The translations under genes were made by a program, and so were the position numbers. Of a stretch of 64,000 bases of DNA, positions 1 through 64,000 are shown one piece after another. The notes under the pieces were generated by a model. That model ran no database searches. It was not told where the DNA came from and saw only the letters and a list, made by a program, of their open reading frames with translations. Positions within the stretch are counted from its first letter, which is position 1; each line of letters begins with the position of its first letter. The stretch comes from Escherichia phage SKA64, in the sequence record OM362897.1. One strand, 5' to 3'.

Positions 1-95
1 ACAAGGAGATCGCCACCTGGTTGATCTATAAGCTCAACATGCAAGCCGGATGATTCGGCGGTTTTAACGGCGGTTAATACTGTTGCAATACTCAT
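1..95 (-). CDS. hypothetical protein (N-terminal part; continues past window start)
   Basis: ATG at 93-95 (minus) preceded by AGGAAGGG RBS; frame open to window edge. Confidence 0.35.
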   Translation of the reverse strand, partial: MSIATVLTAVKTAESSGLHVELIDQPGGDLL

Positions 96-116
96 AATCT
101 TTTCCCTTCCTGATGT

Positions 117-132
117 GGGGCGTTGCCGCCCC
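117..132 (-). promoter_or_regulatory. PeSL-like 5' leader stem-loop
   Basis: GGGGCG-TTGC-CGCCCC hairpin between promoter-like hexamers and RBS of minus-strand gene; no U-tract. Confidence 0.5.
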
Positions 133-140
133 TTTGTTGA

Positions 141-440
141 TTAGATCGCTGTTTCCAGTAGTTCGGCTAACGTCTTACCGCCTGATAGTTGGTCTAACGT
201 TTGCTCTTCTGGCAAGAAATTAGCGGATATTAAACCGACCTGGTTCCCTTTGTGCCAGTTAGCCTGACGGGTGATTCCATCCTTCAAGGATTTTACCGCC
301 ATTGTGCAACCATCGCCAAATGATTCATTTTTATGGTCCATCACTTCATAAGCGCCCAGCTTGCTGCTGTTAGGCACCATTAACGCAAATACATCACCAA
401 CAACCAGTTTTTCTACGGTAACAATAGCGATAGTTTCCAT
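141..440 (-). CDS. hypothetical protein (99 aa)
   Basis: ORF track; GAGGAAA RBS before ATG; own promoter and leader hairpin upstream. Confidence 0.6.
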   Translation of the reverse strand: METIAIVTVEKLVVGDVFALMVPNSSKLGAYEVMDHKNESFGDGCTMAVKSLKDGITRQANWHKGNQVGLISANFLPEEQTLDQLSGGKTLAELLETAI

Positions 441-458
441 TTTGTTTTCCTCATTATC

Positions 459-476
459 GGCGGCACCATTGCCGCC
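459..476 (-). promoter_or_regulatory. PeSL-like 5' leader stem-loop
   Basis: GGCGGC-ACCATT-GCCGCC hairpin 20 nt upstream of ATG at 440. Confidence 0.55.
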
Positions 477-487
477 CTACGCATTAA

Positions 488-516
488 ATATAAATTATCT
501 AAGAGATTAGATCAAG
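488..516 (-). promoter_or_regulatory. sigma70-like promoter (minus strand)
   Basis: minus-strand TTGATC-N17-TATATT directly upstream of leader hairpin. Confidence 0.5.
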
Positions 517-518
517 GA

Positions 519-710
519 TTATTTTGTAAAGATTACAGCTTCATCAAAATTTTCAACATAGTAAGCAAGTTTTTCATTTGCTGCAACCAGTTGTAAAAGT
601 TGGTCGTAAGATAATCCATTGATCCCCTCTTCGTTGTTTAAAGCCTCGATGATTTCATCAACGGGCGCAAAAAACATGTTATTCGATTCCAGGTAGGTGA
701 TAGTTTTCAT
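519..710 (-). CDS. hypothetical protein (63 aa)
   Basis: ORF track; AAAGG RBS; own promoter-hairpin cassette. Confidence 0.55.
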   Translation of the reverse strand: MKTITYLESNNMFFAPVDEIIEALNNEEGINGLSYDQLLQLVAANEKLAYYVENFDEAVIFTK

Positions 711-732
711 AATGTTTTACCTTTTTCGGGGA

Positions 733-748
733 GCGGCACCATTGCCGC
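733..748 (-). promoter_or_regulatory. PeSL-like 5' leader stem-loop
   Basis: GCGGC-ACCATT-GCCGC hairpin upstream of ATG at 710. Confidence 0.55.
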
Positions 749-760
749 CCTACGTGGTAA

Positions 761-788
761 ATATTAGCACACTGGCGATCTGTGTCAA
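761..788 (-). promoter_or_regulatory. sigma70-like promoter (minus strand)
   Basis: minus-strand TTGACA-N16-TAATAT. Confidence 0.55.
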
Positions 789-794
789 TACTTT

Positions 795-1181
795 TTATTC
801 AATATAAATCAAATTATCTTCACCAATGTAAGCCGACACGTTCGGCATAAACTTAGCTGCATTGGTTAGGCGGTTCGCCGTGTTAGTGGTGTATATTTCA
901 GGGCGATCCCAAAAGCCTACGCCGTGACCGTTACGGGTAAAATGTAAATCATTCCCGATCTGGTTGGCTGTTGCGCCGTCGCTCATTGCCTCAGAGATAG
1001 CGGCAAGATTAGCATTAATAAAGGCTGTTACATCCTGGGCGATCCGTTCGTCCGCGCTAGGAGAAAAATCATAATCGTCTAAGTTATCAATAAAATTACC
1101 TTCATGATCCCTTGCTGATTCAGCAAAAATAAAGGCTTCTTTATAGCCGTTGATGATTTCAATAATGATTTCTGTTTTCAT
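795..1181 (-). CDS. hypothetical protein (128 aa)
   Basis: ORF track; AAAGAGAGA RBS-like sequence before ATG. Confidence 0.6.
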   Translation of the reverse strand: MKTEIIIEIINGYKEAFIFAESARDHEGNFIDNLDDYDFSPSADERIAQDVTAFINANLAAISEAMSDGATANQIGNDLHFTRNGHGVGFWDRPEIYTTNTANRLTNAAKFMPNVSAYIGEDNLIYIE

Positions 1182-1195
1182 GTTGTGTCTCTCTT

Positions 1196-1300
1196 TTAGC
1201 CGATACCGTGGGAAGATAGGATCATGTTAGCCATAGTTGCAACCACTCCAACCGATAACGCCAGGCCCACTACTACGACCGTGAAAATTTTCTCTAACAT
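1196..1300 (-). CDS. small hydrophobic peptide (34 aa, MLEKIFTVVVVGLALSVGVV...)
   Basis: hand-translated; GAGGG RBS 8 nt before ATG; below ORF-track size cutoff. Confidence 0.35.
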   Translation of the reverse strand: MLEKIFTVVVVGLALSVGVVATMANMILSSHGIG

Positions 1301-1318
1301 GATTCTACCCTCATTAAT

Positions 1319-1342
1319 GGGCGTTGCCTTATTGCCCCGCCC
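1319..1342 (-). promoter_or_regulatory. PeSL-like 5' leader stem-loop (variant)
   Basis: GGGCG...CGCCC inverted repeat preceded on minus strand by TTGACA-N16-TAGAAT. Confidence 0.4.
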
Positions 1343-1381
1343 TACGAAATACATTCTACCCGATTTATAATTGTTGTCAAA

Positions 1382-1651
1382 TTATTTTTTCAAGCTTGAC
1401 CACTCAAAACACGGGGCGATCTCGTTAAAACTTGTGCCCTGTAAAGCACATAATTTTTTAGCAATAGCCGCCGTGACCTGGCGCTGTACGCGCGGATCTG
1501 CTACTGATTGGAGAAAGTAGGCGGCTTTATATGTGATCATGCTTTCACCTGTTTCCTTGTTAACATGATGCACTATTTTAGCCTTATCATCTTTTACCAG
1601 GATGTAACCGGATTCGATGGCCTTGATTGCAACGTCTAATGATATTTTCAT
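1382..1651 (-). CDS. hypothetical protein (89 aa)
   Basis: ORF track; AAGAGG RBS. Confidence 0.6.
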   Translation of the reverse strand: MKISLDVAIKAIESGYILVKDDKAKIVHHVNKETGESMITYKAAYFLQSVADPRVQRQVTAAIAKKLCALQGTSFNEIAPCFEWSSLKK

Positions 1652-1670
1652 GATTTACCTCTTTATTGAC

Positions 1671-1691
1671 GGCGGGGAATACTCCCCCGCC
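1671..1691 (-). promoter_or_regulatory. PeSL-like 5' leader stem-loop
   Basis: GGCGGGG-AATACT-CCCCGCC hairpin upstream of ATG at 1651. Confidence 0.5.
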
Positions 1692-1698
1692 TCATTAA

Positions 1699-1869
1699 TT
1701 ATTCTTCATCGTCGCCGTTATAGTATTCAATGCCATTTTCATCGGTTACGGTGATGTTAACGCCACCGATAGCAACACGATCACGGGCAAACGTCATAGC
1801 TTCATTTAAATCTTCAGACCAAAAAATATTGTGACCTTTGCGCGATACATAAAACATAGTCGGGATCAT
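1699..1869 (-). CDS. hypothetical protein (56 aa)
   Basis: track ORF 1699..1953 trimmed to internal ATG (1867-1869) because the 5' extension translates the leader hairpin; AGAAGAGAAA RBS-like. Confidence 0.5.
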   Translation of the reverse strand: MIPTMFYVSRKGHNIFWSEDLNEAMTFARDRVAIGGVNITVTDENGIEYYNGDDEE

Positions 1870-1890
1870 GATTTGTTTCTCTTCTGTTGT

Positions 1891-1914
1891 GAGCGGTGGA
1901 CCATTCCGCCGCTC
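1891..1914 (-). promoter_or_regulatory. PeSL-like 5' leader stem-loop
   Basis: GAGCGGTGG-ACCATT-CCGCCGCTC hairpin. Confidence 0.5.
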
Positions 1915-1954
1915 TATGTAATAAACTTTACTACGTTGTTTGCCTACTGTCAAA

Positions 1955-2239
1955 TTATTTTTTAATGTTTTGCCCTACAAAATTGATCACTTCCTTAAGC
2001 TGTCTCTCTGTCATGATCGTACCTGGTAACTCTTCTTTAATTTCTTCTGGTAAATAGATATTACCGCGCCAGGTTAACAAACAACCGTTTTGATCTTCGC
2101 AGATAGAATAAGAAAACATCCACTCGCAATCATTCTCAAGCTCCCAAAAACACAAAAAGTCTTCTTTCCCTAAGTTTTCAACGGTTAAGCATAATCCGCG
2201 ACGTGCTGCATAATTAGTTAGGCTTTTTGTAATTTTCAT
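1955..2239 (-). CDS. hypothetical protein (94 aa)
   Basis: track ORF trimmed to ATG at 2237-2239 (upstream extension translates hairpin). Confidence 0.5.
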   Translation of the reverse strand: MKITKSLTNYAARRGLCLTVENLGKEDFLCFWELENDCEWMFSYSICEDQNGCLLTWRGNIYLPEEIKEELPGTIMTERQLKEVINFVGQNIKK

Positions 2240-2260
2240 GATTTTTCTCTCTTCTTGTGA

Positions 2261-2276
2261 GCGGCACCATTGCCGC
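2261..2276 (-). promoter_or_regulatory. PeSL-like 5' leader stem-loop
   Basis: GCGGC-ACCATT-GCCGC hairpin. Confidence 0.55.
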
Positions 2277-2288
2277 CCTACAAGATAC

Positions 2289-2316
2289 ATATTATCAGAC
2301 TACGCGGACTTGTCAA
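2289..2316 (-). promoter_or_regulatory. sigma70-like promoter (minus strand)
   Basis: minus-strand TTGACA-N16-TAATAT. Confidence 0.55.
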
Positions 2317-2317
2317 A

Positions 2318-2428
2318 CTATTTTTTCTTTTTCTTTGCTTCCAACCGTCTAAGGTTACGGCTTGACTTATTGCGCAAGGCGCTTAGATCGTCGTACCCTT
2401 TCCATGCTTGCATATCTTTCGGATTCAT
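2318..2428 (-). CDS. small lysine-rich basic peptide (36 aa, ends KKKKK)
   Basis: AAGGGGG RBS 5 nt before ATG; C-terminal part of track ORF 2318..2590. Confidence 0.35.
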   Translation of the reverse strand: MNPKDMQAWKGYDDLSALRNKSSRNLRRLEAKKKKK

Positions 2429-2438
2429 GTTATCCCCC

Positions 2439-2717
2439 TTAACGATTATAAACATTATGGATGGCTTCAAAGGCAAGATGACCATAAGCCGCCAAATCGG
2501 GATTGATCCAAGCGTTATCCAACATCGTTTCAAGGACTGTGGAATCATCGTATAAAGCATCATAGAAATCTGCACGGATGATCGTTTCAATGTCGTCCGG
2601 TGTTAGTTTGTCGTTCAACTTGCACACTGTTTCAACGTCAACACCAATTTTCCAATTTTGTAAATTAGTGGTTAACATTGTTTTCATTTCTTCGGTTGTT
2701 AATTTAACGATGGTCAT
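2439..2717 (-). CDS. hypothetical protein (92 aa)
   Basis: ORF track; AAGAGAGAAA RBS-like; own promoter-hairpin cassette. Confidence 0.6.
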   Translation of the reverse strand: MTIVKLTTEEMKTMLTTNLQNWKIGVDVETVCKLNDKLTPDDIETIIRADFYDALYDDSTVLETMLDNAWINPDLAAYGHLAFEAIHNVYNR

Positions 2718-2738
2718 GATTTTTTCTCTCTTCTGTTA

Positions 2739-2760
2739 GGCGGGGCGCTTGTCGCCCCTA
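2739..2760 (-). promoter_or_regulatory. PeSL-like 5' leader stem-loop
   Basis: GGGGCG-CTTGT-CGCCCC hairpin. Confidence 0.55.
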
Positions 2761-2768
2761 TGTGATAC

Positions 2769-2796
2769 ATCTTATCAGGTTGATTCAGCTTGTCAA
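2769..2796 (-). promoter_or_regulatory. sigma70-like promoter (minus strand)
   Basis: minus-strand TTGACA-N16-TAAGAT. Confidence 0.55.
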
Positions 2797-2797
2797 A

Positions 2798-2959
2798 CTA
2801 TTTGTTAGCCGGATTATATGCCAGGACCGCGCCGCTTGCTTTCACACTTTCCGCTTCATAGTTGCGCAGATCGTTTTCTGTAAGATTGAGCGCGATCACT
2901 TCCTCGACTTCAACGCCAGCGACAAGGGCGATCTCTTTGATAATGTCTGTTATTTTCAT
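2798..2959 (-). CDS. hypothetical protein (53 aa)
   Basis: track ORF trimmed to ATG at 2957-2959 with AAGGTG RBS. Confidence 0.5.
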   Translation of the reverse strand: MKITDIIKEIALVAGVEVEEVIALNLTENDLRNYEAESVKASGAVLAYNPANK

Positions 2960-2969
2960 GGTGTGCACC

Positions 2970-3089
2970 TTATAAGATGATTGATAAGATAGTGACAACG
3001 AAAGCGATTATACTGATGGCAAATGTCATCTTTTTACCTTCGGATACTGCCGGATTCTCTACCGTGTATTCTACTGTGTACTTGCTCAT
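2970..3089 (-). CDS. small membrane peptide (39 aa, ...FAISIIAFVVTILSIIL)
   Basis: hand-translated; GAGAGGA RBS; stop overlaps RBS of next gene; paralogous to 7448..7552. Confidence 0.45.
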   Translation of the reverse strand: MSKYTVEYTVENPAVSEGKKMTFAISIIAFVVTILSIIL

Positions 3090-3112
3090 CGTGTAATCCT
3101 CTCGTTTGCTTT

Positions 3113-3125
3113 GGGAACTATTCCC
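3113..3125 (-). promoter_or_regulatory. PeSL-like 5' leader stem-loop
   Basis: GGGAA-CTA-TTCCC hairpin; minus-strand TTGCAA-N16-TATATT upstream. Confidence 0.45.
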
Positions 3126-3186
3126 GCCGCCCTATGAATTAAATATACACTATCTCAAAATGATTGCAAGCCTTTTTCTAAATTAT

Positions 3187-3471
3187 TTATGCAGTAAACA
3201 AACCATCATTTACAACGGCGGCGATGATCTCCCGTGCCATTGATTCAGGGAAAGGGGCGCTATAGTCCTGGCTTGTCTCATCGGTATCAGTGATCCAATG
3301 ATAAGCTAACGAGTAAAAGCCTTTACTAACTGTTTTCAGTGAGATGATGATCACTCGGTCAAGCTTATTGGTGAATGTTGCCGTTAATGTGTTACCATCC
3401 TGCGTCATGTTGGACAAGTAAGCGGGATCATTAATCAGGGAAAACATTAGCACGGTGTTAGCTTTACTCAT
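3187..3471 (-). CDS. hypothetical protein (94 aa)
   Basis: track ORF 3187..3501 trimmed to ATG at 3469-3471 (GAGGA RBS); extension overlaps hairpin. Confidence 0.5.
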   Translation of the reverse strand: MSKANTVLMFSLINDPAYLSNMTQDGNTLTATFTNKLDRVIIISLKTVSKGFYSLAYHWITDTDETSQDYSAPFPESMAREIIAAVVNDGLFTA

Positions 3472-3490
3472 GATTGCATCCTCAAAGGGG

Positions 3491-3508
3491 CGCGGCACCA
3501 TTGCCGCC
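3491..3508 (-). promoter_or_regulatory. PeSL-like 5' leader stem-loop
   Basis: GCGGC-ACCATT-GCCGC hairpin. Confidence 0.55.
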
Positions 3509-3518
3509 CTACACGATA

Positions 3519-3546
3519 ACTATAACACAATATAAAACAGGATCAA
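3519..3546 (-). promoter_or_regulatory. sigma70-like promoter (minus strand)
   Basis: minus-strand TTGATC-N16-TATAGT. Confidence 0.5.
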
Positions 3547-3749
3547 CCTTTATTTTTCCACGGTGTCAGCTTGTTAATCATTGGTGATAAATAGCGTTTA
3601 CCAACGTAAAACAGCACGCCAACTGATGCAACGGCGGCGATCTCATGCATAGCCGACGGGAAACGGGTATCATAATAAGATCCAATAATAGCAATAGCGG
3701 CAACGGCTGCAACGTCGATAATGATTTTTTCTTGTTTTGCGGTGATCAT
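3543..3749 (-). CDS. small membrane protein (68 aa)
   Basis: track ORF trimmed to ATG at 3747-3749; hydrophobic stretches AAVAAIAIIG and AAVASVGVLFYVG. Confidence 0.5.
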   Translation of the reverse strand: MITAKQEKIIIDVAAVAAIAIIGSYYDTRFPSAMHEIAAVASVGVLFYVGKRYLSPMINKLTPWKNKG

Positions 3750-3771
3750 AATATTTACCTTTTTGTATGGT

Positions 3772-3788
3772 GGGGGAACTATTCCCCG
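3772..3788 (-). promoter_or_regulatory. PeSL-like 5' leader stem-loop
   Basis: GGGGAA-CTA-TTCCCC hairpin. Confidence 0.5.
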
Positions 3789-3835
3789 CCTGATGTAATA
3801 CAGTTTAACAGGTCCGGTTATGGTGTCAACCACTT

Positions 3836-4021
3836 TTAAAGATATTTTATACTGATAACGTTTTCCGGTTTAACCTTGTTGTGATGTGCATCAACATAGA
3901 TCAAACCATCGTCAGAAAAGCCCAGGATCACGCCCTGCGCGATAAAACCGTATTCGTCACGGTAACGCACGGCTATTTTTAATGTTGCGTTGTAGGCTGT
4001 TTTAAGCTCGTTTAAAGTCAT
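3836..4021 (-). CDS. hypothetical protein (61 aa)
   Basis: ORF track; GAGGA RBS. Confidence 0.55.
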   Translation of the reverse strand: MTLNELKTAYNATLKIAVRYRDEYGFIAQGVILGFSDDGLIYVDAHHNKVKPENVISIKYL

Positions 4022-4040
4022 TTTTGTTTATCCTCTACAT

Positions 4041-4069
4041 GTAAAAAGAAAGGGCGCTTGGTGCGCCCT
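4041..4069 (-). terminator. rho-independent terminator candidate (minus strand)
   Basis: AGGGCGC-TTGGT-GCGCCCT hairpin followed on minus strand by TTCTTTTTAC. Confidence 0.45.
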
Positions 4070-4076
4070 TGTTATG

Positions 4077-4223
4077 TTAATTCTCTAAATCCATCCAATT
4101 ATATTTGTCACTCTTCCCGCGCTTTGTTTTATTGCGCTTGTCGCCTTTGCGGATCACTTCCTCATTCCAGGCCTTGCGGATCTTGGAAGATTGAATTTTT
4201 TCTGCACGATTAGATGTATTCAT
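4077..4223 (-). CDS. small basic protein (48 aa, Lys/Arg-rich)
   Basis: hand-translated; AAAGAGGAAA RBS; followed by terminator-like hairpin. Confidence 0.4.
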   Translation of the reverse strand: MNTSNRAEKIQSSKIRKAWNEEVIRKGDKRNKTKRGKSDKYNWMDLEN

Positions 4224-4242
4224 TTTGTTTCCTCTTTATATG

Positions 4243-4260
4243 AGCGGCACCATTGCCGCT
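4243..4260 (-). promoter_or_regulatory. PeSL-like 5' leader stem-loop
   Basis: AGCGGC-ACCATT-GCCGCT hairpin; minus-strand TTGACA upstream at 4291-4296. Confidence 0.5.
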
Positions 4261-4302
4261 ATATTATTAATTTAAACTGTTTTGTAAAATTGTCAAGGTT
4301 TA

Positions 4303-4656
4303 TCATTCATAAGAGCAAGCAAGGATCACGCCTGCAATATAAAGCCAATAATTTTCCCTTTCTCGTTGGATTTTATCATCGCTGCTATTCTCTTTAATGT
4401 ATCCCCAGGATGTTAACAAGCGATCAATTTCCCAATATTCGAAAGCGATATTAATATCTGATGGCAAACCTTGTAACCATGATGCTATTGCTCTGATAAT
4501 GTTATGATCGTAACGTTTTTGGTTATCGGTATACCAATACTCGGATTTAAAACAGCGCATCAATTCCGCGATCTTCTCTTTATCTTCTGTGATGCCATAC
4601 TTGCTATAATCAATTGAGGCCAGAATATAAAGTTTAATTGCATTTTGTGCTTTCAT
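4303..4656 (-). CDS. hypothetical protein (117 aa)
   Basis: ORF track; AGAAGAGAGA RBS-like. Confidence 0.6.
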   Translation of the reverse strand: MKAQNAIKLYILASIDYSKYGITEDKEKIAELMRCFKSEYWYTDNQKRYDHNIIRAIASWLQGLPSDINIAFEYWEIDRLLTSWGYIKENSSDDKIQRERENYWLYIAGVILACSYE

Positions 4657-4677
4657 GGTGTCTCTCTTCTGTTGTTG

Positions 4678-4694
4678 GCGGCACCATTGCCGCC
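4678..4694 (-). promoter_or_regulatory. PeSL-like 5' leader stem-loop
   Basis: GGCGGC-ACCATT-GCCGCC hairpin. Confidence 0.55.
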
Positions 4695-4733
4695 CTACTT
4701 GTTACATCTTACTGGATTTTTAAAACTTGTCAA

Positions 4734-4955
4734 TCATTTTTCTACTATCATTTGATACCCTGTTTCAACGTTAGAAAACACTGTTATCCCGTCCTGGCGT
4801 TCACTCATTAACATACAAGGCGCTAACATCCTTTCTACTGCCTTGCACTCGTTGTAAACGGCGGTTATATCTCCTGCTGCCTTGTCTTCTGTAGTAAATG
4901 TCTCATTTACGTAAACTTGACCAGCGACAACGGCGACAATAGCGAAAGTGATCAT
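4734..4955 (-). CDS. hypothetical protein (73 aa, N-terminus MITFA)
   Basis: ORF track; AAGGAAA RBS; first 18 nt identical to start of 5029..5196. Confidence 0.55.
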   Translation of the reverse strand: MITFAIVAVVAGQVYVNETFTTEDKAAGDITAVYNECKAVERMLAPCMLMSERQDGITVFSNVETGYQMIVEK

Positions 4956-4989
4956 GATGTTTCCTTGTTAGTAGTGGTTTCTCTTCTCT

Positions 4990-5012
4990 ATAGCGCCCAT
5001 TATAGGCGCTAT
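4990..5012 (-). promoter_or_regulatory. leader stem-loop (variant)
   Basis: AGCGCC-CATTAT-AGGCGCT hairpin upstream of 4955. Confidence 0.4.
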
Positions 5013-5028
5013 AACGAAAAGTCAACTA

Positions 5029-5196
5029 TTATTTTTTAAGGCTTAAAGTGCCTAGCTTATCAGCGTGACGCAGACCAGGGAAGATCCATTTTCCTGATTC
5101 ATCTTTCACCGGGGCTTTAAAAGTAGCGCCCAGGTTGGCGGCGTTAACTTTACGTGCAACGTTGCGAGCGGCTTCACGGGTAGCGAAAGTGATCAT
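5029..5196 (-). CDS. hypothetical protein (55 aa, N-terminus MITFATREAA)
   Basis: hand-translated; GAGGAAAA RBS; below ORF-track cutoff. Confidence 0.45.
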   Translation of the reverse strand: MITFATREAARNVARKVNAANLGATFKAPVKDESGKWIFPGLRHADKLGTLSLKK

Positions 5197-5220
5197 GATA
5201 TTTTCCTCTTCTCTTTGTTA

Positions 5221-5242
5221 GGCGGTGGACCATTCCGCCGCC
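5221..5242 (-). promoter_or_regulatory. PeSL-like 5' leader stem-loop
   Basis: GGCGGTGG-ACCATT-CCGCCGCC hairpin. Confidence 0.5.
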
Positions 5243-5288
5243 TTGATGTAATACAGTTTACTTTATTTTTGCAGTATTGCAAGCGGTT

Positions 5289-5504
5289 TTATGAAATAAA
5301 TGTCAAAGTAAAATCATAATCTTTTGACAGTTTATATTGCACCTTGTTACCGTATATGTCACCTTTACGTAAAGATCCACGGATACCGATAACATCCTTC
5401 ACGTCTTTTAAATTTTTCACGCCTGTAATGTCTTTGTTGAAATACTCGTCATCTGAAAATAAAACTTGCTTTGCATTTTTTAACAAGGTGCGGATATTAG
5501 CCAT
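5289..5504 (-). CDS. hypothetical protein (71 aa)
   Basis: track ORF trimmed to ATG at 5502-5504. Confidence 0.5.
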   Translation of the reverse strand: MANIRTLLKNAKQVLFSDDEYFNKDITGVKNLKDVKDVIGIRGSLRKGDIYGNKVQYKLSKDYDFTLTFIS

Positions 5505-5525
5505 TTTGATAATCTCTCTTACTAG

Positions 5526-5545
5526 GGGCGGCAATAGTGCCGCCC
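5526..5545 (-). promoter_or_regulatory. PeSL-like 5' leader stem-loop
   Basis: GGGCGGC-AATAGT-GCCGCCC hairpin. Confidence 0.5.
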
Positions 5546-5591
5546 TATGAATTACATTTTACTAATTTTAGTTGTCTTGTCAATATTATTT

Positions 5592-5819
5592 TTAGTTTAA
5601 TTGATCCAGGCATAACAGACGATCAACGTTGAGATCGGTCAGGCTAATCGTTGGCACCTGGTAGGATTCGATGTACTCAACGCTCGACCATTGCCCAAAG
5701 TTAGCGACCGCCCAGCTATTCAATGAGGAGTGAAGATCATCCCCTTTCTTCTCGGTGATAACTGCTACTACCTGGGAGATTCCAACCGTGCCGGATACGC
5801 GAACAATAACGATAGCCAT
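5592..5819 (-). CDS. hypothetical protein (75 aa)
   Basis: ORF track; AAAGG RBS. Confidence 0.55.
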   Translation of the reverse strand: MAIVIVRVSGTVGISQVVAVITEKKGDDLHSSLNSWAVANFGQWSSVEYIESYQVPTISLTDLNVDRLLCLDQLN

Positions 5820-5841
5820 AATGATAACCTTTCTTTGATTT

Positions 5842-5862
5842 GGCGGGAAACCATTTCCCGCC
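5842..5862 (-). promoter_or_regulatory. PeSL-like 5' leader stem-loop
   Basis: GGCGGGAAA-CCA-TTTCCCGCC hairpin. Confidence 0.5.
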
Positions 5863-5910
5863 CTATGCGATAAACTACACCAGATTAAAAAACGTTGTCA
5901 ACTGCTTTTA

Positions 5911-6150
5911 TTACATTCCTACCATAGCGGCACGGATTGCAGTTTTACTATACTTGAAACCATCAGGTGTATGAGTGATTCCATCCTGTTTTAATCTGTA
6001 GCACATCAGATCCGCCGCTTTATCTTTATTGCCGCACTCATTTATTAAACCTACAGCGTATAAGTATAACGATTCATCATTATTAATCCAAAGGCTTACA
6101 TTCCAATGAGTTTTATTTTTGTGACCGTTGTACATTTTAGATTTAGCCAT
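5911..6150 (-). CDS. hypothetical protein (79 aa)
   Basis: ORF track. Confidence 0.55.
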   Translation of the reverse strand: MAKSKMYNGHKNKTHWNVSLWINNDESLYLYAVGLINECGNKDKAADLMCYRLKQDGITHTPDGFKYSKTAIRAAMVGM

Positions 6151-6171
6151 GATGTTAATCTCTTTTTCAGT

Positions 6172-6193
6172 GAGGCGGGAACTATTCCCGCTC
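6172..6193 (-). promoter_or_regulatory. PeSL-like 5' leader stem-loop
   Basis: GCGGGAA-CTA-TTCCCGC hairpin. Confidence 0.5.
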
Positions 6194-6238
6194 TCGATAT
6201 AAGTATTATATGCTTTTTATTCGTGCTGTCAATGCTTT

Positions 6239-6604
6239 TTATAAATCTTTTTTACGTTTTACATCGCTTGCATGACTGTATACAGCGATCCCATTATCAC
6301 GGCAAAAGCGGGAAAGGTAGGCATAATTTGAAAACTCTTTACCTTCCAGGTTGATAACCTTGCTAAACTCTTCTAGGGCGACGGTATCAAAATGATCACC
6401 ATAGCCATATTGAAACGGAACGTTAACCACCTCGATCAGTTTACCGCCGATCTCAACGTCAACCATTAAAGAAAAATATGTATTACCGTAGGACCGTTGA
6501 AACCAGCGACGGGCGCTAATATGCACCGCCTCAATGCTGGATAATTCAATTTTAGCCGTGTTAGCCAGGGTAGCATAAGCGGAAACATTAATATTAATAG
6601 CCAT
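6239..6604 (-). CDS. hypothetical protein (121 aa)
   Basis: track ORF; start moved to ATG at 6602-6604 which has AAAGG RBS. Confidence 0.5.
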   Translation of the reverse strand: MAININVSAYATLANTAKIELSSIEAVHISARRWFQRSYGNTYFSLMVDVEIGGKLIEVVNVPFQYGYGDHFDTVALEEFSKVINLEGKEFSNYAYLSRFCRDNGIAVYSHASDVKRKKDL

Positions 6605-6626
6605 GATGATAACCTTTTTCATTGTT

Positions 6627-6647
6627 GGCGGGAAACCACTTCCCGCC
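6627..6647 (-). promoter_or_regulatory. PeSL-like 5' leader stem-loop
   Basis: GGCGGGAA-ACCAC-TTCCCGCC hairpin. Confidence 0.5.
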
Positions 6648-6692
6648 CTATGTGGTAAACTATACTAGAATTTTAAACAATGTCAACCGTTT

Positions 6693-7055
6693 TTATTCGT
6701 AAATTTTACCGCTTTCAGCCCATACCATAACGCGGCGCATACTATCCCAAGTGTTTTGATCCAGGTTTAAGCCGTGCAACTCTTCGGTACTTTCCAGACC
6801 AGGTACCGCCTTGTTGTAAGTCGCATATAAGCGCCCTTGATACTCATACGCCAGAGTAAGATCCGTTTGAATCATCTTTTTAAGCATAGCATTAAGCATC
6901 ATATTAGCGGCATGTTGATCACGTTTTAGCGGTAACATATCAATAAAGGCGCGATAAGCTGAAACATGAATATCAACCGTTTCACGTGGTAAATTTTTCA
7001 TGTCATCGCGGAAAGATACCAGATTAAACATGATAGTATTGATTTGCTTGCTCAT
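6693..7055 (-). CDS. hypothetical protein (120 aa)
   Basis: track ORF trimmed to ATG at 7053-7055 with AAAGGG RBS. Confidence 0.5.
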   Translation of the reverse strand: MSKQINTIMFNLVSFRDDMKNLPRETVDIHVSAYRAFIDMLPLKRDQHAANMMLNAMLKKMIQTDLTLAYEYQGRLYATYNKAVPGLESTEELHGLNLDQNTWDSMRRVMVWAESGKIYE

Positions 7056-7076
7056 TGTGTTACCCTTTTTTGTTTT

Positions 7077-7098
7077 GGCGGGGAAGTATTCCACCGCC
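7077..7098 (-). promoter_or_regulatory. PeSL-like 5' leader stem-loop
   Basis: GGCGGGGAA-GTA-TTCCACCGCC hairpin. Confidence 0.5.
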
Positions 7099-7155
7099 CT
7101 ATGTGTTACATCTTATCAGATTAAAAAACGTTGTCAAGAATATTTTTAGATAATT

Positions 7156-7437
7156 TTAACTGTATGATCCACATCGTTCGCAGTAGTGATCATCGTCGTC
7201 ATCAGCTACCTGGCTGATAAAGTGATCTACTTTTGCTTTTAGGTTATTATAATTATTTTCTACTTCCTTTAATCGCTCCTGATAGTATCCCAGGGCTTCA
7301 ATATACGCCGCCTCTTCTGTTTTTTCACGCATGGCTAAATTCATGCCGCGCGTATCATCATACAGCCAAAAACCATCGGTGCACTCACTCATTGAAAGGG
7401 TAGGGCTTAACTCTTTATGATTAATTACCTTGCTCAT
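7156..7437 (-). CDS. hypothetical protein (93 aa, C-terminal CERCGSYS)
   Basis: track ORF trimmed to ATG at 7435-7437 with AAGG RBS. Confidence 0.5.
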   Translation of the reverse strand: MSKVINHKELSPTLSMSECTDGFWLYDDTRGMNLAMREKTEEAAYIEALGYYQERLKEVENNYNNLKAKVDHFISQVADDDDDHYCERCGSYS

Positions 7438-7447
7438 AGTGTGCGCC

Positions 7448-7552
7448 TTATAGAATGATTGAAACAACAATTGCTACAGTGATCCACACTGGAACGGCTA
7501 ACAAAATAGCGTTAATCGTTCCAACCGTCAAACTATTTTCTTTATTAATCAT
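7448..7552 (-). CDS. small membrane peptide (34 aa, ...VWITVAIVVSIIL)
   Basis: hand-translated; AGAGG RBS; paralog of 2970..3089 with the same downstream junction. Confidence 0.45.
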   Translation of the reverse strand: MINKENSLTVGTINAILLAVPVWITVAIVVSIIL

Positions 7553-7579
7553 TGTAAGCCTCTTGCATAATTTCACTAT

Positions 7580-7599
7580 GAGCGGCACCATTGCCGCCC
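7580..7599 (-). promoter_or_regulatory. PeSL-like 5' leader stem-loop
   Basis: GCGGC-ACCATT-GCCGC hairpin. Confidence 0.55.
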
Positions 7600-7634
7600 T
7601 ACGTGGTAAATATTATGCCAGTGGCGGCGATATG

Positions 7635-8192
7635 TCAAAGACTATTTTCAAAGTTTTCTAGTGCGATCCTTTTTTCTTCCTCTGTTGGCTGATAATCAGG
7701 AAAAGCATCAACACACAACAACGGCGGGATCTCTTCGTACTCTTCCTCTTCCGTTGTCTCCTCGTCTTCCTCCTGGGCTATGGCTGCAATTTTGGCTAAT
7801 TTTCTTTCAGCTTGAATCAATTTACCATCAAGTACGTTTTTTGCCATATTGTAAGCGGTCCAGGTTATGCGCTTACTTTCTAATGCTTCCTCAAGCGCCG
7901 CTATCTTGCTGGGGTATTCATCCAGGACACGAAAAGCCGGATCAACTTTGTACAAAGGATTATCTTTCGCGCCGTCGCTCGCATCTTCCGCACTGGATAA
8001 ATCAGCGTTACCATTTGCCAGCCAGCCAGGGCGCACATAACGCGCTTTTACGTTGCCGTTACTACGTGCTAATCTGTTACCTATTTGCTCACCGCTATAT
8101 CCCGTGGATTCATCGATAAGATGATCGGTAATGATGCGCGGATCATCTGCTTCATGTTTTACCCAAGACTGGATCACATATTCGCGGCCCAT
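7635..8192 (-). CDS. hypothetical acidic protein (185 aa)
   Basis: ORF track; start set to ATG at 8190-8192 (AAGGTGG RBS 5 nt upstream); Glu/Asp-rich C-terminal region. Confidence 0.55.
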   Translation of the reverse strand: MGREYVIQSWVKHEADDPRIITDHLIDESTGYSGEQIGNRLARSNGNVKARYVRPGWLANGNADLSSAEDASDGAKDNPLYKVDPAFRVLDEYPSKIAALEEALESKRITWTAYNMAKNVLDGKLIQAERKLAKIAAIAQEEDEETTEEEEYEEIPPLLCVDAFPDYQPTEEEKRIALENFENSL

Positions 8193-8193
8193 A

Positions 8194-8451
8194 TTAACCA
8201 CCTTTTTTCAACAATTGGCATACTTTAAAAAGACTTGCTGAATCCTTGCAAGGGTAGAAAGATGTACGATAGTCACGTACGCCAACCTTGCGGATCTCGA
8301 TGTTCTCGCATGTTGTTTGATCAAAGATATTTATTTCATCATGCCCCCTTATATAAACATAGTGGGGATGTATTAACGCATATTTTGCTAATCTGTAAAA
8401 AGCGTTATCTTTGAACGCGATCACGTGACCTTTTAATTTGATGTAAAACAT
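8194..8451 (-). CDS. hypothetical protein (85 aa)
   Basis: ORF track; AAGGTGG RBS. Confidence 0.6.
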   Translation of the reverse strand: MFYIKLKGHVIAFKDNAFYRLAKYALIHPHYVYIRGHDEINIFDQTTCENIEIRKVGVRDYRTSFYPCKDSASLFKVCQLLKKGG

Positions 8452-8468
8452 TCTACCACCTTACAAAT

Positions 8469-8487
8469 AGCGGGAACTATTCCCGCT
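8469..8487 (-). promoter_or_regulatory. PeSL-like 5' leader stem-loop
   Basis: AGCGGGAA-CTA-TTCCCGCT hairpin. Confidence 0.5.
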
Positions 8488-8527
8488 TTATGTAACATAT
8501 TAACAAATTATTCGTTAATGTCAAGCC

Positions 8528-8800
8528 TTAAAGCAAAAACGCTACATCTTGCGCTTTTAGTGTAGTATCAACCATTTTCGGGCTTTTATAATCAACAAAG
8601 CGCGCGGTTTTTTCAATAGCGAAACCGAGATAATCTTGTTTATTGAATTTACATTCTTTCTTAAATGTTTCCCGCGCCACGGTGATCGCTGCGTCCAGGG
8701 ATAAACGCCCGTCAATGTTGATATTTGCGAAAGATCCGCCACCGCTCATAGGTTTACCAGTGGTGCCAGTTACGATCATTGTTGCGCTATATGATGCCAT
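8528..8800 (-). CDS. hypothetical protein (90 aa)
   Basis: ORF track; AAGAGAGAAA RBS-like. Confidence 0.55.
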   Translation of the reverse strand: MASYSATMIVTGTTGKPMSGGGSFANINIDGRLSLDAAITVARETFKKECKFNKQDYLGFAIEKTARFVDYKSPKMVDTTLKAQDVAFLL

Positions 8801-8821
8801 GATGATTTCTCTCTTCTGTTA

Positions 8822-8842
8822 GGCGGGGCGCTTGTCGCCCCT
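8822..8842 (-). promoter_or_regulatory. PeSL-like 5' leader stem-loop
   Basis: GGGGCG-CTTGT-CGCCCC hairpin, near-identical to copy at 2739-2760. Confidence 0.55.
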
Positions 8843-8884
8843 ATGTGATACATCTTATCAGGTTGTGGCTTGTTGTCAAGACTT

Positions 8885-9082
8885 TTATTCTATTCCTGCA
8901 ATCTGCTTAACGCGCTTGCATTTTGCAGTATGCTGATCTTCTGTAATTACTCCCATTTCTAACAGTGAATCAATGAAAGATAAAACCGTTTCATGATCAT
9001 CTTGGGGATGACTGAACTCAGTAAAACCGTTTACTATTACGTTGATTTGTCCAGCTTTCGCCACAATGTGCAATGTTGCCAT
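8885..9082 (-). CDS. hypothetical protein (65 aa)
   Basis: track ORF trimmed to ATG at 9080-9082 with GGAG RBS. Confidence 0.5.
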   Translation of the reverse strand: MATLHIVAKAGQINVIVNGFTEFSHPQDDHETVLSFIDSLLEMGVITEDQHTAKCKRVKQIAGIE

Positions 9083-9101
9083 GATCTTAACTCCAAATAG
9101 T

Positions 9102-9121
9102 GAGCGGCACCATTGCCGCCC
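9102..9121 (-). promoter_or_regulatory. PeSL-like 5' leader stem-loop
   Basis: GCGGC-ACCATT-GCCGC hairpin; minus-strand TTGACG-N17-TAATAT upstream. Confidence 0.55.
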
Positions 9122-9268
9122 TACGTGGTAAATATTATGCCGCCACCTGGCGAACGTCAACCACTTTTTCAATCTTTTTATTTTCTTTTTGCTTGCTATA
9201 TATAAAGGAAAGGGCTATCATCTTTCTACCGCGCCAACCAGGGCGCACAACAAAGAAAGGGCGACACC

Positions 9269-9535
9269 ATGACAAATACTACATTACACCTTATGCACTC
9301 ATTGGGCTGGCAAGGCGGCACGGTGCACCAGGTAGCAAGCGCAACGGGCTTAAAGGTTGAAACCGTTCTCAACCTATCAGATTATAAGGTCGAGGATAGT
9401 TATCAATTACAAAGTTACACGGGCGGTTTTACCTGGGCGCGTGAAGGTGGGAAAGAAAGCAATATACCACATTGGGGAAAAGGTGATATTCATTTTTGGC
9501 TAGGTGTCCTGACCTGGCAAGAAAACAAAAAATAA
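9269..9535 (+). CDS. hypothetical protein (88 aa)
   Basis: ORF track; AAAGGG 8 nt before ATG; isolated plus-strand gene. Confidence 0.45.
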   Translation: MTNTTLHLMHSLGWQGGTVHQVASATGLKVETVLNLSDYKVEDSYQLQSYTGGFTWAREGGKESNIPHWGKGDIHFWLGVLTWQENKK

Positions 9536-9537
9536 TC

Positions 9538-9566
9538 TTGACAAGCCCAGGGATCGGGCTTATACT
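9538..9566 (+). promoter_or_regulatory. consensus sigma70 promoter
   Basis: TTGACA-N17-TATACT; spacer is a GATC-centred palindrome AGCCCAGGGATCGGGCT. Confidence 0.65.
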
Positions 9567-9573
9567 GTTTTAC

Positions 9574-9790
9574 ATACAGAAGAGGAAGCGCCACCCCACG
9601 GCGTAAAGGCGGGGCTAACATACCAGGGGCACTGGTTGGAAGGTTGATCGCCGGTAGGCTGGGCGCTATATATTTGTAAAGAAATGTAAAGATAAAATAA
9701 TCGCTTGCTTTCCTGGGTGGATCTGTTATTCTTATTACATGGCGAGGGGACACGGGAGCGCGAGACAAACACCGCCCCTGCGCGTCATTC
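9574..9790 (+). ncRNA. candidate structured non-coding transcript (GC-rich leader)
   Basis: starts at consensus promoter; GC-rich islands with local hairpins (ACCAG-GGGCA-CTGGT at 9621-9635) in an AT-rich genome; no RBS-led ORF. Confidence 0.3.
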
Positions 9791-9797
9791 TCTAAAT

Positions 9798-9816
9798 GAG
9801 AATGATTATCATTTAC
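9798..9816. promoter_or_regulatory. Fur-box-like palindrome
   Basis: GAGAATGATTATCATTTAC matches 15 of 19 positions of GATAATGATAATCATTATC. Confidence 0.35.
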
Positions 9817-9855
9817 CTTATCAAATAAGAATCAATCTCATTTATAAACCTAAAT

Positions 9856-9874
9856 GCGAATCATTATCATTTGC
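9856..9874. promoter_or_regulatory. Fur-box-like palindrome (second copy)
   Basis: GCGAATCATTATCATTTGC; AAATGC...GCATTT inverted repeat. Confidence 0.3.
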
Positions 9875-9919
9875 ATTTCCATATGAGAACTCTTCTCATT
9901 CCCATCTGCATAAATTTTT

Positions 9920-9980
9920 GTAAACTTTAAATTTTGCTTTTGTACTTTCATTTTTGTAAAAGCAAAAAAACTTTAAATAC
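9920..9980. repeat. AT-rich direct repeat, copy 1
   Basis: about 58 bp, roughly 80% identical to 10058-10118. Confidence 0.55.
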
Positions 9981-10012
9981 TGTGGGCGCGCAAAATTTTT
10001 AAAATTTTCCTT

Positions 10013-10160
10013 GATTTTTGAGTTTTGTTTTGTATCTGACATTTTAAGATAATTTTCCTAAACTTTAAATTTTGGTTTTCAACTTTCACTTTTGTAAATT
10101 CTTAAAAAGTTTAAATAATTTGAGGGATTTTTGAGATAATAGGTAATGGGAATTTGAGAT
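10013..10160. repeat. iteron-like short repeats (GATTTTTGAG x3)
   Basis: GATTTTTGAG at 10013-10022 and 10126-10135, ATTTGAGAT at 10152-10160. Confidence 0.4.
10058..10118. repeat. AT-rich direct repeat, copy 2
   Basis: second copy of AAACTTTAAATTTTG...TTTTGTAAA...TTTAAATA block. Confidence 0.55.
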
Positions 10161-10246
10161 AACCTTTAATCTTATTGGCAGACCTTCAGGAACCCACTCA
10201 GATCGAATCCTAGTGATGCAAACTGAAAAAGACAAGGGTTTGTATA

Positions 10247-10296
10247 GGACAAAATAATAGGCTCTCTACGGTGCTGTAGGAGCCTTATTTCTGTGC
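10247..10296. terminator. bidirectional rho-independent terminator candidate
   Basis: AGGCTCTCTAC...GTAGGAGCCT hairpin (10259-10285) flanked by A-tract and T-tract; sits after minus-strand gene ending at 10341. Confidence 0.5.
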
Positions 10297-10340
10297 TACA
10301 AAGTGACGCCTTTGTTCTAAAAATGAAAAAAGTTAAAATA

Positions 10341-10883
10341 TCACAAATATCGTCTTTGCGGTATTTTGTCTGGGAAAAGTATTTCGATCAGTTTGTTATG
10401 ATATTTACCTAAAAGATTTTGCCCTTTCCAGTTGACCGGATTTAGCACCCCTGGTTCATACATTCCCATTCCAATACCGTAAACCTTATCGTAAGGACTT
10501 GCTTCAACAAACGTTTTGTATTGGTAAAGGTGTAAGTCTGCATACAAATCTGGATTCTGTACATATTTCAAGCATAAACCTCGCATAACAATACGCTCAC
10601 GGTTCTCTTCCCATACATTGTTATCAAAATCCGACACTGCCCTACCCATACGTTTGTAATAAGCCTGGATCTTCTCATCTTTCCGTATCAAACTATGAGT
10701 CAGAATAGCCTGTGCAGTGTTGTGATCATTAAAAAGCAAAGCTTTACGCCACATCATGTATTGTTCGACACAATTAAATGTCTGATTGTAACCTGGTTCG
10801 GTTTCTGTAAAGGGTGCAATATACCAATTACTAAAAACATCTTTATGTGAAAAGAAGAATACATAATCATCAGTTATTCGCAT
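10341..10883 (-). CDS. NADAR-domain protein (YbiA-like, putative ADP-ribose N-glycosidase)
   Basis: motifs FFFSHKDVFSNWY, EQYMMWRKALLF, YDKVYGIGMG resemble NADAR/YbiA family. Confidence 0.65.
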   Translation of the reverse strand: MRITDDYVFFFSHKDVFSNWYIAPFTETEPGYNQTFNCVEQYMMWRKALLFNDHNTAQAILTHSLIRKDEKIQAYYKRMGRAVSDFDNNVWEENRERIVMRGLCLKYVQNPDLYADLHLYQYKTFVEASPYDKVYGIGMGMYEPGVLNPVNWKGQNLLGKYHNKLIEILFPDKIPQRRYL

Positions 10884-11058
10884 TTTTCATACTCTCCAAA
10901 ATTTCACGTTGCCCTTGCTGATAGGCTTTCATCAGAACTACTTTAAGGTTTGTCTCCAAGAGGTCTTCATTGTAATTATACCGCTCCACAACATATGTCA
11001 ATTCATCATAAAGATCAAGAACGGGGTAGAATACAGGGTTATCTGCTAAACGTGCCAT
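10870..11058 (-). CDS. hypothetical protein (62 aa)
   Basis: track ORF trimmed to ATG with AAAGGAGAAA RBS. Confidence 0.5.
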   Translation of the reverse strand: MARLADNPVFYPVLDLYDELTYVVERYNYNEDLLETNLKVVLMKAYQQGQREILESMKNANN

Positions 11059-11071
11059 AGTTTCTCCTTTG

Positions 11072-11437
11072 TTAATCCATCCACCAGTAGCCATAAACTG
11101 CGTCTGCGTCGATGAGTTTGTGTTTGTTGTTCCGCATGTAGTCTAAGATAAGTAGACGTTTATTGTATCTGGAGAGATTATGACCCTCTTTTCCGCCATA
11201 GTCAAAATATTTTGCAAGATCTTTGCACTCAAACAAAATTAGTTCGGGAGTTTCTTCACACTGGTCTGTCTGGTACACTTGACGAATGATCATGTATACA
11301 TCATCGTCTTCCGCTAAATGCTCTACTGGTCCACATCCAGCAGGAACAAATTCATAGTCCCATCTGATCAGATGTTTCTCTACTGCTTCAAAGAAGTCCA
11401 TTCTTTCGTTGCGCATAATTTGAACGTCAACTAACAT
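11072..11437 (-). CDS. hypothetical protein (121 aa)
   Basis: ORF track; CAGGAGGAAAC RBS; start overlaps upstream stop. Confidence 0.6.
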   Translation of the reverse strand: MLVDVQIMRNERMDFFEAVEKHLIRWDYEFVPAGCGPVEHLAEDDDVYMIIRQVYQTDQCEETPELILFECKDLAKYFDYGGKEGHNLSRYNKRLLILDYMRNNKHKLIDADAVYGYWWMD

Positions 11438-12411
11438 GTTTCCTCCTGTAATATTCCACCATAAAGTTTATAAATGTTTTGTATTGATGCCATGCAAGAT
11501 AACTCTACTGTTTCTGTGTAGCCATCTGGCATAGCATATTTGCTCACTGCTTCCGTATCAAGAATACGCTTACAACGACTCTCTGCATCTTTGCACTGCT
11601 TAACAGTAGGGAAGTGCCACACTTGGTGTTGTTTCATAGTTAACACATTATGGCTATTTTGTTCTTTAATACGCCTATCGCTATCTTTAGTAATGCCAAA
11701 TTTCAAGGCACAGAGAACACCTTGTTCATCATAGACATAGTTAATGTAACATTGCTGTTGATTTTTGTTAGCACAATGCGGACAACCTTGACCCAGGTTT
11801 AATAAGCTATTAGCACTCCCTATATGCTCCCCGTGATCCTTACACCCATATTTAAACTTCCCTATTGATGAGGGTTTACTGATCCACTCTATCCAGATAT
11901 ATCCTTTACTTTCTAAACCTTTTCTCACTTTGTAGGTGATTTGTTCGTCTGTATAATGATAATTTTTAGAACAACGGCAAGGGAGACTCCCTCTTTTAAG
12001 GTTATTCCCTTGTGCATAAAACCTGCCATCACAGACGTGAGCTTGCACATATTCATCATGGGAACATTTAGGACATTCAACCATCCAGATAATACTCTTC
12101 CCTTTACGTTTGCCTGTATTGGTGAAGATAGTTCCAGGCTTAAACTTCCCTGTACTTATGAAATTTTGTATGTGCTGATTGTCTGGAATAGCTTTTGCTT
12201 TACTTATTTTATCATACACACAGGTAGGGCAACCAGTACCCCGTTTAAAGTTATAAAAACAGCATGTATTCCATTCATGACCATGACTACAACGTAGGAT
12301 CATCTTCGTATGCGCACCTTTAAACGGCTCTACGATACCTATAATGGTAATCCCCTTAGTTTCCGCTATTGGTTTACATTCTTCCATGTACTGTTCTAAC
12401 GTCTTTGCCAT
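11431..12411 (-). CDS. Zn-ribbon repeat protein with C-terminal GIY-YIG/T5orf172-like domain
   Basis: three CxxC/CxxH pairs; C-terminal YINYVYDEQG...KFGITKDSDRRIKE resembles GIY-YIG-like nuclease folds. Confidence 0.4.
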   Translation of the reverse strand: MAKTLEQYMEECKPIAETKGITIIGIVEPFKGAHTKMILRCSHGHEWNTCCFYNFKRGTGCPTCVYDKISKAKAIPDNQHIQNFISTGKFKPGTIFTNTGKRKGKSIIWMVECPKCSHDEYVQAHVCDGRFYAQGNNLKRGSLPCRCSKNYHYTDEQITYKVRKGLESKGYIWIEWISKPSSIGKFKYGCKDHGEHIGSANSLLNLGQGCPHCANKNQQQCYINYVYDEQGVLCALKFGITKDSDRRIKEQNSHNVLTMKQHQVWHFPTVKQCKDAESRCKRILDTEAVSKYAMPDGYTETVELSCMASIQNIYKLYGGILQEETC

Positions 12412-12440
12412 CTCTAACGATCCTCTCTCTCTATTAAACT

Positions 12441-12475
12441 AAAATCAATATAACAAAACCCGCCGAAGCGGGTTT
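12441..12475 (-). terminator. rho-independent terminator candidate (minus strand)
   Basis: AAACCCGC-CGAA-GCGGGTTT hairpin followed on minus strand by TGTTATATTGATTTT. Confidence 0.55.
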
Positions 12476-12491
12476 AATAAATCTCAACTTA

Positions 12492-13631
12492 TTAGAACAC
12501 GCTACCTAATGTGGTGGAACGTTGTGTTACAGGCTCCAGCACCACTCGCAGAGTGTTTCCTGGTGTAGTGCTCATCACCAGAATCTTACCACCTTCAATC
12601 AGATCACAAGTTAGACCATCAGCAGTTGCACATAGATCAATATGTGGATCACCATCTTCATCCAGGATAACATAACTGTTGGTTTCCATTGCTTCCACTT
12701 CATCATCTTTCAAACTTTGTAGATAGATGTTCAGGGAACAAGCACCCGACAAAAACTTAGTAGGGGTGAAGTCGTGCCAGTTATTGATCCAATTCACCTT
12801 CAAGGTTTTGCCATTAGCTACGATAGAAGCCACATTCCATTTAGCATCGTTCCCTAAAGAAATACCCATCATTTCAAGACATTCTTTAAAAGTCATTTTT
12901 GGATAGAAATTCAATTCTTCTACAATGCCTTGAATAACATCGAAAGACAACTCTGTGCTAACATCCCATAAACGTTGGAAGTTATCTACGTGCTTTTTAT
13001 TTACCAAGTTCTTATCCAAGTAATCTAACATAGTTTCACTAGACAGTTTATCGTAATTGAAACTGTAGTAGATACGACTAGGACGGTTTACAAAATATTC
13101 CGAGATATAGCCACTATTTTTAGTGAGGATGTAAAGTTTATTTCCACTTCCTGTTCCATCCAACAAGGTCAACAGTGCTTCCTGATCTTCTTTCTTAGCG
13201 TACACTTTATCAAACTCGTCAAATAAAACAACAGCACGATCTGTAATTTTACTCATAAATTCTAAGAATCCAGCGTCTGTGTAAGGCTGTGTCACCAAAA
13301 TGGTTGGAATACCTAAACCTTCTGTGGACATTAGGGACATGCTAATCAGTTTAGCTAACATCGTCTTACCACTGCCCTTTGTCCCTGTCAGTAACACCCC
13401 AGTATTTTTACCTTCTTTACTACGACGAGCAAATGTTTTAATAACATGTGCGGCGCGGTCTTTAGTTTCCCCATAAAGAGTGTTCGGAAGAGAGAAACTT
13501 TCGCCACGCACTAAAGAGTAGTTACCGTGCGGATCGCAGTTGACAACCCAAACTCCAGCAGGAAGTTTATTAGCTTCAACACCATATTCCTTATTTACAA
13601 CAGCCACATCTCCAAAAATAGTGTATTTCAT
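12492..13631 (-). CDS. AAA+ family ATPase
   Basis: Walker A GTKGSGKT, Walker B VVLFDEFDK; 379 aa. Confidence 0.65.
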   Translation of the reverse strand: MKYTIFGDVAVVNKEYGVEANKLPAGVWVVNCDPHGNYSLVRGESFSLPNTLYGETKDRAAHVIKTFARRSKEGKNTGVLLTGTKGSGKTMLAKLISMSLMSTEGLGIPTILVTQPYTDAGFLEFMSKITDRAVVLFDEFDKVYAKKEDQEALLTLLDGTGSGNKLYILTKNSGYISEYFVNRPSRIYYSFNYDKLSSETMLDYLDKNLVNKKHVDNFQRLWDVSTELSFDVIQGIVEELNFYPKMTFKECLEMMGISLGNDAKWNVASIVANGKTLKVNWINNWHDFTPTKFLSGACSLNIYLQSLKDDEVEAMETNSYVILDEDGDPHIDLCATADGLTCDLIEGGKILVMSTTPGNTLRVVLEPVTQRSTTLGSVF

Positions 13632-13987
13632 TAGAACGTTTCTCCTTTTAAAATAATTACTGTAAACTTTGCAGTTTTTTCACTCTTAATATTCTTGATT
13701 AATAAGTACTCTCCTCCAGGTGCATCTTTGTATTGTTTAATAGCTACTATTTCATTTTTGCAAGTAGCTATAATCGAATAAAAAGGACGTTCCGTGTTAT
13801 CTTCTTTTCCTGTATATGCCTCAACATCTTTGCACTCTTCTAGAACACCATTCCCAGGTGTATAGTAAAACTTGTTGCCTGTGATCACAACATCTTTACC
13901 AATATCCGTTTTAACTGCTACAAATTTTTGAGCATAAGTGGTGAAGCTTACGGTAGCCAGCAATGTGGCTAAGATTAATTTTTTCAT
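13631..13987 (-). CDS. secreted/periplasmic protein (118 aa)
   Basis: start set to ATG at 13985-13987 (AGGAGGGAAG RBS); signal peptide MKKLILATLLATVSFTTYAQ. Confidence 0.55.
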   Translation of the reverse strand: MKKLILATLLATVSFTTYAQKFVAVKTDIGKDVVITGNKFYYTPGNGVLEECKDVEAYTGKEDNTERPFYSIIATCKNEIVAIKQYKDAPGGEYLLIKNIKSEKTAKFTVIILKGETF

Positions 13988-13998
13988 AAACTTCCCTC

Positions 13999-14163
13999 CT
14001 ATTCCCACAACATACAAATCGCAGCGACAAACATATTAGCAATAGCCGCACCAAGAACTATAAACATCGCCAGTTCAGAACAATATTCACCAACCAGAGG
14101 GGATACTATTGCACAGAGTAATCCCAATGTCAAACACAAGTTGATGATGAAGTTTAAAATCAT
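13999..14163 (-). CDS. small membrane protein (54 aa)
   Basis: hand-translated; TAAGGAGAGAAT RBS; two hydrophobic segments. Confidence 0.45.
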   Translation of the reverse strand: MILNFIINLCLTLGLLCAIVSPLVGEYCSELAMFIVLGAAIANMFVAAICMLWE

Positions 14164-14172
14164 ATTCTCTCC

Positions 14173-14337
14173 TTACAACCAACCTTTTGCCTGATAGCCT
14201 TTAGAAAATCCATCTTCCCATTCTTCGAATTCCTTTTTGTGTGTCATTGGACAATATGGATTTACTTTATTAAACATACCAAACTTGAACCCTGCGGTAT
14301 ACCCCTTCTTAAAAGCTATTGATTCTAAAGAGATCAT
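14173..14337 (-). CDS. hypothetical protein (54 aa)
   Basis: track ORF trimmed to ATG with AAGAGGAGAAAG RBS. Confidence 0.5.
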   Translation of the reverse strand: MISLESIAFKKGYTAGFKFGMFNKVNPYCPMTHKKEFEEWEDGFSKGYQAKGWL

Positions 14338-14350
14338 ATTCTTTCTCCTC

Positions 14351-14602
14351 TTAGAACTCGACAATGATTTTGTCTAAGTGTTCTGCTTCAACTTGGGATA
14401 ATGTTAACACCTGCACCAAACCTCTGTCAATACCAATTTTAATGACTTGCAAATAATTACCAAAAAGATCTGATAAAGAAATAGCATGTTCCGTAACTAC
14501 AATAACTTCATTACCTTTAGTGTATTCTTTCCACACCCGACCACATTTATAAATGTAATCTTTTTGATCTTCAGTAATCATTTTAGGTTTGATACTTAAC
14601 AT
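14351..14602 (-). CDS. hypothetical protein (83 aa)
   Basis: ORF track; start overlaps upstream stop (TAATG). Confidence 0.55.
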   Translation of the reverse strand: MLSIKPKMITEDQKDYIYKCGRVWKEYTKGNEVIVVTEHAISLSDLFGNYLQVIKIGIDRGLVQVLTLSQVEAEHLDKIIVEF

Positions 14603-14940
14603 TACATACTCCCGTATTCTGGTTCAATATTATGTTTACGACAAATGGTATCCCAACGTTCATTACCAAAACTTCTTCCATGTAGAGCGTTAAATGCGAA
14701 ATGCTCTGCCAACCACAATACTACATCATCAGGATCTGTGTCAAGAGGAATTCTAAACTCTCGATCATAACGCATACGCAGAATAAAATCCTTATCATCT
14801 TCAAGGAGATACATGTGACTTTTAGCCCGTGATGCCAAATCAAAGAAAGGAGGCTCATCTTTCCAAATGTGACGCTCAACTTCAACACCATGATCAACTA
14901 CCAGAGTAGCGATCACCTCTCTCATTTCTTTACTAAACAT
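14602..14940 (-). CDS. hypothetical protein (112 aa)
   Basis: track ORF trimmed to ATG with GGAGG RBS. Confidence 0.55.
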   Translation of the reverse strand: MFSKEMREVIATLVVDHGVEVERHIWKDEPPFFDLASRAKSHMYLLEDDKDFILRMRYDREFRIPLDTDPDDVVLWLAEHFAFNALHGRSFGNERWDTICRKHNIEPEYGSM

Positions 14941-14950
14941 ATTACCTCCA

Positions 14951-15127
14951 TTAACCAATTAGTTCAACCGATTTGCAAATGTAAATCCAAACTGGAGTGA
15001 GCATAAGAGCTATACCGAATACACAATTCCACTTAATTCCCATTTCCTCTATTAGAGACATGATTAAGCCAACAGCACTAATAATCAGATAGATCCCTAA
15101 GAAAGCCATTGTGAAGAATTCAGACAT
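14951..15127 (-). CDS. small membrane protein (58 aa)
   Basis: track ORF trimmed to ATG with GGAG RBS; hydrophobic helices. Confidence 0.5.
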   Translation of the reverse strand: MSEFFTMAFLGIYLIISAVGLIMSLIEEMGIKWNCVFGIALMLTPVWIYICKSVELIG

Positions 15128-15129
15128 AT

Positions 15130-15486
15130 TTAGCTCCAAAGATTATCAAAATAACTAGCGAATAAAAGACGGCCCTCTAATCGTGCCTTCCTTTGATCTT
15201 CAGCATACACGATTTCTGGATTACCACTATCAATAAAAGCATTCTCCATCTTTTCTAAAATATTTAACCACTCTCTTCTACCTGTCTCCTCTTCTTCATC
15301 TGTATACGGCGCACTTCTATTTGGATACAAAACACGCATCAGTTTAGTGGGGATCATGACAAACGTGCTATTGTTTGCCTTCTCACGGAAGGCTTTAATT
15401 CCTGCATAGATTACCTTCCCCAAAGCTGCATCCAAATCCATCAGGTCACTTTCTTCTATTTGAATTTCATCGTGTACAATTTTCAT
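15130..15486 (-). CDS. hypothetical protein (118 aa)
   Basis: ORF track; GGAGAAGG RBS. Confidence 0.6.
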   Translation of the reverse strand: MKIVHDEIQIEESDLMDLDAALGKVIYAGIKAFREKANNSTFVMIPTKLMRVLYPNRSAPYTDEEEETGRREWLNILEKMENAFIDSGNPEIVYAEDQRKARLEGRLLFASYFDNLWS

Positions 15487-15770
15487 CGTGCCTTCTCCCG
15501 ATCTGCATCTAATTTCAACAAGAAAGCTGTATACTCTTCCGAACCTTGGTGTAAAAACATGCGATAAGAGCTTACCAGTTTCTTGGTCGTTGTATAACGT
15601 TCCATTTCCCCAACAACACCTCCACCTAGTGTGTAGAGCACAATACCTTCAACTCCAACATGGGTTACTACTTCAACCAAGTCTGTGTTATCCCAATGAT
15701 AGTTAGGTGACACAATAAGATCGCCAACTGCCAGTTTAATGTTTGCTACTTCATTTTGTGAATAATACAT
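15483..15770 (-). CDS. hypothetical protein (95 aa)
   Basis: track ORF trimmed to ATG with AGAGGAGGA RBS. Confidence 0.5.
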   Translation of the reverse strand: MYYSQNEVANIKLAVGDLIVSPNYHWDNTDLVEVVTHVGVEGIVLYTLGGGVVGEMERYTTTKKLVSSYRMFLHQGSEEYTAFLLKLDADREKAR

Positions 15771-15807
15771 TTGGTCCTCCTCTCTTAATTGATGGAAGTA
15801 GTATACC

Positions 15808-16299
15808 TTACCACATAATCTCGCGCAACTCTTTTTCTTCTTTAAAATTACGTAAGTTTTCCAGTGCACGATTTAGGTCTTCTTCCGTCTCTGCTTTCTG
15901 GACTTTTTCCATCATTTTCGCAACAATATTTTTCTTAACTTGCAAATCTGGAACAGGTATACGTTTTTCCATTTCATAAGCTTCTCGTTTATGACGTTCC
16001 TCCATCTCTGCTTTTTCTTTCACCCAATCCGCCTCGTCCATTGCACCTTTGCAGACACAAGTGTAACCTTTAATAGTATAATCACCATGTTCAATACCAG
16101 GTTGAAGAGCTAAGGCTTCATTACCACAATACGCGCACAACGGACGACCTGGCATTTTCAAAGTTTTGGTAGCCTTAGCGCCACATTGACTATCCCAGCT
16201 TGTTTTATAACTGGAACCGTTGTCTCCGTGAGAACGACCAACCAAGAAGTTACGGAAGAAACCCATAGCACGTTCGTCAATGTAATCAGGGTAAGCCAT
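15808..16299 (-). CDS. Zn-finger protein (163 aa)
   Basis: ORF track; CAYCGN...CVCKG cysteine pairs; AAAGGAGAA RBS. Confidence 0.6.
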   Translation of the reverse strand: MAYPDYIDERAMGFFRNFLVGRSHGDNGSSYKTSWDSQCGAKATKTLKMPGRPLCAYCGNEALALQPGIEHGDYTIKGYTCVCKGAMDEADWVKEKAEMEERHKREAYEMEKRIPVPDLQVKKNIVAKMMEKVQKAETEEDLNRALENLRNFKEEKELREIMW

Positions 16300-16311
16300 T
16301 ATATTCTCCTT

Positions 16312-16605
16312 TCACATTAAGACACGTTTTGTGTCGATGGGTGCATTATCAAACATGTTAAGAACATTGTCAAGCAGTTTTACTAATTCATTTGTAATTT
16401 GTTCTTTTGAACGGGAGGAAGTGAGCACTTTGCTTTCACCAACGATATGCATAACTTTTATAGGAGCGTCTAAAATGATGTTGTGTTGACGATCCTCTTC
16501 AAAAGAAGCCAACCATTTCTCATTGTTACCGTGCAAGGCTACAATCACACCAAAACCGTTAATTGTTTCAGAAATATTCTTAGTTGCTAAAGTAATGTTC
16601 ATCAT
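16312..16605 (-). CDS. hypothetical protein (97 aa), first gene of minus-strand operon
   Basis: ORF track; AGAGAGG RBS; divergent promoter region upstream. Confidence 0.6.
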   Translation of the reverse strand: MMNITLATKNISETINGFGVIVALHGNNEKWLASFEEDRQHNIILDAPIKVMHIVGESKVLTSSRSKEQITNELVKLLDNVLNMFDNAPIDTKRVLM

Positions 16606-16629
16606 CTACCTCTCTTGTTAATGTTCATA

Positions 16630-16657
16630 CATGATACCTGAAAATAATTTCAGATCA
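16630..16657 (-). promoter_or_regulatory. sigma70-like promoter (minus strand, divergent pair)
   Basis: minus-strand TTGATC-N16-TATCAT. Confidence 0.45.
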
Positions 16658-16660
16658 AGT

Positions 16661-16688
16661 GTTGACATGCTTTTTAGTCCTGTTAAGA
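16661..16688 (+). promoter_or_regulatory. sigma70-like promoter (plus strand, divergent pair)
   Basis: TTGACA-N16-TAAGAT, 31 nt before ATG at 16720. Confidence 0.6.
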
Positions 16689-16719
16689 TCAACTCATACA
16701 AAACGAGAGGAGAAAACAA

Positions 16720-17148
16720 ATGCAAAACATGACTTGGACCGAAGCTAAAGAAGCGATGCAGAATGGCAAACGTGTGAAGCACGAATACTTCTGTAGTGAT
16801 GAGTGGTTTGAGATGCAATACGGTGTTATTCTGGATGAGCATGGCTACAATATGTCAAACTGGTTCCGAGGGGAAGCTTGGCAAGAACAGGGTTGGTTTG
16901 TAATTGAAAAAGAAGACAGTAAGGAAGAAGGCGTGTTGTCTAATGTAGAACGCGAGATGAGGGAAACAAAGATACCTGCTTTGGATTTTGTATACCTGGA
17001 AGAACTTGTGGCAGCATCTTTTGTAGCAGGAAACCTTTGGAATACACCTGTTAGCCGACTGGAGAACCAAAATAACCCGTCTGCTCGTAATCACAAGCTT
17101 TATAAGGGTAAAGGTCACAACAAATTAAAGAAAGGAAAGAAGAAATGA
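16720..17148 (+). CDS. DUF2829-like protein (Tad2-like candidate) with basic C-terminal tail
   Basis: N-terminus MTWTEAKEAMQNGKRVKHEYF and GEAWQEQGWFVIEK resemble DUF2829 pattern; ends KLKKGKKK. Confidence 0.4.
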   Translation: MQNMTWTEAKEAMQNGKRVKHEYFCSDEWFEMQYGVILDEHGYNMSNWFRGEAWQEQGWFVIEKEDSKEEGVLSNVEREMRETKIPALDFVYLEELVAASFVAGNLWNTPVSRLENQNNPSARNHKLYKGKGHNKLKKGKKK

Positions 17149-17294
17149 TCTACAAAAACAAGTTCACTGGTTGTCTCCGTAAATTTATCGATAAGAAAGG
17201 GTTTGTTTCTCTTGACAAGGGTGTTACGTGGGTGCAAAATGGCACTTCAGAACAACTGATCAAGGCTTTACCTTACTATGAGGAGGTTTTATGA
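17145..17294 (+). CDS. hypothetical protein (49 aa)
   Basis: hand-translated; AAAGGAAAGAAGAA RBS; ATGA overlaps at both ends. Confidence 0.4.
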   Translation: MIYKNKFTGCLRKFIDKKGFVSLDKGVTWVQNGTSEQLIKALPYYEEVL

Positions 17295-17551
17295 CACTTT
17301 ATCACGTAACTACAGAAGGCGACTGTGAAGGCCGCACTACAAAAGATTTGGGGTATGTTGAAGCAGATTCACCTGAACATGCTATCAAATACCTGCATTC
17401 CATCGGGAAGTATGCGGGTTATGAGTATACTATCTACGAGGTTGAAATTATTAACCTTATACAAGTGGCAACTCCTATGGCAGAGTTGAAACATCTTAAG
17501 GCAAAAGTAAGACCTGGTGTAGTGTCCGATTACAAAGGGGAAGTAAAGTGA
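17291..17551 (+). CDS. hypothetical protein (86 aa)
   Basis: ORF track; GAGGAGG RBS. Confidence 0.6.
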   Translation: MTLYHVTTEGDCEGRTTKDLGYVEADSPEHAIKYLHSIGKYAGYEYTIYEVEIINLIQVATPMAELKHLKAKVRPGVVSDYKGEVK

Positions 17552-17760
17552 GTGGATGGATTAAAGTATCTGGTACCGAGAATGTTCCTATCGGAGAGTG
17601 GCTTGTAATCATGGCAAACGGCAAGAAGGGATTCTGTGAAGTTAACAAAACACGCAATGGCACGATAGCTGTTATCAATGGTCATTTTTATTTTGACTTG
17701 GCACCTGTGATCGCATACCATGCACTACCAACATATGAAGAGGAGATTAACAATGGCTAA
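17548..17760 (+). CDS. hypothetical protein (70 aa)
   Basis: ORF track; start overlaps upstream stop. Confidence 0.55.
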   Translation: MSGWIKVSGTENVPIGEWLVIMANGKKGFCEVNKTRNGTIAVINGHFYFDLAPVIAYHALPTYEEEINNG

Positions 17761-18076
17761 CAAAGAACCACACGTATATACTGCACTGGTAAAGCACTTG
17801 AACAAAGAACGTAACAGGATCATTGCAGATTATCGTAAATTTAAACGTAGTAGTCTAAATCGTAAATACATGCCACATGCAGCTTTTGACGCTACACGTG
17901 CAGTATTTCGTGCAAAGATTGCGGAAATGGATAATCTGCTTAAGCTTGCACGATTATCTATTCAGGCATCCAAAGTAACAGGGGTCACTCACTTCTTTGA
18001 CTTCGATACTAAAGCACTATATGCACCAGAAGCAGGTGAACAATTGATTTATCTACTTACCAAAAATAAGTGTTGA
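17753..18076 (+). CDS. hypothetical protein (107 aa)
   Basis: track ORF trimmed to ATG at 17753 with GAGGAG RBS. Confidence 0.55.
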   Translation: MANKEPHVYTALVKHLNKERNRIIADYRKFKRSSLNRKYMPHAAFDATRAVFRAKIAEMDNLLKLARLSIQASKVTGVTHFFDFDTKALYAPEAGEQLIYLLTKNKC

Positions 18077-18148
18077 CTTTTTTCAAAAAATATGCTACCC
18101 TAACCCCGAAGGGTCGAGCGATAGCGAGTATAGATTATGTAATAGATT

Positions 18149-18228
18149 AATCTCTATCGTTAGATGTTCGAAGAATAGAGATTTAAGTACTTGTTCTTAT
18201 CGGTAGATGATCGTAAGATCAAGAACAA
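18149..18228 (+). promoter_or_regulatory. tandem pair of stem-loops with conserved loop core TAGATG
   Basis: AATCTCTAT-N17-ATAGAGATT (18149-18183) and TTGTTCTT-N22-AAGAACAA (18191-18228). Confidence 0.4.
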
Positions 18229-18245
18229 TAATAGGAGAGTATGTT

Positions 18246-18443
18246 ATGTTAGTCAGTGAAATACTACCTGACTCTAATGGTAATCAGATCACTGTTGATT
18301 GGTTTCCTGGTACTGGTACACTAGATCTAACTGCTGAATGGTCTGGTGATATTTATGGAGAAGGTGTATTATCATTGTCTACAGAACAAATGATCATCCT
18401 TCGTGACTTCTTAATTAGTTTAGATCTAGGAGAAAACAAATGA
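18246..18443 (+). CDS. hypothetical protein (65 aa)
   Basis: track ORF trimmed to ATG at 18246 with AGGAGAG RBS. Confidence 0.5.
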   Translation: MLVSEILPDSNGNQITVDWFPGTGTLDLTAEWSGDIYGEGVLSLSTEQMIILRDFLISLDLGENK

Positions 18444-18709
18444 GTAAAACTTCTGTTGAGTTTATCGAGAAATCCCCTGTTCCAAAGTTATACCGTTTAT
18501 CTGAAATTGAACCTATGTCTGTTTTCTACTACTACGATTCAGAAGTAAGTGAACAAGAACGGGACTACTACTTAGCTACAGATACAGGTGCAGTGTGCTT
18601 AACAGGTTCTCGTGCAGGAGAATACATTGTGACTAGTCGTTTTAATGAAGCAGATTACTGTTGGGCTAAGGTTGAAACTAAGATTGTCATCAACATCACT
18701 AATCATTAA
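18440..18709 (+). CDS. hypothetical protein (89 aa)
   Basis: ORF track; GGAGAAAACAA RBS. Confidence 0.6.
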   Translation: MSKTSVEFIEKSPVPKLYRLSEIEPMSVFYYYDSEVSEQERDYYLATDTGAVCLTGSRAGEYIVTSRFNEADYCWAKVETKIVINITNH

Positions 18710-18731
18710 GACTAATCTGACAAAGAGTTAC

Positions 18732-18761
18732 TTGACATGTGCAAAGCTCTTTGTGTAGAAT
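18732..18761 (+). promoter_or_regulatory. sigma70-like promoter embedded in inverted repeat
   Basis: TTGACA-N18-TAGAAT; ACAAAGAG...CTCTTTGT inverted repeat spans the -35. Confidence 0.55.
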
Positions 18762-18791
18762 AAAGATTCACTTACTAAGGAGATTTTATAA

Positions 18792-18989
18792 ATGGCTACA
18801 AAGAAACAGAAAATGAAATGTCTTACTCTCACTGAACTGGGTCAAGCTTCCAACTGCGTTACTGTTGGTAAGATTTATTCTACAGTTCTTGATAAAGACA
18901 ACAACAGTTTTACTTTCAAAGATGATAACGGAAACCCTCAAGTTGGAATCTACCCTTCCTGTGCTTTTGGTACTTGGGAAAAAGTGTAA
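18792..18989 (+). CDS. hypothetical protein (65 aa)
   Basis: ORF track; TAAGGAG RBS. Confidence 0.6.
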   Translation: MATKKQKMKCLTLTELGQASNCVTVGKIYSTVLDKDNNSFTFKDDNGNPQVGIYPSCAFGTWEKV

Positions 18990-19032
18990 CTAATTAGAGG
19001 GTATACTTGTAAACAAGATTAAGGAGGCATTT

Positions 19033-19206
19033 ATGGGAGATAAACAAAGTAACATCCGTTACGCGCTTTATGGAAGAATGGGTGCAGATTGTGAATGGAT
19101 GCTTCTGTCGCAACGTATACCCTCTTACAAAGAGGCTCTTGAAAAAAGAGACTATTATAAACAAACATGGCGTTTTGTCATTTGTAAACACTATTTGGAG
19201 GCGTGA
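19033..19206 (+). CDS. hypothetical protein (57 aa)
   Basis: hand-translated; TAAGGAGG RBS; preferred over track ORF 19070..19294. Confidence 0.45.
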   Translation: MGDKQSNIRYALYGRMGADCEWMLLSQRIPSYKEALEKRDYYKQTWRFVICKHYLEA

Positions 19207-19514
19207 TGAGTACATTATCATTAGCAGTTACGGTGCACCAGTATTACGAAGAAGCTGTAAAAGATTCAGAAAACCCATCTACATTAGTATTTGAAGATCG
19301 GACTGGTCTTAAATGGGTAGAATATGGGGATGAACTCTACTTTTGGTATCCACAAGGTTGCACAAGTAATTCTAATTTGTATAGTTATGAACTGGAGTAT
19401 CGTGCGCCTGTAGACGAAGATGACAATTACATCATGTATTATGTTAATAATGGTTGCGGTGAAACGTTTAATGTAGTATTCTCTAAAGCCTTGAAGTCCG
19501 ACGAGGAGATGTAA
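19206..19514 (+). CDS. hypothetical protein, paralog A (102 aa)
   Basis: ORF track (ATG at 19206); tandem paralog of next gene (TLSLAV...YEL(E)YRAP..DD.(Y/F)IM). Confidence 0.6.
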   Translation: MSTLSLAVTVHQYYEEAVKDSENPSTLVFEDRTGLKWVEYGDELYFWYPQGCTSNSNLYSYELEYRAPVDEDDNYIMYYVNNGCGETFNVVFSKALKSDEEM

Positions 19515-19819
19515 TGCAGCACAATACGACTTTAAGTTTGGCAGTTGCAGCCCACATGCTGTACAATGATTCTGTGAAGGATGAGTTGTCGCCTGTGAGT
19601 TTAGCTTTCTATCTGATAGACAGGGATTGGATGTTCTCTGGTGAGGATGAAATCTACTACGTAAATTCACGCGGTTTTATTGAAAGTTTTGAACTTGAAC
19701 ATCGTGCACCAACAGCAGAAGATGATCGTTTTATTATGTTTTGTGTAAAAGATGGTTACGGAGAGGTATATGACGTAGTATTCTTCAAAAACCGACAGAA
19801 GACTGAAGAGGAATTCTAA
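19514..19819 (+). CDS. hypothetical protein, paralog B (101 aa)
   Basis: ORF track; AGGAG RBS. Confidence 0.6.
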   Translation: MQHNTTLSLAVAAHMLYNDSVKDELSPVSLAFYLIDRDWMFSGEDEIYYVNSRGFIESFELEHRAPTAEDDRFIMFCVKDGYGEVYDVVFFKNRQKTEEEF

Positions 19820-20182
19820 ATGAAAAGGCTACTTTGTGTCCTGATGTTGATGATTGCCACCAATGCTACAGCCGCCCGTGATGGTTTCAAGATTGGGGTG
19901 GAAGGTAGCCAATTCTTCACTTGGTATGGTGGTGAAGCTGTCTACCAAGTGGATGATAAAAAGTATAACTGCAAGTTTGATCGTATAGATCGTGGAGTGG
20001 ATAATTGGGGTGACGCTTACAAAGCCACAGGTTTCTATTGCACAAAAGATTTATATATTACAGTCAAAGAACCACAAGACAATAGAAAGGTGTTGTTCAT
20101 TGTGGTAAACCCTGCTAAATTTGAAGAACGTAAAGCTTACTATGCAGATATGTTCATTGAATACAAAAAGGAGGAAAAATGA
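19820..20182 (+). CDS. secreted protein (120 aa)
   Basis: ORF track; signal peptide MKRLLCVLMLMIATNATAA. Confidence 0.6.
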   Translation: MKRLLCVLMLMIATNATAARDGFKIGVEGSQFFTWYGGEAVYQVDDKKYNCKFDRIDRGVDNWGDAYKATGFYCTKDLYITVKEPQDNRKVLFIVVNPAKFEERKAYYADMFIEYKKEEK

Positions 20183-20541
20183 GAGAAACAATCGTAGATG
20201 TTGTTATTAATGGTCAACGTTATGTGCCTGTTGTAGAGAAAGCTGAACCAGATGCTTTAGATGTTGTTTTTGAAGACGATGATCTTGGCACTGTTACTGT
20301 ACGTGAATATTTCAGACGACTGCTCTCTACGCTTTGGGAAGAAGAAGATAGTTTCAGTGGAAAACGCCCTTTCGGTAACTCTTGCTGGCAGTTCGATTTG
20401 ATTATTGGTTTGATCGATGCTGGGTACCTGGAAGGTAAAGTTTATCGTGACGAAGATGGTGGTATAGAAGATACCGACTATGATCGTGAAGAAGCAGATA
20501 AGCTCATCCAGGGTCTGATCGCACGTATGTGTTTAGGTTAA
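20179..20541 (+). CDS. hypothetical acidic protein (120 aa)
   Basis: ORF track; AAGGAGGAAAA RBS. Confidence 0.6.
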   Translation: MRETIVDVVINGQRYVPVVEKAEPDALDVVFEDDDLGTVTVREYFRRLLSTLWEEEDSFSGKRPFGNSCWQFDLIIGLIDAGYLEGKVYRDEDGGIEDTDYDREEADKLIQGLIARMCLG

Positions 20542-20542
20542 T

Positions 20543-20911
20543 ATGAAGGTATTAAACTTTTACCATTTAGGCAAAACAATCCCAGAAGGTGCTGTTTATA
20601 TTGGTAGAGCAATGCCACACATGGGGCTAAAAGCCTCCAAGTTTGCAAACCCTTTTAAGTTAAAAGATGATGAACCACGAGGATCAACTATACAAAGGTA
20701 TAAAGAGTGGTTGTGGGAGCAAATTCGTTGTGGTAAGATCACTCTTGAAGATTTATTAGAGTTAGAAGGGAAAGATTTAGTTTGCTTCTGCTCACCTCAA
20801 CCTTGTCATGGAGATGTATTGGTAGCAGCCGTAGCTTGGGCTAGAAAAGAGTGGGACAAAAGGCATCCTACTTATGTAGACAATTATTGGATTTGGGAGG
20901 AGAATTTTTGA
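20543..20911 (+). CDS. DUF4326-like protein (122 aa)
   Basis: ORF track; CFCSPQPCHGDVL motif typical of a conserved phage family of unknown function. Confidence 0.45.
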   Translation: MKVLNFYHLGKTIPEGAVYIGRAMPHMGLKASKFANPFKLKDDEPRGSTIQRYKEWLWEQIRCGKITLEDLLELEGKDLVCFCSPQPCHGDVLVAAVAWARKEWDKRHPTYVDNYWIWEENF

Positions 20912-21261
20912 AAAATATTATTGATGTGGATGTGTTTGGTATCACAACACTACAAGACAAACAAGCAACATTGTATTATCATAAAAAAGAGGACCAAGCT
21001 TACATCTACATCGGGGCAGAAAAGTTTGGTGTCGGAGATATGGTTTTAAATGTTGAAGGAGATCTTCCTTTAGAACAAAAGTTGAAAGTTTTTCGTTTCA
21101 CAGGAGATGTTAAACTAGACGGCGTTATCGCAATCCTACAAGAAGACCATTATTATATGGTAACTTTCGTTACTCCTGCTTTCTCTGGCCTTAATGGAGA
21201 AGAAGCTCTTAATGATGTTATTATCTTAAAGATTGGTAATGCTTTAAACGATGTAAACTAA
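20908..21261 (+). CDS. hypothetical protein (117 aa)
   Basis: start set to TTG at 20908 after GGGAGGAGAA. Confidence 0.5.
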   Translation: MKNIIDVDVFGITTLQDKQATLYYHKKEDQAYIYIGAEKFGVGDMVLNVEGDLPLEQKLKVFRFTGDVKLDGVIAILQEDHYYMVTFVTPAFSGLNGEEALNDVIILKIGNALNDVN

Positions 21262-21275
21262 AGGAGGGAGTGAGT

Positions 21276-21785
21276 ATGTTCTTTGATGCAAATTCTCTTT
21301 TTGTATCTACAGCAGGGCAGTCTGCTGTTAATGCAGAATTTGAGGAAAGAGAAGAATGGATTGATAATCACAACTACGATCCAAGTAATTTAAACTGGTG
21401 CAGTTTGGATGTTGGTAATCTTAGTAGAGATAATGCACTTAGAGCATACTACTCTGTATATACTGTTGACAATCTTTATCAATACTACGTGTTTCGTAGT
21501 CTTATTGTTAATCTTAATTTAGCTGGACGTTTAAAGAACAATAAGGCATTCACATTGGGACATTATATTCCCTTCCGTAAAGGTGGTGTGCATTTCCCAT
21601 GTAATTGGATTATTCAAACACGAAAAGAAAACAGTTTAGCAGGAGACACCATGCCAAGATTTAAAGATAAGTGGACATGGGAAAAACAAATGGGGTACAT
21701 TAATGCACATTTGCCACCTAATCTAAAAGAACCTTACGCCAGCAGAGCTAAGGAAATGATGAGGATTGTCAAGAGTTTTTATTAA
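21276..21785 (+). CDS. HNH-like endonuclease domain protein
   Basis: AAGGAGGGAG RBS; C-terminal GHYIPFRKGGVHFPCNWIIQTRKEN resembles HNH motif. Confidence 0.4.
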   Translation: MFFDANSLFVSTAGQSAVNAEFEEREEWIDNHNYDPSNLNWCSLDVGNLSRDNALRAYYSVYTVDNLYQYYVFRSLIVNLNLAGRLKNNKAFTLGHYIPFRKGGVHFPCNWIIQTRKENSLAGDTMPRFKDKWTWEKQMGYINAHLPPNLKEPYASRAKEMMRIVKSFY

Positions 21786-21799
21786 GAGAGGAGAAATAC

Positions 21800-23392
21800 G
21801 TGTCTACACAATTGAGTTTTACACCTACTGATGAACAATACGCTATTGAAAGCGGGTATAAAGAAAATCGTTTCGTTACAATTCAAGCTAAATCTGGATC
21901 AGGTAAAACGTCAACACTGTATATGTTGGCTAATGGCACAAATGATAGTATTCTATATTTGGCATTTAACAAAAGTATGGCAGAGGAAGCTCGACGTAAA
22001 ATGCCACCCAATGTTATGTGCCGAACGCTACATTCTATCTGTTACCAACGTCTTCCACAAAACCTTCGACACAAATTGTCTCGTCCAGAAGGTCAATATG
22101 TTAACGTAGCTGGAACTGGTAGCGAGATTGCCAAAAAATTCAAGATTCAGAACTTGATTGATAAGAATGGTAAAGTGCTACTGACTCGTGCAATGATCGG
22201 GTTAATGGTAAAACAAACTTTAGCTAAATATGAGTTTTCTGACGATGAACATATTGGACATAAACATTTTCCTAAAGTGCATATGTCAGATCTTAAACGT
22301 AAGAACATCAACGAACAAAAACTTATTAACGAAGTTGTTAAATATGCGAAGCAACTTTGGCGTGAGCGTATCGATCCTAAATCAGAAACCATTATGACTC
22401 ATGACACCTATGTGAAACTCTTTGAATTGAGCAAAGAAGACTTAGGATACGATATTATTTTTGGAGATGAATTCCAAGATGTTAACCCTGCATTCCTGTC
22501 TATCCTTCGCAATGCTAAATCGGCTAAACGTATTGTTGTTGTGGGTGATGAATTTCAGAGTATTTATCAGTTCCGTGGAAGCCAGAACATGATGAAGCAA
22601 ACGGCTACATATGGGGTTGAGTTGCCTCTGACAGCTTGTTTTCGCTTTGGTCCTAAAGTTGCGGACATTGCTAATGCGATCCTTTCTGATCGTTCACCTC
22701 TGAAGCATCCGCTGGTAGGCAAAGGTTATGATACTGTCACTGGAAGTTTTCATTCTGATGTGGTAGATTATAGTAAACCTTACACCATTATTTTCCGTAA
22801 GAATTTGACTCTGTTGCTCGAAGCTATGGACCGAATCGCTAACGGAGAAGAGATTATTATTAACGTAGATACCAAAGATTTCATTTCTATGGTTGATAGT
22901 GTTAATGCTTTACGTAGAGGCGATTTGGACAAAGTTAAGCATGAGACAGTTCTCCCTTACACTTCTTGGGAAGAATTTGTAGAGTGTGCAGAATCAGATC
23001 CTGATGCAAAAAGACTTTTAAACATTGTTGTTTCTGGTAAAGCTAATAATATTGCATACACTTTACGTATGCACCGTAACTCTCCAACAGCTAAAGTTAC
23101 TTTAACTACAGCCCACAAATCAAAAGGTTTGGAGTGGGATCAGGTTATTGTTGCAAATGACTTCCCTTCCAATTATGATAAGAAGGGTGAGTGGGTAGGT
23201 CTTGAAGAATCAGAACGAAATCTTCTGTATGTTGCACATACACGTTGTATTAAATGTCTGCAATGGAACCGGACTGTTCAAGAGATTTTAGACATGCATC
23301 GTTTAGGTAAGAGCACGGCTCCTGTATCCGAAGAAGATAAGCTTATAGCTGCCCTTGCTCGTAAGATTAATCAAATCAGAGAGGATCGTTAA
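21800..23392 (+). CDS. UvrD/Rep-type SF1 DNA helicase
   Basis: GTG start after GAGAGGAG; Walker A AKSGSGKTS, motif II GDEFQD, motif III VVGDEFQSIYQFRG, motif VI TTAHKSKGLEWD. Confidence 0.8.
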   Translation: MSTQLSFTPTDEQYAIESGYKENRFVTIQAKSGSGKTSTLYMLANGTNDSILYLAFNKSMAEEARRKMPPNVMCRTLHSICYQRLPQNLRHKLSRPEGQYVNVAGTGSEIAKKFKIQNLIDKNGKVLLTRAMIGLMVKQTLAKYEFSDDEHIGHKHFPKVHMSDLKRKNINEQKLINEVVKYAKQLWRERIDPKSETIMTHDTYVKLFELSKEDLGYDIIFGDEFQDVNPAFLSILRNAKSAKRIVVVGDEFQSIYQFRGSQNMMKQTATYGVELPLTACFRFGPKVADIANAILSDRSPLKHPLVGKGYDTVTGSFHSDVVDYSKPYTIIFRKNLTLLLEAMDRIANGEEIIINVDTKDFISMVDSVNALRRGDLDKVKHETVLPYTSWEEFVECAESDPDAKRLLNIVVSGKANNIAYTLRMHRNSPTAKVTLTTAHKSKGLEWDQVIVANDFPSNYDKKGEWVGLEESERNLLYVAHTRCIKCLQWNRTVQEILDMHRLGKSTAPVSEEDKLIAALARKINQIREDR

Positions 23393-23644
23393 ATGGCGGG
23401 GTATCACATAACAGACATTAAGAAACAACCTTATGGCAGCATAGAAAAGATTAAAGAGGAAGTAGAAGAACTTTTTGATGCTGTTGAGCAGGATTGCAAA
23501 ATAATGCAACTTGTTGAATTGTCAGATATTATAGGTGCTGTCGAGGGAGTTTTAGAACAACAGTTCCCAGATATGACTTTACAAGATTTAATCATTATGT
23601 CCAACATTACTAAACGTGCGTTTCGCACAGGAGGAAGGTCATGA
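23393..23644 (+). CDS. small acidic protein, MazG-like candidate
   Basis: ORF track; EEVEELFDAVEQD resembles MazG-type EExxE motif; weak. Confidence 0.3.
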   Translation: MAGYHITDIKKQPYGSIEKIKEEVEELFDAVEQDCKIMQLVELSDIIGAVEGVLEQQFPDMTLQDLIIMSNITKRAFRTGGRS

Positions 23645-24198
23645 ATACAGGTGTGATTGCCGAAGCCATCCAGAGTTATGGACGCTTTGCTGAAATGTTA
23701 GATGTTCCTTATTTAGTGGATGCAGATATTTTGGCATTCACACTGCCACCTGGCAAAGAAGATGCTCCTTTGGGGCATCCTAATGGGAAGTTTTATGTTG
23801 CCAGTGCCGAGCAATCATTCTTGCAAATGGAAAAGGATGGCTACGAGTTTATCGCTGGTCATCCCTACATGGCCCTGACACCATGTTACCGCACAGAGGA
23901 AGTGTTGGATGATTTTCACTTCAACATCTTCTTGAAGCTGGAGTTGATTGAGTTCTATCCCAGCTTTGGTGAAGTGAAAGAGTATGCCGAAGAAATGCGA
24001 TACTTCTTCTGGACCTACTACAAAGTCCAAACAAGAATTGTAGAAACAGAAATAGGGCTTGACGTGGAAGACATGAATGGTTTAGAATTAGGGTCATTCG
24101 GAACAAGATTGTCCCCACAAGGTCATCCATATATTTATGCAACAGCCATAGCCGAACCTCGTGCATCTATGGCAATTAACAGGAGGAATCATGATTAA
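23641..24198 (+). CDS. hypothetical protein (185 aa)
   Basis: ORF track; GGAGGAAGG RBS. Confidence 0.6.
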   Translation: MNTGVIAEAIQSYGRFAEMLDVPYLVDADILAFTLPPGKEDAPLGHPNGKFYVASAEQSFLQMEKDGYEFIAGHPYMALTPCYRTEEVLDDFHFNIFLKLELIEFYPSFGEVKEYAEEMRYFFWTYYKVQTRIVETEIGLDVEDMNGLELGSFGTRLSPQGHPYIYATAIAEPRASMAINRRNHD

Positions 24199-25579
24199 TA
24201 AATTTGCCCGTAAACAGGAAGTTGCTGAAGCAGCACGTCGCGCTGGTGTGTATGACAAATTGTGTGAAGGTATTGTGAAGGTGTATGGCTGGGAGGGAGA
24301 AGATGATCCAACCTGTTCAGGTGATTTTGCAATGAACGATATGACCTTCCCATATATTTCCTACAATGCCTCCACTGGTGAAATAAACGGTGTAACCAGC
24401 ACCAGTGTTGATCGTTATCCAGACGCAGAACAAACCACAGGAGGTTACATGTTAGATCTGATTCTTAAGAAATCAGGGTTATTGGGAATCGAAGACGTTT
24501 TCGTAGATGCAGATAGTTTATCATTAGGAGATGTTGTTAAACTACTGGTAGACTTTAGATTTGCAACAGGTAAAAGCTTCTGGAAGCCAGAAGATGCTGA
24601 ACGTTTGAAGACAATCGATCCAAGTATGTATGAACTGCCACAATATAAAGATAAACAATTCCGCAAGGTTATCTTCTTTGATCGTCAAGCAGGCTTAGAT
24701 GCAATGCATATTGAAGTTGGGGATTTACCACGCCCACACTCTGCTGCTACTGGTGATCGCGGCCTTGTAGAAGTCACGGCTCAAGAATTTAAAAATATGT
24801 TTGCTGCGAAATACGATGAAGCTGCGCCTGTGCCAAGTATTGAGGAGCAAGAGGAAGAACAGTTTGTAGCGGAAGATACTGCATTTGAATATCTGCCGAA
24901 CACAGGTGTTATGCCTTCAGAAGATTTCGTGCAGGTTCGCTTCAACAATGGTCAAACAGATGTTGCTAAGGGAACAGTATTCACTTGGAATATCGACAAT
25001 CTGGAAGAGTGGGCGATTAAAGAATACTTCATTCTCCCGCGCACGGCAAAATACAACTATAATAATGGTGGACACCGCCCTTGTGGTGGTCACGTAGAAG
25101 TTCTCTTTCGTGACGGAACTACGGATAGTGGATCGGCTACGCATTTCACTTGGGGTCATGTTGGATATGATCGGGATATTGTTGGTTGGCTTCCAACTAA
25201 CAACCCTAAACCACGTTACCGTAAGCCTCGTAAGAAGCCTCCGGTAGGTAAGAAGAGTGTCGTTCGTGTCCTCTACACTACACAACAGACATACACATTT
25301 AAAAATGTGGTTGATGTGCAAGTAACCGAGGAGCGGGTTTATATTCAATATGATCGTGAAGTTACAGAGGGTATCAAAGAATCGGTTACTACCGAAATTG
25401 AAAATAAGCTTGTTATGGCTATCATTGTGGAAGAAAGTAAAGTAGAGAACGGTAAAGCCTATACTGTTCGTGATAGCTTCTTGCGTAATATCGATGGAAC
25501 TTGGGATTATAATGGACACGATGGGACCGCTGTAAAGAACGGTAAGATCATGGGAAGACAATTCCTCTCCAAACGATAA
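24191..25579 (+). CDS. hypothetical protein (462 aa)
   Basis: start set to ATG at 24191 after AGGAGGAATC. Confidence 0.6.
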   Translation: MINKFARKQEVAEAARRAGVYDKLCEGIVKVYGWEGEDDPTCSGDFAMNDMTFPYISYNASTGEINGVTSTSVDRYPDAEQTTGGYMLDLILKKSGLLGIEDVFVDADSLSLGDVVKLLVDFRFATGKSFWKPEDAERLKTIDPSMYELPQYKDKQFRKVIFFDRQAGLDAMHIEVGDLPRPHSAATGDRGLVEVTAQEFKNMFAAKYDEAAPVPSIEEQEEEQFVAEDTAFEYLPNTGVMPSEDFVQVRFNNGQTDVAKGTVFTWNIDNLEEWAIKEYFILPRTAKYNYNNGGHRPCGGHVEVLFRDGTTDSGSATHFTWGHVGYDRDIVGWLPTNNPKPRYRKPRKKPPVGKKSVVRVLYTTQQTYTFKNVVDVQVTEERVYIQYDREVTEGIKESVTTEIENKLVMAIIVEESKVENGKAYTVRDSFLRNIDGTWDYNGHDGTAVKNGKIMGRQFLSKR

Positions 25580-25585
25580 AACTTA

Positions 25586-25610
25586 AAGGCGCACTTTGCG
25601 CCTTTTTTGA
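25586..25610 (+). terminator. rho-independent terminator
   Basis: AAAGGCGCA-CTT-TGCGCCTTTTTTGA. Confidence 0.7.
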
Positions 25611-25679
25611 TTTTCCTCAAAGCTTTTTTCGGTTGGAAGAGGTAGAATAATAGTTCTACTCACAAAATAAGGATTAATA

Positions 25680-27494
25680 ATGAAAGATTTGTACCAAGAT
25701 GTTTTTTCTTTTTTAGATCGCACTTCAGAAACATACACTAGAGAGAATGCAAACAAACCTTCCCACCTCGTTAACACACATAGGGATCTCTTGGCGGGGA
25801 TTTTAAGCAAACATATGGCAATGACACAGATACTGCCAAAAAACTTGTCAGAATGGCATACAGAAGGTTTTGGACATATTCACGACTTGGATTATCTGCT
25901 CTCTCCTCTTACAAACTGTTGTCTTGTTAATTATCAAGATATGTTAGAAAATGGTTTTAAGATCGGTGCCGCACAAATAGAAAAACCAAAATCTATTGGA
26001 GTAGCTACCACAGTGCTAACTCAAATCATCCAAGCTGTTGCCTCCAGTCAGTATGGAGGTCAGACGTGTGCGCACATTGATAAAGGTCTTAGTCCTTATG
26101 TTGAAGCTAGTTTCCTTAAAAACATGGAGATAACCAAACGTCGCTACGGTTGTTATGCAAGGAAAGAAGCCCTAGAAATGACCGAACAAGATGTATACGA
26201 TGCTATGCAAACTCTCTTGTATCAGGTTAATACTTTAATGAGTGTTAATGGACAATCTCCTTTTATTACAATCAGTATGGGTCTGGATACCTCTGTTTTT
26301 GGCAGAATGATCACAGCTAACTATCTTAAAGTGCATAGTAATGGTCTAGGCAAAGATCATGTAACGCCTGTATTCCCTAAAGTTATTTTCTTTTTACAAG
26401 AAGGTGTTAACATGAAACCTAGTGATCCTAACTATGACCTTAAGCAACAAGCTTTGGCATGTTGTGCTGATCGTATTTATCCAGATTTTATTTCTGTTCC
26501 TTTGAACAAAGAAGTTACGGGATCAGCAGATGGCACTGTTACGAGTATGGGTTGTCGTTCCTTTTTGTCGTACTATGCCACCGAACAAGGAGAAAAATAC
26601 GATGGACGATTCAACCTTGGAGTAGTTTCTATCAACTTACCTCTGATCGCTGCGGAAGCGAGAAGTAAAGGAGAATCTTTCACCGATCTTCTTAATAAAC
26701 ATATGGAGATAGCCTACGATGCTCACATGCTACGTGTAAACCGTATCAGACATACCAAAGCATCTGAAAACCCTATTCTTTTCATGGAAGGGGCTTTAGC
26801 TCGTTTAAATGCCAACGATGAAATTGGTGTTTTGTTTGAAGGTGGTTATGCTTCTATTAGTATTGGTTATGTAGGTCTTGCCGAAGCTTTGGAAATCCTT
26901 TATCCAGAAGAAAAAGATAAAAAGGAACTTGGTAAAAACATTCTGCAACATATGAAAGATGTGTGTGCTGTGTTTAAAGAACGATCTAATTTGGCGTTTA
27001 GTCTCTATGGAACTCCAGCAGAATCTTTGTGCTATAAGTTTGCAACAGCTTTAAATGAAAAATACCCAGGTTTGGTAGAAAGAGACTATCTTACTAACTC
27101 TTTTCATCAACCTGTGTGGTTGGTAACAAACCCTTTTGAAAAATGGGATTATGAAGCAGGTTTTGCACAGATTAGTAATGGTGGTAACATAAGTTATGTC
27201 GAAACACCAAACTTAAAGAATAACTTAGAAGCTTTGGAGACTTTAGTAGACTACGCTTATGAACATATTCACTATTTTGGTATTAATCAGCCCGTGGATC
27301 AATGCTTTAAGTGTGGTTTTCATGGGGAATTTAAGGCAACGGCTAAAGGGTTTGAGTGTCCTGATTGTGGCAACCATGAAGAAGAAACTATTTCTGTAGT
27401 TAGACGTGTGTCAGGGTATCTTTCTGCCCCTAACTCACGCCCTTACAACAAAGGTAAAATGCAGGAAGTTTTGCAAAGGGAGAAACATCTTTGA
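25680..27494 (+). CDS. nrdD: anaerobic (class III) ribonucleoside-triphosphate reductase
   Basis: 604 aa; C-terminal Cys4 ribbon CFKCG...CPDCG and glycyl-radical motif RRVSGYL. Confidence 0.85.
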   Translation: MKDLYQDVFSFLDRTSETYTRENANKPSHLVNTHRDLLAGILSKHMAMTQILPKNLSEWHTEGFGHIHDLDYLLSPLTNCCLVNYQDMLENGFKIGAAQIEKPKSIGVATTVLTQIIQAVASSQYGGQTCAHIDKGLSPYVEASFLKNMEITKRRYGCYARKEALEMTEQDVYDAMQTLLYQVNTLMSVNGQSPFITISMGLDTSVFGRMITANYLKVHSNGLGKDHVTPVFPKVIFFLQEGVNMKPSDPNYDLKQQALACCADRIYPDFISVPLNKEVTGSADGTVTSMGCRSFLSYYATEQGEKYDGRFNLGVVSINLPLIAAEARSKGESFTDLLNKHMEIAYDAHMLRVNRIRHTKASENPILFMEGALARLNANDEIGVLFEGGYASISIGYVGLAEALEILYPEEKDKKELGKNILQHMKDVCAVFKERSNLAFSLYGTPAESLCYKFATALNEKYPGLVERDYLTNSFHQPVWLVTNPFEKWDYEAGFAQISNGGNISYVETPNLKNNLEALETLVDYAYEHIHYFGINQPVDQCFKCGFHGEFKATAKGFECPDCGNHEEETISVVRRVSGYLSAPNSRPYNKGKMQEVLQREKHL

Positions 27495-27961
27495 ATTTTG
27501 CAGGATATGAACCTGTAGATCTTATTAATGGCGAGGGAGTTAGGTGCTCCCTCTGGGTTAGTGGTTGTAGCCACGGTTGTCGTGGCTGTTTTAACCAAAA
27601 AGCCTGGTCTTATTCTTATGGGAAACCGTTCACTCACGAAAATGTAGAGCAAGTTTTAAAAGATTTGTCAAGACCGTTTGTAAAAGGTTTAACAATTTTA
27701 GGAGGAGAGCCATTAGATCCACAGAATATTTACAATGTTAAAAACCTTATAGAAAAGGTTAGAGACGTTTATGGGTCAAGCAAAGATATAATGGTGTATA
27801 CAGGGTATACTTTTGAGGAAGTGCCTTTGTATATTAAAAATCTTGTTGACATTATTGTAGACGGAAAGTATGAAATAAACAATCCAACTACAAAACCTTT
27901 CAGAGGGTCAGATAATCAAAGATTATGGACCAAAACGGCAAGTGGTTGGCAATCAGATTAA
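27491..27961 (+). CDS. nrdG: anaerobic ribonucleotide reductase activating protein (radical SAM)
   Basis: CSHGCRGCFN cluster near N-terminus; TTG start overlapping nrdD stop. Confidence 0.8.
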   Translation: MNFAGYEPVDLINGEGVRCSLWVSGCSHGCRGCFNQKAWSYSYGKPFTHENVEQVLKDLSRPFVKGLTILGGEPLDPQNIYNVKNLIEKVRDVYGSSKDIMVYTGYTFEEVPLYIKNLVDIIVDGKYEINNPTTKPFRGSDNQRLWTKTASGWQSD

Positions 27962-27974
27962 CTTAGGAGGTTTC

Positions 27975-28166
27975 ATGGTTACATATTTTGCTGTAGGAGA
28001 TAGAGTAGGGACGGCAGGAGAACTTTTGAAGAACAGTGATCGGGACGTTAAGGACATTCTTGCAACCCTTGTGGATATTTTACAAAGAAAAGAGTTGCTT
28101 TCTGATCGAGATGTTGCTAAATTACTTGATATCGGAGGAGATGAACTTCAAAGACTTCCATTTTAA
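27975..28166 (+). CDS. hypothetical protein (63 aa)
   Basis: track ORF trimmed to ATG at 27975 after TTAGGAGG. Confidence 0.5.
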   Translation: MVTYFAVGDRVGTAGELLKNSDRDVKDILATLVDILQRKELLSDRDVAKLLDIGGDELQRLPF

Positions 28167-28181
28167 GTGAGGAGATAAGTA

Positions 28182-28787
28182 ATGCAACATAGTGTAGTAG
28201 TCAACATGCCGAATAGTGGGGATAAATCTTTTGGTGTCCCTGCTAAAAAAGTGTGGAAAGCCCATTTTCATCTTACTTTATCTAACGTTAGTTCTGAAGA
28301 GTTGATGAAAGCAGCTAAGATTATTGGTGCCAAATGCACAACAATTGATTTACATCGGGATACAAAGTCTCAACGTGATCGTATGTTAACAAAGTATCAA
28401 AGCGATCTCGACACTACTTTAATGTTGCAGTGTGTAGAAAAACTTGAGAATGCAGGTTTCAATGTTGTTCGTTACAAACTGGAACGAATGTTTAAACATG
28501 TTGCCTGTGTTCTTTTCATGGATCTAAGTAAAGAAAATTACGGAGAAGTTCACATTAAGACTTCAGCAAGTGATCCCGAAGTAGAAACAAACTTCTTCCG
28601 TATTTCTTCTAATGCTGAAGAAATTGATTACCGATTTTATAATGCTCGCTTATATTCCGCAGAAGATAAGTTGCGTTTCAATGAAGCGTATGATATGCTC
28701 TTGAACAGTGGGATACAGATAAAAGGCTACCACATAGAACAAGTGGTAGTGGACAGTAATCTTAACTTAGACGCATGGTGGGCTTAA
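28182..28787 (+). CDS. hypothetical protein (201 aa)
   Basis: ORF track; GAGGAGA RBS; single HLTL motif, no confident family. Confidence 0.55.
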   Translation: MQHSVVVNMPNSGDKSFGVPAKKVWKAHFHLTLSNVSSEELMKAAKIIGAKCTTIDLHRDTKSQRDRMLTKYQSDLDTTLMLQCVEKLENAGFNVVRYKLERMFKHVACVLFMDLSKENYGEVHIKTSASDPEVETNFFRISSNAEEIDYRFYNARLYSAEDKLRFNEAYDMLLNSGIQIKGYHIEQVVVDSNLNLDAWWA

Positions 28788-28788
28788 T

Positions 28789-29445
28789 ATGACTATTAAA
28801 CATATCTCTTTTGATGTATGGAACACACTGATCACAGCAAACTCCAATTACGCAGACATGCGAGCCTGGACTATCGCAAAATATGGAGATATTACGGAAG
28901 TTGAAGCAAGAGCAGCTTATAAAAAGATCAAAAAGGAACTGGATAATGCAGCACTTCAAGGCAAAGCCGAGTGTGCAGCATACGCCTGGGAAAGACTTGG
29001 TTCTGAACTTGGGATAACGCCTTGGAAGTCTGCAAAGCTTCGTTTCGAGTGTGAACAGTGGTTCCTTAAGTTTCCACCACACGTAGCCGTAGATCTGCCG
29101 ATGTACTTGCTGTATCTTTCTGGGCGTTATGATTTGAGTATTAAGAGCAATACCAACTTCATATCAGGGGATATTCTGCGTCGTGCTTGTAAGTTTGATA
29201 GTTGGAATTGTTTTGAGTTCACCCATTTCTCGGATGAAGCTTTACTTTGTAAACCAGATCCGCGATTCTTTGCTCGCACGCTCACGTATTCTCCGATCCC
29301 TCTGTTAGGGCACGAAGTGTTGCACGTAGGCGATAGTGAAGAATATGATGGAAAATGTGTTGACTTAGGGTTTAACTTCTGTCATATTAAGAACCCTAAC
29401 GACTTACTAGAGAAACTTAAAAGAGGAGAAATTGTAAATGCGTAA
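28789..29445 (+). CDS. HAD-superfamily hydrolase-like protein
   Basis: motif I FDVWNTL (dehalogenase-type DxYGT-like), motif IV VGDSEEYDG. Confidence 0.55.
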   Translation: MTIKHISFDVWNTLITANSNYADMRAWTIAKYGDITEVEARAAYKKIKKELDNAALQGKAECAAYAWERLGSELGITPWKSAKLRFECEQWFLKFPPHVAVDLPMYLLYLSGRYDLSIKSNTNFISGDILRRACKFDSWNCFEFTHFSDEALLCKPDPRFFARTLTYSPIPLLGHEVLHVGDSEEYDGKCVDLGFNFCHIKNPNDLLEKLKRGEIVNA

Positions 29446-30265
29446 TCAAACTCAAATTTTTGCAAATAAATTTGATGACCTGGAAACTGCTACTTTTGAT
29501 ATCCAAGATTATTCAAAATTGAAATTTGGTAGTAACCAAGCTGCGCGTCGTATGGGTAAAGAATTGGCACTTCAGTTTTTTGCTCAAGTGGCAATGAAAC
29601 ATATTGGGGAACAATTTGTTATCATTCCTTCTCCTTACAACCATGTGCATAATGCTGCAACAATGATGACAGATCATTTTATTAATTACTTCAATATGTT
29701 GCAAGCACAATATGATCAAGGTCGTTCAGCAGAACTGGACATTATTCATCGTAAAGTTAGCTATATCAACGATTATGGTTTCTTGGATAAAGCTAGTCGT
29801 AAGAAACTTATTGATGGGGATACATTCTACTGTAACAAAGAATTCTGGGGTGATAAGAAGCTTGTGTTTATTGATGATGTAAATATCACTGGAACTCATG
29901 AAGACAAACTGATTGAGATCCTTGATGAAAATCAAGTTAAAAATGATGTTTACTTCTTGTATTTTGCAAAATACGAAGGTAATCAAGCAGATACCGAAGC
30001 TAAACTGAATTTTAATTATATTAATACACCAGAAGCGTTTGTTAAAATGATTAATGAAGAACGTGATGCACAGTGTCTTGTTCGTCCTATTAAGTATCTT
30101 ATGGGCCAAAATCACGAAGACTTCAAAATCATTCTTAGCCAATTACCACACTACTATGTAGAGCAACTTTTCTTCGGATGTTTGGGAGAAGGTTACAACC
30201 GAATTTCAAAGTATGCCGAAAACTTTGAATTCTTGGATCGTTACACAAAACAACACATTCTGTAA
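29438..30265 (+). CDS. phosphoribosyltransferase (type I PRTase fold)
   Basis: PRPP-binding motif KKLVFIDDVNITGT. Confidence 0.6.
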   Translation: MRNQTQIFANKFDDLETATFDIQDYSKLKFGSNQAARRMGKELALQFFAQVAMKHIGEQFVIIPSPYNHVHNAATMMTDHFINYFNMLQAQYDQGRSAELDIIHRKVSYINDYGFLDKASRKKLIDGDTFYCNKEFWGDKKLVFIDDVNITGTHEDKLIEILDENQVKNDVYFLYFAKYEGNQADTEAKLNFNYINTPEAFVKMINEERDAQCLVRPIKYLMGQNHEDFKIILSQLPHYYVEQLFFGCLGEGYNRISKYAENFEFLDRYTKQHIL

Positions 30266-30278
30266 TAAGGAGCTAAAA

Positions 30279-30752
30279 ATGCTTAAAATGAAAACAGGTA
30301 ATCTTATTGATGCCGCTAAAGCAGGTGAAGTAACTGTTATTGCTCATTGTTGCAATTGTATGTGTAATATGGGGGCAGGTATTGCCCCACAAATCAAACG
30401 AGCATTTCCTTACGCATATGCAGCAGACTTAGACACAATGGCTGGTGATCAAAGTAAACTAGGTTGTTTTAGTTTAGGGGTGCCAGACGAACAATCAGAT
30501 CCTTTGGTATATAATCTATACGGGCAGTATCGTTATGGATACAATGCTAAAGGTCGTCAGTTGGACTATGATGCACTTTACGATGCACTAATAGCTATGG
30601 CTAACGATTTGCTTCTCCGTGACCAAAAATGTAAGATCGGCTTACCTATGATTGGCGCTGGATATGCTGGAGGTAATTGGGCTATCATCCAAGTGATGAT
30701 TGAAGAAACTTTAGTAAAAACAGGTCACGATGTGACTATTTATAAACTTTAA
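30279..30752 (+). CDS. macro-domain protein (ADP-ribose binding/processing)
   Basis: start at ATG 30279 after TAAGGAG; N-terminal segment NLIDAAKAGEVTVIAHCCNCMCNMGAGIAPQI and C-terminal LPMIGAGYAGGNW resemble macro-domain signatures. Confidence 0.5.
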   Translation: MLKMKTGNLIDAAKAGEVTVIAHCCNCMCNMGAGIAPQIKRAFPYAYAADLDTMAGDQSKLGCFSLGVPDEQSDPLVYNLYGQYRYGYNAKGRQLDYDALYDALIAMANDLLLRDQKCKIGLPMIGAGYAGGNWAIIQVMIEETLVKTGHDVTIYKL

Positions 30753-30764
30753 GAGGAGATTAGT

Positions 30765-30986
30765 ATGGGTGTTTTTGCAGGTATTGTTGCAGTGGTAAGC
30801 TTTTTTGTTATTGCTTTTATGCTTAGTTTGATTCCAGCTTGGTTACTGTTGCTGGCTTACAACTATGTTGCTGAAGTTATGGGTCATGCAGATATCACTG
30901 TCCCAGTAACCTTCTGGACCGTGGTTTGTGTTTCGTTTATTCTGGCTGTATTACGAGGAATCTTTTCCTCTCATTCAACAAAATAA
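30765..30986 (+). CDS. small membrane protein (73 aa)
   Basis: ORF track; GAGGAGA RBS; two hydrophobic helices. Confidence 0.6.
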   Translation: MGVFAGIVAVVSFFVIAFMLSLIPAWLLLLAYNYVAEVMGHADITVPVTFWTVVCVSFILAVLRGIFSSHSTK

Positions 30987-30989
30987 GTG

Positions 30990-31017
30990 TTGACATAGTT
31001 CTTAAAAAGAGTAAGAT
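30990..31017 (+). promoter_or_regulatory. sigma70-like promoter
   Basis: TTGACA-N16-TAAGAT. Confidence 0.6.
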
Positions 31018-31029
31018 ATATCACATGAA

Positions 31030-31048
31030 GCGGGGAATAGTTCCCCGC
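31030..31048 (+). promoter_or_regulatory. PeSL-like 5' leader stem-loop (only plus-strand copy)
   Basis: GCGGGGAA-TAG-TTCCCCGC between promoter and AGAGGAGAAAAG RBS. Confidence 0.55.
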
Positions 31049-31065
31049 AAAGAGAGGAGAAAAGA

Positions 31066-32040
31066 ATGCAACTTGGTTTCCCCATTATTGATGTAGTTGT
31101 TTTAGTTGGTATTTTAGCATTGTCTATTGGTATCGATTTCTTTGGTCACAAAGAAAATAAAGAAATTTCATTCAAATCCGCAGTTGATTGGTCGATCTTT
31201 TGGATTGGTGTATCATTAGCTTATTATGGTTTTGTATACTTCCAACATGGTGCCGATTTTGCTAACTTGTTTTTAAGTGGATATGTGTTGGAAAAATCTT
31301 TGTCGGTAGATAACTTAGTAGTATTTGTAGCAGTATTCGCAAGTTTTGGTATTAAAAGCACACACTTGCAGCACAAGATTCTACTTTGGGGTATTGCAGG
31401 TGCGATTGTCTTCCGAGGTGTGTTTGTAGCAGTAGGCACTTACTTGTTAAGTTTGGGCTGGTATGTTAATATCTTCTTCGGTGCGGTCATCCTTTTCTGT
31501 GCAGCTAAAATGGTATTTGCTGGAGATAATGACGCAGAAGTTGATTACTCTAAACACTGGGCTACCCGTATTGTTCGTAAACTGTTCCCTGTATCTAATA
31601 AAATGGATGGGGAGAAGTTCTTCACAATCGAAAATGGTGTTCGTGTAGCAACTCCAGCTTTGGTTTGCGTATTCGTGATGGAAATGGTGGATGTAATCTT
31701 TGCAGTAGATTCGGTTCCAGCGGTGATCGCAGTGACACAAGAACCCCTACTTGTATTCTCTTCGATGTTATGTGCAATCTTAGGTCTACGTGCTCTGTTC
31801 TTTGTTCTTAGTGTCGCACTGAAGTATCTGGTTCACTTGGAGAAAGCAGTTATTGTGGTTCTGGTGTTTGTAGGCGTTAAACTGATGTATCACCCGTTTG
31901 CAGAAACATTGCATGAGAAAATGAGTTTCCTGCCAGCACATATTGATCCAACTATTAGTATGTATATCGTGCTTGGTACTTTGGCCCTTGGTGTTATTGC
32001 AAGCTTTATCTTCCCTGAAAAAGAAGAAGCTACTATTTAA
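31066..32040 (+). CDS. TerC/Alx-family integral membrane protein
   Basis: multi-pass membrane protein; LSGYVLEKSLSVDNLVVFVAVF and FGAVILFCAAKMVFAGD blocks resemble TerC/Alx family. Confidence 0.8.
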   Translation: MQLGFPIIDVVVLVGILALSIGIDFFGHKENKEISFKSAVDWSIFWIGVSLAYYGFVYFQHGADFANLFLSGYVLEKSLSVDNLVVFVAVFASFGIKSTHLQHKILLWGIAGAIVFRGVFVAVGTYLLSLGWYVNIFFGAVILFCAAKMVFAGDNDAEVDYSKHWATRIVRKLFPVSNKMDGEKFFTIENGVRVATPALVCVFVMEMVDVIFAVDSVPAVIAVTQEPLLVFSSMLCAILGLRALFFVLSVALKYLVHLEKAVIVVLVFVGVKLMYHPFAETLHEKMSFLPAHIDPTISMYIVLGTLALGVIASFIFPEKEEATI

Positions 32041-32045
32041 TAAAT

Positions 32046-32070
32046 GAGCCTCCTTCGGGAGGCTATTTTA
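32046..32070 (+). terminator. rho-independent terminator
   Basis: AGCCTCC-TTCG-GGAGGCT followed by ATTTTAT. Confidence 0.65.
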
Positions 32071-32082
32071 TAGGAGAGACTT

Positions 32083-32433
32083 ATGAGTAATTTTGATGAA
32101 ATTCAAGAACTTGTTTGGGATTTATCTGGTGATGTGGATTACATTTCAGATTATCTTTCAAAAGTTTACCCTGGGGTAAGCGTTATGATTGTGACCAAAG
32201 ATCCAATTAGTTTGCCTCCCAATGTTGTAGCTTGTTGTGGAAGTGGTTCAGGAGAAGTAGAGCCTGTATCTCGTTGGGAATTAACTAAAGCTGTTTCAAA
32301 ACGAAACGGTGAAGTTTTGAATATTGATATTGAGCAAATATGGACTTCTCCAGCAGCCAAATGGAATGATCCAAATGGTTGGGATTTGTTCTTCTGGGAT
32401 AATGAGACTGATGATGAGGTGTTTTTAAAATGA
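32083..32433 (+). CDS. hypothetical protein (116 aa)
   Basis: ORF track; AGGAGAGA RBS. Confidence 0.6.
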   Translation: MSNFDEIQELVWDLSGDVDYISDYLSKVYPGVSVMIVTKDPISLPPNVVACCGSGSGEVEPVSRWELTKAVSKRNGEVLNIDIEQIWTSPAAKWNDPNGWDLFFWDNETDDEVFLK

Positions 32434-32675
32434 AATACTTGTTGGTTGTGTTTGAAAATATCTGTTTTGCAATAGGGTTGTTTGTTGTAATTTTTGTATT
32501 GACAAGCGTAATCAACGGCAGTAAAGTGAGTTTATACCGAGATGGAGAGCAACTTTATTGCTTCTCTGGAGATTTCAAACACAGATGTATTAATAGCCAA
32601 AACGAGGAAAGCAAATATGAAAAAACTAGCCCTGATTTTAATTGGTTGTATCTTTTTAACAGCTTGCGAGGATGA
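32430..32675 (+). CDS. small membrane protein (81 aa), overlaps next gene
   Basis: ORF track; ATGA start overlap; hydrophobic N-terminus; 3' end overlaps lipoprotein gene by 59 nt. Confidence 0.35.
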   Translation: MKYLLVVFENICFAIGLFVVIFVLTSVINGSKVSLYRDGEQLYCFSGDFKHRCINSQNEESKYEKTSPDFNWLYLFNSLRG

Positions 32676-33054
32676 AACAAATCCTGCACAATACCAACAA
32701 CCTCCTCAACAATACGCTCAACAAGGATCTGACGGAGATACAACTATTATCAACAATGGTGGCGGTTCTAGTAGTAGCGGTGTTGGTGAGTTTGCTACAG
32801 GTATGTTGTTAGGGCATATGATGAGTGGCGGTAGTAATCGTAGCAGTGGGGATTATAACGATAACAGAACGATTATTAATAAGCATTATAATACACCTAA
32901 ACCGAAAACTAATTTTTATGGTAAGCCTAAACAAGAGATAAAAACTTATGAAAAGCCGAGACAAACTTTTAAAACAAATAGTAGCTATACAACTCGTAAA
33001 TCTTACAATAGCCCTTTAAGTAAAAAGAGTTCATCTCGTAGCAAGCGACGTTAA
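32617..33054 (+). CDS. lipoprotein with Gly/Ser-rich linker
   Basis: start ATG 32617 after GAGGAAAG; signal peptide plus lipobox LTAC; GGGSSSSG low-complexity segment. Confidence 0.6.
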   Translation: MKKLALILIGCIFLTACEDETNPAQYQQPPQQYAQQGSDGDTTIINNGGGSSSSGVGEFATGMLLGHMMSGGSNRSSGDYNDNRTIINKHYNTPKPKTNFYGKPKQEIKTYEKPRQTFKTNSSYTTRKSYNSPLSKKSSSRSKRR

Positions 33055-33068
33055 TAAGGAGAAAAACA

Positions 33069-33662
33069 ATGACAATTTCTATTCGTACTTCCATTACAGG
33101 TGTTAAAAGTTTGCCTAATGCTTTGCAAATCACACGTGCTTTGAGGGATACGTTCTCTGCTGTGGATGAGCATAAGATGCTCGATAATCTCTCAAATTGG
33201 CCCTATTTTCATTATTTTAAAAATGAAGACGACGAGTTTATAGACGCTGTTTCTTACGGTTATGATTTCGGTAAGGAGGTTTCCCCTGAAGAATTTGTAG
33301 CTACGGTGTTCCCAAACGGTTTGCCTACTCGCAGTAAACGTAAAAAAGGACCAAAAAACAAGAAACGTGCTACTAATAAAGCTACCATTTTCTTTACTGA
33401 TGGCACACAATATACGATTAAAGACTTTGAAGAGGTATCTTATACAGCAGGTGGGAGTCTTTCTTTCTACACCATCAAAAAACAAAACTATACGTTCAGC
33501 CATGTTTCTAACATGATTGAAATGTTAGTAGAAGATATTGAAAGCGTGGCTGTGTTAGGTATGCATAAAAGCTTTTTAATTACAAATATTTCAGATTTCA
33601 GTGCAAGTTTATCTGGCCCTGATTTTGAAGCCACGACCACGCATTTCGCTTTTAAGGTGTAA
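33069..33662 (+). CDS. hypothetical protein (197 aa)
   Basis: ORF track; TAAGGAGAAAA RBS. Confidence 0.6.
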   Translation: MTISIRTSITGVKSLPNALQITRALRDTFSAVDEHKMLDNLSNWPYFHYFKNEDDEFIDAVSYGYDFGKEVSPEEFVATVFPNGLPTRSKRKKGPKNKKRATNKATIFFTDGTQYTIKDFEEVSYTAGGSLSFYTIKKQNYTFSHVSNMIEMLVEDIESVAVLGMHKSFLITNISDFSASLSGPDFEATTTHFAFKV

Positions 33663-33665
33663 GTT

Positions 33666-34256
33666 ATGCATACCGAGAGAGACTTGCAACTCTTGTGGTG
33701 GGAAGTGATGCAGGAAATAAAAGAAGATTTTCCTGTTTACTACAACATGTTACGTGAAGCAGGATATAAAGCTTGTGTTAGAAACAAAGTGAATAACTCT
33801 TTCGGTTGGTGCAACTACCGAGATAAAATTGTTGTTGTAAATTGGCACTTGCATAAGAACTCCACAAGAGATATGATCGTGGATACAATGAAGCACGAAA
33901 TTGCTCATGCTATTGATGGTTGTATGGGTAAGTTTAGTAGGCACGGTGCTCATTGGCAAAAACTGGCAGCAGAATTAGGGGCTAATCCTAAAGCCACTTC
34001 CAAAGAGCCGTTGAACCACGAATATAAATATGTTCTTGTTCTGGTAGATAGGTTTGCGACAAGATGTGTTAGAGGTTATAATCGTAAACCTAATCGCATG
34101 TACCCAGGTAAGCAACCTAATATGTGGTTGAAATCAGATAAAGAAGGGACCGAAGGAAAATTATGGTTGTATAAATGGGACGATTGGGTTAAAGTAGCTA
34201 AAGAGTACGGTGTTTCACCATATATAAGAGATGCAGAAGAGGAGAATGAAGAATGA
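33666..34256 (+). CDS. SprT-like zinc metalloprotease domain protein
   Basis: HExxH motif in MKHEIAHAIDG followed by HGAHW. Confidence 0.5.
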   Translation: MHTERDLQLLWWEVMQEIKEDFPVYYNMLREAGYKACVRNKVNNSFGWCNYRDKIVVVNWHLHKNSTRDMIVDTMKHEIAHAIDGCMGKFSRHGAHWQKLAAELGANPKATSKEPLNHEYKYVLVLVDRFATRCVRGYNRKPNRMYPGKQPNMWLKSDKEGTEGKLWLYKWDDWVKVAKEYGVSPYIRDAEEENEE

Positions 34257-35365
34257 CAAGTCCATTTTTAAAAGCAGCTACTGGTGGTCAGAAGAAGCCT
34301 GAAATGAGCGTATTTGCTGCAACAACAGATGCAAGTAAATCTGTATTCGCTCCAAGCGTGTTAGATGCCAGTCCTGTTTATGCACCAGCGGCACCGCAAG
34401 AAGTTCCAGTTTTGCCTTCTATGACCCGACAAGAGATTGAAGAGATTGGGGCAGAGGCAGGAACAACCTTGCGTTCCTTGAATGCCGAGGTGTTAAAACA
34501 TCAACGTAGTAATCAAGGCGATCAGATGAGTGAACGACTCACAGCTTTGATTAAACAGGCAAAACAACTTGATCCAAACTCTATTAAACAAAGCAAGGGT
34601 ATTACTAAACTCATTAAAAAAGTTATGGGTATGAAAGAAGACCTGTTCGGGGAGTTTGATAATGTTAATAACCGTATTGAAGAGTTGGTAAAGAACCTTC
34701 AAATGGATATTCGCAAAGAAGAAGATTCCTTGGTATATCTTGAAAAGCTACATCAAGCTATTGGACAATATGCTGCAAGTTTGAACCGAGATATGCAGCT
34801 TCTAACAGCAACCTATGAAAAAGAAGAACAAGCTTTGGCTGCTCTTCCAGAAGATGCAGTAGAACAGCGACAAGTGATCCGAGATACTTTGGATCTTCTG
34901 GAGATTCGTATTGCAGATTTAAAAGCATTGCGCCTACTGTGTGTCCAAATGGGACCGCGTGTACAAGGTATGCAAAAAGTTTCTGCAAGCTTAATGCGAT
35001 CTGCGCGTAACATAGTAAATAATGTTATTCCTGCTTACTCTGCTAACTTCTCAATGTATATCGAGAGCTTACGTCAAATGAAAGCAGCAGAGACGCAGAA
35101 TAACGTTCTTGATGAATTTAACCTGGCAATTAAACTGGGTAGCGATCTTGCCACACAGAATCAGATCGAAGCAGCAGCACTGGCTAACCGTCAAGTGTTG
35201 GATATTGAAACTCTGCGTCACGATCAGGAAAACTTGGTTAAGATGCTGGAAGAAACTAACCGCATCAATACGGAAGCCCGTGCTGCTCGTGTTGATTATA
35301 TTAATGAAGTTCAATCTCTGGAAGACGGGATGGTAGCTGCTGTGAAACGAGGGCTTGGTAAATGA
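34253..35365 (+). CDS. coiled-coil protein, TelA-like candidate
   Basis: 370 aa, largely helical with heptad-like repeats; assignment is contextual (sits in Ter-type cluster). Confidence 0.3.
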   Translation: MTSPFLKAATGGQKKPEMSVFAATTDASKSVFAPSVLDASPVYAPAAPQEVPVLPSMTRQEIEEIGAEAGTTLRSLNAEVLKHQRSNQGDQMSERLTALIKQAKQLDPNSIKQSKGITKLIKKVMGMKEDLFGEFDNVNNRIEELVKNLQMDIRKEEDSLVYLEKLHQAIGQYAASLNRDMQLLTATYEKEEQALAALPEDAVEQRQVIRDTLDLLEIRIADLKALRLLCVQMGPRVQGMQKVSASLMRSARNIVNNVIPAYSANFSMYIESLRQMKAAETQNNVLDEFNLAIKLGSDLATQNQIEAAALANRQVLDIETLRHDQENLVKMLEETNRINTEARAARVDYINEVQSLEDGMVAAVKRGLGK

Positions 35366-35559
35366 GAATCCGTATCTATATAATTGATGAAGACATTGGT
35401 GTCCGTTATGATGACGAAAAACGATTCGCACCGATGGGAGGCATATATCCCCCAAGTGTTCTAGCAGTTTGTCGTGATTGTTATATTTATGAAGGTTGTC
35501 GTAACTTCCGTAAATTCGAACTCCTTGCAGATATTGACTTCAATGAGGAGGAGGAGTAA
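35362..35559 (+). CDS. hypothetical protein (65 aa)
   Basis: ORF track; overlapping start/stop. Confidence 0.5.
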   Translation: MRIRIYIIDEDIGVRYDDEKRFAPMGGIYPPSVLAVCRDCYIYEGCRNFRKFELLADIDFNEEEE

Positions 35560-35732
35560 TGAAAATATTACGAGTGAATATTGAAACTGCTTGGTGTGGA
35601 TGCAATGAGGTTGTGGATATCGAAATTGAAGATGATATGTCTCAAGAGGATATAGAAGATCTTGCACACGAAACCTTTCAGGATTATTGTAATTACGGGT
35701 TCCATATTTTAGAGGAGGAAGAAGATGTATAA
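35559..35732 (+). CDS. hypothetical protein (57 aa)
   Basis: hand-translated; GGAGGAGGAG RBS; start overlaps upstream stop, and stop overlaps the next start. Confidence 0.4.
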   Translation: MKILRVNIETAWCGCNEVVDIEIEDDMSQEDIEDLAHETFQDYCNYGFHILEEEEDV

Positions 35733-36123
35733 TCCAACAGGTATTCTTTTAAAACTTACAGTAACAGACCCTACTCTTTTCATCAAGTTAGCAAGTGGTG
35801 AAGTTTATGAAGTAATGAAAGATGATGACGGTTGGTGTTATCTTTGTGGCTACTTCCTCTGTGATGCAGAAGAGTTAGAATCCATTGTAACTAAAGGTTT
35901 TTATGAAGAACCAGGGTTCCGTGTGGAAACTACGCAGAAACCTGATACCATTACGTTGACTCGACAGGAACTGATCACAATCATTGAAGATGCTTTTATT
36001 GATGGCTGGAATACACAAGATAATGACTGGGGTGGACCCGAAGCTTTTCTGGAACATCATAAAGCTTATGGAGAATTTTGTGAAACCACTGTAGCTCTTG
36101 ATAATCTGAAGGAGGGTTTGTAA
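35725..36123 (+). CDS. hypothetical protein (132 aa)
   Basis: ORF track; GAGGAGGAAGAAG RBS. Confidence 0.6.
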   Translation: MYNPTGILLKLTVTDPTLFIKLASGEVYEVMKDDDGWCYLCGYFLCDAEELESIVTKGFYEEPGFRVETTQKPDTITLTRQELITIIEDAFIDGWNTQDNDWGGPEAFLEHHKAYGEFCETTVALDNLKEGL

Positions 36124-36686
36124 TGGGTTGTTTTAGCTTTTTGTGCAAAGAATCGGGCAAAGCTGCCCTTTCTACTTCTTTCGACGGATCACCTTGCTAC
36201 CTCTTTCTTTTGAAGGACGGTGTTGTTATTGAAGAGATGTATGGCAACTATGATAGTTATGGTTGTGTTTTCTCTGGAAAGGAGGATGAAAATGGTGTTC
36301 GTGAACGATTTGAATGGGCTATGGATTGGAGTAAGGTTTGTGATTTGATGCATTCCTCAAATCCAAGAGACGGTATCGCTATGGTGCTGGAAGAGTACTT
36401 TACAGGTGAAATCCCTACAGAACAATCTGACGGAGATCCTAACCAAGGTTGGGGTGATGGTGAAGAAGATCCAGATTGTTTTTTCAGCACAGAAAAGAAT
36501 AAGTTTAAACGTGTTGACAACCCTTATCACAAAGTGCATAATACTCTCATTGAAACAGAAGATGACAAGATGGAAATTGAAGAAGATGATCCTCTTGTAA
36601 CACTTCCTATAAGTGAGTTACAAAAGATCACTAAGGAAGCTTACGATTTGGGCTTCAAAATTGGTAGAGGAGGTATGCGTGTTTAG
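36123..36686 (+). CDS. hypothetical acidic protein (187 aa)
   Basis: ORF track; GGAGGG RBS. Confidence 0.6.
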   Translation: MGCFSFLCKESGKAALSTSFDGSPCYLFLLKDGVVIEEMYGNYDSYGCVFSGKEDENGVRERFEWAMDWSKVCDLMHSSNPRDGIAMVLEEYFTGEIPTEQSDGDPNQGWGDGEEDPDCFFSTEKNKFKRVDNPYHKVHNTLIETEDDKMEIEEDDPLVTLPISELQKITKEAYDLGFKIGRGGMRV

Positions 36687-36957
36687 ATTCAATATTCAAG
36701 AAGAAAAAAGTCAAGATTTACCTATTGCTTTCGAAGATCTTGACGTAGGGGCAACATTCATGTATTATGATGCCTATGAAGACGCAGGGTTGGATACGTA
36801 CCGTAACTTGGTGTTCATTAAAAATTCCACAAACAGTGCGATTTGTATTAATGGATCACTAGCACAACGAGGCTATACTCATTGCATCCCACCAGATACA
36901 AATATGGTGGAAGTAGATTTAGAAGTTACCAATATTACACTTAAGAAGGAGAAATAA
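36679..36957 (+). CDS. small protein, paralog 1 (92 aa)
   Basis: GTG start after AGAGGAGG; paralog of 37979..38248 (DLDVG.TF.Y...). Confidence 0.5.
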   Translation: MFRFNIQEEKSQDLPIAFEDLDVGATFMYYDAYEDAGLDTYRNLVFIKNSTNSAICINGSLAQRGYTHCIPPDTNMVEVDLEVTNITLKKEK

Positions 36958-36958
36958 T

Positions 36959-37753
36959 ATGTCCGAGAAAATCAGCCTGAAAAAACGTCAAGAAAACCTT
37001 GCTTTCTCTCTGAAAAAGAATAAGAACCTGAATGAAGGTAAGATTGTTCTTCGTGTAGCATGTGCTCTAGATATTTCTGGTAGTATGCATGGTCTATATT
37101 CTAGTGGGGTAGTGAGTGATTTTGTAGGTAAACTGCTTCCTTTTGGTATGTTGTTCGACGATAATCAACAAATTGATATGTGGGCCTTCAATACGAGTTC
37201 CCAAGAGCTTACTCCAGCAACAGCAGACGTTTACGACGACTATGTTGGTAAATGTATGCGTAATGTTCGTATCGGAGGTGGAACAAATTACGCCCCTGTA
37301 ATGGCAGATATCTACGATGAGTATTTTGGCACTGTTACCAAATATATTACCACTAAACAAGTGGTACAAGAGGAGGCTCCAAAGAAAGGCTTCTTTAATC
37401 GTCTGCTTGGTAAAACTGAAACAGTGTCTGTAGAGCGTGAAAAAGTTGTAGCTGTATCAGAACCAGGTGCTGACGTTACCCCTGGTGTTGTATTCTTCCA
37501 GACGGATGGTGAGAATGGTGATCCTAGTGCTGTTCGTCGTCTTATCGAAGAGAATAAGAATAAACCTATTTATTGGTTCATGGTTGGCGTTGGTAATGAG
37601 AAGTTTGGCTTCCTGAAAGAACTGGCAAATGCTTATGATAATGTTGGTTTTATTGGCATTAAAGATTTAGACTTGACAGATTCAGAGCTTTATGACAAAC
37701 TCTTATCTGAAGAGTTCGGAGAGTGGGTTGTTAAAGTAGGTGCTAAAAAATGA
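36959..37753 (+). CDS. von Willebrand factor A domain protein (TerY-like)
   Basis: MIDAS motif DISGSM; N-terminal ISLKK/FSLKK repeat shared with TerD gene. Confidence 0.7.
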   Translation: MSEKISLKKRQENLAFSLKKNKNLNEGKIVLRVACALDISGSMHGLYSSGVVSDFVGKLLPFGMLFDDNQQIDMWAFNTSSQELTPATADVYDDYVGKCMRNVRIGGGTNYAPVMADIYDEYFGTVTKYITTKQVVQEEAPKKGFFNRLLGKTETVSVEREKVVAVSEPGADVTPGVVFFQTDGENGDPSAVRRLIEENKNKPIYWFMVGVGNEKFGFLKELANAYDNVGFIGIKDLDLTDSELYDKLLSEEFGEWVVKVGAKK

Positions 37754-37998
37754 TCGACGAGCTTGCCTCTCAAGTCATAGAAAATTATTGGCGCGAGAGA
37801 GAAGCTTTCATTATGCGCAGTCTCAAAGAGTATTTCATTGGGACTGTGCGAATGGAAGATATTGTAAGTAGAGTGGAGATTCATGTATGGCCCGATTATG
37901 AAGAATGGGTTGACAAAGAAAATGAAAATGCTATAATTCTTCGTATATACAAACCGGAGATAACATTAGGAGGAAGAAGTGTTAAACTTCGAAATTGA
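37750..37998 (+). CDS. hypothetical protein (82 aa)
   Basis: ORF track. Confidence 0.55.
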   Translation: MIDELASQVIENYWREREAFIMRSLKEYFIGTVRMEDIVSRVEIHVWPDYEEWVDKENENAIILRIYKPEITLGGRSVKLRN

Positions 37999-38248
37999 TG
38001 AGCAAAAAGTAAATAAACGATGCCTTACCATTAAAGATTTGGATGTAGGAGATACTTTCGTCTATGAAAATGCATTTGACGAAAATGGTTTAGACCTTAG
38101 TGAAATCATTGTTTATTTAAAAGTAGATGATGGGGAAAATGATTATTCTGCTGTAGAACTAAACCATCATGCACAATTAGTATCAATCCAAAGCACATCT
38201 AAGCTTTTGGAAGTAGAATTGACTGTAACTGGTATTACACTTAAATAA
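37979..38248 (+). CDS. small protein, paralog 2 (89 aa)
   Basis: GTG start after GGAGGAAGAA. Confidence 0.5.
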   Translation: MLNFEIDEQKVNKRCLTIKDLDVGDTFVYENAFDENGLDLSEIIVYLKVDDGENDYSAVELNHHAQLVSIQSTSKLLEVELTVTGITLK

Positions 38249-38263
38249 TAGAGGAGACAAAAG

Positions 38264-38866
38264 ATGACTGATAAAATTTCCCTGAAAAAAGGCTCTAGCG
38301 AAAAAATTTCCCTGAAGAAGGTTGCTCCGGCTCTGAAAGAACTGCGCCTGGAATTCTCTTGGAAGTCTGATTCTAAACTGGATCTGGATGTAAGTGCACT
38401 GGTTTGTCGTCACAATGCCGCTGGCAATCCTGAAATGCTGTCTGCACGTCATCTTGTTTGCTATGCTAACAAGTTTGATCCTGAACGTTCTACCTTCGCT
38501 GGTGACGATGTTCGTGATGGCACTGGCAGCATGGAGCAGATCGATATTACTCTGGCTAAAATCTCTCCTGATGCACAAGAGATTGCCTTTGTTCTGACCA
38601 TTGATGATGATACAGGTCTGAAACGTTTTGGTCATGCTTCTGAAGGTATGCTTAAAATCTTCGACTCCGAGCGCAATGTGGAAATTCTGGATTTTGACTT
38701 CCTGGCTCCTGAAGTAGCTGGCAACACAATCTGCCACGTGGCTTCCTTGGTTCGTGAAGATGGGGAATGGAAGCTGAAAGCATATGGTGTAGGCAAAGCT
38801 GGTCTGGATATTTGTGATGTGGTGATGGCCTTCGGTGGTAAAAAAGAATGGTATGAATGTCCATAA
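38264..38866 (+). CDS. TerD-domain protein
   Basis: ISLKKGSSEKISLKK...LDLDVSALVC N-terminus and GEWKLKAYGVGKAGL C-terminus resemble TerD family. Confidence 0.8.
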   Translation: MTDKISLKKGSSEKISLKKVAPALKELRLEFSWKSDSKLDLDVSALVCRHNAAGNPEMLSARHLVCYANKFDPERSTFAGDDVRDGTGSMEQIDITLAKISPDAQEIAFVLTIDDDTGLKRFGHASEGMLKIFDSERNVEILDFDFLAPEVAGNTICHVASLVREDGEWKLKAYGVGKAGLDICDVVMAFGGKKEWYECP

Positions 38867-38885
38867 TAATTAACAAATGATTTTG

Positions 38886-38912
38886 AGGGGGAGAAATCCC
38901 CCTCTTGCAATA
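38886..38912 (+). terminator. rho-independent terminator candidate
   Basis: GAGGGGG-AGAAAT-CCCCCTC then TTGCAAT. Confidence 0.5.
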
Positions 38913-38933
38913 AAGCCTCTATCGTGTTATACT
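38905..38933 (+). promoter_or_regulatory. sigma70-like promoter
   Basis: TTGCAA-N17-TATACT ahead of lysin gene. Confidence 0.55.
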
Positions 38934-38965
38934 AGAAATTCGTTAACTTAAAAAGGAGGCAAAAT

Positions 38966-39487
38966 TTGCTGATAAAAAACTTTGTAACAGTTGCGTTACT
39001 ATCCTTAACTGCTTTTACATTTACACCTGTTGTGGCGAAAGCCGAAGCTGCAAACGTAAAAACCGCTAAAGTAGTTCACAAATGTACAAAGCAATATAAT
39101 GATAAAATTCTATTAGCTTGTGCAATTTACGCAGAAGGTCGCGGTCTGGGTAAAAAAGGAATGAATGCCGTTGGGAATGTGGTAATCAACAGAAGAAATG
39201 ATACCTACTTCCCTAACACAGTCAGAGGGGTCTTGTTCCAGAAAGGGCAATTCTCATATGCGAAAACTTTTAACGTAACAGAGAAAGATAAGTGGCAGGA
39301 AGCAAAAGCAATAGCGGAGCGTTTACTTTATTTAGAGAAACATTTTCCTGAATTGCGGTCTGTTTTAGATGTTACTAAAGGTGCTCTATACTTCAAGAAA
39401 CGGAATATAAGGACACACTGGGAACGTGATATGCGTCTTGTTTATCGAGATAAAGTGCATGGTTTCTATCTACCAAAGGGGAGTTAA
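38966..39487 (+). CDS. SleB-like cell-wall hydrolase with N-terminal signal/anchor (endolysin candidate)
   Basis: TTG start after AAAGGAGG; hydrophobic N-terminus; AIYAEGRGLGKKGMNAVGNVVINR and VLFQKGQFS resemble SleB-type hydrolase. Confidence 0.65.
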   Translation: MLIKNFVTVALLSLTAFTFTPVVAKAEAANVKTAKVVHKCTKQYNDKILLACAIYAEGRGLGKKGMNAVGNVVINRRNDTYFPNTVRGVLFQKGQFSYAKTFNVTEKDKWQEAKAIAERLLYLEKHFPELRSVLDVTKGALYFKKRNIRTHWERDMRLVYRDKVHGFYLPKGS

Positions 39488-39488
39488 A

Positions 39489-39773
39489 ATGCAAGAAGAT
39501 AATACTGTTGTTGTAGCAAGTTACCTGGTTGTCGGTCTTACTGAAGAGGATGTATACTACACCCGTAAGCATTTAGAAGCATACGCTACTTTGTTTATGG
39601 AAGATGAAAAGGATGTAGATAAATATAGCATTGACATGATCAACGACAGTATTTATCCTTGTATGGTTCTTAAAGTAGATGCTGTGTTGTGGGAGCGTTT
39701 TGCAAGGACTCATGATGCTGTAGAATGCTCCGCAGTAATGTCTCAAAACAACATTTTAGGGGAGATTCATTGA
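39489..39773 (+). CDS. hypothetical protein (94 aa)
   Basis: ATG at 39489 after GGGGAG; C-terminal part of track ORF 39426..39773. Confidence 0.5.
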   Translation: MQEDNTVVVASYLVVGLTEEDVYYTRKHLEAYATLFMEDEKDVDKYSIDMINDSIYPCMVLKVDAVLWERFARTHDAVECSAVMSQNNILGEIH

Positions 39774-40003
39774 TGGGAGAAGTCATTGAAGTCAATTTTC
39801 GCACTAAACAGAAAGTGCAAAAATATGTCGTTATTAAAAACATTTGCGTTGTCTGCTTCAATACAGTAATATACGACTCACGACGCGGAGAAAACGAAAA
39901 TGAACCTTACATTGAAATTTCTAAGAACAAAGGTCAATGTATTTGTAAGAACTGTGCAGTAGCTATTAAGGAGGTTGTAAATGAAAACGCTTGGGACCAA
40001 TGA
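39773..40003 (+). CDS. Zn-ribbon protein (76 aa)
   Basis: ATG at 39773 (TGATG overlap); CVVCF...CKNC. Confidence 0.5.
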   Translation: MGEVIEVNFRTKQKVQKYVVIKNICVVCFNTVIYDSRRGENENEPYIEISKNKGQCICKNCAVAIKEVVNENAWDQ

Positions 40004-40172
40004 AACTGGCGAGATCTCTCTTCAAGAAGTGACAAACGACAAACTGATTAAACTACGGGACGTAGCCCGTGACCATCTCCAAGAATCTTTTAAAGAATAT
40101 ATGGAAGCACGAGATCGTGTGATTCAGATCCAACAAGAAATGATTAAACGTGGGATTGTAGCTGACAGTTAA
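39981..40172 (+). CDS. hypothetical protein (63 aa)
   Basis: ORF track; TAAGGAGG RBS. Confidence 0.55.
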   Translation: MKTLGTNETGEISLQEVTNDKLIKLRDVARDHLQESFKEYMEARDRVIQIQQEMIKRGIVADS

Positions 40173-40188
40173 TATAACGGAGGGGAGA

Positions 40189-40752
40189 ATGATTTATTAT
40201 ATTACTCCCTATCTGACAGGAAATATCGGCAAGGCTATCAATGAAGCCATTGCCGTTCTTCCAGATGATAGTTGGGTGTGTTTAAGAGATACCGATACAA
40301 TGTTCCTCCTACCTGATCAACCATCTATGCTTGAAGAGCTTGTTATGTCAAACCCGCCTTTTGATGTAATAGGTGCAACTTGTAACAGGTTAGGTAGTGG
40401 TTATCAGCTTTTCTCTAACCAAATTAACGATGATCCCGATATTCTAAACCATATAGAATATGCTAAGATTGCAAGAGAATATCATAAAGTGAGTGTTGAA
40501 GAAGTTCCTTTCGGAACACCTCTGGCAGGTTTCTTTTTGCTTTTTAGAAAATCATTGTGGAATGAAATTCCTTTCGAAGAAAAATCTATCCAATTCGACT
40601 TAATTTTCTCTCGCACTTTACATGAAAAAGGAAAGAGGTTAGGATTGATGCGGGGAATGTATCTGTTTCACATTTACAGATTAGGTCAAACAAATCCTCA
40701 ACGGTCTATACATCATTTATTACACTGTCATGATCACAGTAAAACTATTTAG
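40189..40752 (+). CDS. putative glycosyltransferase-like protein
   Basis: ORF track; GGAGGGGAGA RBS; LRDTDTMF possible DxD-like motif; weak. Confidence 0.35.
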   Translation: MIYYITPYLTGNIGKAINEAIAVLPDDSWVCLRDTDTMFLLPDQPSMLEELVMSNPPFDVIGATCNRLGSGYQLFSNQINDDPDILNHIEYAKIAREYHKVSVEEVPFGTPLAGFFLLFRKSLWNEIPFEEKSIQFDLIFSRTLHEKGKRLGLMRGMYLFHIYRLGQTNPQRSIHHLLHCHDHSKTI

Positions 40753-40760
40753 GAGAGAAA

Positions 40761-41444
40761 ATGGAAAATATTAAAATCGGAGTGGGTGTTATCACTGTAG
40801 GTGTCCGTCCACTTAAAGACTACCTTGTAACAGATCCACGTGCAGATTTTCGAGTATTCAACGATCCAGATCGTAAAGGTGTAGCTTATGCCAGGAATGA
40901 ACTTATGCACCAGTTTTATGAAGAAGGTTATGATTATTGGTTTATTTTTGACGATGATTGCTACCCAGTCATGGAGGGATGGGAAACATACTTTGTAGAT
41001 CAAGCTGTCTCTGGAGGATGGGATTTCTTTGGTATGCCGGAGTATTTCAAAGATAAAGTTGTTGGAAGCAAAGGAGAAGTTATTCTCTGGGAACTTGCAA
41101 TGTGTCAATTTGCAATGTATTCTCGTGCCGTTGTTGAGAAGATGGGTTATTTCCGTCCTTACACTCACGGTTATGGTTTTGAAGATGCTGAATGGGGACA
41201 CCGTTTGCAAGCTGCTGGTTTGAATCATGGTATTCAGGCAACACCTTGTCCACTTCGTATCATGGCTTATATCCACCCAGACGATGTTTTTGGAAACAAT
41301 CCTATGCCTTTTGCTAACCTGACAAAAGAAGAGAAAGAGGCTGCTATTGGGATTAACTGGGAAGAATATAAAGCATCTTTAGAGGATATTAAAAATGGGA
41401 AAATCCGAATTTCCTATGAGGAGGCACTAGCACATGTCAAATAA
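40761..41444 (+). CDS. family-2-like glycosyltransferase (GT-A fold)
   Basis: GVAYARNELMHQF, DxD-type FIFDDDCYP, GYGFEDAEWGHRL. Confidence 0.55.
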   Translation: MENIKIGVGVITVGVRPLKDYLVTDPRADFRVFNDPDRKGVAYARNELMHQFYEEGYDYWFIFDDDCYPVMEGWETYFVDQAVSGGWDFFGMPEYFKDKVVGSKGEVILWELAMCQFAMYSRAVVEKMGYFRPYTHGYGFEDAEWGHRLQAAGLNHGIQATPCPLRIMAYIHPDDVFGNNPMPFANLTKEEKEAAIGINWEEYKASLEDIKNGKIRISYEEALAHVK

Positions 41445-42381
41445 AAAATGGTCTAAACTAAAAATTGATGCAAAACCTCACAGCGGTTGTGACTATCATC
41501 GTATTGTTATACCATTTAACAACAATAATATTCAACCTAAGAAAGATGTTGTTGTGTTTAACCGTATCCACTCTAAAGGTGCAGAATACGTTTTATCTTT
41601 GAAACGTCAAGGTGTTAAGGTTGTTGTAGACTTAGATGATTTTTACCAACTTAATCCAGAACATTATTTAGCAAGTCTATACGAGTCAAACACTCATGCT
41701 ATTGTAGCTATGGTTAAGCTTGCTGATGTGGTTATTGTGACTACGGAATATTTGGCATATAAGATCCGTCACTTAAATAGGAATGTTGTTGTGATCCGAA
41801 ATGCACTTCCTTTTGATAGCGGACAATTCACTTTGTCAAATGATCGTTCATCCGGTACCCCTGTTGTATGGGCTGGCGGTGCTAGTCACGAACCAGACTT
41901 ACGACTAGTCTCTAATACTTTCGATGATGAACTTCTTACTATTGCGGGATATGAAGCATCACAAAGCATCACGGGACAAGAGTGGATTAAGATTCGCAGA
42001 AATTTACCAAATGCCAAATATAAAGCCGCTGTAAAAGATTTAGATAATTACATGAGTGTTTACGAAAGTCATGCTATTGCTATAGCTCCTTTGGTAGATA
42101 ATGATTTTAATAATTGTAAAAGTAATCTCAAAATCCTGGAAGCTGGAGCAAAAGGTATTCCAATTGTTTGTTCTAAGGTATTACCTTATTTTAACCCTGT
42201 AGATGCTCGCGCTGTTGCTTACGCAGAGAATAAAGCAGAATGGCATTACGAAATTGTTAAGCTTCTTCGCAATCCAAACTATCGGGAAGATCGTGGCTTG
42301 TTCTTGGCTGAACATGTTCGAACACATTATAATCTGGCAGATGCAAACGAGTTGCGACGCCAGGTTATTGAAAGTTTGTAG
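41434..42381 (+). CDS. putative glycosyltransferase, paralog 1
   Basis: ORF track; shares CD(Y/F)HR(I/V)V(I/L)P, LDD, VWAG, APL(V/I)DN.FNN.KSNLKILEAGAKG with next gene. Confidence 0.4.
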   Translation: MSNKKWSKLKIDAKPHSGCDYHRIVIPFNNNNIQPKKDVVVFNRIHSKGAEYVLSLKRQGVKVVVDLDDFYQLNPEHYLASLYESNTHAIVAMVKLADVVIVTTEYLAYKIRHLNRNVVVIRNALPFDSGQFTLSNDRSSGTPVVWAGGASHEPDLRLVSNTFDDELLTIAGYEASQSITGQEWIKIRRNLPNAKYKAAVKDLDNYMSVYESHAIAIAPLVDNDFNNCKSNLKILEAGAKGIPIVCSKVLPYFNPVDARAVAYAENKAEWHYEIVKLLRNPNYREDRGLFLAEHVRTHYNLADANELRRQVIESL

Positions 42382-42388
42382 GTGAAGT

Positions 42389-43333
42389 ATGGGACAAATA
42401 ATTCTTGACAATCGTAACGGAATCAATTATAGTGTCTGCGATTTCCATAGGGTAGTGCTGCCTTACTCAAGGCAGTTCTCTTCACAACCTAAACACAACG
42501 TTTTCGTTTTTAACGGAGTGCCAACAAAAGGTAAAGAGGGCTTTTTAGCCCTTAAAAACCTAGGCTTTAAAATGGTTATGGATTTGGATGACTCTTTAGT
42601 TATTCCAAAAGGACACATGTTAGAAGGTATTTTTGAATCAGGTATTCGTGAACATTTAAAATGGTTTTTAGAGCACAGCGATCTTGTTACAACTACGACA
42701 CCTGCTTTGCAAGTTGAACTTTCACAATACAATGATAATGTGCACATAATCCCTAATGGTCTTCCTTACGATGAAGGTCAATTTGTGTTGACCCGTGATC
42801 GCTACTCCAAAACTCCATTAGTCTGGGCGGGAAGTGAAACACATAAACAAGATTTGGCTATCTTGCCCGATTTTGGTAAAGATCTTACGATATGTGGTTT
42901 TCGTAGGGATTCTGAAGTTTTAAGTAGTCGTGAATGGTCTGTGATCAGAGAAAATGTAGCACCAACTTGTGTTTATGAAGGTGTAAGACCATATGCCAAC
43001 TACATGGAATCTTACGATGGTCATCAAATCAGTCTTGCGCCATTGATTGATAACGTGTTTAATAATGCAAAAAGCAATCTTAAAATTCTTGAGGCAGGTG
43101 CTAAGGGTTTACCTTTGATCTGTTCTCCTCGTGAGAATTATCATACACAAGAGTTTAAAGATTTGTTATTCTTTGCTGAAACGCCTTCCGAGTGGAAAGA
43201 TATTACGGAATACTTATTAAGTGCTCCCGATGTTTGCATGGAGAAAGGATTAGCATTAGCTAAGTATGTCAGGACTCATTATCACATTGATGTGTTGAAT
43301 GAGCGTCGTAGACTTTTATTTGAGGAGCTATAA
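42389..43333 (+). CDS. putative glycosyltransferase, paralog 2
   Basis: ORF track; tandem paralog of 41434..42381. Confidence 0.4.
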   Translation: MGQIILDNRNGINYSVCDFHRVVLPYSRQFSSQPKHNVFVFNGVPTKGKEGFLALKNLGFKMVMDLDDSLVIPKGHMLEGIFESGIREHLKWFLEHSDLVTTTTPALQVELSQYNDNVHIIPNGLPYDEGQFVLTRDRYSKTPLVWAGSETHKQDLAILPDFGKDLTICGFRRDSEVLSSREWSVIRENVAPTCVYEGVRPYANYMESYDGHQISLAPLIDNVFNNAKSNLKILEAGAKGLPLICSPRENYHTQEFKDLLFFAETPSEWKDITEYLLSAPDVCMEKGLALAKYVRTHYHIDVLNERRRLLFEEL

Positions 43334-43611
43334 TGATTAACACTTTTGATTTTGAATACACCACTCGTAACGGGAAAGCTTTAGTCGTGGAGGTGGATTA
43401 CTATTATGAAGAGCCTAACCCGCTTTCTCGTGAAAGTGATTGGGATTACCACGGAGGGCTTTTAATTGACGGTATTCGTTTTTATGAAGGCTCTACAGAA
43501 GTTTTTGAAAAAGATTTAAATGTGACTGTAGCAGAAATTGCTTTCCAATTTAGAAAGCATATGGAAGAACTAGAAGCAGAATATATGATGGAGACTAACG
43601 AACCATTTTAA
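43333..43611 (+). CDS. hypothetical protein (92 aa)
   Basis: ORF track; GAGGAG RBS. Confidence 0.6.
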   Translation: MINTFDFEYTTRNGKALVVEVDYYYEEPNPLSRESDWDYHGGLLIDGIRFYEGSTEVFEKDLNVTVAEIAFQFRKHMEELEAEYMMETNEPF

Positions 43612-43623
43612 CAGGAGAACAAA

Positions 43624-45402
43624 GTGTCGCACATTATAACTAAATATGGATTTGATGTTGATCTTAGCAAGGAAGGGCATACAGGTTGTCCGCGCTGCAT
43701 GAAAAATGGCAAGGATCGCTCTCGTAATAACCTGATGGTTTATGGATTAGATTCTAATGGAGAGCATAAAGGTGCTAAGTGCTTTGCGTGTGAATACACT
43801 ATTCCTAGCGTAGAATGGTTACGAGAAAATGGTGAAGTTTTAGAAGAAGAGGAGGAGATTGTGGGTTCGGAATTTAATAAACAGATTCATCGTAAAATTG
43901 TTCAAGAAACATCAACCAACCCACGTGGTTATCGAGGCATTAAAGAAAAAGTTTCATCTTTCTATGGTGTTCGTTATGAATACCGTCAGGAAGGGGATCA
44001 GATGGTAGTAGAAAGTTGTTTATATCCAACTACTATCGGTAAAGAGTTGGTTGGTTTTAAGCGTCGTATTCATCCTAAAGATTTCAGTAAACCTATTGGT
44101 CAAGTAGGTAAAGATGTAGATCTTTTTGGACAAATTCGTTTTGCAGACCGTTCTCATACTGTGGTAATTACAGGTGGTGAACACGATGCTCTGGCAGCTT
44201 ATCAAATGCTGTCTGAAAACTTGGACAACAAATATGAACTTCCAGCAGTAGTTAGTGGCACAACTGGTGAAACCAGTATGTATAAACAAGTTCAGGCACA
44301 ATATCCTTTCTTTGAAAAATTTAAGAAGATTATTGTTTGCATGGATAATGACAAAGCAGGTAATGAGGCATTTGAAAATATTGTTAAGGTGCTGCCTCGT
44401 AACAAAGTCTACCGTATGCAGATGGATCTTAAGGATGCCAATCAGTATCTGGAAGAAGGTCGTGCAAAAGATTTCGTAAAAGCTTTTTGGAGTGCTCGTC
44501 TATACACCCCAGCAGGTGTTTATGCTTCTAATGTCTTGTATGAAGCTGCATTAGAATGCTTGGAATCCAAGATGATTACCTTGCCTCCTTTTATGCGTGT
44601 TGCTGCAAATATGCTGGGTGGTGGTTTAGTAGAGGAAGAGATTACAGTCATCCTGGCAAAGACCAGTATCGGTAAAACTTTGATGGTGAATGAGATCACC
44701 AAACATATTATTGTTGCACACCCAGAACATACCCTAGGTATTCTGTCCTTGGAAGCAACTTATAAGAAATATTCTCGTAACCTGTTGTCCTCGTTCCTGC
44801 ATATTCCTCTACACAGGAAAACACCGGAAGAGAAATTTCAAATCTTGGAAGAGAATAAAGAAAAAATCTTAGATTTTTACGAAAGAGAAGATGGATCGCC
44901 ACGTTTTTATGTGTGTGATGATCGTGGAGCAGATGTGGAGTCTATCAAAGAAAAAGTTTTGGAGATGATCATCTATTTTGGAGTAACAATTCTTGTTATC
45001 GACCCTTATTCTGATTTGCTTTCTGGTATGGATGTTCAAGCCCAGGAAGAGTTAGCAACATGGTTGAAGCGCATCATGAAAGAGTATGCTATAACTATTA
45101 TCGTCATCTCACACGTTAAGAAATCGGCTAATGGTGGCAATGAACACTTAACAGAGGACGATGCAATGGGTAGTAGTTTCTTGGCTAAAGGTGCTGGTAT
45201 TACCTTGGCTTTGGAACGAGATAAAGCCGCTGAAGATCCTGTAGAACGTAATACGACTCATTGCTTTATCCTAAAAAACCGTGAGTTCTCGGAAACTGGT
45301 CCGGCAGGGCAGTTTTACTATGACATTAGAACTGCAACTCTGCATGACAAAGAGCAGTATTTCAACAATCCTGCTAATTTGCCTACGGATAGCAACTATT
45401 AA
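43624..45402 (+). CDS. T7 gp4-type bifunctional DNA primase-helicase
   Basis: GTG start; N-terminal Cys4 Zn-ribbon (CPRC...CFAC), TOPRIM acidic motifs (ITGGEHD, CMDNDKAG), helicase P-loop AKTSIGKT. Confidence 0.85.
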   Translation: MSHIITKYGFDVDLSKEGHTGCPRCMKNGKDRSRNNLMVYGLDSNGEHKGAKCFACEYTIPSVEWLRENGEVLEEEEEIVGSEFNKQIHRKIVQETSTNPRGYRGIKEKVSSFYGVRYEYRQEGDQMVVESCLYPTTIGKELVGFKRRIHPKDFSKPIGQVGKDVDLFGQIRFADRSHTVVITGGEHDALAAYQMLSENLDNKYELPAVVSGTTGETSMYKQVQAQYPFFEKFKKIIVCMDNDKAGNEAFENIVKVLPRNKVYRMQMDLKDANQYLEEGRAKDFVKAFWSARLYTPAGVYASNVLYEAALECLESKMITLPPFMRVAANMLGGGLVEEEITVILAKTSIGKTLMVNEITKHIIVAHPEHTLGILSLEATYKKYSRNLLSSFLHIPLHRKTPEEKFQILEENKEKILDFYEREDGSPRFYVCDDRGADVESIKEKVLEMIIYFGVTILVIDPYSDLLSGMDVQAQEELATWLKRIMKEYAITIIVISHVKKSANGGNEHLTEDDAMGSSFLAKGAGITLALERDKAAEDPVERNTTHCFILKNREFSETGPAGQFYYDIRTATLHDKEQYFNNPANLPTDSNY

Positions 45403-45425
45403 GGGCTTCGGCCCTTTTATTAAAA
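45401..45425 (+). terminator. rho-independent terminator
   Basis: AAGGGC-TTCG-GCCCTT then TTATT. Confidence 0.65.
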
Positions 45426-45432
45426 ATACCTG

Positions 45433-45461
45433 TTGACAACTTTACGGAAGGGACTTATACT
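45433..45461 (+). promoter_or_regulatory. consensus sigma70 promoter
   Basis: TTGACA-N17-TATACT. Confidence 0.65.
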
Positions 45462-45494
45462 TGTCTCATCAACCAAACAAGAGGAGAAGTAAAA

Positions 45495-45926
45495 ATGCGT
45501 ATGACAATCGATCTGAATGCAAAAGTTAAAGCTGCTGGTGCTCTGGGTGCTGGTGTTATTAAACACAAACAAGCGTTGGCATTTGCCATCCCACATATGA
45601 TTGTTGAGGATCATCCTGAAGAGTTTGCTGTAAAAGTTGTTGAGAACAATGTCTCTGTTATTGAACATCTTCCAACTGGACGTTCTTACCGTGTTGTTTC
45701 TTCTAAAGGTTTCCGTTTCGATGTAAGCCCTTCTTTCACAAAAGGTGCTGGTCGTAGTAAAGTGGGTATTCTTTCTTACAAATATTATATCGATAAAGTT
45801 GCAGATGGTGTCGCATTCTGTCGTGTAAGTGAAGGTAAAGTAGATATCATCTTTAAAAATACCAAAAACATGGTTATTTCTGACGATGGTAAAGTTGACC
45901 TCACTATTGAGTTCGCTAACAACTAA
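45495..45926 (+). CDS. hypothetical protein (143 aa), likely abundant
   Basis: ORF track; strong promoter and GAGGAGAAG RBS. Confidence 0.6.
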   Translation: MRMTIDLNAKVKAAGALGAGVIKHKQALAFAIPHMIVEDHPEEFAVKVVENNVSVIEHLPTGRSYRVVSSKGFRFDVSPSFTKGAGRSKVGILSYKYYIDKVADGVAFCRVSEGKVDIIFKNTKNMVISDDGKVDLTIEFANN

Positions 45927-45935
45927 GGAGGACTA

Positions 45936-46730
45936 TTGAGCAAGTTGAATACACTTGATCAATATTACACTAACCCCGCTTATGCGGGGTTCTTATGTGA
46001 TAAGATCAAAGAAATTTTTGGAGAGGAAGCTAACTACGTAGAACCATCTGCGGGAGAAGGAGCTTTCTCTTCTTGTTTTAAAAACATAACTTCTTTTGAT
46101 ATTGACCCTAAGTTTGAAGATTGTATTGAGGCAGATTTTTTAGCTCAATCTGTTGAGTCTGTTGGCAGTGTAACTGCTTTTGTCGGTAATCCTCCGTTTG
46201 GAAAAAATGCCAGTCTTGCCATTAAGTTCTTTAACCATTGTGCTGAAATGTTGGATAACGAAGGTGGTATTTGTTTTATCTTGCCTCGCACATTTCAAAA
46301 AATCTTTTTTGCACACAAACTAAATCCCCACATGCATCTTCTTTACGAAGAAGAATGTCCAAAAGGATCTTTTATTCTTCATGGAGAACCTTGGGATGTT
46401 CCTTGTGTATTCCAGATATGGATTAAACGCAACGAGAAGCGTTCTCCCGTTGTTTTAGGAGAGAATCGACTGTTCGTATTAGGTAACAGTAAAGACTACG
46501 ATATAGCCGTTAGGAGAGCGGGAGCAAGTGCAGGTAAAGTGTTATCAGAAGAGGATTCTTTATCTGAAGCATCTACCTATTTTTTAAAAACCTTGACTTC
46601 TGATCTTAAAACGCGTATCATTGAGGCTTACCCGTTACTTAAAGCTGAAGCTAGTAAAACTGCGGGAGTAAGAAGTTTAAGTTTAAAAGAACTTCAGTGG
46701 GTTCTGGAGAACATTAGAAAGGAGGAATAG
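45936..46730 (+). CDS. DNA N6-adenine methyltransferase (orphan)
   Basis: TTG start after AAGGAGG; motif I EPSAGEGAF and motif IV VGNPPFGK. Confidence 0.65.
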   Translation: MSKLNTLDQYYTNPAYAGFLCDKIKEIFGEEANYVEPSAGEGAFSSCFKNITSFDIDPKFEDCIEADFLAQSVESVGSVTAFVGNPPFGKNASLAIKFFNHCAEMLDNEGGICFILPRTFQKIFFAHKLNPHMHLLYEEECPKGSFILHGEPWDVPCVFQIWIKRNEKRSPVVLGENRLFVLGNSKDYDIAVRRAGASAGKVLSEEDSLSEASTYFLKTLTSDLKTRIIEAYPLLKAEASKTAGVRSLSLKELQWVLENIRKEE

Positions 46731-49327
46731 TGAGTAAGTTTACATGGGATATTGAAGCAAACGGATTGTTGAATAATGACACTATTGATTATTTAGCTAG
46801 TCCTTATCGTCTCAAAGACACATTTCAAATGCACTGTATTGTCTTAGAGAACCATGAAACAGGAGAAATAGTAGCTTTCCACGATGGCCCTAAATACATC
46901 TTTGATGGGCGTCCTTATGAAGAGTCAGATGGTAAATACACATATGTTCTTAAAGAGTATGTGGCGCAAGATTACACACATTTTCAACTAAAAGATTTCC
47001 CAGATTTTATTAATCATGAAGGTTATTTTAAAGACAAGCCTGAATATCTGGTTGAAATGGCTGTGGCTCACAACGGTATCAACTACGACTGGTTGGCTAC
47101 AAAACTGTTTTATGGATTAGATTACAGTGTTAAATATAATACGTGGGGCAAAAATAAGGTAAAACTTATTGACTCCTTGATTTTGAGTAAAGTGTTAAAC
47201 CCAGATCGAAAGATTGAGGGCAAATCAGGACATAGCTTGGCAGCACTTTCTCGAAAAGCAGGTGGTGATGTAAAAATAGATTTCCGTAAAGAGATCCCAG
47301 AAGAAGATCGATTTAAGACTTTTGCTGCGGATATGCTTTATTACTGTATCTATGACAACAAAGCCAATACGAGCGTATATAATTACCTTATGGAAGAATG
47401 GGGTGATTATGATAAATGGGAAGGTCCATTTGAACTTGAACAACGGGTAGCAGACATTATTACACGCCAGGAACACCGTGGGTTTGCTTTTAACATGAAA
47501 CAAGCAGAAGAGAACCTTGCTTTTTTGGATGCAGAAATGGAGCGTCTTCGTTTACTCGTTGAGCCTATTTTGCCACCTAAACCAGCAACAAAAGGTTATC
47601 TTAAGGCTTTTATTCCACCTAAGTTGCAAATTAAAAAGAACTTAGAGCCAACTAACCATATGATCAATTTTGCTAAGAAACATGATGGTCATTTGGAAGA
47701 GAGGGATGGCGATTGGTGGTTAGTTATGTTGGGGAAAGAGTGGAAACTGCCAGTTGCAGCAGATGAGCCTCTATGTGATCCTAACATTCCTGCAACATTG
47801 AACGATACAACCCATATTAAAAACTGGCTTGTAGGATTAGGTTGGGTACCGTCTGAATATAAAGATAAAGACTTGACTCTTAAATCTGGCACCAAGATTA
47901 AAAAGAGCGAGGAAGAACTTCAGAAAGGTATTCGAGCTTACGTTGAGCAAACTCTATCTTCTAATTTTTGTCAGGATCGTTGTGATCATCTGGAGTGCAC
48001 ACCGGAAACCCTGGAAAGGAAGATTCAAGAGCGTATAGCAAAAGGTAAAGGTCGCGGTCTTAAAGTATTGACTAACCCATGTTTTACCAAAGGTCAGGAA
48101 AAAGAAATTTGTCCTAACCTGCAAGCTTTGGGTGAGAAGTTTCCTTATGCTACACAGATTGTAGAATACTTAACGTATAAACATCGTAGGAACTCTATTT
48201 TAGGTGGCGGTGCTGATTGGGAAGAAGATGAAGAAGATCAAGAATACGATAAAGGTTTCTTAGCCGCAGTAAGGGCGGATGGGCGTATTCCTACCCCAGC
48301 CGCTACATGTGATGCTGCAACCTCTCGTATGAAGCATAGATCTGTAGCTAATATTCCTCGTGTCACATCTTTGTTTGGATGGGAGATGCGTAACTTGTTT
48401 GGTGTAGAGGTTCCTAAATACTTCCAGATCGGCTACGACTTCGACTCTTTGGAAGCAAAAATTGAATCACACTACTGTTGGCGGTACGAGCCGGAGCCAC
48501 ACGAATATTGTAACGCTCTGTTGTTAGAGAAACCTAACGATGTTCACACAATGATGGCAAAACGTATCACTGAAACTATTGGACGTAAATTTGAACGTAG
48601 TCCTGCTAAATCTGTTAAGTATGGTATTACCTATGGTGCACAAGCCGACAAGGTTGCTAAAACAATTGGTAGCGATAAGTTTACAGGTCAATTAGTGTTT
48701 GATGCTTTCTGGGAAGCTGCATTCCCATTGGCGCGTCTTAAAGAACGTTTAAACGATTTCTGGGTTAAGACTGGTAAACAATATGTTTTGGGTATTGACG
48801 GTCGTAAGGTTCCTACTCGTTCTGCTCACGCGATTCTTAACTCTCTGTTCCAAAGTGGTGGGGTTATCTGTGCTAAACGTGCAATGGTTATTTATGACGA
48901 CATGATCGAAGAAGAAGGACTAAGTGTTGACTTCTTTAAAGATGACTGGAAGAATAAAGACTTCGTGCAACAAATGATTGCATATCACGATGAAGCCCAG
49001 CTTGAAGTTTCTCGTAACCTCGTAGAATTTAAATGGTTTTCACCTGAATCATTAGGTTGGAAGAAAGTAGACGATCCTGAAGAACAAAAGAAAATTGATA
49101 AAGAATGCCTTGCTAAAGTTGAAGAATGGAAGCATAATAAGGAAAAAGAGACGGGACAAATTTGGGCTAACATTCATGAATCTCCCAAAGGTGGATGGTT
49201 TACAGCCTATAGTCGGGCAGGTGAACTTGCTGCCTTAGCTGTTACTAAGGCTGGAGAATTTTACAATCTTAATGTTCAGCTTACTGCCGGATATGATGTG
49301 GGTAATTCCTGGGCATCCTGTCATTGA
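46730..49327 (+). CDS. T7-like family A DNA polymerase
   Basis: 865 aa; 3'-5' exo motif FTWDIEANGLL at N-terminus; GIDGRKVPTRSAHAILNSLFQSGG and C-terminal NSWASCH parallel T7 gp5. Confidence 0.9.
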   Translation: MSKFTWDIEANGLLNNDTIDYLASPYRLKDTFQMHCIVLENHETGEIVAFHDGPKYIFDGRPYEESDGKYTYVLKEYVAQDYTHFQLKDFPDFINHEGYFKDKPEYLVEMAVAHNGINYDWLATKLFYGLDYSVKYNTWGKNKVKLIDSLILSKVLNPDRKIEGKSGHSLAALSRKAGGDVKIDFRKEIPEEDRFKTFAADMLYYCIYDNKANTSVYNYLMEEWGDYDKWEGPFELEQRVADIITRQEHRGFAFNMKQAEENLAFLDAEMERLRLLVEPILPPKPATKGYLKAFIPPKLQIKKNLEPTNHMINFAKKHDGHLEERDGDWWLVMLGKEWKLPVAADEPLCDPNIPATLNDTTHIKNWLVGLGWVPSEYKDKDLTLKSGTKIKKSEEELQKGIRAYVEQTLSSNFCQDRCDHLECTPETLERKIQERIAKGKGRGLKVLTNPCFTKGQEKEICPNLQALGEKFPYATQIVEYLTYKHRRNSILGGGADWEEDEEDQEYDKGFLAAVRADGRIPTPAATCDAATSRMKHRSVANIPRVTSLFGWEMRNLFGVEVPKYFQIGYDFDSLEAKIESHYCWRYEPEPHEYCNALLLEKPNDVHTMMAKRITETIGRKFERSPAKSVKYGITYGAQADKVAKTIGSDKFTGQLVFDAFWEAAFPLARLKERLNDFWVKTGKQYVLGIDGRKVPTRSAHAILNSLFQSGGVICAKRAMVIYDDMIEEEGLSVDFFKDDWKNKDFVQQMIAYHDEAQLEVSRNLVEFKWFSPESLGWKKVDDPEEQKKIDKECLAKVEEWKHNKEKETGQIWANIHESPKGGWFTAYSRAGELAALAVTKAGEFYNLNVQLTAGYDVGNSWASCH

Positions 49328-49345
49328 TCTAACGTATTGTTTTAT

Positions 49346-49368
49346 AAGGGGCTTCTGCCCCTTTATAG
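49346..49368 (+). terminator. rho-independent terminator candidate
   Basis: AAGGGGC-TTCT-GCCCCTT then TATAGG. Confidence 0.5.
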
Positions 49369-49377
49369 GAGAAGATA

Positions 49378-49568
49378 TGAGTTACGATTTAGATTATTTT
49401 GGTATGCCTTACCTACCAGATGAATTTGAAGGTGAAGAAGAACGTGAATGGGACGATGGGGATATCCGTTGTTGGTCTTGTGGTAAAGATATGTCTTATG
49501 AACAACATATGCACAATGATGGTTTCTGTATACATTGTTATAATGAAATTGATCTGGAGGAAGATTAA
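49378..49568 (+). CDS. Zn-ribbon protein (63 aa)
   Basis: ATG after ATAGGAGAAG; CWSCG...CIHC. Confidence 0.5.
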
Positions 49569-49726
49569 TGGGAAATGGTATCATGATTTGCTATAAAATT
49601 GTGCGTATTGTCGGAGACGAAGTTACCACTCGGTATTTTATGATAGAGTCTCAAGCCGATGAGGTTTACAATGACTGGCTTGAAAAGGTGGATACGATTT
49701 TGTATCTAAAGAAACTTTCCGTTTAG
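49568..49726 (+). CDS. hypothetical protein (52 aa)
   Basis: hand-translated; GGAGGAAG RBS; TAATG overlap. Confidence 0.4.
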   Translation: MGNGIMICYKIVRIVGDEVTTRYFMIESQADEVYNDWLEKVDTILYLKKLSV

Positions 49727-49744
49727 AAGTATAAGGAGAAAACA

Positions 49745-49963
49745 ATGCGTAAATTAGTGAGCTTTAATGTTTCAATTCTTGTTGATGAACAAAATGAAGA
49801 TGTTATTAAAGGTCTTGCAAATAAGATTGCAGGTGGAATGACGGAAGCTGAAGTGTGGGAAGAATGCGCTCGACTTTATGAGGAAGGTGTTATTGAGGTC
49901 TTGGGGGATGAGATTAATATGGACGATGTTGTAAAAGTAACTGTGGAGCGTATCAATGACTAA
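49745..49963 (+). CDS. hypothetical protein (72 aa)
   Basis: ORF track; TAAGGAGAAAA RBS. Confidence 0.6.
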   Translation: MRKLVSFNVSILVDEQNEDVIKGLANKIAGGMTEAEVWEECARLYEEGVIEVLGDEINMDDVVKVTVERIND

Positions 49964-50549
49964 ATCAAAACAAATCAATATTGCCAAAGAAATTCTTACC
50001 ATACTAAAGATCGCTGATCCTAATTCTGTCTTGGCTGGCGGTGCTGTTCGTGATTGGCGTATTCTTGATATTGCTGGACGTGATCTGGATTTCTATACAT
50101 CCCTTCCTGCACATCGGACTGAAGAACAAATACAAGGATTAATTGCATCTGCTTTAATGGGAACCAATATTCGTAAACTAGGAAACAAAGAGGCTTCTGA
50201 CAATTATGAAGGTGTTACTGGTCTTAAACACGTTTTTGAGTTTGAACGTGATGGTCAGCTTTGCAACCTTATGATTATGGAACCAAGCGTAATGACAACC
50301 TTTCTAAATGAGTTCGATCTGTCCATCTGCCAGGCTGCATTTGATGGGAAGGACTGTTATTATTCTAAAGATTTTGAAACAACCTTGGAAACAGGGATCT
50401 GCTTCTTGCACAAAGATGTTAGAGAAGATGCCAAACATGTTATTAAAATTGCTACACGTTTCCCATATCTTCGTTTTGTGAAAGAGGTTAAGGTTCCACG
50501 TCCACCTCAAGTAGATACCAGATTGGAAGAAGATGATATTCCTTGGTAA
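49956..50549 (+). CDS. minimal nucleotidyltransferase of the CCA-adding/poly(A) polymerase head-domain type
   Basis: LAGGAVRDWRILDIAGRDLDF matches GGxVRD...DxD signature of tRNA nucleotidyltransferases; only 197 aa. Confidence 0.55.
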   Translation: MTKSKQINIAKEILTILKIADPNSVLAGGAVRDWRILDIAGRDLDFYTSLPAHRTEEQIQGLIASALMGTNIRKLGNKEASDNYEGVTGLKHVFEFERDGQLCNLMIMEPSVMTTFLNEFDLSICQAAFDGKDCYYSKDFETTLETGICFLHKDVREDAKHVIKIATRFPYLRFVKEVKVPRPPQVDTRLEEDDIPW

Positions 50550-50556
50550 TTAAAGC

Positions 50557-50586
50557 TTGACAATATTAAACATTTTATGATAGGAT
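50557..50586 (+). promoter_or_regulatory. sigma70-like promoter candidate (near-leaderless)
   Basis: TTGACA-N18-TAGGAT ending 8 nt before ATG at 50595. Confidence 0.35.
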
Positions 50587-50594
50587 AGCATTCA

Positions 50595-50987
50595 ATGACT
50601 GAACGTTCTAAGATAGCTGTTGAAACTGTTTATGGAAACTATACCAGTTTGACACTAGTTGAGAAAAATGTTGTAGGTCTTGACAACTCTTTTTATTTTC
50701 AAATTTTGGTTATTCAAGGTGGAAACAAGAAGCTAACTGCTCGTGTCGAAACATCTGAAATAATTGAAACCACTGTTACAAACAAAGAATTCATTTCACT
50801 GCAAGATACAATCCGAAACGTTATAGACGAAGAAGGCAAAGCTGCCACAATTAAACTCGGAGGTTTCCCAGTGCAAATAGTTCATTTTCCTAATGGTGAA
50901 ATTGGAGTTGGAATAGGTAAAGGTAAATACCTGTTAGAGCAAGATGATATGGAAAGACTCCGCTCTTTCTGTGCAAAATTAATGTAA
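50595..50987 (+). CDS. hypothetical protein (130 aa)
   Basis: ORF track; weak RBS. Confidence 0.5.
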   Translation: MTERSKIAVETVYGNYTSLTLVEKNVVGLDNSFYFQILVIQGGNKKLTARVETSEIIETTVTNKEFISLQDTIRNVIDEEGKAATIKLGGFPVQIVHFPNGEIGVGIGKGKYLLEQDDMERLRSFCAKLM

Positions 50988-51003
50988 TGTAGAGGAGATA
51001 ATA

Positions 51004-51891
51004 ATGTCCGTAATTAATACTGAAACTGATCGTAAAGGCAAAACCGTAACTTATGCAACTGGTATCGTAGACTACGTTAAACTGGATAAATTCGCTGAAC
51101 CTAAAACCTTCCATTGGGAAGGAAAAACGATTGTTTCAACTCACCGAGCTTCTCTTGTTCTGAAAGAGAAAGGTGCTAAACCAGATGAGAAAGGTGTTTG
51201 GATTTCTCTTGGTGACATTGAACTGAAAGAAGGTTATGAAAACCTGCAAGTCAAAGAAGGTGATAATTGGATCACTATTGAAAAAGGTGTAGAAGTAAGT
51301 ATTGATATTGATCGCGTTGATAATAAAGGCGGTAAAACTTACTACAATACTAAAAAATCTCGTATTACAGTATTGTCTACCGATGGTGTTCAGAAGTCTA
51401 ACAAATCTTCTGGCAATAAAGGTTCCAACGATGCTGCTCCTAAGCAGTCCTATAAAAAACGTGATACCGTAGGTCTGGAAACTGGTCACGCAGTAAATGG
51501 TGCACTGGAACTGATTCGTAATGGTGTTAAAGGCGATGCTTTCGATATCGCTGGGGTTGTTCAATCTGCAACTGTCACGCTGAAATCTGAAATTGCTGAA
51601 TCTCGTGGCGTTGATATTAATGATTATGATCTTGGGGCATCTGTTGGTCACGCTATTCTCAATGCTTGTAAAGACCATACCATTAAGACTGTCTCTGTAG
51701 AAGATCTGATTGATTCTGCTCGTAAAGTTCTGGCTCTGTCTGATAAAGTTGCTGCTGCCATTCGTGGTTCCGCAGAACAACCTAAGAAAGAAGAGAAGAA
51801 AGAAGTTAAGAAACCTGAACCACAACCAGAACCAACTCCAAGCAATCAAGAAGAACCTCCAATGGACTTCGACGATGATATTCCGTTCTGA
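51004..51891 (+). CDS. single-stranded DNA-binding protein candidate
   Basis: C-terminus MDFDDDIPF identical to the acidic tip of bacterial SSB; Pro/Glu-rich linker before it. Confidence 0.55.
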   Translation: MSVINTETDRKGKTVTYATGIVDYVKLDKFAEPKTFHWEGKTIVSTHRASLVLKEKGAKPDEKGVWISLGDIELKEGYENLQVKEGDNWITIEKGVEVSIDIDRVDNKGGKTYYNTKKSRITVLSTDGVQKSNKSSGNKGSNDAAPKQSYKKRDTVGLETGHAVNGALELIRNGVKGDAFDIAGVVQSATVTLKSEIAESRGVDINDYDLGASVGHAILNACKDHTIKTVSVEDLIDSARKVLALSDKVAAAIRGSAEQPKKEEKKEVKKPEPQPEPTPSNQEEPPMDFDDDIPF

Positions 51892-51924
51892 TCTTATTGA
51901 TTTATAAAGAGTTTTTATAAAAGA

Positions 51925-51956
51925 AAAGGGAACCTTTGCTGGTTCCCTTTTTTATT
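51925..51956. terminator. bidirectional rho-independent terminator
   Basis: AAAAGGGAACC-TTTGCT-GGTTCCCTTTTTTATT between convergent genes. Confidence 0.7.
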
Positions 51957-54630
51957 AGTCGTAATATTTCAAACCTGTAATGAACTTCGATCCCCAATCC
52001 GCACTTGCGGCGGTGAACGTCAACATCCAAGTTGTAGCTGTACCAGTGAAGACCTCTCGTTGCACAGTACCATCAGTGTGGTAAATGTCCACGCCAGTAT
52101 GTCCATTCTTAGGAATAGTGAAGGTAACAGCACTGGTAGTGTCTCGTGCATAAGAACAAACAAATGGTGTCCCCGCCCAAACTGGATTTGTCATATCGCC
52201 CATCTCAAGCTGTGGAACCCAAGCAATAAGACCTGCCGTACCATCTCCTGCGAAAGTGTCTGATCCACTTGCATTCAAAGCTATAATCTCATAGGTTATA
52301 GATGCTTGTTTGGCAACTGTCACTTTGTGTAGAATTACACGATACCAACCATTCCCCATATCGATTATGTTTGCATCTGCACCTGTAAATGTTCCAGCTA
52401 CAAGATCATAAGTCCCTTCGTTAATCTCATCTCCTGAAGTCAATTTGAGTTTCACTTTAGTGATCCCATCTGGCTTCAAGAATACGGATGCCGCCCAGTG
52501 CTTACCTGCTGTAATATCAGAAGCTGTATTCACTGCTGATAAAATATGTTGTCCTGAAGTTGTAGAAGGTGTTAACTTGTAAGTGTTAGCTGTAGTTCCA
52601 ACCGGAGAGTTGATTGTTGATGCTGTGACTGTCAAGTTCGTCTTCAACCACGGGGAAGCTGTTGTCAAGTTATTGTTGATAAAGATATGTGTACGGTTGG
52701 CTGCTACAACACGTCTACCTTGTGGAGTTGTACCAACATATTCTAAAGGTGCTACGGGAGCAGAACTCTCTGTAGGTACAAGGATATCTCCAGAAGCCCT
52801 GGCATAACGGTTACTCCTGTTGACCTTTACATCCGCCGGAATAGTTTCTTGCGTCAAATCATAGTCCATCACAATCACCACAGCATTCACTGTGAGATAA
52901 GAACTATCTTCGGCAGTTACCACACCTTGATAAGTTGCTCTACAACCGATACGACAACCTCCATCAGCAACCGCTGTAATAACGCCTGTAACGGGGTCAA
53001 CTGTTGCTACCGTAGGGTCATTAGAGAAATACTCAACAACCATACCAGGTAAGCTTGCTGCTCCTGTTGGCGTTATTTCTGCTACCATTGTTTGTGTTGT
53101 TCCTACATCCATCGCAGATAAGCTAGGAGTGTAAACGCTCAATGTTGAAGCATATCCTCCAGAGGTATCTGATAAAGTTGTTCCTTCGGCGTTTAAGGCT
53201 GTCATACCTGCATCAAAACCACCTTCTGCATGGAAAGTCATTAAACCAGTAGATGATATTGTCATGTTTGCAGGGGCAGAAGAAGTGTATTTAATATTGA
53301 AAAGTTTACCTCCTTCTGGGCTAACAGAATGTGTCAACTGTTTAGTTCCACCTACAATACAAATTCCTAAAGAATCTGTAGTTAAGCCAGTTGCCAGAAT
53401 ATCACCCGTAATCACGGAGCTTGCTATTGGTGTGAATTTATTATAGTTTAGACCGCTATTGAACAGATACGAGGCTTTCCCATCTTTCCAAATACCGGAA
53501 TAATACATATCTCCATTATAAACGAAAAAGGTTCCTTGATAACCTAATTGGTTAGTAACATCCATATTCAGCGTATGAACGCTTGTGAGCTTGTTTATAT
53601 CCCAAGAACCCACTCCTTCAGGTTTAACTGGTTTTCCCACTTGGAGTGGATCTCCGCTCGCAGAATCATACCCCAAACCTAAGTTTGCAGTGTAGTTCTT
53701 ACCAATAGCCCACAAGGAATTATTGATCCCAACGAAAAAAGAGTGGCGGCTTGGTGGAAACTTCCATGTTGAGAAACCTGCTGCAAAGGTATCCAGTTTA
53801 GTGTAGGTTGTTTCTGTATTAGACCTAACATATAAGTAGTTTACTGTACCCGTGCCACCGGAGGTATCTCCTACAACTATTGTCTGGGAAACTGTATTGA
53901 TGTAATCTTTGACATACACTGTTTCAGTAGCGGATATCTTAGCATTGACAAAAGCTGTTGTTGTGTTATTATTACCTGCTAAACCTTTACTAGCTCCACA
54001 AACACGCAAGGTTCCCACATTGTTGACATAAGAGCATTGGTTGTAACCTGCATCAAAAGCAACTGCTGCACTTGTTATCTGACGAGGAGTAGAAACTTCG
54101 TTAGTAGTACTTGCACCTAAACTACCTACTGTGTTTTGACCAGATCCGTAAAGAACACCACTATTCATTAACCAGAGAGTGTTGTTATATCCTCCCTTAA
54201 CCTCTTTAAGATTGGCTAAAGAGATAGTCCCTGTTATTACAGATGGAAAGCTGGTCCAAGTAGTTACACATGCGTCCGTACCACCTGCTGCTATAGATCC
54301 TACCAATCCTGCTGTCAATCCTGAATATTGCCATCCCCCACTGTTAGTTTTAATAACAAAACAACGATCTGCGGTAAACACATCCGCTACTACAGTAGAA
54401 GCTAAGTGGAAATTATTGAATCGTGCACTACGAGTTCCATCTGCAATTTCACCAAAAAGGTTTGCGCCTTGAGTAAACAATCTACCATCATTAAGCAAAA
54501 TTGCTAAACTGCTATTAGAATTACCAGCATTATCTGGGTAATCTAAAGTGATTACTTTTTTAACAATACCCGCTGGCAGAGGAACGACACCAGTGCTGGT
54601 CATAATAGTAAATATTGGAATTGGAAACAT
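51955..54630 (-). CDS. tail fibre / receptor-binding protein (891 aa)
   Basis: ORF track; TATGGAGGG RBS; Gly/Thr/Ser-rich, follows fibre genes. Confidence 0.5.
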   Translation of the reverse strand: MFPIPIFTIMTSTGVVPLPAGIVKKVITLDYPDNAGNSNSSLAILLNDGRLFTQGANLFGEIADGTRSARFNNFHLASTVVADVFTADRCFVIKTNSGGWQYSGLTAGLVGSIAAGGTDACVTTWTSFPSVITGTISLANLKEVKGGYNNTLWLMNSGVLYGSGQNTVGSLGASTTNEVSTPRQITSAAVAFDAGYNQCSYVNNVGTLRVCGASKGLAGNNNTTTAFVNAKISATETVYVKDYINTVSQTIVVGDTSGGTGTVNYLYVRSNTETTYTKLDTFAAGFSTWKFPPSRHSFFVGINNSLWAIGKNYTANLGLGYDSASGDPLQVGKPVKPEGVGSWDINKLTSVHTLNMDVTNQLGYQGTFFVYNGDMYYSGIWKDGKASYLFNSGLNYNKFTPIASSVITGDILATGLTTDSLGICIVGGTKQLTHSVSPEGGKLFNIKYTSSAPANMTISSTGLMTFHAEGGFDAGMTALNAEGTTLSDTSGGYASTLSVYTPSLSAMDVGTTQTMVAEITPTGAASLPGMVVEYFSNDPTVATVDPVTGVITAVADGGCRIGCRATYQGVVTAEDSSYLTVNAVVIVMDYDLTQETIPADVKVNRSNRYARASGDILVPTESSAPVAPLEYVGTTPQGRRVVAANRTHIFINNNLTTASPWLKTNLTVTASTINSPVGTTANTYKLTPSTTSGQHILSAVNTASDITAGKHWAASVFLKPDGITKVKLKLTSGDEINEGTYDLVAGTFTGADANIIDMGNGWYRVILHKVTVAKQASITYEIIALNASGSDTFAGDGTAGLIAWVPQLEMGDMTNPVWAGTPFVCSYARDTTSAVTFTIPKNGHTGVDIYHTDGTVQREVFTGTATTWMLTFTAASADWGSKFITGLKYYD

Positions 54631-54640
54631 TTAAACCCTC

Positions 54641-54669
54641 CATAAAAAGAAAGCCCCTTTCGGGGCTTC
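54641..54669 (-). terminator. rho-independent terminator candidate (minus strand)
   Basis: GAAAGCCCC-TTTC-GGGGCTTC followed on minus strand by TTTTTATG. Confidence 0.45.
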
Positions 54670-54671
54670 TG

Positions 54672-56321
54672 TTATCGTGTTACAACAACCATGTCCACGA
54701 TATCACCCACACCAGGATACGTTAATTGCAAAATTGTTACTGCGTTAGCAGTAGTTGCTATTTCTGTATCATTTAGTGCTCCATAAGACGCATCTAGTGT
54801 AACCGTGTGTCCCGTTGTATCTTGAATCAAATAAATCATTGCTGAAAACGCTTTAGGTTTTGTAGAGCCAGTGACACCAGGCCATGCTCCAACTGTCAGA
54901 GCGTCAGTTACTGTAACAACATACATATTGGAAGTTCCAGAAGGAGTCCAAGATGCTCCAGAGTTGGCAGTAGTTGTTTCAAGTTCCATGAAACCTGCTG
55001 TAACTCTAGTTGGTGTTATAGCTTCCGTAGGATCTGATCCTGATATTTCGATCCAGTTTCCATCAGAACGACCATACGTCAAGCCGTCTTGAGGGGCTTC
55101 TGGTATACTAGGAAGAGTTCCTATAAGTGTCCACGTAGAAGAATCTGTTTTCTTAAACACTGCTCCAGTGGTAGTATTGAAGGCGTAATCATTGATAACA
55201 CCGTCTCCTGCGACTGGATTAGTTGTTGCTACAAACCACTGTGCGCCGTCCTTACCGTTGGTCCCATCAGTACCGTTGGTTCCGTTTGTTCCAGGATCAC
55301 CCTTATCTCCTTTATCCCCTTTTTCACCTTTGTCGCCTTTAATACTTCCCATGTCAACAAAAGATGCGGAATTGGTGTCTTGATCGTAGGTATAGATGTA
55401 AAGATTACTAGTGTCTTCAGTTAAGTAAGCATCACCATAGTTATTGTAAACAGGGAGAGCTTCACTGTTCGGAACATGACCTTTAGCTGTAATTGATGTT
55501 CCTCCGAGACTGCCAACATTCATCCATTCCGTAGCATCTTGGACCCAAACATACAAATCATTATTAATTTTATATGCATCACCTACTTCTCCCGTCGGAG
55601 GAAGTTCAGCTTCGCTGTTCAGAACCCCGATAATCTCTAAGCCTGATCCTGTTGCGCCTACTGGTCCTTGTGGACCTAATTCGCCTTGTGGACCTCGCTC
55701 TCCTTGATCACCCTTGTCTCCTTTTGGACCTTTAAGCGAGGCAATAAAATCTACTTCTGTCCCTTCATTACCAGCATCCAGCCAACTTTGATATGCAGAT
55801 TTCCCTTCATCTCCATCTGTTCCATCTAGACCGTCTTTACCTGCCTCACCTTGTGGACCTTGAGGACCAACAATATTACCCATGTTGACCCAAGCTGTCC
55901 CATTAGAGACATAAAGATTACCACTGATAGAATAAGCTTGGCTTACGTTTTCAGAGTTAGGTTGTGGTAAGTTACTTGTAGAAGGCAAATCTCCACGATA
56001 ATCAAAACCGTTGGCGTTAACACCAGGTGCTCCCTGTGGCCCTGTAGGACCAACATCGCCTTTATCACCTTTTATAGAGGTAAGAAAATCATAAACAGAT
56101 CCTGTATTACCATCTGCCAACCATACCTCGTAAGCTGATTTACCTTCTGGTCCAAGAGAAGAAATAAGTTTCCAAACAGAACCATCCCAAGCGTAGATTA
56201 CATCGCCTACGATATAACCATCCCCTGCAACGTTACCTGTAGATGGTAGTTCACTAGTGCTTGCTAATGATCCTTTAATATTGAGTTGAGCACCAGTATC
56301 CCTTTCAAAGAGGCAAGCCAT
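54672..56321 (-). CDS. collagen-like tail fibre protein (C-terminal portion; frame broken at 5' end)
   Basis: Gly-X-Y runs (GDKGDVGPTGPQGAPG, GPQGPQGEAGKDGLDGTDG, GDKGEKGDKGDKGDPGTNG); ATG lies inside a 77-bp tandem repeat. Confidence 0.55.
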   Translation of the reverse strand: MACLFERDTGAQLNIKGSLASTSELPSTGNVAGDGYIVGDVIYAWDGSVWKLISSLGPEGKSAYEVWLADGNTGSVYDFLTSIKGDKGDVGPTGPQGAPGVNANGFDYRGDLPSTSNLPQPNSENVSQAYSISGNLYVSNGTAWVNMGNIVGPQGPQGEAGKDGLDGTDGDEGKSAYQSWLDAGNEGTEVDFIASLKGPKGDKGDQGERGPQGELGPQGPVGATGSGLEIIGVLNSEAELPPTGEVGDAYKINNDLYVWVQDATEWMNVGSLGGTSITAKGHVPNSEALPVYNNYGDAYLTEDTSNLYIYTYDQDTNSASFVDMGSIKGDKGEKGDKGDKGDPGTNGTNGTDGTNGKDGAQWFVATTNPVAGDGVINDYAFNTTTGAVFKKTDSSTWTLIGTLPSIPEAPQDGLTYGRSDGNWIEISGSDPTEAITPTRVTAGFMELETTTANSGASWTPSGTSNMYVVTVTDALTVGAWPGVTGSTKPKAFSAMIYLIQDTTGHTVTLDASYGALNDTEIATTANAVTILQLTYPGVGDIVDMVVVTR

Positions 56322-56454
56322 TGTGCTTCTGTTCCAACAAAACCATTATCAAGTGCGATCTGATAAGCCGATTTACCCCTTTCAAAGAGGCAAGCCATTG
56401 TGCTTCTGTTCCAACAAAACCATTATCAAGTGCGATCTGATAAGCCGATTTACC
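56301..56454. repeat. perfect 77-bp tandem duplication (2 copies)
   Basis: 56301-56377 identical to 56378-56454; 77 is not a multiple of 3. Confidence 0.9.
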
Positions 56455-56772
56455 AGCTTCAGGTATTGTTTCCGACAGATCATCAATTTGTTGCTGCATT
56501 GCCGTAAACTTGGCATTGATAATTGCTATGTCATCAGCGGTCCCAACACTTTGCCATGCAAGGGAAGAAATACCACCTGTGGTGGCTGGCGTAGAGTTTG
56601 CTGGAACTACTTTAGGAAAAGTTCCTTTCCATTGGTAATAATTCCCTTCTGCTGCTAACAGCAAAACTTCACGGGAATTACGTAATGTAAAACCTGCCTC
56701 AAAGCTGCGACGTTTTCGATAAGTAGCTTCTACCAGATCGGCTATCGCACTATTAGGTCTTGTTAAATTCAT
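56305..56772 (-). CDS. tail fibre N-terminal fragment (155 aa), reads into the 77-bp repeat
   Basis: AGGAGAGATAA RBS; ends in GKSAYQIALDNGFVGTEAQWLASLKG motif that recurs in downstream collagen-like ORF, then out-of-frame tail. Confidence 0.45.
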   Translation of the reverse strand: MNLTRPNSAIADLVEATYRKRRSFEAGFTLRNSREVLLLAAEGNYYQWKGTFPKVVPANSTPATTGGISSLAWQSVGTADDIAIINAKFTAMQQQIDDLSETIPEAGKSAYQIALDNGFVGTEAQWLASLKGVNRLIRSHLIMVLLEQKHNGLPL

Positions 56773-56808
56773 TTATCTCTCCTATCATTAGACCATTCTA
56801 TTGGAAGA

Positions 56809-56827
56809 AGAGGGGAGATTCCCCTCT
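56809..56827 (-). terminator. hairpin, weak terminator candidate
   Basis: AGAGGGGA-GATT-CCCCTCT between tailspike and fibre genes; poor U-tract. Confidence 0.25.
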
Positions 56828-56833
56828 ATTCCA

Positions 56834-59800
56834 TTAGGTTGTTGGCACATCTACTACTGGCGTTGGGCGAATAACCGCAGTATTACCTACAGAAACATTA
56901 CTGGAATCATTAGGTATGGTTTTAATTCTAACTCCAGCACTTGTAGGCGTTACAATTGGATCTGCAATGTCTATTTTAACTGGGTTAGTCCACGTATCAT
57001 TATCTTGATAAGGTGCACGAGTAATAACTGTGTCCAAATCTGCTCCACCTACGCCAGCACCAGGAATACGAATACGTGTCCCTGCTGACAGAGGGTAATG
57101 ATACAACCAAGAAGCATTTGTTGCTGTCCCGTTAGGAGTCAAGTTCTGTGTCAGGAAGGTATCTCCTGCCTGTGTAGCTCGAATACCGAAAGCTGGGATA
57201 TCTGGAATATATGCCCCACTTGTTGTTACAAGGAAGAACGTATTATCCGCCTTGACTATCATATCACCTTTGTCAAACTCTTTCCCTGTTGGGAAATGCA
57301 TTCCATCAATGTTTCGACTAGGATTAGGCTCTAAGTAATAAACTTTGCCCGTTGTCCCTACAATAGCTCCAATACCACCTGCGATATTGGTATACATATT
57401 AGCTTCAACATTACAGTTGACACGATGAATATCCGAGTAACGGCAACGGCTCCACTGTGGACGACCAGTAACCATCGTCTTGCCATCTGGGTAACAGTTT
57501 ACGTTAACCATTTCAAGAACAGATTTTTCTCTACGGAAGAATCCATCATAAAATGTCCCTGGACCAGATTCAGGTTGACCAACACAATCGAAGATATTAC
57601 AGGTGATGTTAGACATTGAAAGCCAAGAAGCTATACCGAACAACTGCAATGCAGCGCAACGAATATTTTCAAAGCTAACTCTGTTTTCATAACCTGGCCC
57701 AGCGGAAACTCCCGCAAAAACACGCCCAGTTTTGGTGTGAATGTTACGAACAGAATAGTTAAAGCATGGGTTTGAAGGTCTACCCTGTGCCGGAACTACC
57801 GGATTACCCTCTTCGTCCAGAACTGCGTTAGTTCCCCACTCCAAATAAATCATACGGATATTACTTGCAAGTGTGCTACCGTCTGTTTTAGGCTCTCCGT
57901 AAACACCGTCAATCGTAAAATCTTTACTTCCATACATTACAACTGCGCCAGTTGCCAAACCTGTCCCAACAGATACGGTCTGGTCTGGATCGCCATGAAT
58001 GTTTTCGATAGAGATATTACGACCAACTTCTACGTGGACAATCTGACGACAACGTTTTGCAAAAACGTTACGAATTGTAATATTCTTACAATATTGATCA
58101 TCAGGGATTCCGTAACCATATGGTCCTTTACCAGCTACACCGATACCGATACCCCAGTTGGACAGAGGAATAGGAGCGTTAGTCCCATCGATATTAGACA
58201 GGTAAATATTCTCAATCACACAACCATCGTCATAATGTTTATTGATGACGTTCAGTTCTATTGCATCACCTTGCATGTCCATGAAGGTAAGGTTACGGAA
58301 GACACCACGTGTTACTGGTTCCCCTGTTCCTTGTTGAAGGATGCCATACAACCCGTTTTTAAAAGTACAGTTATCAATTTCAAAAGTACCTGATATTGGG
58401 TTGCCTTGGAATACCAAGCTACCAACTTGACCTGCGCGAGGAGCACCGTCCCACAAACAATCGAACATGCGCACAGCACCACCCCAATACATAACACGAG
58501 AGTTACGGAAAGTTGTGCCTTCTACTGTAGCATTTTGCACACGATAGTCGCGTTGACCACGGAACACACCCCCACGCAAAGTGATACCTTGAATATCAAA
58601 AGAGCTTGTCGTGAAAGTCATATCGCAACCGTAAGCATCGAGAATCTTGCTTTTCGAAGCTTTTGCTGCTAACAGTGCCGCCTGGAAAGCTGCTTCTGGT
58701 GTGGTATAGGTAGTTGTATTGTTAGCAAATTCTGACAAGTAGACAACATCGAATAAATCGTTGTATGTTCCACCACGAGGGGTTAACAGTCCTTCCGTAT
58801 TAGTTAGAACCCATGCGTTTGGACCTAATCCACCGCTTGTCTCTAATGTGTCAGAGGCCAAAATACTTTTTGGTAAACTTCCAGCCCAACGATAACGACC
58901 AGCACCACGTCCAATCGTCTGATTTTTAGCTGTCAGGGTTACGTTATTACCAAAGCTTGTAGGCAAATGGACAAATTGTCCACGTTCAACAGCCAGTGCG
59001 GAAAGATCTACAGATCCCCCAGAATAAGTCATTACTCCAGAAACAGACAAAGATGTTAAAGTTCCTGTGATGTTAGGAGGTAATGTGTAGGAAGACTGTG
59101 CTACCGGATCATACAGAGCTTTAATCCCTGTTAACGATTGCCCTGCTGTTGCGTAAGCCACCTCATCATCTAACAAACCATATTTACGAGCAATAGTTTG
59201 CAGAGGGACTTTATCCATGCTTTCTGTTAGTTCTTCCGTTTTTGTTTCTAAACTAACAAGACGGTTCTCTAGATTAGGATCTGTATCTGCTGAAGCTACG
59301 ATTTTACCAATATAAGCGAAAAGCTTGTTTGGCAGTCCTGTTGCAGGATCGTGTCCCAAAGGTTCAGATAAGATGATCTTACTATCTTCTATACGGAAAG
59401 CTTCCCCCAGAACCTGAATAACACCATTGATCGTAACAATAGCACTATCAAAGATGTAAGGAGGACTGATTACTGTTTCATAACCAGTTGCACCAGAATA
59501 TACCCAAGGTGTGACTTCTGTTGCCAATTGTTCTGTCTTCAATCCCCACAATACCCAGTTGTTATCTCCTACTGGAGTACCTTGCATAGGGATTGGGTTT
59601 ACCAATGTAGCATTAGGAGCATAATAATAACCGCTCAATACCCCATTCTGAAAATAACGAAGTTGGTTAAAAACTGTTTCGTTTGTGCCTTGCGCCCAAT
59701 CCAATGGGCTTTTAAAGAAAAAGTTGTCAACAAGGGCTTTTCTCAGGGTTGGTATCAACCCTGATTCTGTTTCAATACTCTCTGTAGCACTTCCATTAAT

Positions 59801-59887
59801 AACATCATGGAGTTGGTTAGATGAGAAAATAACCAGGTCTACGCCCTGTTCGAGAGACGTTGCTGGATATGTTGGGAATGTTGCCAT
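56834..59887 (-). CDS. tailspike / tail fibre with beta-helix-like repeats (1017 aa)
   Basis: ORF track; repetitive N/G/T-rich strands (NCTFKNGLYGILQQG, NITIRNVFAKRC) suggestive of parallel beta-helix. Confidence 0.5.
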   Translation of the reverse strand: MATFPTYPATSLEQGVDLVIFSSNQLHDVINGSATESIETESGLIPTLRKALVDNFFFKSPLDWAQGTNETVFNQLRYFQNGVLSGYYYAPNATLVNPIPMQGTPVGDNNWVLWGLKTEQLATEVTPWVYSGATGYETVISPPYIFDSAIVTINGVIQVLGEAFRIEDSKIILSEPLGHDPATGLPNKLFAYIGKIVASADTDPNLENRLVSLETKTEELTESMDKVPLQTIARKYGLLDDEVAYATAGQSLTGIKALYDPVAQSSYTLPPNITGTLTSLSVSGVMTYSGGSVDLSALAVERGQFVHLPTSFGNNVTLTAKNQTIGRGAGRYRWAGSLPKSILASDTLETSGGLGPNAWVLTNTEGLLTPRGGTYNDLFDVVYLSEFANNTTTYTTPEAAFQAALLAAKASKSKILDAYGCDMTFTTSSFDIQGITLRGGVFRGQRDYRVQNATVEGTTFRNSRVMYWGGAVRMFDCLWDGAPRAGQVGSLVFQGNPISGTFEIDNCTFKNGLYGILQQGTGEPVTRGVFRNLTFMDMQGDAIELNVINKHYDDGCVIENIYLSNIDGTNAPIPLSNWGIGIGVAGKGPYGYGIPDDQYCKNITIRNVFAKRCRQIVHVEVGRNISIENIHGDPDQTVSVGTGLATGAVVMYGSKDFTIDGVYGEPKTDGSTLASNIRMIYLEWGTNAVLDEEGNPVVPAQGRPSNPCFNYSVRNIHTKTGRVFAGVSAGPGYENRVSFENIRCAALQLFGIASWLSMSNITCNIFDCVGQPESGPGTFYDGFFRREKSVLEMVNVNCYPDGKTMVTGRPQWSRCRYSDIHRVNCNVEANMYTNIAGGIGAIVGTTGKVYYLEPNPSRNIDGMHFPTGKEFDKGDMIVKADNTFFLVTTSGAYIPDIPAFGIRATQAGDTFLTQNLTPNGTATNASWLYHYPLSAGTRIRIPGAGVGGADLDTVITRAPYQDNDTWTNPVKIDIADPIVTPTSAGVRIKTIPNDSSNVSVGNTAVIRPTPVVDVPTT

Positions 59888-59890
59888 TAA

Positions 59891-60226
59891 TTACCCCTTA
59901 TTCTGTGTACGTTTAACTATGTCATCTAGCATCATTTGGATAGTCGCATTCTTGAGGTCCATAATCTTTTCAATTTTTTGCTCAAGGGTGTTGTTATTTG
60001 CCATTAATGTAGAGTTAATTTGATTTAGCATCTGGGTAAGTTCGGCTTTAGTTGCGTAAGTTGATTCAACAAAGACCAACTTCTTCTCTAGCTCTCGACT
60101 TTTCTCCTCCATTTCCTCAAGATCAGAGCCGAATTTATCCATTTTTTGTTTGAAAAAGAACCAGATGACTCCGATTAAAGGGATTATTGCATCCTTTGCA
60201 AGTCCCCATGCTTCTTGAAATTCCAT
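59891..60226 (-). CDS. membrane-anchored coiled-coil protein (111 aa)
   Basis: ORF track; hydrophobic IIPLIGVIWFFF then helical region. Confidence 0.5.
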   Translation of the reverse strand: MEFQEAWGLAKDAIIPLIGVIWFFFKQKMDKFGSDLEEMEEKSRELEKKLVFVESTYATKAELTQMLNQINSTLMANNNTLEQKIEKIMDLKNATIQMMLDDIVKRTQNKG

Positions 60227-60235
60227 AGTGATCCC

Positions 60236-60781
60236 TTATTCCGTCGGTAATGTAGGCCAATCTATAGTGTAAGGATAATCTTTTTGAAGCGGAACACGAT
60301 TTAGTTTAACCACATAAACTTGAAGATTTTTAAGATAAGCTAATTCTTCTTCAGTAGCCATTTCTAAATCTTTAGCATACTGTAAAGGTGTTATAAGTGC
60401 TACCGCTGTTTCTTGTAAAGAGCGAATTTTTGCACTAGCTTGTGTCATCAACTCTTCACGGGAATACTCTTTATCCTTAAGAGTCAAAGTTTCTAAATCC
60501 AGAACCTTGTTTCTAATATCCTCAAAAGTGTCTATATTAAAGTCCACTTGTGCTATAGAAAGATCTTCAGGGCAAAGTAATGTAGGATCAGTGTTCCAAA
60601 ACACAATACGATTTTGATCGTCAAAAACGACTTTCATTTTATCGTTATTGAATTCTGTGCTACGTAAATCATACCAATCGTAACCTTGATCGCAACGAAG
60701 AAAAAGAATGTTCTCTACTTCTACCAATTCTTTTAGTTCGGGATCTTCGGGAATATATCTTTTAAAATTTGTAAATATCAT
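60236..60781 (-). CDS. tail fibre assembly protein (Tfa family)
   Basis: C-terminus ITPLQYAKDLEMATEEELAYLKNLQVYVVKLNRV...DWPTLP resembles Tfa chaperones. Confidence 0.75.
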   Translation of the reverse strand: MIFTNFKRYIPEDPELKELVEVENILFLRCDQGYDWYDLRSTEFNNDKMKVVFDDQNRIVFWNTDPTLLCPEDLSIAQVDFNIDTFEDIRNKVLDLETLTLKDKEYSREELMTQASAKIRSLQETAVALITPLQYAKDLEMATEEELAYLKNLQVYVVKLNRVPLQKDYPYTIDWPTLPTE

Positions 60782-61843
60782 TTAGCCTCCGATATCGTAC
60801 CAGTTTCCGTTAACGTTGCGCTGGAGGCGTTTGAAATAAACCCCACCGATGTTATCCGCAGAACTACGCCCTGTTTCCTGGACAATAATACCAGAAAGAA
60901 CATAACCAGAAGAACAGATATAAGTCCAAGAAACTTCGTTCCCTGGTGGATAATACACACCTTGGCTAGTGTAACGAATATCTCTTACAAAGGTTCCGTT
61001 AGCATAATTGTAGTTGTTTGTAATCTGACTTTGATGATTACTTTCTACATTGTTTATACGGGAAGAGAGGTTGCTGTTAACACTATTCAGGTTGTTTTGA
61101 ACAGTGTTAATATTCGTCTGCAATGTGTTCTGAAGAGAAGTCAAACGAGAATTCAGATAATCTAAGCGAACTAAAGCATTTCCGTTAGAAGTATCTTGTC
61201 CACTGTTTGATCTTGGACTGTCTATTAGAACATAACCTGCATCATATAAACGAACACCTGCTGATACACTACCTGTGCTAGGATTTCTACGATAAATATA
61301 AAGCTGACCTCCACTTTGGTATTCGGCAGAAATCTCACCATTAGTTTGTCCTGCAAAGTTTTTGAAAAACAGTGTCGCAGGATCTGTTGTGGAAGTACCG
61401 TTAACATAAACATCACCACCATAAATAGCACCACCCGCATCACGTTTTACCAACACGTTTGGTGTTACTGTTGAACTAGTGGCATCTGTAATGTTTGCCG
61501 ACAAGTGATTATGACTGTTATCTTGAACTTGGATAGATAAAGTAACTTCTTTATTACCATTCCAAGTAGCCTCACCAGTAGCATCACCTGCCATTGTAAT
61601 CTTAGTTCCAACTAAAGGCAAGTAAGTATCAGGTAAAGTTGGAAGAAAGTCATCCACCAAATAGCGAATCCATAAACCGATATTATTAAGAATCCAGTTC
61701 ATTTCTTCGCAAGTCATGATTTGACCATAATCCATACCAACTGTGCGGATGGTTTCTTTAGGTCTAATTTTGTTTGTGTTTAAAGTTCCTGGGAGCGTTA
61801 CAGTTTGTGTAGCCCAGTCAGGATAATATATTGGCTTCGCCAT
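60782..61843 (-). CDS. tail fibre protein (353 aa)
   Basis: ORF track; immediately upstream of Tfa gene; N/S/T-rich repeats. Confidence 0.6.
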   Translation of the reverse strand: MAKPIYYPDWATQTVTLPGTLNTNKIRPKETIRTVGMDYGQIMTCEEMNWILNNIGLWIRYLVDDFLPTLPDTYLPLVGTKITMAGDATGEATWNGNKEVTLSIQVQDNSHNHLSANITDATSSTVTPNVLVKRDAGGAIYGGDVYVNGTSTTDPATLFFKNFAGQTNGEISAEYQSGGQLYIYRRNPSTGSVSAGVRLYDAGYVLIDSPRSNSGQDTSNGNALVRLDYLNSRLTSLQNTLQTNINTVQNNLNSVNSNLSSRINNVESNHQSQITNNYNYANGTFVRDIRYTSQGVYYPPGNEVSWTYICSSGYVLSGIIVQETGRSSADNIGGVYFKRLQRNVNGNWYDIGG

Positions 61844-61852
61844 TTAAACTCC

Positions 61853-62482
61853 TTAATCTATTTGCTTGAGAAGCGTACACATGCGTCCTGTTTCATCCCC
61901 AGTAGATTCCATGTACAGGGAACCTAAACCACCAATACCATGAGGCGGTTTGGTAGCATAATAAGAACTAAAACCAAAAGCTGATCCTGCTTTTGCTCCA
62001 AGACGGTAGCTACTAATAATAGGGAAAACACTTAGCAACTGCTCTAAAGCTTGATCAGATTGAAGACACAGGTTGTAGAAAAACACATCAAAGGTTTTAT
62101 TCAAACCTACGTAAGTATTAAGCGTTTCACGCTCTGTTCCTGTGAAACGGGCGAAGATATCAATTATGTCACCACGAGTCCCCGATGAGGCTACGCGGTA
62201 AGCCCTGATTTTTAATATTGTTCTATACTCTTCATCATCAGAGCCATTACGTTCGATCCCCATTTCTTCTCCTAAGATATCTAGGTATTTGCCTGTGGCT
62301 GTGGAGATCAAGCGGTGTTTAGCAAGATAGATCATTGCCTGATCTATCTTTTGCTTTTCACTGGATACGATGTAGAGGAGCTTGACAATGTTAGGAGAAG
62401 ATTTAAAATCTTCAATCAGAAGGTTTTTAACATCTTCATTGATACTGGCCCAAGTTGTTACATGGTCAACACTCACTGCCAT
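61853..62482 (-). CDS. baseplate protein (P2 gpI-like position)
   Basis: ORF track; between J-like and fibre genes as in P2-type J-I-H-G order. Confidence 0.45.
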   Translation of the reverse strand: MAVSVDHVTTWASINEDVKNLLIEDFKSSPNIVKLLYIVSSEKQKIDQAMIYLAKHRLISTATGKYLDILGEEMGIERNGSDDEEYRTILKIRAYRVASSGTRGDIIDIFARFTGTERETLNTYVGLNKTFDVFFYNLCLQSDQALEQLLSVFPIISSYRLGAKAGSAFGFSSYYATKPPHGIGGLGSLYMESTGDETGRMCTLLKQID

Positions 62483-62484
62483 TT

Positions 62485-63972
62485 TTACACTCCATACTCG
62501 TAAGAAATGTTATCAAGGTCAAAAGAAGGGACAACATTATAAGCAGGAACTATATTATTCTCTGTATATTTACTGTCATCCTCAGTATTAAGTTTAACAT
62601 AAACACGAAGAGAAGTCAAGCGTCCAAAAGCAAGTGCTGCATAAATAACACCTTTGATTTGATCGTTCGTTACTGAAGAACCTAACTCAAAGTAAGCTTG
62701 CAGGTTTTGTAAAGCTTCTACGATGTTTTGTTTTTCTGTTCCACTTAAAGTTGTTCCGTTGACAGTTTGATAAACAAGTTTTACGGAATACGTAGCAGAA
62801 GCACCAGGAGAAAAACGAATAATTTCTTGTCCTCCGTCTTCTGTTGTAACAGTTATGTTGGTTGTTCCATGTGTCAAACTGTTGATTGGTTTAGTTTTGT
62901 AAATAACTTCAGCAACTTCTTCAGCACTCCCTCCATAAACTATAGTCTGGAAAGTCATAGCTGGAGCATGTTCTTGATCATGTAACGTAGGGTTATCATA
63001 AATCTTCACCTTAGTAACACCATCTGTAAGTAGCAGAGCTTTCACAATAGCTGCTCGTGTCCCTGCGTTAGCTTCATCAACGTTGTCATTGAAACGAGAG
63101 CGGAATTCTGCGTCTGTCTCAACATCTCGACCAGGAGAAAATGAATAGAAGTTACCACTGTCAAGATAACCTGTAAAGGTAGAAGATATCCCTGTAATAG
63201 ACTCCACACCAACAGGATTGTATCCTTTCTCTGCTGCAACTACCGGAATCTCACTCCACTTGGTTCCAACCGGAACACTAGCATAAAATTTAATGGGAGT
63301 TACCAGTCCCACTGGCGTATCACTGGTTAAAGAAGTAAAACCAACTGATAAGTTACCCGAATCAGAAAATACAAGACTACGATCAGCTTCTGTTAAATTC
63401 GCCTTGATAAAAGTTTCAAGATCTGTTATAAATGTAGAAGAACCAGGTGCAAGTGTTTTACTGTTTAGTCCTCCGTCTACCGCACTTTGTGCATAAAAAG
63501 TAATATTTGGAACACCTGTAGCAGTTGCATTAGCACGAGAGATTTGATAAGCTGCAATCTTAGCATTCAACATAGTTGGTGTGCTAACATAGTAGTTCAT
63601 ATCACTATCAGAGTTGAAGTAAATATCCGTGCCTAACTCATAAGTCCAAGCTGCTTTGTTATTACTCTTAACATAGGCATAACCTGTACTTGCTGCTGCC
63701 CCTGCTCGATAGAAACCGCGTTTAGAAAAGATTTCGTCAAGATAAATACCTTCTGCACCATCCAGTGTTTGAGTATTATAAACCCCTTGCATACCTTCCC
63801 ACAATGTGTAATCTGTGTATGCAATTATTCTAAACAGTTGTCCGATCACAGTATCTTCCGAAGTGGCTGCATCTGCACCAAATGTGTTTTTTACTGCTGT
63901 CATGTAGTTGTTTAAAACATCGTCAAAAGTCGGGATTACAAATCCCGCATCTGTCAAACCATATTCGTCCAT
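62485..63972 (-). CDS. baseplate J-like protein
   Basis: 495 aa; position and size; internal RDVETDAEFRSRF block as expected for baseplate J-like proteins. Confidence 0.55.
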   Translation of the reverse strand: MDEYGLTDAGFVIPTFDDVLNNYMTAVKNTFGADAATSEDTVIGQLFRIIAYTDYTLWEGMQGVYNTQTLDGAEGIYLDEIFSKRGFYRAGAAASTGYAYVKSNNKAAWTYELGTDIYFNSDSDMNYYVSTPTMLNAKIAAYQISRANATATGVPNITFYAQSAVDGGLNSKTLAPGSSTFITDLETFIKANLTEADRSLVFSDSGNLSVGFTSLTSDTPVGLVTPIKFYASVPVGTKWSEIPVVAAEKGYNPVGVESITGISSTFTGYLDSGNFYSFSPGRDVETDAEFRSRFNDNVDEANAGTRAAIVKALLLTDGVTKVKIYDNPTLHDQEHAPAMTFQTIVYGGSAEEVAEVIYKTKPINSLTHGTTNITVTTEDGGQEIIRFSPGASATYSVKLVYQTVNGTTLSGTEKQNIVEALQNLQAYFELGSSVTNDQIKGVIYAALAFGRLTSLRVYVKLNTEDDSKYTENNIVPAYNVVPSFDLDNISYEYGV

Positions 63973-64000
63973 TAGTCATCCTCTTTGGTAGATTGTGATC

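Follow-up and report, generated by a model that had tools for sequence, protein, structure and literature searches.

The DNA analysed here, called the window in the following, is a stretch of 64,000 nucleotides of a Phapecoctavirus which contains a full Ter cluster with HAD, PRTase, Macro, TerC, SprT-like, TelA, TerF-type vWA and TerD genes. TerC, TelA, the TerF-type vWA protein and TerD are encoded together between positions 31066 and 38866, all on the plus strand, and many other unrelated small ORFs are scattered through the cluster. Two small genes, small A and small B, were predicted to lie directly before the vWA gene and directly before TerD, respectively, and the coordinates agree with this placement. 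The features are as follows.

28789-29445, HAD (weak match), upstream of TerC
29438-30265, PRTase_3, upstream of TerC
30213-30752, Macro domain protein, upstream of TerC
31066..32040, plus strand, TerC membrane protein (PF03741, E=1e-38)
34253..35365, plus strand, TelA (PF05816, E=3e-33)
36514..36542, plus strand, predicted sigma70-like promoter with near-consensus TTGACA-17-CATAAT (11/12), 137 nt upstream of small A, in the 187-aa ORF
36667..36673, plus strand, GAGGAGG ribosome-binding site of small A, read from the sequence
36679..36957, plus strand, small A, the pre-vWA paralog (92 aa, GTG start; PHROG 11278 small SH3-like family)
36959..37753, plus strand, TerF-type vWA protein, 264 aa (PF10138, E=1.6e-37)
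37750..37998, plus strand, ORF82 (phrog_22387), 82 aa, lineage-specific, dN/dS 0.13
37910..37937, plus strand, predicted sigma70 promoter with perfect consensus TTGACA-16-TATAAT and a TGn extended -10, in ORF82, 42 nt upstream of small B
37968..37973, plus strand, AGGAGG ribosome-binding site of small B, read from the sequence
37979..38248, plus strand, small B, the pre-TerD paralog (89 aa, GTG start; PHROG 11278), assigned by pairwise match, PHROG, tree, BFVD model and dN/dS
38264..38866, plus strand, TerD-domain protein, 200 aa (PF02342, E=3e-28; 2KXT, E=1.5e-15)
38885..38904, plus strand, GC-rich hairpin GAGGGGG-agaaat-CCCCCTC, 19 nt after the TerD stop, read from the sequence

Both small genes start with GTG after a GGAGG sequence, as originally proposed, with a spacer of 5 nt in each case. 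The ribosome-binding site of small A falls within the 3' end of a 187-aa ORF (36123-36686) that shares 8 nt with small A. The stop of small A at 36957 is separated by a 1-nt gap from the start of the vWA gene at 36959, and the final codons of small A, AAG GAG AAA, also serve as ribosome-binding site of the vWA gene. ORF82 (37750-37998), which had been left out of the original prediction, lies between the vWA gene and small B and overlaps them by 4 nt and 20 nt, respectively. Small B ends at 38248, ahead of the TerD start at 38264. The same two small coding sequences are annotated in GenBank for phage vB_Ec-G1, and orthologs have ATG start codons. The dN/dS values, 0.11-0.30 for small A and 0.13 for small B, point to purifying selection on both genes, which evolve at 3-6 times the rate of vWA and TerD. 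The encoded proteins are acidic with a pI of 4.3-4.4.

The two small proteins had been thought to be paralogs sharing a DLDVG.TF.Y...GLD core, and pairwise alignment bears this out. BLASTP yielded 32 identities in 93 positions (34%, E=1e-14), and the Smith-Waterman score of 124 compares with 25.7 +/- 4.5 for 2000 shuffles (maximum 52, z=21.7). Common to both are the core DLDVGxTFxYxxA(Y/F)xxxGLD and the termini M-x-x-F-x-I and (L/V)EV(D/E)LxVTxITLK. That the two are spurious ORFs resembling each other by chance, for which nothing speaks except their small size and their GTG starts, has a negligible probability and is refuted by the shuffles, by more than 15 divergent orthologs in which length and motifs are kept, by dN/dS values far under 1 and by a confident AlphaFold (AF2) model. 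Small A and small B are translated, paralogous genes of a single phage-specific family with a length of about 87-93 amino acids.

The family corresponds to PHROG 11278, the profile of which matches both proteins end to end (small A, E=4.2e-51, residues 1-92 of 92; small B, E=1.4e-44, residues 1-89 of 92). For divergent members phrog_11278 is likewise the best match (E=2e-6 to 3e-22), and weak links to phrog_7832 and phrog_10911 were seen. The AF2 model, with a pLDDT of 85, yielded a small SH3-like beta-barrel, five-stranded, strongly bent and antiparallel, of about 60 residues plus a short helix, and with conserved N- and C-terminal tails. Across the family these extended tails read M-x-x-F-x-I and V-(S/T)-x-(I/V)-x-(L/V)-K. 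The BFVD model of phAPEC8 K7QLS7 (89 aa, 34% identical to small A), which was taken as the counterpart of small B, superimposes on the small A model with a TM score of 0.82-0.84. The SH3-like fold is generic, and small proteins of podophages, which to our knowledge are expected to be without Ter genes, show similar predicted folds. Weak Pfam SH3 matches are also carried by a 132-aa upstream ORF.

The family is small, as 5.8 billion proteins yielded about 30 clusters. A profile search of 1.84 billion representatives gave 37 hits, of which only those of about 87-93 aa are genuine. Giant repeat proteins of 665-5697 aa (He_PIG, DUF11, HYR, ankyrin) reached E values down to 7e-27. They are matched through many short partial stretches, belong to unrelated repeat folds according to Pfam and were rejected as additive-repeat artefacts. 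Rejected as well was the IMG/VR locus L006 (33% over 51 residues), a contig of high GC in which the match is confined to 'VYEAFGLD' within an unrelated protein. The search for related loci with P0037 alone as query found nothing, and sequence searches of Pfam, NCBIfam, PADLOC and PDB gave no match to the small proteins. An origin from the TerD domain is not supported, as the family does not match TerD in Pfam and its hhalign alignment with TerD of the window has a probability of 0.3%; with ORF82, the 132-aa upstream ORF and gp223 of Caulobacter phage CcrColossus the probability did not exceed 0.3% either, and the gp223 ORF is unrelated to the family. PDB sequence search gave no matches to the vWA protein. 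PHROG itself annotates neither function nor fold nor context for PHROG 11278; that the family is linked to vWA and TerD, has a predicted SH3-like fold and divides into two positional subfamilies was worked out here.

Gene order in relatives ties the family to the Ter genes. Context could be read for 15 family genes (two each in the window, phiWec179, PsgM04F, L008 and L011, and one each in phi92, 05F01, L007, L017 and L018), and every one of them lies directly 5' of a TerF-like vWA gene, of TerD, or of a tandem paralog which is itself 5' of TerD. Phage phi92 and Klebsiella phage 05F01 have a single small gene in the order small-vWA-TerD, while distant metagenomic relatives show vWA-small-TerD or vWA-small-small-TerD, the latter exemplified by the tandem pair between vWA and TerD in L011. 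The outgroups L007 and L011, with vWA proteins 46-48% identical to that of the window, have pre-TerD copies only. In the metagenomic variant L020 the small A barrel is lost and vWA, ORF82, small B and TerD are kept. The small gene stays beside vWA or TerD down to a protein identity of 22-30% and the surrounding small ORFs are replaced. These other small ORFs of the region turn over; ORF82, for example, is missing in phi92, 05F01, L007 and L018. In a neighbor-joining tree the pre-vWA genes form a monophyletic clade (79% bootstrap) and all other members are pre-TerD. These trees and gene orders point to the pre-TerD copy as ancestral, with the pre-vWA copy being derived and small B probably being the positionally ancestral copy. 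As the linkage is seen only in one broad, syntenic phage lineage, shared ancestry could account for part of it. Taken alone, the descriptive findings, namely paralogy, fold and linkage, are held with high confidence.

The 64 kb contain 3 perfect sigma70 sites against 0.10 expected. One of these is the site at 37910..37937, a motif conserved in phiWec179, PsgM04F and L008, and this predicted promoter probably drives small B together with TerD. The hexamers of the near-consensus site at 36514..36542 are invariant in phi92 and PsgM04F, although this stretch is conserved coding sequence. The hairpin at 38885..38904 is a possible end of the transcription unit; its T tail is weak and it was not called by the terminator scan. 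The codon usage of TerD is strongly optimal for E. coli (GC3 0.39; CTG for 16 of 19 leucines), sharply unlike that of small B (GC3 0.21; CTG for none of 12 leucines), which argues against equal abundance of the two proteins.

An N-terminal (K)ISLKK repeat had been noticed in both large proteins and is indeed present, with KISLKK at residues 4-9 and FSLKK at 16-20 of the vWA protein and KISLKK at residues 4-9 and 14-19 of TerD. Together with the paralogy of the small genes this had led to the proposal that a two-gene unit, a small gene followed by an ISLKK-headed large gene, was duplicated to give small A-vWA and small B-TerD. A duplication of the small gene is well supported, one of the pair of small and large gene is not. 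It is true that each small paralog stands directly 5' of a protein starting with M-x-x-KISLKK, and that each pair may have a promoter-like site of its own. The vWA protein (PF10138) and TerD (PF02342) are, however, members of different families with unrelated folds, and only their first approximately 25 residues align in BLASTP (E=0.013-0.11). In the vWA protein residues 1-30 are an extension carrying the tandem motif, with the Pfam domain beginning at residue 31. In TerD the N-terminus KISLKK-x4-KISLKK forms the canonical strands beta1-beta2 and aligns with VSLSKGG-NVSLSK of Klebsiella TerD 2KXT. The tandem motif also precedes the vWA domain in plasmid TerF, in a Caballeronia plasmid vWA protein, in CcrColossus and in Pseudomonas phage Kremar, the Ter clusters of which have no annotated small gene, and the h-x-L-x-K head is found in TerD as well as vWA proteins of bacteria, plasmids and phages without annotated small genes. 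It is therefore an ancestral trait of the TerD and TerF-vWA families rather than the scar of a local duplication. The serine codons of the motif differ, AGC in vWA and TCC in TerD, which excludes recent copying at the DNA level. In addition, the supposed units are separated by ORF82, which is related neither to the small family nor to the 187-aa ORF upstream of small A, and relatives contain single or tandem small genes with the pre-TerD copy apparently ancestral. Domain assignments and comparative gene orders thus refute the duplicated unit as it was stated, and it is considered very unlikely.

The preferred explanation is that the small proteins serve the phage Ter module as accessory or adaptor subunits particular to this lineage, forming an add-on to the stress or exclusion module of TelA, TerF-type vWA, TerC and TerD in Stephanstirmvirinae and related uncultured phages. 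The original site of the small gene would probably have been the small B position, between vWA and TerD and directly upstream of TerD, small B and TerD probably being cotranscribed from the consensus sigma70 promoter that precedes small B. Small A would have arisen by duplication in the ancestor of Stephanstirmvirinae and then have become translationally coupled to vWA, and the pre-TerD copy may later have been lost in the phi92-like and 05F01-like lineages. Within the Ter complex the barrels would bind protein in this accessory or adaptor role, with each subfamily tuned to its downstream neighbor, A to vWA and B to TerD; it is gene linkage that suggests these interactions. In this way they may help to assemble or regulate a proposed sub-membrane assembly of TelA, vWA and TerD, which is thought to guard the infected cell against superinfection or envelope stress. 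Speaking against it are the compact Ter operons elsewhere without an annotated member, the codon usage and evolutionary rate of the small genes, the loss of the small A barrel in L020 and the generic nature of the SH3-like fold. Taken as a whole, with the proposed mechanism included, this explanation is tentative and is given slightly less than an even chance.

A less probable reading, though one with appreciable weight, is that the small genes are independent early or 'moron' genes, host-takeover factors for example, which are found among the Ter genes by descent and the adjacency of which has no mechanistic meaning. The confinement of the family to Stephanstirmvirinae-like genomes would fit this, as would the compact Ter operons elsewhere without an annotated member, the codon usage and evolutionary rate unlike those of the neighbors, the many unrelated small ORFs dispersed in the cluster and the commonness of generic SH3-like small proteins in phages. 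It is harder to reconcile with a place beside vWA or TerD that is held while nearby small ORFs are replaced, with new copies (the A-type and the tandem pair of L011) that remain inside the vWA-TerD interval, and with the tight packing, seen in the ribosome-binding site shared across the 1-nt gap to vWA and in a 4-nt overlap in L018. The small proteins might alternatively be regulators rather than structural partners, which for example hold the phage TerD or vWA protein inactive or target host or plasmid Ter proteins via the shared N-terminal h-x-L-x-K hairpin. They are small and acidic, with low-expression codons beside a highly codon-optimised TerD, the N-terminal motif is common to TerD and vWA of phages, plasmids and bacteria, and the C-terminal tail of the small proteins (ITLKK, ITLK or VSVK) resembles it. 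This idea is nevertheless purely speculative, PADLOC gave no matches, and in the few lineages at hand the tails show no visible co-variation with the motifs of the partners, so it is regarded as improbable. Within each genome the hairpin does co-vary between TerD and vWA. A bolder form of the adaptor explanation, which is a long shot, is that the barrels are dedicated readers of the tandem h-x-L-x-K hairpin of TerD and vWA, possibly mimicking it with their C-terminal (I/V)-x-(L/V)-K tail via beta-strand augmentation, and so nucleate or gate the sub-membrane complex of TerD, vWA and TelA.

The Ter system, which is linked to resistance against tellurite, colicins and phages, occurs widely on plasmids and chromosomes and in phages. 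A small and easily expressed family found only beside TerD and TerF-type vWA offers candidate interaction partners, which could be used to probe how these two proteins are assembled or regulated. As genomes with zero, one or two copies in different positions exist, a natural experiment is available. Should the barrels prove to be hairpin readers, no protein partner of the TerD N-terminus would have been identified before them, and they would offer a tractable way into the Ter mechanism. Should the small genes be unrelated passengers, the gain would be limited to annotation, with PHROG 11278 given a fold and a context and the duplicated-unit idea corrected.

Among the closest known systems are the SH3-like small beta-barrel adaptor domains of FeoA, the DtxR/IdeR C-terminal domain, Tudor, KOW and the ribosomal L2 barrel. 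The Ter system has been described as TerC, TelA, TerF-vWA and TerD together with PRTase and HAD signal genes (Anantharaman et al. 2012, as summarised in PMC7824862). Passages of PMC7824862 and PMC8386662 report abbreviated phage Ter operons with TelA, TerF-type vWA, TerC and TerD in jumbo and other phages and propose superinfection exclusion or stress tolerance as their role; the window shares with the operons described there TerC, TelA, TerF-type vWA, TerD, PRTase, HAD and Macro. The small SH3-like proteins are not mentioned in the TerD, TelA and vWA passages of these two papers, and none of the annotated Ter clusters examined in bacteria, plasmids and other phages contains them, the ter cluster of the IncHI2 plasmid included. 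TerF of the terZABCDEF cluster of that plasmid is homologous in its vWA part to the phage vWA protein (27.9% identity over residues 4-257) and carries before it a tandem motif of the same kind, RISLEKK...VSLAKK...VSLTK; the plasmid protein combines a full N-terminal TerD domain with vWA, whereas the phage protein has only the motif extension of about 30 residues. In CcrColossus, Kremar and the Caballeronia plasmid the Ter operons are compact and no small SH3-like gene is annotated, which indicates that the family is not needed for the core Ter function. The Ter module of the window, in contrast, is stretched by lineage-specific small ORFs, among them the genes of the small family, which are present in one or two copies in this lineage.

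Many ~150-kb Escherichia phages of the genus Phapecoctavirus (Stephanstirmvirinae) match the region 36000-39500 at 99.0-99.5% identity. All genes surrounding small A (36679-36957, 92 aa) and small B (37979-38248, 89 aa) are on the + strand. Together with the following neighbours, named by their Pfam matches, the gene set is the component list of a Ter system:

28789-29445, +, HAD-like hydrolase (weak match)
29438-30265, +, PRTase_3
30213-30752, +, Macro domain protein
31066-32040, +, TerC
33666-34256, +, SprT-like protein (metallopeptidase; 4-nt overlap with TelA)
34253-35365, +, TelA
35559-35732, +, DUF7167
36959-37753, +, TerF-type vWA protein (PF10138, E=1.6e-37)
38264-38866, +, TerD (PF02342, E=3e-28)
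38966-39487, +, cell-wall hydrolase

Few phages of ~150 kb would be expected to have a Ter cluster as complete as this one, which includes at 28789-35732 the weak HAD-like match, PRTase_3, Macro, TerC, SprT-like protein and DUF7167. Among the matches to the region 36000-39500, identity of ~99% to genomes of E. coli Phapecoctavirus or Justusliebigvirus is shown by records labelled Acinetobacter phage ABPW7, Campylobacter phage B15/A110a/A150 and Klebsiella phage ZCKP1, and Pseudomonas phage PsgM04F has the phiWec179 type of gene order; the host labels of all these records look doubtful.

The original prediction had described small A and small B as paralogs, one preceding the vWA gene and the other TerD, and this observation stood. 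Its interpretation was only partly supported: the small gene is duplicated, but a duplicated two-gene unit is not supported. Both GTG starts are located exactly 5 nt 3' of a GGAGG-type Shine-Dalgarno sequence, and identical coding sequences were called by the GenBank annotators. The two proteins are 34% identical over their full length (BLASTP, E=1e-14), with a Smith-Waterman score of 124 compared to 25.7 +/- 4.5 for 2000 shuffles (z=21.7). They have in common the core DLDVGxTFxYxxA(Y/F)xxxGLD, the N-terminus M-x-x-F-x-I and the C-terminus EV(D/E)LxVTxITLK. PHROG 11278 is matched over the full length by small A (E=4e-51) and by small B (1.4e-44); their paralogy is already implicit in this family. 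In close phage pairs dN/dS was 0.11-0.30 for small A and 0.13 for small B, showing that they are real coding genes under purifying selection; they evolve faster than the neighbouring vWA and TerD genes (0.02-0.07).

Sequence searches yielded no match of the small proteins in Pfam, NCBIfam, PADLOC or PDB. An AlphaFold2 model of small A from a 21-sequence alignment was confident (pLDDT 85, pTM 0.75) and consisted of five short strands and one short helix. The BFVD model of K7QLS7 from phAPEC8 (89 aa, 34% identical to small A and taken as the small B counterpart) superposed on it with a TM score of 0.82-0.84, and the fold is therefore common to both paralogs. Conservation within the family extends to residues 1-15 and 80-92 of small A, which are not part of the barrel, as would be expected of interaction segments. 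Both proteins are acidic (pI 4.3-4.4). A 132-aa ORF two genes 5' of small A (35725-36123) has weak Pfam SH3 matches in residues 15-39 (E=0.016-0.075) and did not resemble the small family in a profile comparison (hhalign probability 0.2%).

Among 5.8 billion proteins, word-indexed searches recovered no more than ~30 clusters of the family, all of ~87-93 aa. A few more divergent members of ~87-90 aa came from an exhaustive HMM search over 1.84 billion representatives. This search also returned He_PIG, DUF11, HYR and ankyrin repeat proteins of giant size with E-values down to 7e-27, which were rejected as spurious sums of weak partial matches; caution is thus called for when whole-sequence E-values come from small-domain profiles, here a short beta-rich one of 92 positions. 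All members with readable context lie directly 5' of a TerF-type vWA gene or of TerD, the first copy of metagenomic locus L011 via a tandem paralog, in these gene orders:

small A - vWA - ORF of ~82 aa - small B - TerD: the window, phiWec179, PsgM04F, metagenomic locus L008
small - vWA - TerD (one copy, without ORF82): phi92 (Justusliebigvirus), Klebsiella phage 05F01
vWA - small - TerD: metagenomic loci L007 and L018
small - TerD: L017, a contig beginning 45 nt upstream of the small gene
vWA - small - small - TerD: L011 (first copy phrog_11278, E=2e-6)

The two L011 paralogs (1180-1725), 31% identical in this distant relative, are an independent duplication within the same vWA-TerD interval. 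In a metagenomic Phapecoctavirus contig (L020, 782-949) the N-terminus of the 187-aa ORF preceding small A runs in frame into what is left of small A, its last 32 residues (protein P0009, joining ...FDGS to LAQRG...), and the 132-aa ORF is cut to 67 aa. The small A barrel is thereby lost and the genes for vWA, ORF82, small B and TerD remain complete, which suggests, if the assembly is correct, that small A is dispensable.

The model of a duplicated two-gene unit fails on several grounds. The vWA protein and TerD belong to different families and align in their first ~25 residues only (BLASTP, E=0.013-0.11), and ORF82 (37750-37998), an ORF between vWA and small B missing from the original prediction, is unrelated to anything 5' of small A. 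The ISLKK repeats are present at both N-termini as described. In TerD the motif makes up the two canonical strands at the start of the fold and aligns with VSLSKGG-NVSLSK of the solved Klebsiella TerD 2KXT, and in the vWA protein it is an N-terminal extension, as the Pfam domain starts at residue 31. Tandem h-x-L-x-K heads also precede the vWA domain in plasmid TerF (RISLEKK...VSLAKK...VSLTK), a stand-alone Caballeronia vWA protein (MITLEKRAAKVSIVLEKR) and the vWA proteins of Caulobacter phage CcrColossus and Pseudomonas phage Kremar, each genome having a matching TerD head; the motif is therefore a trait of the families and no product of a local duplication. The serine codon families of the window's two heads differ (AGC and TCC), so their likeness is kept at the peptide level and does not stem from a recent DNA copy. 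Compared at 36968-37018 and 38273-38320 of the window and in L007, L011 and L013-L016, the vWA and TerD heads co-vary per genome: the window has I/I, L007 V/V, L011 L/L, CcrColossus INL/INL, and Kremar LDLTK+LNLxK in both proteins. This suggests that throughout the Ter system the two N-termini share a binding site or partner.

In a neighbour-joining tree the pre-vWA copies formed one clade (79% bootstrap), with the other members, all pre-TerD, unresolved outside it. The outgroups L007 and L011, whose vWA proteins are 46-48% identical to that of the window (61-83% among Stephanstirmvirinae), have pre-TerD copies only. The most economical scenario places the family originally between vWA and TerD; a copy would have shifted upstream of vWA in the Stephanstirmvirinae ancestor, and the pre-TerD copy would have been lost later in the phi92-like and 05F01-like lines. 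The pre-vWA copies are all extended at the C-terminus by x-E-K, in small A K-E-K (36943-36957), encoded by the ribosome-binding site AAGGAG of vWA (36946-36951), a sign of tight translational coupling. Pre-TerD members lack it, so that a translation signal determines this stretch of the protein.

Promoters were located as consensus matches, which are not proof. A perfect TTGACA-16-TATAAT with extended -10 TG lies within ORF82 (37910-37937, +), and small B begins 42 nt downstream. The 64-kb window has only three perfect sigma70 sites, against 0.10 expected, the others being at 6205-6232 (-) and 10975-11001 (-). The site in ORF82 is conserved in phiWec179, PsgM04F and L008, whose small B proteins downstream are only 39-47% identical. 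Since phi92, lacking ORF82 and small B, has TTGACT-17-TAAAAT within its vWA-TerD spacer, TerD, with small B where present, is probably a separate early transcription unit. Beyond TerD lies a GC-rich hairpin (38885-38904). An 11/12 match (TTGACA-17-CATAAT, 36514-36542, +) lies in the 187-aa ORF (36123-36686), 137 nt upstream of small A; phi92 and PsgM04F have identical hexamers here, but these fall in the well-conserved coding sequence of peptide KRVDNPYHKVHNT. TerD is strongly codon-optimised for E. coli (CTG for 16/19 Leu, GC 45.1%, GC3 0.39) and small B extremely AT-rich (CTG for 0/12 Leu, GC 31.5%, GC3 0.21), which implies that two genes of what is probably one transcription unit differ greatly in expression level or origin.

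Gene linkage, a predicted fold, selection and copy-number plasticity are what the analysis shows directly. Tentatively, we favour a role of the barrels in the phage Ter module as accessory or adaptor subunits, the A subfamily presumably paired with vWA and the B subfamily with TerD; they may work via their conserved tails. A simple stoichiometric partnership is opposed by the codon optimisation of TerD and not of small B, by the L020 contig keeping the remaining genes without the small A barrel, and by the frequency of the fold among small phage proteins, podophage proteins included. To our knowledge, such podophages would be expected to lack Ter genes. That the small genes are unrelated passengers appears somewhat less likely, and a role of their products as regulators or mimics is improbable.

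In compact TelA-vWA-TerC-TerD operons (CcrColossus, Kremar, a Caballeronia plasmid), and likewise in the IncHI2 plasmid ter operon, the small gene is not annotated. Ter genes have been reported earlier in phages, and two papers propose a role against superinfecting phages or chemical stress (PMC7824862; PMC8386662). Phage-borne Ter modules are already known. We found no earlier description in the literature of how strictly this family is tied to vWA and TerD, of its predicted SH3-like fold or of its division into two positional subfamilies.

Follow-up and report, generated by a model that had tools for sequence, protein, structure and literature searches.

Exported and SleB-like lysins in described systems

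Lys44 of Oenococcus phage fOg44 is muralytic and carries a true, cleavable Sec signal peptide. It is the sole endolysin of fOg44 and is encoded in the lysis cassette, in a Gram-positive system, in contrast to the phAPEC8-like genome considered here, in which a separate canonical endolysin exists. The signal-arrest-release (SAR) endolysins P1 Lyz, phage 21 R, phiKMV gp45, and Mu gp22 resemble the SleB-like protein of Escherichia phage SKA64 in their hydrophobic N-terminus, their Gram-negative hosts, and their Sec-dependent, holin-independent export, which is predicted for the SKA64 protein. The catalytic fold of the SKA64 protein is a different one. SAR examples contain about five Gly. SAR domains have no c-region (PMC3765740), and a SAR transmembrane domain (TMD) consists mainly of weakly hydrophobic residues and is rich in Gly, Ala, Ser, and Thr; 10 of 20 residues are small in that of Mu gp22 (PMC9239132).

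The SleB/CwlJ spore cortex-lytic enzymes of Bacillus (PDB: 4f55, 4fet) have a catalytic domain homologous to that of the SKA64 protein, with a Glu and groove Arg/Tyr/His residues at matching spacing. The catalytic residues and transglycosylase chemistry of SleB have been described (PMC13556211, PMC12331253); in B. subtilis, the catalytic residue is E203 and the groove residues are R222, Y278, and H301 (PMC13556211). The SleB architecture also includes an N-terminal peptidoglycan-binding three-helix domain and a linker (PMC12331253), and Bacillus SleB requires muramic-delta-lactam, which the E. coli wall lacks (PMC13556211).

At least four other phage lineages (rV5-like, T5-like, Certrevirus/Septuagintavirus, and Pakpunavirus) pair an exported SleB-like homologue with a main endolysin of another kind. 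These other lysins include the Phage_lysozyme protein Gp89 in rV5 (PMC3606486), an M15-type peptidase in Septuagintavirus and Certrevirus (PMC11370258, PMC7344957), and a PF11860 muramidase (gp076, alongside the SleB-like gp029) in Pakpunavirus. In T5-like phages, the M15 peptidase gene adjoins the holin gene and the SleB-like gene is far off (PMC11180984, PMC3326045); the T5 endolysin is an L-Ala-D-Glu peptidase, and a SleB-like protein with a signal peptide is also kept (PMC7344957, PMC11180984).

The Vequintavirinae proteins (Certrevirus CB7_83, Cronobacter phage CR3_087, and rV5-like naam_76) have the same Pfam domain as the SKA64 protein, a similar size, and a signal peptide, but are only ~35% identical to it. 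Like the phAPEC8/tuntematon gene, their genes are not placed near the spanin genes and are accompanied by another lysin gene (PMC7344957). CB7_83 is reported, as data not shown, to have a signal peptide and to be toxic when expressed in E. coli (PMC7344957). In certreviruses, a holin candidate with two TMDs overlaps or adjoins the SleB-like gene, whereas none does in the 64,000-nucleotide stretch of SKA64 (OM362897.1) analyzed here, referred to below as the window. The rV5-like neighbors are a MoxR ATPase and rIIA/rIIB, and those in SKA64 are TerD/vWA and glycosyltransferase genes. T5.083, a 'cell wall hydrolase SleB homolog,' is a Hydrolase_2 protein with ~36% identity to that of SKA64 and a cleavable-looking signal peptide (MKAALLLVAALTFSFSSQA/SH), and its gene shares an early/non-structural placement far from the holin-endolysin pair (PMC3326045, PMC11180984). 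It differs in its Cys positions, and the main endolysin of T5 is an M15 L-Ala-D-Glu peptidase, not a T4-type lysozyme.

The SleB-like gene of SKA64 and its catalytic domain

The window belongs to Phapecoctavirus and is ~99% identical to Escherichia phage tuntematon/phAPEC8. Its SleB-like ORF (38966..39487, plus strand) runs from a TTG start codon (38966–38968) to a stop codon at 39485–39487 and encodes 173 aa. The ORF is real, and its translation opens MLIKNFVTVALLSLTAFTFTPVVAKAEAANVK, as in an earlier sequence-only reading, which had described a SleB-type lysin, either secreted or of the SAR type. The gene is present in 1221 phage records (tblastn) and is already known: the tuntematon/phAPEC8 copy (gp109, ~99% identical) is annotated as 'putative cell wall hydrolase SleB' or 'endolysin.' Ordinary and already deposited, the gene poses a question of function, not of discovery.

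The SleB/CwlJ-type catalytic domain (Hydrolase_2; 39095..39484, plus strand) is supported by Pfam, phmmer, and residue conservation. Residues 62–168 match Pfam PF07486 (Hydrolase_2) at 64.1 bits (E=1.9e-17), exceeding the gathering cut-off of 27 and spanning profile positions 3–100 of 100, which bears out the SleB-like catalytic region proposed earlier. Residues 44–98, including the catalytic-Glu motif, match the Bacillus SleB catalytic domains 4f55 and 4fet in phmmer, and E57 (codon 39134–39136, plus strand) lines up with the Glu of their YGESRG motif. The accompanying groove residues are R76, Y142, and H165. None of E57, R76, and H165 varies over five phage lineages, and at position 142 either Y or H occurs. 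The E-to-R (+19) and Y-to-H (+23) spacings are those of E203/R222 and Y278/H301 in SleB, the equivalence of Y142/H165 to Y278/H301 being drawn from spacing, not from direct alignment. In a Foldseek search of the PDB, the top three matches are SleB catalytic domains (probability 0.99–1.00), 4f55 and 4fet among them; these matches have an E-value of ~0.1 and a target-normalized TM-score of 0.46–0.48, and the query is an AF2 model of low confidence (mean pLDDT 62 overall, ~75–85 in the core). A pN/pS of 0.19–0.31 indicates purifying selection on the domain, and the invariance of its catalytic Glu and groove residues over five lineages points to selection for catalysis.

The phage protein is not an orthologue of Bacillus SleB. 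Against the SleB equivalog of NCBIfam (TIGR02869) it scores 51.7 bits where the cut-off is 236.5, with a match over residues 37–117 only. Unlike Bacillus SleB, it has neither the N-terminal three-helix peptidoglycan-binding domain nor a YpeB partner; a Pfam search yields no second domain, and ~17 residues separate the signal peptide from the catalytic region. As the E. coli wall is devoid of muramic-delta-lactam, activity of the SleB-like protein on the host wall is not guaranteed.

Relation to the lysis genes

The surroundings of the SleB-like gene, which are syntenic in relatives, consist of Ter-like (TerD/vWA), glycosyltransferase, and replication genes and include no lysis genes. Downstream are three small ORFs on the plus strand (39489–39773, 39773–40003, and 39981–40172), also syntenic in relatives, which are apparently co-transcribed (39489..40172) and translationally coupled; no TM segment and no known family was found in them. 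When all ORFs of the window are scanned for TM segments by Kyte-Doolittle hydropathy, no small membrane ORF adjoins the gene, in agreement with the earlier statement that no holin is obvious nearby. None of nine small membrane proteins from the reference genome matches a holin family in a PHROG scan. In these scans a holin is recognizable nowhere in the genome, including one to serve its T4-type lysozyme, which leaves a gap in the canonical pathway as well.

This lysozyme, tuntematon gp234 (PF00959 Phage_lysozyme), is identical to T4 lysozyme at 81 of 158 residues (51%). It is of the T4 gpe type, with an intact E-D-T motif and no hydrophobic N-terminus, and its gene lies ~78 kb from the SleB-like gene. 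An Rz/Rz1 pair adjoins TerL, ~51 kb from the SleB-like gene; its i-spanin has an N-terminal TMD and its o-spanin the lipobox LMMTGC, and a phi92/phAPEC8 spanin family has been listed previously (PMC6139136). The sequence-only reading drew on 64 kb only, and the lysozyme and spanin genes lie outside that stretch.

It has been supposed, and the earlier reading assumed, that the SleB-like protein is the endolysin of this phage. If so, it would be Sec-exported, and either holin-free or activated by holin-driven collapse of the membrane potential as is Lys44, and the lysozyme would be redundant or serve another purpose. The RefSeq label of the gene is 'endolysin,' the protein matches the PHROG 938 'endolysin' profile (E=1.2e-18), and the Hydrolase_2 protein is the only endolysin named in the SKA64 paper (PMC10282059), but an intact orthologue of T4 gpe, catalytic motif included, is also encoded in the genome, as are spanins. 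The genome-wide lack of a recognizable holin would matter less if lysis were Sec-driven; however, the gene is far from any lysis gene, a placement that is conserved, and T5 keeps its SleB-like protein even though its endolysin gene adjoins a holin gene, with rV5 and Pakpunavirus likewise retaining theirs. With no adjacent TM protein and with the lysozyme present, the SleB-like gene is neither near a holin or spanins nor the source of the sole muralytic non-structural enzyme. Given the lysozyme and spanin pair elsewhere and the second endolysins across lineages, we regard the designation as endolysin as doubtful and this explanation as unlikely. For the same reasons, holin-independent lysis accounts less well for the missing neighboring holin than does a SleB-like gene that lies outside the core lysis set.

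The N-terminus

Residues 1–26 (38966..39043, plus strand) are predicted to form a tripartite signal peptide, with an n-region MLIK that includes the basic K4, an h-region F6–T20, and a c-region P21–A26 with small residues at -3 and -1. The predicted signal peptidase I site is A24-K25-A26/E27, with Pro21 at -6. Such a (-3,-1) site is kept in 15 of 15 homologues, 3–8 residues past the conserved Pro, in a c-region of variable sequence. The pN/pS of the signal peptide is relaxed (0.5–0.84), as is typical of signal peptides. Cleavable-looking signal peptides are also carried by the rV5-like (..PVVA/AP) and T5-like (..SQA/SH) homologues. A cytoplasmic (holin-dependent) endolysin would have no export signal, whereas here a hydrophobic N-terminus with n-, h-, and c-regions is conserved in the homologues. 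After removal of the signal peptide, the predicted mature protein comprises 147 aa (~17.0 kDa, pI 9.9).

If the N-terminus were instead a SAR domain, the enzyme would stay tethered and inactive in the inner membrane until depolarization by a pinholin or holin. The uncharged stretch (residues 5–24) is weakly hydrophobic for a TMD (mean KD 1.66) and Thr/Ala-rich; its content of small residues (G/A/S/T, 8 of 20, 40%) approaches the 10 of 20 of Mu gp22 (PMC9239132). However, the h-region contains no Gly and is 50% strongly hydrophobic (L/I/V/F/M), and a Pro-preceded (-3,-1) site, A24-K25-A26/E27 in SKA64, persists in 15 of 15 homologues while the surrounding residues vary; both the conserved signal-peptidase site and the Gly-free, more hydrophobic h-region set the protein apart from SAR endolysins (PMC9239132, PMC3765740). 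The N-terminal anchor of the Pakpunavirus homologue looks uncleaved. The moderate hydrophobicity of the h-region leaves SAR-like behavior some probability, and calls of this kind have proved wrong before, as with T4 RI (PMC8385771). The h-region sequence is also unusually conserved, but this conservation is at the nucleotide level (low pS) and its pN/pS is relaxed, so we rejected a special protein function of the h-region as its cause. Furthermore, there is no adjacent pinholin-like or releasin gene, and in the AF2 model residues 1–34 are not packed against the catalytic domain. A SAR domain is accordingly improbable. The site conserved in 15 of 15 homologues, the Pro at -6, and the Gly-free, half-hydrophobic h-region favor a cleavable Sec signal peptide over a SAR anchor; of the two options in the sequence-only reading, secreted or SAR, the export signal itself stands and the secreted form fits better.

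The predicted mature protein begins with a conserved segment (EAANVKTAKVVHKCTKQ; 39044..39094, plus strand), defined by alignment and with a pN/pS of 0.14–0.29. It includes Cys40, which, like Cys52, is invariant. The C-x11-C spacing also occurs in the rV5-like homologue, and a periplasmic Cys40-Cys52 disulfide is possible.

Upstream elements and 5' conservation

A GC-rich hairpin (GAGGGGGA-GAAA-TCCCCCTC; 38885..38904, plus strand) lies 3' of the TerD-like gene and abuts the -35 element described below. It is kept with compensatory changes in 7 of 7 homologous loci (helix 1, 85.7% paired, with two pairs changed on both sides). There is no U-tract at the hairpin in the SKA64 sequence, and for this reason it is probably a leaky terminator or an insulator.

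A consensus scan predicts a sigma-70-type promoter (38905..38933, plus strand) with a -35 element TTGCAA (38905–38910), a 17-nt spacer, and a -10 element TATACT (38928–38933) extended by TG at 38925–38926, from which transcription would start near 38940. Both the -35 and the -10 with its TG extension are kept in seven loci, down to 59% protein identity. Similar promoters precede a head gene and the spanin operon of this genome. As sigma-70-like promoters thus precede both early and structural genes, the temporal class of the gene cannot be read from the sequence. The late-promoter motif of rV5 is TggTAaAAtA (PMC3606486); we rejected the TG-extended -10 as an instance of it, as there are 26 genome matches against ~24 expected and these are not placed before structural genes.

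The ribosome-binding site AGGAGG (38954–38959, plus strand) and the TTG start are invariant in 7 of 7 homologous loci. A candidate anti-SD element, GCCTCT (38915..38920, plus strand), is complementary to the SD and lies within the promoter spacer, and would therefore be present in read-through transcripts only. The motif is unique in the window and is conserved in 7 of 7 loci (GCCCTCCT in locus L013) despite its spacer position. GCCTCT-SD pairing occurs in the minimum free energy structure of 6 of 6 sequences folded, with 87.5% of cells in the helix paired versus 49–66% for slid controls; the z-scores for this element range from -0.9 to -2.7. In partition function calculations, SD accessibility is better in the proximal than in the read-through transcript in three of six homologues and is unchanged in the window sequence and two other homologues. 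Masking of the RBS by the upstream GCCTCT is thus a weakly supported prediction. The predicted partner of the SD in the short transcript is AUCCUU at 39001–39006.

In T4 gene e, too, the SD of a muralytic gene and the 5' strand of a helix that could sequester it are separated by a promoter, and the RBS is masked in early read-through transcripts (PMC3014915). The SKA64 locus differs in that the effect is predicted and inconsistent (found in three of six homologues, not in the window) and in that the promoter is sigma-70-like, not T4-late.

The start codon and first ~45 codons coincide with a local peak of nucleotide conservation (38956..39100, plus strand) that includes synonymous sites: pS is 0.12–0.24 within it versus 0.73–0.80 in the remaining gene, and DNA identity is 85–100% versus 65–80% in the flanks. 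RNA structure was rejected as the cause, as the fold is of no exceptional stability (z=0.07), as was recombination, as identity drops on both sides of this local peak.

Proposed role of the SleB-like protein

The reading we favor, at a probability of about 0.6, is that this is a Sec-exported accessory periplasmic wall hydrolase, not the main endolysin, produced at low dose. The sequences show the ORF, its domain and conserved active-site residues, the anatomy of the export signal, the second lysin and spanins, the pattern across lineages, and the conserved promoter elements; we infer export, cleavage, activity on the E. coli wall, the accessory role, and the control of expression as follows. 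The 173-aa precursor would consist of a Sec-type signal peptide (residues 1–26), a short conserved segment, and a single SleB/CwlJ-type domain with an intact Glu. In infected E. coli, it would be exported via Sec without any holin and cut by signal peptidase I after Ala26, releasing into the periplasm a ~17-kDa basic enzyme that cleaves the glycan strands of peptidoglycan, possibly, by homology with SleB, as a lytic transglycosylase. The main endolysin would be the T4 gpe-type cytoplasmic lysozyme, acting with a holin and the Rz/Rz1 pair. The SleB-like enzyme would be a conserved accessory hydrolase common to phAPEC8-, rV5-, T5-, and PAK_P1-like phages, irrespective of which main endolysin they carry, and would probably weaken or remodel the sacculus before lysis, or assist lysis. 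The hairpin, the gene's own sigma-70-type promoter, the TTG start, and an RBS predicted to be largely base-paired would keep its dose low.

An exported protein that binds or modifies the wall with little bulk lysis, serving early remodeling, superinfection interference, or muropeptide signaling, would accord with the substrate restriction of SleB-type enzymes in Bacillus (PMC13556211), with a location in a non-structural replication/metabolism block under its own sigma-70-type promoter, with the rV5-like copy directly upstream of rIIA/rIIB and the T5-like copy in the early region (PMC3326045), and with conservation alongside varied true endolysins, but it is the least probable explanation, as five lineages keep the catalytic Glu and groove residues unchanged, a homologue is reported to be toxic in E. 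coli (PMC7344957), and no data indicate a specific alternative role.

Two wall-degrading enzymes are present in many widely used coliphage groups, among them T5-like and rV5/phAPEC8-like therapy candidates, and either of the two may be called 'endolysin' by annotation pipelines; knowing which one drives lysis bears on lysis timing and on correct genome annotation. The role of the second, self-exporting enzyme likewise bears on annotation, and on the choice of antibacterial enzymes, as one able to pass the inner membrane by itself, and toxic upon expression, would be an attractive tool.

More tentatively, and with the balance somewhat against it, these proteins may represent a widespread, uncharacterized class of accessory periplasmic hydrolases, found in large virulent phages that infect Gram-negative bacteria (phAPEC8-, rV5-, T5-, and PAK_P1-like) and separate from the holin-endolysin-spanin pathway, whose synthesis is throttled. 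If this is correct, throttling would be achieved by the hairpin, the gene's own promoter, the TTG start, the base-paired RBS, and the first ~45 codons conserved at the nucleotide level, and the class would pre-condition or remodel the sacculus or provide holin-independent back-up lysis.

The SleB-like gene and its predicted activity

The ORF at 38966-39487 (+), encoding 173 aa, is present as the sequence-only reading proposed, with an identical translation. The TTG start codon is preceded, at a distance of 6 nt, by the Shine-Dalgarno (SD) sequence AGGAGG, and both are kept in 7/7 aligned homologous loci. Pfam places a Hydrolase_2 domain (SleB/CwlJ-type 'Cell Wall Hydrolase') at residues 62-168 (64.1 bits, E=1.9e-17; gathering score 27), and the protein matches PHROG 938 'endolysin' (1.2e-18). 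Among PDB sequences, phmmer matches only 4f55 and 4fet, both catalytic domains of Bacillus SleB, aligned over residues 44-98 including the catalytic-Glu motif (YGESRG vs YAEGRG). These structures are also the top Foldseek matches (probability 0.99-1.00, E-values weak) of an AlphaFold2 model with a mean pLDDT of 62, a core of ~75-85, and residues 1-34 unstructured. The SleB-like catalytic region is confirmed.

The window belongs to Phapecoctavirus (Stephanstirmvirinae). Across 6 kb it shares ~99% identity with several Escherichia phages, tuntematon and PNJ1809-36 among them; identity to phAPEC8 is 98.8%. GenBank records label the tuntematon counterpart, gp109, 'putative cell wall hydrolase SleB', and RefSeq calls it 'endolysin'. 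Databases and literature already cover both the gene and its signal-peptide character.

The domain is under purifying selection. Across five lineages, at ~35% identity, E57, R59, G60, N75, R76, Q95, S97, and W110 are invariant, as are D135, T137, G139, A140, W152, H165, and Y168. The E57 to R76 and Y142 to H165 spacings match those in the groove of B. subtilis SleB (E203, R222, Y278, and H301; PMC13556211), and SleB lytic transglycosylase activity requires the catalytic Glu (PMC12331253). Orthology to SleB was rejected (NCBIfam equivalog score 51.7 vs a cut-off of 236.5). Because the protein is not a SleB orthologue, lacks the N-terminal peptidoglycan-binding domain of SleB, and would act in a host whose wall has no muramic-delta-lactam, the SleB substrate determinant, its substrate and bond specificity can only be inferred.

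Export signal

Residues 1-26 have a classical layout: K4 makes the n-region basic, F6-T20 form the h-region, and P21-V-V-A-K-A26 the c-region. The c-region varies among 15 homologues of 59-99% identity (AKA, AQA, ATA, GIA, VHA, ALA, SEA, and others), and in all 15 the conserved proline is followed, 3-8 residues on, by one or more small-residue (-3,-1) sites. The N-termini of P1 Lyz and R21 contain 50-62% small residues, including five Gly, whereas the uncharged stretch 5-24 contains no Gly, 40% G/A/S/T, and 50% L/I/V/F/M, with a mean Kyte-Doolittle value of 1.66. Signal-arrest-release (SAR) domains are described as having no c-region and consisting mostly of residues of weak hydrophobicity (PMC9239132, PMC3765740). 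The rV5-like homologue naam_76 begins with the export signal MKIKIFAIILSALLSLPVVA (GTG start codon listed as V) followed by AP, and the T5.083-like protein with MKAALLLVAALTFSFSSQA followed by SH, while the Pakpunavirus homologue has an N-terminal anchor that looks uncleaved. For the Certrevirus homologue CB7_83, a signal peptide and toxicity upon expression in E. coli have been reported, with data not shown there (PMC7344957). Based on the n-h-c layout, the (-3,-1) sites, the composition, the homologues' signals, and the CB7_83 report, we favor a cleavable Sec signal peptide over a SAR domain, with a probability of about 0.65-0.7.

A SAR domain, the other form of export raised by the sequence-only reading, is unlikely. 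The h-region (LSLTAFTFTP) is close to invariant, which could be taken to hint at a SAR-like function, but codon analysis counters this: synonymous divergence (pS) is 0.12-0.24 in codons 2-43 vs 0.73-0.80 across the remaining gene, and pN/pS in the signal peptide is relaxed (0.5-0.84). What is conserved is therefore the local nucleotide sequence, with a DNA identity of 85-100% across ~38956-39100 and lower values on both flanks. The conserved 5' region shows no unusual RNA folding stability (z=0.07), and no overlapping ORF of at least 40 aa is listed in 38956-39100. Export-signal assignments of this kind have been revised before, as the case of T4 RI shows (PMC8385771).

Cleavage of the favored Sec signal peptide would leave a predicted mature protein of 147 aa, 17.0 kDa, and pI 9.9, in which Cys40 and Cys52, invariant in the homologue alignment, are compatible with a putative periplasmic disulfide.

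Expression signals

A GC hairpin (38885-38904) directly abuts a -35 element (TTGCAA, 38905-38910), followed by a 17-nt spacer and a TG-extended -10 (TATACT, 38928-38933). All seven loci conserve the -35, the extended -10, the SD, and the TTG start, as well as the hairpin, which shows compensatory changes. The spacer contains a conserved GCCTCT (38915-38920) complementary to the SD, and GCAAA of the -35 is able to base-pair with UUUGC at the start codon. This anti-SD helix occurs in the MFE structure of each homologue folded (z -0.9 to -2.7) and is 87.5% paired vs 49-66% in slid controls; its motif is found nowhere else in the window. Like the T4 gene e helix, which masks the RBS only in read-through transcripts (PMC3014915), it would be limited to read-through transcripts. 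That it acts as such a mask is doubtful in the folding models: in only 3/6 homologues is the SD predicted to become more accessible in the promoter-proximal transcript, and the window sequence shows no predicted rise (0.18 vs 0.15), its SD being predicted to pair there with AUCCUU (39001-39006).

The predicted combination of transcriptional insulation, an own promoter, a weak start codon, and a largely paired RBS is robust, and agrees with tight limits on the dose of an exported enzyme that may be toxic. A stable GC-rich hairpin/terminator occurs ~10-60 nt before the SD in the rV5-like (L005, ~2940-2995), T5-like (L006, ~2875-2920), and Pakpunavirus (L007, ~2770-2824) records; the comparison suggests that transcriptional insulation of the SleB-like gene may be common.

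Timing is not readable from the promoter, since sigma-70-like promoters serve both early and structural genes of the phage and the genome shows no enrichment of the rV5 late motif. The closest look-alikes lie upstream of the spanin operon, where a hairpin precedes CTTGCAA-N18 and a TG-extended -10, and of a head gene; within the spanin cluster, the gp167 promoter resembles that of the SleB-like gene. Elsewhere in the window, a 21-nt hairpin-forming element, GTAGGGCGGCAATGGTGCCGC, occurs in 8 copies, 7 exact, on the minus strand at 460-9124 (0 expected by chance), in 5' leaders of small early genes right after near-consensus TTGACA-N17-TAnnnT promoters; the reference genome has additional, more diverged copies.

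Genomic neighborhood

The gene sits inside a plus-strand block of non-structural genes, preceded by TelA, vWA-TerF-like, TerD, and TerC-like genes and followed by three small unknown ORFs, four glycosyltransferases, primase/helicase, and DNA polymerase; gene order around it is kept even in relatives whose protein identity is as low as 59%. The tellurite-resistance-like (Ter) module directly upstream (~30765-38866) encodes a small 2-TMD protein (30765-30986), a TerC-like membrane protein (31066-32040), a lipoprotein-like ORF (32542-33054), a TelA-like protein (annotated in relatives), a vWA-TerF-like protein (36959-37753), and TerD (38264-38866), and the TelA-vWA-TerD-SleB order is likewise retained to 59% identity. 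The four consecutive genes downstream of the SleB-like operon (40189-43333), glycosyltransferases per RefSeq, are absent from one related contig, where the TerD-SleB adjacency is still there. In the Vequintavirus naam (L005, 2995-6477), the SleB-like gene lies downstream of MoxR-type ATPase genes and directly upstream of rIIA and rIIB, a different neighborhood, yet again membrane- or envelope-associated.

A probable accessory wall hydrolase

While the reading as an exported SleB-type wall hydrolase is supported, its designation as the endolysin probably does not hold, given a lysozyme and spanins elsewhere in the genome. The complete reference genome encodes a second muralytic protein, gp234 (PF00959 Phage_lysozyme), beyond the 64-kb window. 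It is identical to T4 lysozyme at 81/158 positions, with the E-D-T catalytic motif aligned, and has no hydrophobic N-terminus; gp234 is, by its sequence, a canonical cytoplasmic, holin-dependent endolysin. The large terminase gene is adjoined by an i-spanin (N-terminal TMD) and an embedded o-spanin (lipobox LMMTGC) matching PHROG 1267 'Rz-like spanin', and a phi92/phAPEC8 family appears in a spanin survey (PMC6139136). RefSeq annotates the o-spanin (gp164, MMTGC...) from an internal ATG (L003, the tuntematon record, 27929-28777, corresponding to 97928-98776, outside the window); a longer ORF with the full lipoprotein signal MQKLILAVCLALPLMMTGC starts upstream of this ATG, embedded in the i-spanin gene. 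The sequence-only reading saw no holin nearby, and none was recognized anywhere in the genome; rV5 and Certrevirus likewise have no identified holin.

The same two-enzyme pattern recurs across lineages. The Phage_lysozyme Gp89 is described as the 'obvious lysin' of rV5 (PMC3606486); the rV5-like SleB-like gene is located upstream of rIIA/rIIB. T5-like phages encode an M15 peptidase beside the holin, whereas their SleB-domain protein lies far off in the early region (PMC11180984, PMC3326045). Septuagintavirus and Certrevirus have a SleB-like protein alongside M15-type peptidases (PMC11370258, PMC7344957), and Pakpunavirus PaZq-1 encodes a PF11860 muramidase after the tail fibers and has a SleB-like gene surrounded by ligase and phosphohydrolase genes. 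The strongest argument is that the SleB-like enzyme is constant while the main endolysin varies by lineage, so that the former is probably an accessory periplasmic hydrolase and another protein the core lysis enzyme. Which enzyme such phages mainly use has been explicitly left open (PMC11180984), and for a related phage the Hydrolase_2 protein has been named as the sole endolysin (PMC10282059). What still makes the gene interesting is its function, since several major groups of virulent phages of Gram-negative bacteria share this conserved second wall hydrolase, which is predicted to be self-exporting.

Follow-up and report, generated by a model that had tools for sequence, protein, structure and literature searches.

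The DNA of Escherichia phage SKA64 carries four adjacent genes that encode glycosyltransferases, and we tentatively propose that their products act in sequence in the O-glycosylation of virion proteins, building a glycan that contains a deoxyhexose. The window that we analyzed is a stretch of 64,000 nucleotides from sequence record OM362897.1. Its source is a Phapecoctavirus, a phAPEC8-like myovirus, with 99.4% identity to phage tuntematon, and the phage is strictly virulent. All four reading frames already carry the RefSeq annotation glycosyltransferase, and what is added here is the hypothesis about their acceptor together with the genomic contexts of the related cassette.

Few coliphages of broad host range are isolated as often as Phapecoctavirus and Justusliebigvirus, which have repeatedly been put forward for therapy. 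A phage-made glycan on their virions, if there is one, would have consequences for recognition by antibodies, pharmacokinetics, stability and perhaps adsorption, as has been reported in mycobacteriophages. We know of no earlier example of glycosylated virions among phages that infect Gram-negative bacteria. In the searchable literature we found no report of glycosylated virion proteins in either genus, and no paper that links these glycosyltransferase genes to a function.

The four genes and their predicted folds

The genes are closely packed on the + strand as ORF1 (40189..40752, 187 amino acids), ORF2 (40761..41444, 227 amino acids), ORF3 (41434..42381, 315 amino acids) and ORF4 (42389..43333, 314 amino acids), exactly where an initial annotation had placed a cluster of four glycosyltransferase-like genes. 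That annotation also set the cluster just ahead of the primase-helicase gene, which begins at 43624, and only the short acidic ORF5 (43333..43611, + strand, 92 amino acids) lies between. ORF1 to ORF4 each start with ATG behind a strong Shine-Dalgarno sequence. There is a gap of 8 bp between ORF1 and ORF2, an overlap of 11 bp between ORF2 and ORF3, a gap of 7 bp between ORF3 and ORF4, and an overlap of 1 bp between ORF4 and ORF5, where the ATG of ORF5 overlaps the stop codon of ORF4, so that the two would be translationally coupled. The lack of any glycosyltransferase profile match, together with unmodified DNA and virion proteins, had been named in advance as grounds for giving up the assignment. 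PHROG matches labeled glycosyltransferase were found for ORF1 (phrog_14179, E = 8.5e-113), ORF2 (1.2e-78), ORF3 (1.2e-148) and ORF4 (phrog_7162, 1.9e-145). Since there are in addition hundreds of homologues, all four are judged to be genuine genes, not chance reading frames. An NCBIfam search of the glycosyltransferase reading frames returned nothing. ORF5 corresponds to phrog_4240, a family of unknown function (E = 6.4e-33), a Pfam search of it gave no match, and it is uncertain whether it is part of the glycosyltransferase system.

No transmembrane segment is predicted in any product encoded between 39981 and 45402, the maximum 19-residue Kyte-Doolittle hydropathy being 1.65 or less. The products of ORF1 to ORF5 are thus all predicted to be soluble, and three of the four glycosyltransferases are acidic. 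No flippase-like or polymerase-like membrane partner is present in the operon. The local setting is the replication block, with primase-helicase and DNA polymerase as neighbors, and the glycosyltransferase genes apparently share a transcript with the primase-helicase gene, not with structural genes. A Ter-type neighborhood lies 1.3 kb upstream of the block, comprising HAD, ComF-like PRTase_3, Macro, TerC, SprT, TelA, vWA-TerF and TerD genes.

ORF2, which had been described as GT-A-like with DxD and GYGFED motifs, does contain both, in the segments FIFDDDCYP and HGYGFEDAEW. The residues D64-D65-D66 and Y138-G139-x-E141-D142 are invariant in 18 sequences with identity down to 36%. Its structure model (pLDDT 89) has one Rossmann-like α/β/α nucleotide-sugar-binding domain, as is required of the GT-A fold, most like GT2, GT7 and GT27, and the enzyme is presumably inverting and metal dependent. 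All the Pfam scores lie below gathering, at 19.5 against 27.5 for TAGT, 13.6 against 23 for Glyco_transf_7C and 13.3 against 23.3 for Glycos_transf_2. On its model, ORF2 is a divergent GT-A member, recognized by structure and PHROG alone.

ORF1 had been put forward as a possible second GT-A protein. It is small and soluble, has no direct Pfam or NCBIfam match, and carries an RDTDT sequence, that is a DxD-type RD-x-DT motif. In 21 homologues D34, D36, T37, N66-R67-L68 and H161-x-Y163-R164 are invariant. The family profile reaches 986 cluster representatives, and in relatives found with it the homologous domain passes PF00535 (P0171, E = 2.2e-11) and PF13641 (P0285, E = 7.7e-11), both GT2 families. 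The domains fused to it in such relatives are TOD1/MUCI70 glycosyltransferase-like, GT2 and methyltransferase domains. Through these relatives ORF1 is predicted to be a GT2-like GT-A enzyme, in line with the earlier suggestion. No similarity between ORF1 and ORF2 was detected by sequence or by profile-profile comparison of their families, and we therefore treat them as independent GT-A lineages.

ORF3 and ORF4 share 41% identity over 303 residues (E = 1e-77), bearing out their pairing as tandem paralogs of some 315 residues. They have the two Rossmann domains and inter-domain cleft of a GT-B fold, compact and GT4-like in ORF3, whose structure model has a pLDDT of 94. PF13524 is matched by 33 of the 38 members of the family (best E = 9.4e-10). 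ORF4 itself barely passes, with 25.2 bits (cut-off 25), and ORF3 falls below cut-off (20.4 for PF13524, 22.8 for PF13692). All the family-invariant residues are retained in ORF4 in the alignment. The E-x7-E motif of retaining GT4 enzymes is not found in the family, where only the second glutamate is present. This is E236, invariant within the segment KSNLKILEAG, and eight residues upstream there is a near-invariant cysteine, C228. The family is thus an atypical GT4-like branch, of which ORF3 may be a retaining member. Diverged relatives have retained an ORF3-type copy together with an ORF4-type orthologue (82%, 77% and 50% identity), which makes the duplication an ancient one. ORF4 is restricted to large myoviruses, while the ORF3 type is common to temperate phages and Burkholderiaceae adhesin operons.

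The closest structural neighbors of ORF3 are GT4 enzymes directed at lipids, sugars or small molecules. The best are the envelope-glycan enzymes HepE, PglA-type, WlaC, PimA/PimB, WbnH, WaaG and WaaB, and the neighbors also include the small-molecule enzymes BshA, MshA, SenB, LmbT and a tetrahydrobiopterin glycosyltransferase. In a viral structure library the neighbors were generic group-1 glycosyltransferases only. Relatives of known structure were also sought for the ORF1, ORF2 and ORF3/ORF4 families by sequence and profile search of PDB sequences, and all the matches proved spurious.

A mobile cassette of ORF2 and ORF3

ORF2 and ORF3 together form a widespread mobile phage cassette, and viral contigs contain at least 561 relatives. 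The 79 viral loci fall into 19 lineages, and in 11 of these TerL, the portal or the major capsid protein (MCP) is encoded on the same strand a few genes away, compared with a chance proximity in genomes of 35-50 kb that we estimate at roughly 30-40%, which is not small. In three lineages (2, 11 and 12) the cassette lies within the head module itself. The placement next to packaging or head genes recurs in several prophages and is not seen at the SKA64 locus. A primase or polymerase context such as that of SKA64 is found in only two of the 19 lineages, both of them large myoviruses.

Individual loci illustrate the arrangement. In Pseudomonas prophages the order is holin, ORF2-like, ORF3-like, TerS, TerL, portal, and in an Enterobacter prophage it is ORF1-like, SDR dehydratase/epimerase, ORF2-like, ORF3-like, HNH, TerS, TerL. 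A sugar epimerase and a glycosyltransferase precede the terminase in Streptomyces phage Zuko. In Cellulophaga phage phi12:1 portal/MuF and protease/MCP flank a PF13578 methyltransferase and a glycosyltransferase of two domains, and in Paraburkholderia J67 the glycosyltransferase is downstream of TerL, MCP and portal. Three further lineages (L006, L023 and Zuko) encode an NDP-sugar 4,6-dehydratase or epimerase in or beside the cassette. In the small phages the cassettes have such sugar enzymes alongside and lack a base-modifying enzyme. A ParB-N6/N4 methylase is encoded between the glycosyltransferase and TerL in 18 loci. Morons and DNA methyltransferases have a hot spot just there, upstream of the terminase, so adjacency alone does not tell a target in the virion from one in DNA.

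The prophage cassettes are packed into the late operon, which suggests that they are expressed when the cell lyses and not during lysogeny. Scans for promoters and terminators at these cassettes gave no signals exceeding shuffle expectation, such simple scans being weak evidence. Of the four prophage loci checked, L005, L010 and L011 have a cassette whose GC content equals that of its flanks, the cassette of L006 being 4-6 points lower. A moron origin was considered for the prophage cassettes and rejected, with no promoter or terminator signal and no deviation of GC except in the Enterobacter prophage.

Outside phages, three Burkholderiaceae genomes have a homologue of ORF3 (41-45% identity) in a conserved chromosomal locus. 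The glycosyltransferase gene directly follows those for an invasin/intimin-type autotransporter adhesin and a β-rich protein of 555-571 amino acids, and no polysaccharide export genes were seen at the locus. This gene order points to a protein as the likely acceptor. A domain common to the proteins of the adhesin loci (the adhesin, p560, p474 and p245) and to phage or cassette-neighbor proteins was sought, and none was found.

Candidate acceptors and the sugar donor

The sequence data establish the genes, their folds, their conserved catalytic motifs and their operon structure, the occurrence of rml genes in the genome, and where and in what contexts the cassette is found. A protein as acceptor, the identity of the donor sugar, the sequence in which the enzymes act and what the phage gains are inferred. 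ORF1 to ORF4 would be four active, soluble, cytoplasmic enzymes, two GT-A and two GT-B paralogs. Acting sequentially ahead of or during assembly, they would build a short hetero-oligosaccharide on capsid, decoration, tail or fiber subunits. The glycan might shield or stabilize the virion, for example, or alter its adsorption or its recognition by the immune system. The donors would include dTDP-L-rhamnose or a different 6-deoxyhexose, supplied by the phage RmlABCD enzymes in addition to the host pathway. These are encoded in the phage genome in the order rmlB-A-C-D some 70 kb from the glycosyltransferases and outside the window, and the donor link is drawn from the genomes of near-identical phages. 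One isolate, ESCO37, naturally lacks rmlAB. The taxon distribution of RmlC nearly equals that of the glycosyltransferases, and because both are clade-core genes their co-occurrence is not independent evidence. The rml genes, with the dehydratase/epimerase genes by the cassette in three lineages, suggest a deoxyhexose donor.

Several lines of evidence are counted in favor of glycosylation of the virion. All four proteins are judged to be genuine glycosyltransferases, their motifs intact, and they are soluble and lack a membrane partner. The presence of four distinct enzymes, an ancient duplication that has been retained, and the fusions of glycosyltransferase and methyltransferase domains in relatives of ORF1 suggest assembly of an oligosaccharide, not a single-sugar mark. 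The cassettes at packaging and head genes in 11 lineages argue for a virion acceptor, and the Burkholderiaceae gene that follows an adhesin, with no export genes, argues for a protein. A cassette usually found at the lysis, packaging and head junction, together with its adhesin-linked homologue, thus gives a testable hypothesis of protein glycosylation. Counted against a virion acceptor are the position in the replication block, similarity to the glycosyltransferases of mycobacteriophage Che8 that is only at superfamily level, the lack of a domain common to the Burkholderiaceae surface proteins and phage proteins, the ambiguity of adjacency to the terminase, and the nature of the structural neighbors of ORF3.

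Olsen et al. 2020 reportedly raised the idea of DNA modification, in which replicating phage DNA would receive rhamnose or other sugars on its modified bases, giving evasion of restriction as in T-even phages. We regard action of these enzymes on phage DNA as unlikely, and hypermodification of this kind as very unlikely indeed. One such modified base, 5-hydroxycytosine, is reported to be the product of a ThyA homologue (PMC13326640). With T4 gp42 as probe no ThyA-family homologue was found in the window or the whole tuntematon genome (best E = 0.047), the annotation of a near-identical genome lists ThyX only, and by record annotation there is no TET/JBP enzyme that might hydroxylate a base. 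Neither the window nor the tuntematon genome contains a b-gt-like sequence. The sequence comparison with DNA glycosyltransferases covered b-gt and the TAGT profile, and it does not place ORF1 to ORF4 in GT63, GT72 or TAGT, as T4 b-gt matched them with E > 1 and TAGT fell under its gathering score. T4 AGT and BGT do occur among the structural matches, at ranks of just 22 and 36. In a collection that includes Phapecoctavirus, only ESCO10, ESCO47 and ESCO58 resisted HincII; ESCO47 and ESCO58 belong to Tevenvirinae, and none of the three appears among the isolates of Phapecoctavirus or Justusliebigvirus given there (PMC10269720). The sister genus of phi92-like phages, which has orthologous glycosyltransferases and rml genes, is described as "exceptionally susceptible" to restriction-modification systems "despite a putative dTDP glycosylation machinery" (PMC8594841). 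The acidic pI of three of the four enzymes and the small-phage cassettes that lack a base-modifying enzyme also argue against DNA. The published idea that the dTDP-rhamnose pathway serves DNA modification is thereby largely retired. There is a very slim chance that the glycosyltransferases and RmlABCD place a rhamnose-containing glycan on a non-canonical acceptor, either sparse or site-specific positions in phage DNA with no ThyA- or TET-derived base, or a nucleoside-like product of the Ter gene set. If true, this would be a new chemistry of takeover or anti-defense, and bulk restriction assays would be blind to both options.

Soluble enzymes using phage dTDP-rhamnose might instead modify lipid-linked intermediates of LPS core, O-unit, enterobacterial common antigen (ECA) or capsule at the cytoplasmic face. 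The resulting masking of receptors would lead to superinfection exclusion or spare progeny from adsorbing to debris, and in prophages would amount to conversion. Such remodeling is consistent with the envelope-glycan GT4 enzymes among the best structural neighbors of ORF3, and with those of ORF2, which include TarP, TarS, RmlT and SpsA. The lysis-terminase junction is a recognized moron site, and the lowered GC of the Enterobacter prophage cassette points the same way, as do the receptors of relatives of the phage, which are ECA and LPS outer-core glucose (PMC8594841). Yet the five products are soluble, the operon lacks any membrane component such as a flippase or polymerase, and a strictly virulent phage forms no lysogen to be converted. 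The prophage cassettes sit in the late operon, show neither a promoter nor a terminator signal exceeding shuffle expectation, and mostly have flank-like GC, several lineages have the cassette within the head module, and the Burkholderiaceae context is one of adhesin genes, not polysaccharide loci. We therefore think envelope remodeling improbable, though worth weighing; if true it would be an ordinary finding. Rather less is to be expected of some other acceptor (a host protein, RNA, small molecule or signal) with a function in takeover or anti-defense, which we consider quite unlikely. The apparent early or middle expression context would suit takeover, small-molecule GT4 enzymes occur among the ORF3 neighbors, and the Ter-type genes close by suggest as one candidate a nucleoside-like product of the Ter/PRTase/HAD/Macro set. 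Many small phages, however, carry ORF2 and ORF3 beside packaging or head genes and lack Ter genes, four glycosyltransferases exceed the usual need for modifying a single small molecule or signal, and the data suggest no candidate that could be named. Glycosylation of virion proteins is the explanation that we tentatively prefer.

Comparison with known glycosylation systems

The closest parallel is with the mycobacteriophages. The operons of Che8 (gp108-110), Corndog (gp38) and Myrna resemble this locus in encoding several soluble phage glycosyltransferases, sometimes with a methyltransferase domain, and the Che8 operon lies just ahead of HNH, cos and terminase, the same placement as the Enterobacter prophage cassette. 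Glycosyltransferases of the Che8 type are reported to modify the subunits of capsid and tail tube (PMC12363180, PMC11256854). ORF2 has 23% identity to the N-terminal domain of gp108 (pairwise E = 1e-3), gp109 and gp110 are unmatched, and family HMMs of the window glycosyltransferases matched no Che8 protein. A tblastn search of Cluster F glycosyltransferases with ORF2 gave E of about 1e-8 over residues 26-155, which is weak but significant. We accordingly do not assign the genes to the Che8 virion-glycosylation family, the similarity being at superfamily level only. Unlike Che8, the present phage has a Gram-negative host and carries the genes in a replication block, and its virion glycosylation is a prediction.

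The known DNA systems with which we compared the locus are the T-even glucosyltransferases (T4 a-gt of GT72 and b-gt of GT63) and the arabinosyl-5hoC systems of RB69, DLP3 and HY126. Gtr systems require membrane proteins, the GtrA flippase and GtrC. In contrast to prophage conversion of the Gtr or TarP type, GtrA and GtrC are absent here, the phage is virulent, and in prophages the cassette belongs to the late operon. The likeness to PBCV-1 A64R, STIV A197 and the Mimivirus glycosyltransferases with their viral rhamnose pathway is at the level of fold only; those giant-virus and archaeal-virus enzymes serve eukaryotic or archaeal hosts and share no synteny with these genes. Adhesin-dedicated cytoplasmic protein glycosyltransferases, such as GtfA/Gtf3 of serine-rich-repeat adhesins and SdgB, are not the best structural matches. 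Aah/TibC and HMW1C offer further analogies of an adhesin with its glycosyltransferase, but the heptosyltransferase and HMW1C families are unrelated in fold or family to the enzymes described here. In Burkholderiaceae the gene order suggests a putative pairing of this kind, between the glycosyltransferase and the invasin-like protein.

The glycosyltransferase block and its surroundings

ORF1 (40189-40752, 187 aa), ORF2 (40761-41444, 227 aa), ORF3 (41434-42381, 315 aa), ORF4 (42389-43333, 314 aa) and ORF5 (43333-43611, 92 aa) lie on the + strand, each with an ATG start, followed by the primase-helicase (43624-45402, +; GTG start, Toprim and DnaB_C domains). The initial annotation had placed a cluster of four ORFs ahead of the primase-helicase, and its coordinates match exactly. 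Ribosome-binding sites are strong on all six genes, and neighbouring genes within the block are either 7-8 bp apart or overlap by 1-11 bp. Terminator-like sites are about as frequent as in shuffled sequence (4 seen, 4.7 expected), and none was found within any intergenic gap of the operon. With such tight junctions and gaps free of terminators, the block looks like a single transcription unit with the primase-helicase. Its GC content is that of its flanks. Across the whole window the sign of the GC skew flips at about 16 kb and again at about 52 kb, where the coding strand switches between gene blocks, and the operon falls inside the long + strand block that these two points delimit.

ORF1-ORF4 are identified as glycosyltransferases (GTs), as originally proposed; the motifs and the GT2 matches of fused ORF1 relatives support that reading. 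ORF1 itself has no Pfam match. Searching with its family profile brings up 986 cluster representatives, and D34-x-D36 is invariant in the 21 homologues aligned. GT2 Pfam models do match the ORF1-like domain itself in fused relatives, where it is joined to TOD1/MUCI70-type GT, GT2 and methyltransferase domains. There is no sequence relationship between ORF1 and ORF2. The E-x7-E motif is half present in the ORF3/ORF4 family, with E236 invariant and Cys at position 228, and ORF4 keeps all the invariant residues of the family. No membrane segments are predicted in any of the operon products.

ORF3 and ORF4 are indeed the tandem paralogs initially recognized (41% identity, E = 1e-77). In diverged large myoviruses the ORF3-type and ORF4-type orthologues are 79/82%, 73/77% and 56/50% identical to those here, while identity between one type and the other holds at about 40%; the duplication is therefore judged to be old, with both copies retained. 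Single-copy versions in other phages are of the ORF3 type. Retention of both copies would fit two different steps better than redundancy. GT-B enzymes bind the acceptor through the N-terminal domain and the donor through the C-terminal domain; between ORF3 and ORF4 the N-terminal domain is slightly more diverged (38% identity, against 44% for the C-terminal).

Of 101 matching phage records, the best 25 share 98.6-99.6% identity with region 40000-45500; all 25 are phAPEC8-like Escherichia myoviruses, or carry that label, and belong to Phapecoctavirus, a genus in the subfamily Stephanstirmvirinae. Phage tuntematon (NC_052660; 99.4% identity across the region) encodes the counterparts of ORF1-ORF4 as gp113-gp116, each named "glycosyltransferase" in RefSeq; GenBank submitters mostly call these four genes "hypothetical". 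The gene set is already known and annotated, and the GT finding itself is not new. Three GenBank records of about 146.4 kb named Campylobacter phage A110a, A150 and A145 (MG065689, MG065639, MG065645) match the GT cluster at 66-72% and RmlC at 62%, the identities of phi92-like coliphages. They look like Justusliebigvirus genomes, and so their host label is doubtful.

Several neighbouring genes deserve comment. A Ter-type set at 28792-38866 (+) of this virulent coliphage encodes a HAD hydrolase, a ComF-like PRTase_3 (E = 4.5e-42), a Macro domain protein, TerC (E = 1e-38), a SprT-like protein, TelA (E = 3e-33), a vWA-TerF-like protein (E = 1.6e-37) and TerD (E = 3e-28). It resembles the Ter-linked 'nucleoside-like metabolite' gene sets that Aravind's group has reportedly described. 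A SleB/Hydrolase_2-type cell-wall hydrolase, its N-terminus hydrophobic and signal-like (MLIKNFVTVALLSLTAFTFTPVVAKAEA), is encoded at 38966-39487 (+), in the early/replication block; the annotated lysozyme and spanin genes are far away in other parts of the genome. An N6-adenine DNA methyltransferase-like gene (45936-46730, +; phrog_5172, weak Eco57I Pfam match) sits between the primase-helicase gene and that of the DNA polymerase; the near-identical phage genome has at least three further annotated DNA methyltransferase genes, one in the head module. The RefSeq names 'histidyl tRNA synthetase' (185 aa, 3645-4202 of locus L001) and 'ribonucleotide reductase' (462 aa, L001 4195-5583), at about 23644-25582 in the window, are not backed by any Pfam match at E <= 1e-3 and are probably annotation-transfer errors.

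Contexts of the ORF2-ORF3 cassette

The contexts in which the ORF2-ORF3 pair recurs elsewhere are the main new information. "Bacterial" ORF3 homologues are mostly prophage-borne. In Pseudomonas prophages the order is holin, ORF2-like (43% identical), ORF3-like, TerS, TerL, portal, MuF, scaffold, cement and MCP, and in an Enterobacter prophage (L006) it is ORF1-like (44%), SDR enzyme, ORF2-like (38%), ORF3-like, HNH, TerS and TerL. In the prophages the cassette sits tightly within the late operon; promoter and terminator signals do not exceed shuffle expectation and, the Enterobacter prophage excepted, its GC content is that of its flanks.

A scan of viral contigs gave at least 561 relatives. 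The best 79 loci, analysed with our own ORF calls, family HMMs and TerL, portal, MCP and primase seeds, resolve into 19 lineages when grouped at >= 55% identity. Eleven of the 19 have packaging or head genes no more than a few genes from the GT and on its strand, and in lineages 2, 11 and 12 the GT comes after MCP or portal; the primase-helicase/DNA-polymerase context of the window occurs in only two, the large myoviruses, and the seeds left six unassigned. Streptomyces phage Zuko has a sugar epimerase and GT ahead of the terminase, and in Che8 a GT operon immediately precedes HNH, cos and terminase. The pre-terminase stretch also gathers DNA methylases and morons, including a ParB-N6/N4 methylase between GT and TerL at 18 loci, and in genomes of 35-50 kb chance proximity of GT and packaging genes is not negligible.

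In Cellulophaga phage phi12:1 a PF13578 methyltransferase gene and one for a two-domain GT (gp39-gp40; 4868-6540 of its locus, L014) are flanked by portal/MuF on one side and protease/MCP on the other. The PF13578 (Methyltransf_24) protein is annotated 'DNA methyltransferase'; its gene lies directly upstream of, and overlaps, the GT inside the head module, and the same domain is fused to the ORF1 relative P0184. O-methylation of a sugar or a protein is a likelier role for it than DNA methylation.

Burkholderia dolosa, Trinickia symbiotica and Trinickia sp. LjRoot230 carry an ORF3 homologue (41-45% identical) in a conserved chromosomal locus (L009 2821-8236; L012 1742-8026; L102), in which an invasin/intimin-type inverse autotransporter (IAT_beta, Big_1, Invasin_D3) is followed by a beta-rich protein of 555-571 aa and then the GT, with two more conserved proteins without assigned function on the opposite strand. 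No ORF2-like or polysaccharide export gene was seen in the three loci. GTs dedicated to adjoining adhesins are a well-known pattern, and the adjacency thus hints that the ORF3 family may have a protein acceptor; no sequence domain common to the proteins of this locus and phage proteins was found. The locus is a candidate adhesin-glycosylation system, of which we know of no earlier description.

Donor sugar

In the near-identical phage's genome rmlB, rmlA, rmlC and rmlD adjoin nrdAB and thyX at a site beyond the window, the GT block being about 70 kb away; the rml genes of this phage group were remarked on by Olsen et al. (PMC7552041). We infer that the donor would be a 6-deoxyhexose nucleotide sugar. 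RmlC homologues have nearly the taxon distribution of the GTs among phage records, but with both in the core gene set of one clade this says less than another pattern: in three other lineages (the Enterobacter prophage, viral contig L023 and Zuko) an SDR-type NDP-sugar dehydratase or epimerase is encoded within or beside the cassette. The natural Phapecoctavirus ESCO37 (OM386659) lacks rmlA and rmlB and keeps all four GTs (PMC10269720 and our homologue search); hence the phage pathway supplements that of the host. ESCO37 lends itself directly to tests of donor dependence.

Acceptor and proposed function

DNA is an unlikely target of the four GTs. PMC13326640 further describes 5-hydroxycytosine made by a ThyA homologue; neither a ThyA-family protein (T4 gp42 probe) nor a b-gt-like sequence was found in the window or the full tuntematon genome, whose annotation has thymidylate synthase of the ThyX type only. 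Among structural neighbours T4 AGT and BGT rank only midway, the top 50 viral ones include no T4-type enzyme, and three of the four GTs are acidic proteins. The only HincII-uncut genomes in PMC10269720 are ESCO10, ESCO47 and ESCO58, the last two Tevenvirinae, and none is among the Phapecoctavirus/Justusliebigvirus isolates listed there. PMC8594841 describes the phi92-like BASEL phages, in which the GTs and rml genes have orthologues, as "exceptionally susceptible" to RM systems. Sparse or site-specific marks remain compatible with these data, and as acceptor DNA seems very improbable. Remodelling of host envelope glycans would suit the structural neighbours and receptor biology, but the GTs have no membrane partners, the phage is virulent and the cassette lies in a late operon or head module elsewhere, making this unlikely. 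A different acceptor, whether a small molecule, a host protein or a product of the Ter pathway, is quite doubtful.

The reading that we tentatively prefer is that the four soluble transferases would work sequentially in the cytoplasm, assembling on phage structural proteins a short glycan, probably with rhamnose or another 6-deoxyhexose. The analysis shows the class of the enzymes, their motifs, how the operon is built, the genes of the sugar pathway and the contexts; acceptor, order of action and benefit, like the donor, are what we infer. A main weakness of this putative virion glycosylation is that the GT genes lie in the replication block here. The analysis down-weights the DNA hypothesis with reasons, and for a phage cassette that is widespread it offers the hypothesis of virion-protein or protein glycosylation, which can be tested. 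Such modification would be analogous to the glycosylation of giant-virus capsids, and to that of the capsid and tail tube described in mycobacteriophages (PMC12363180, PMC11256854).
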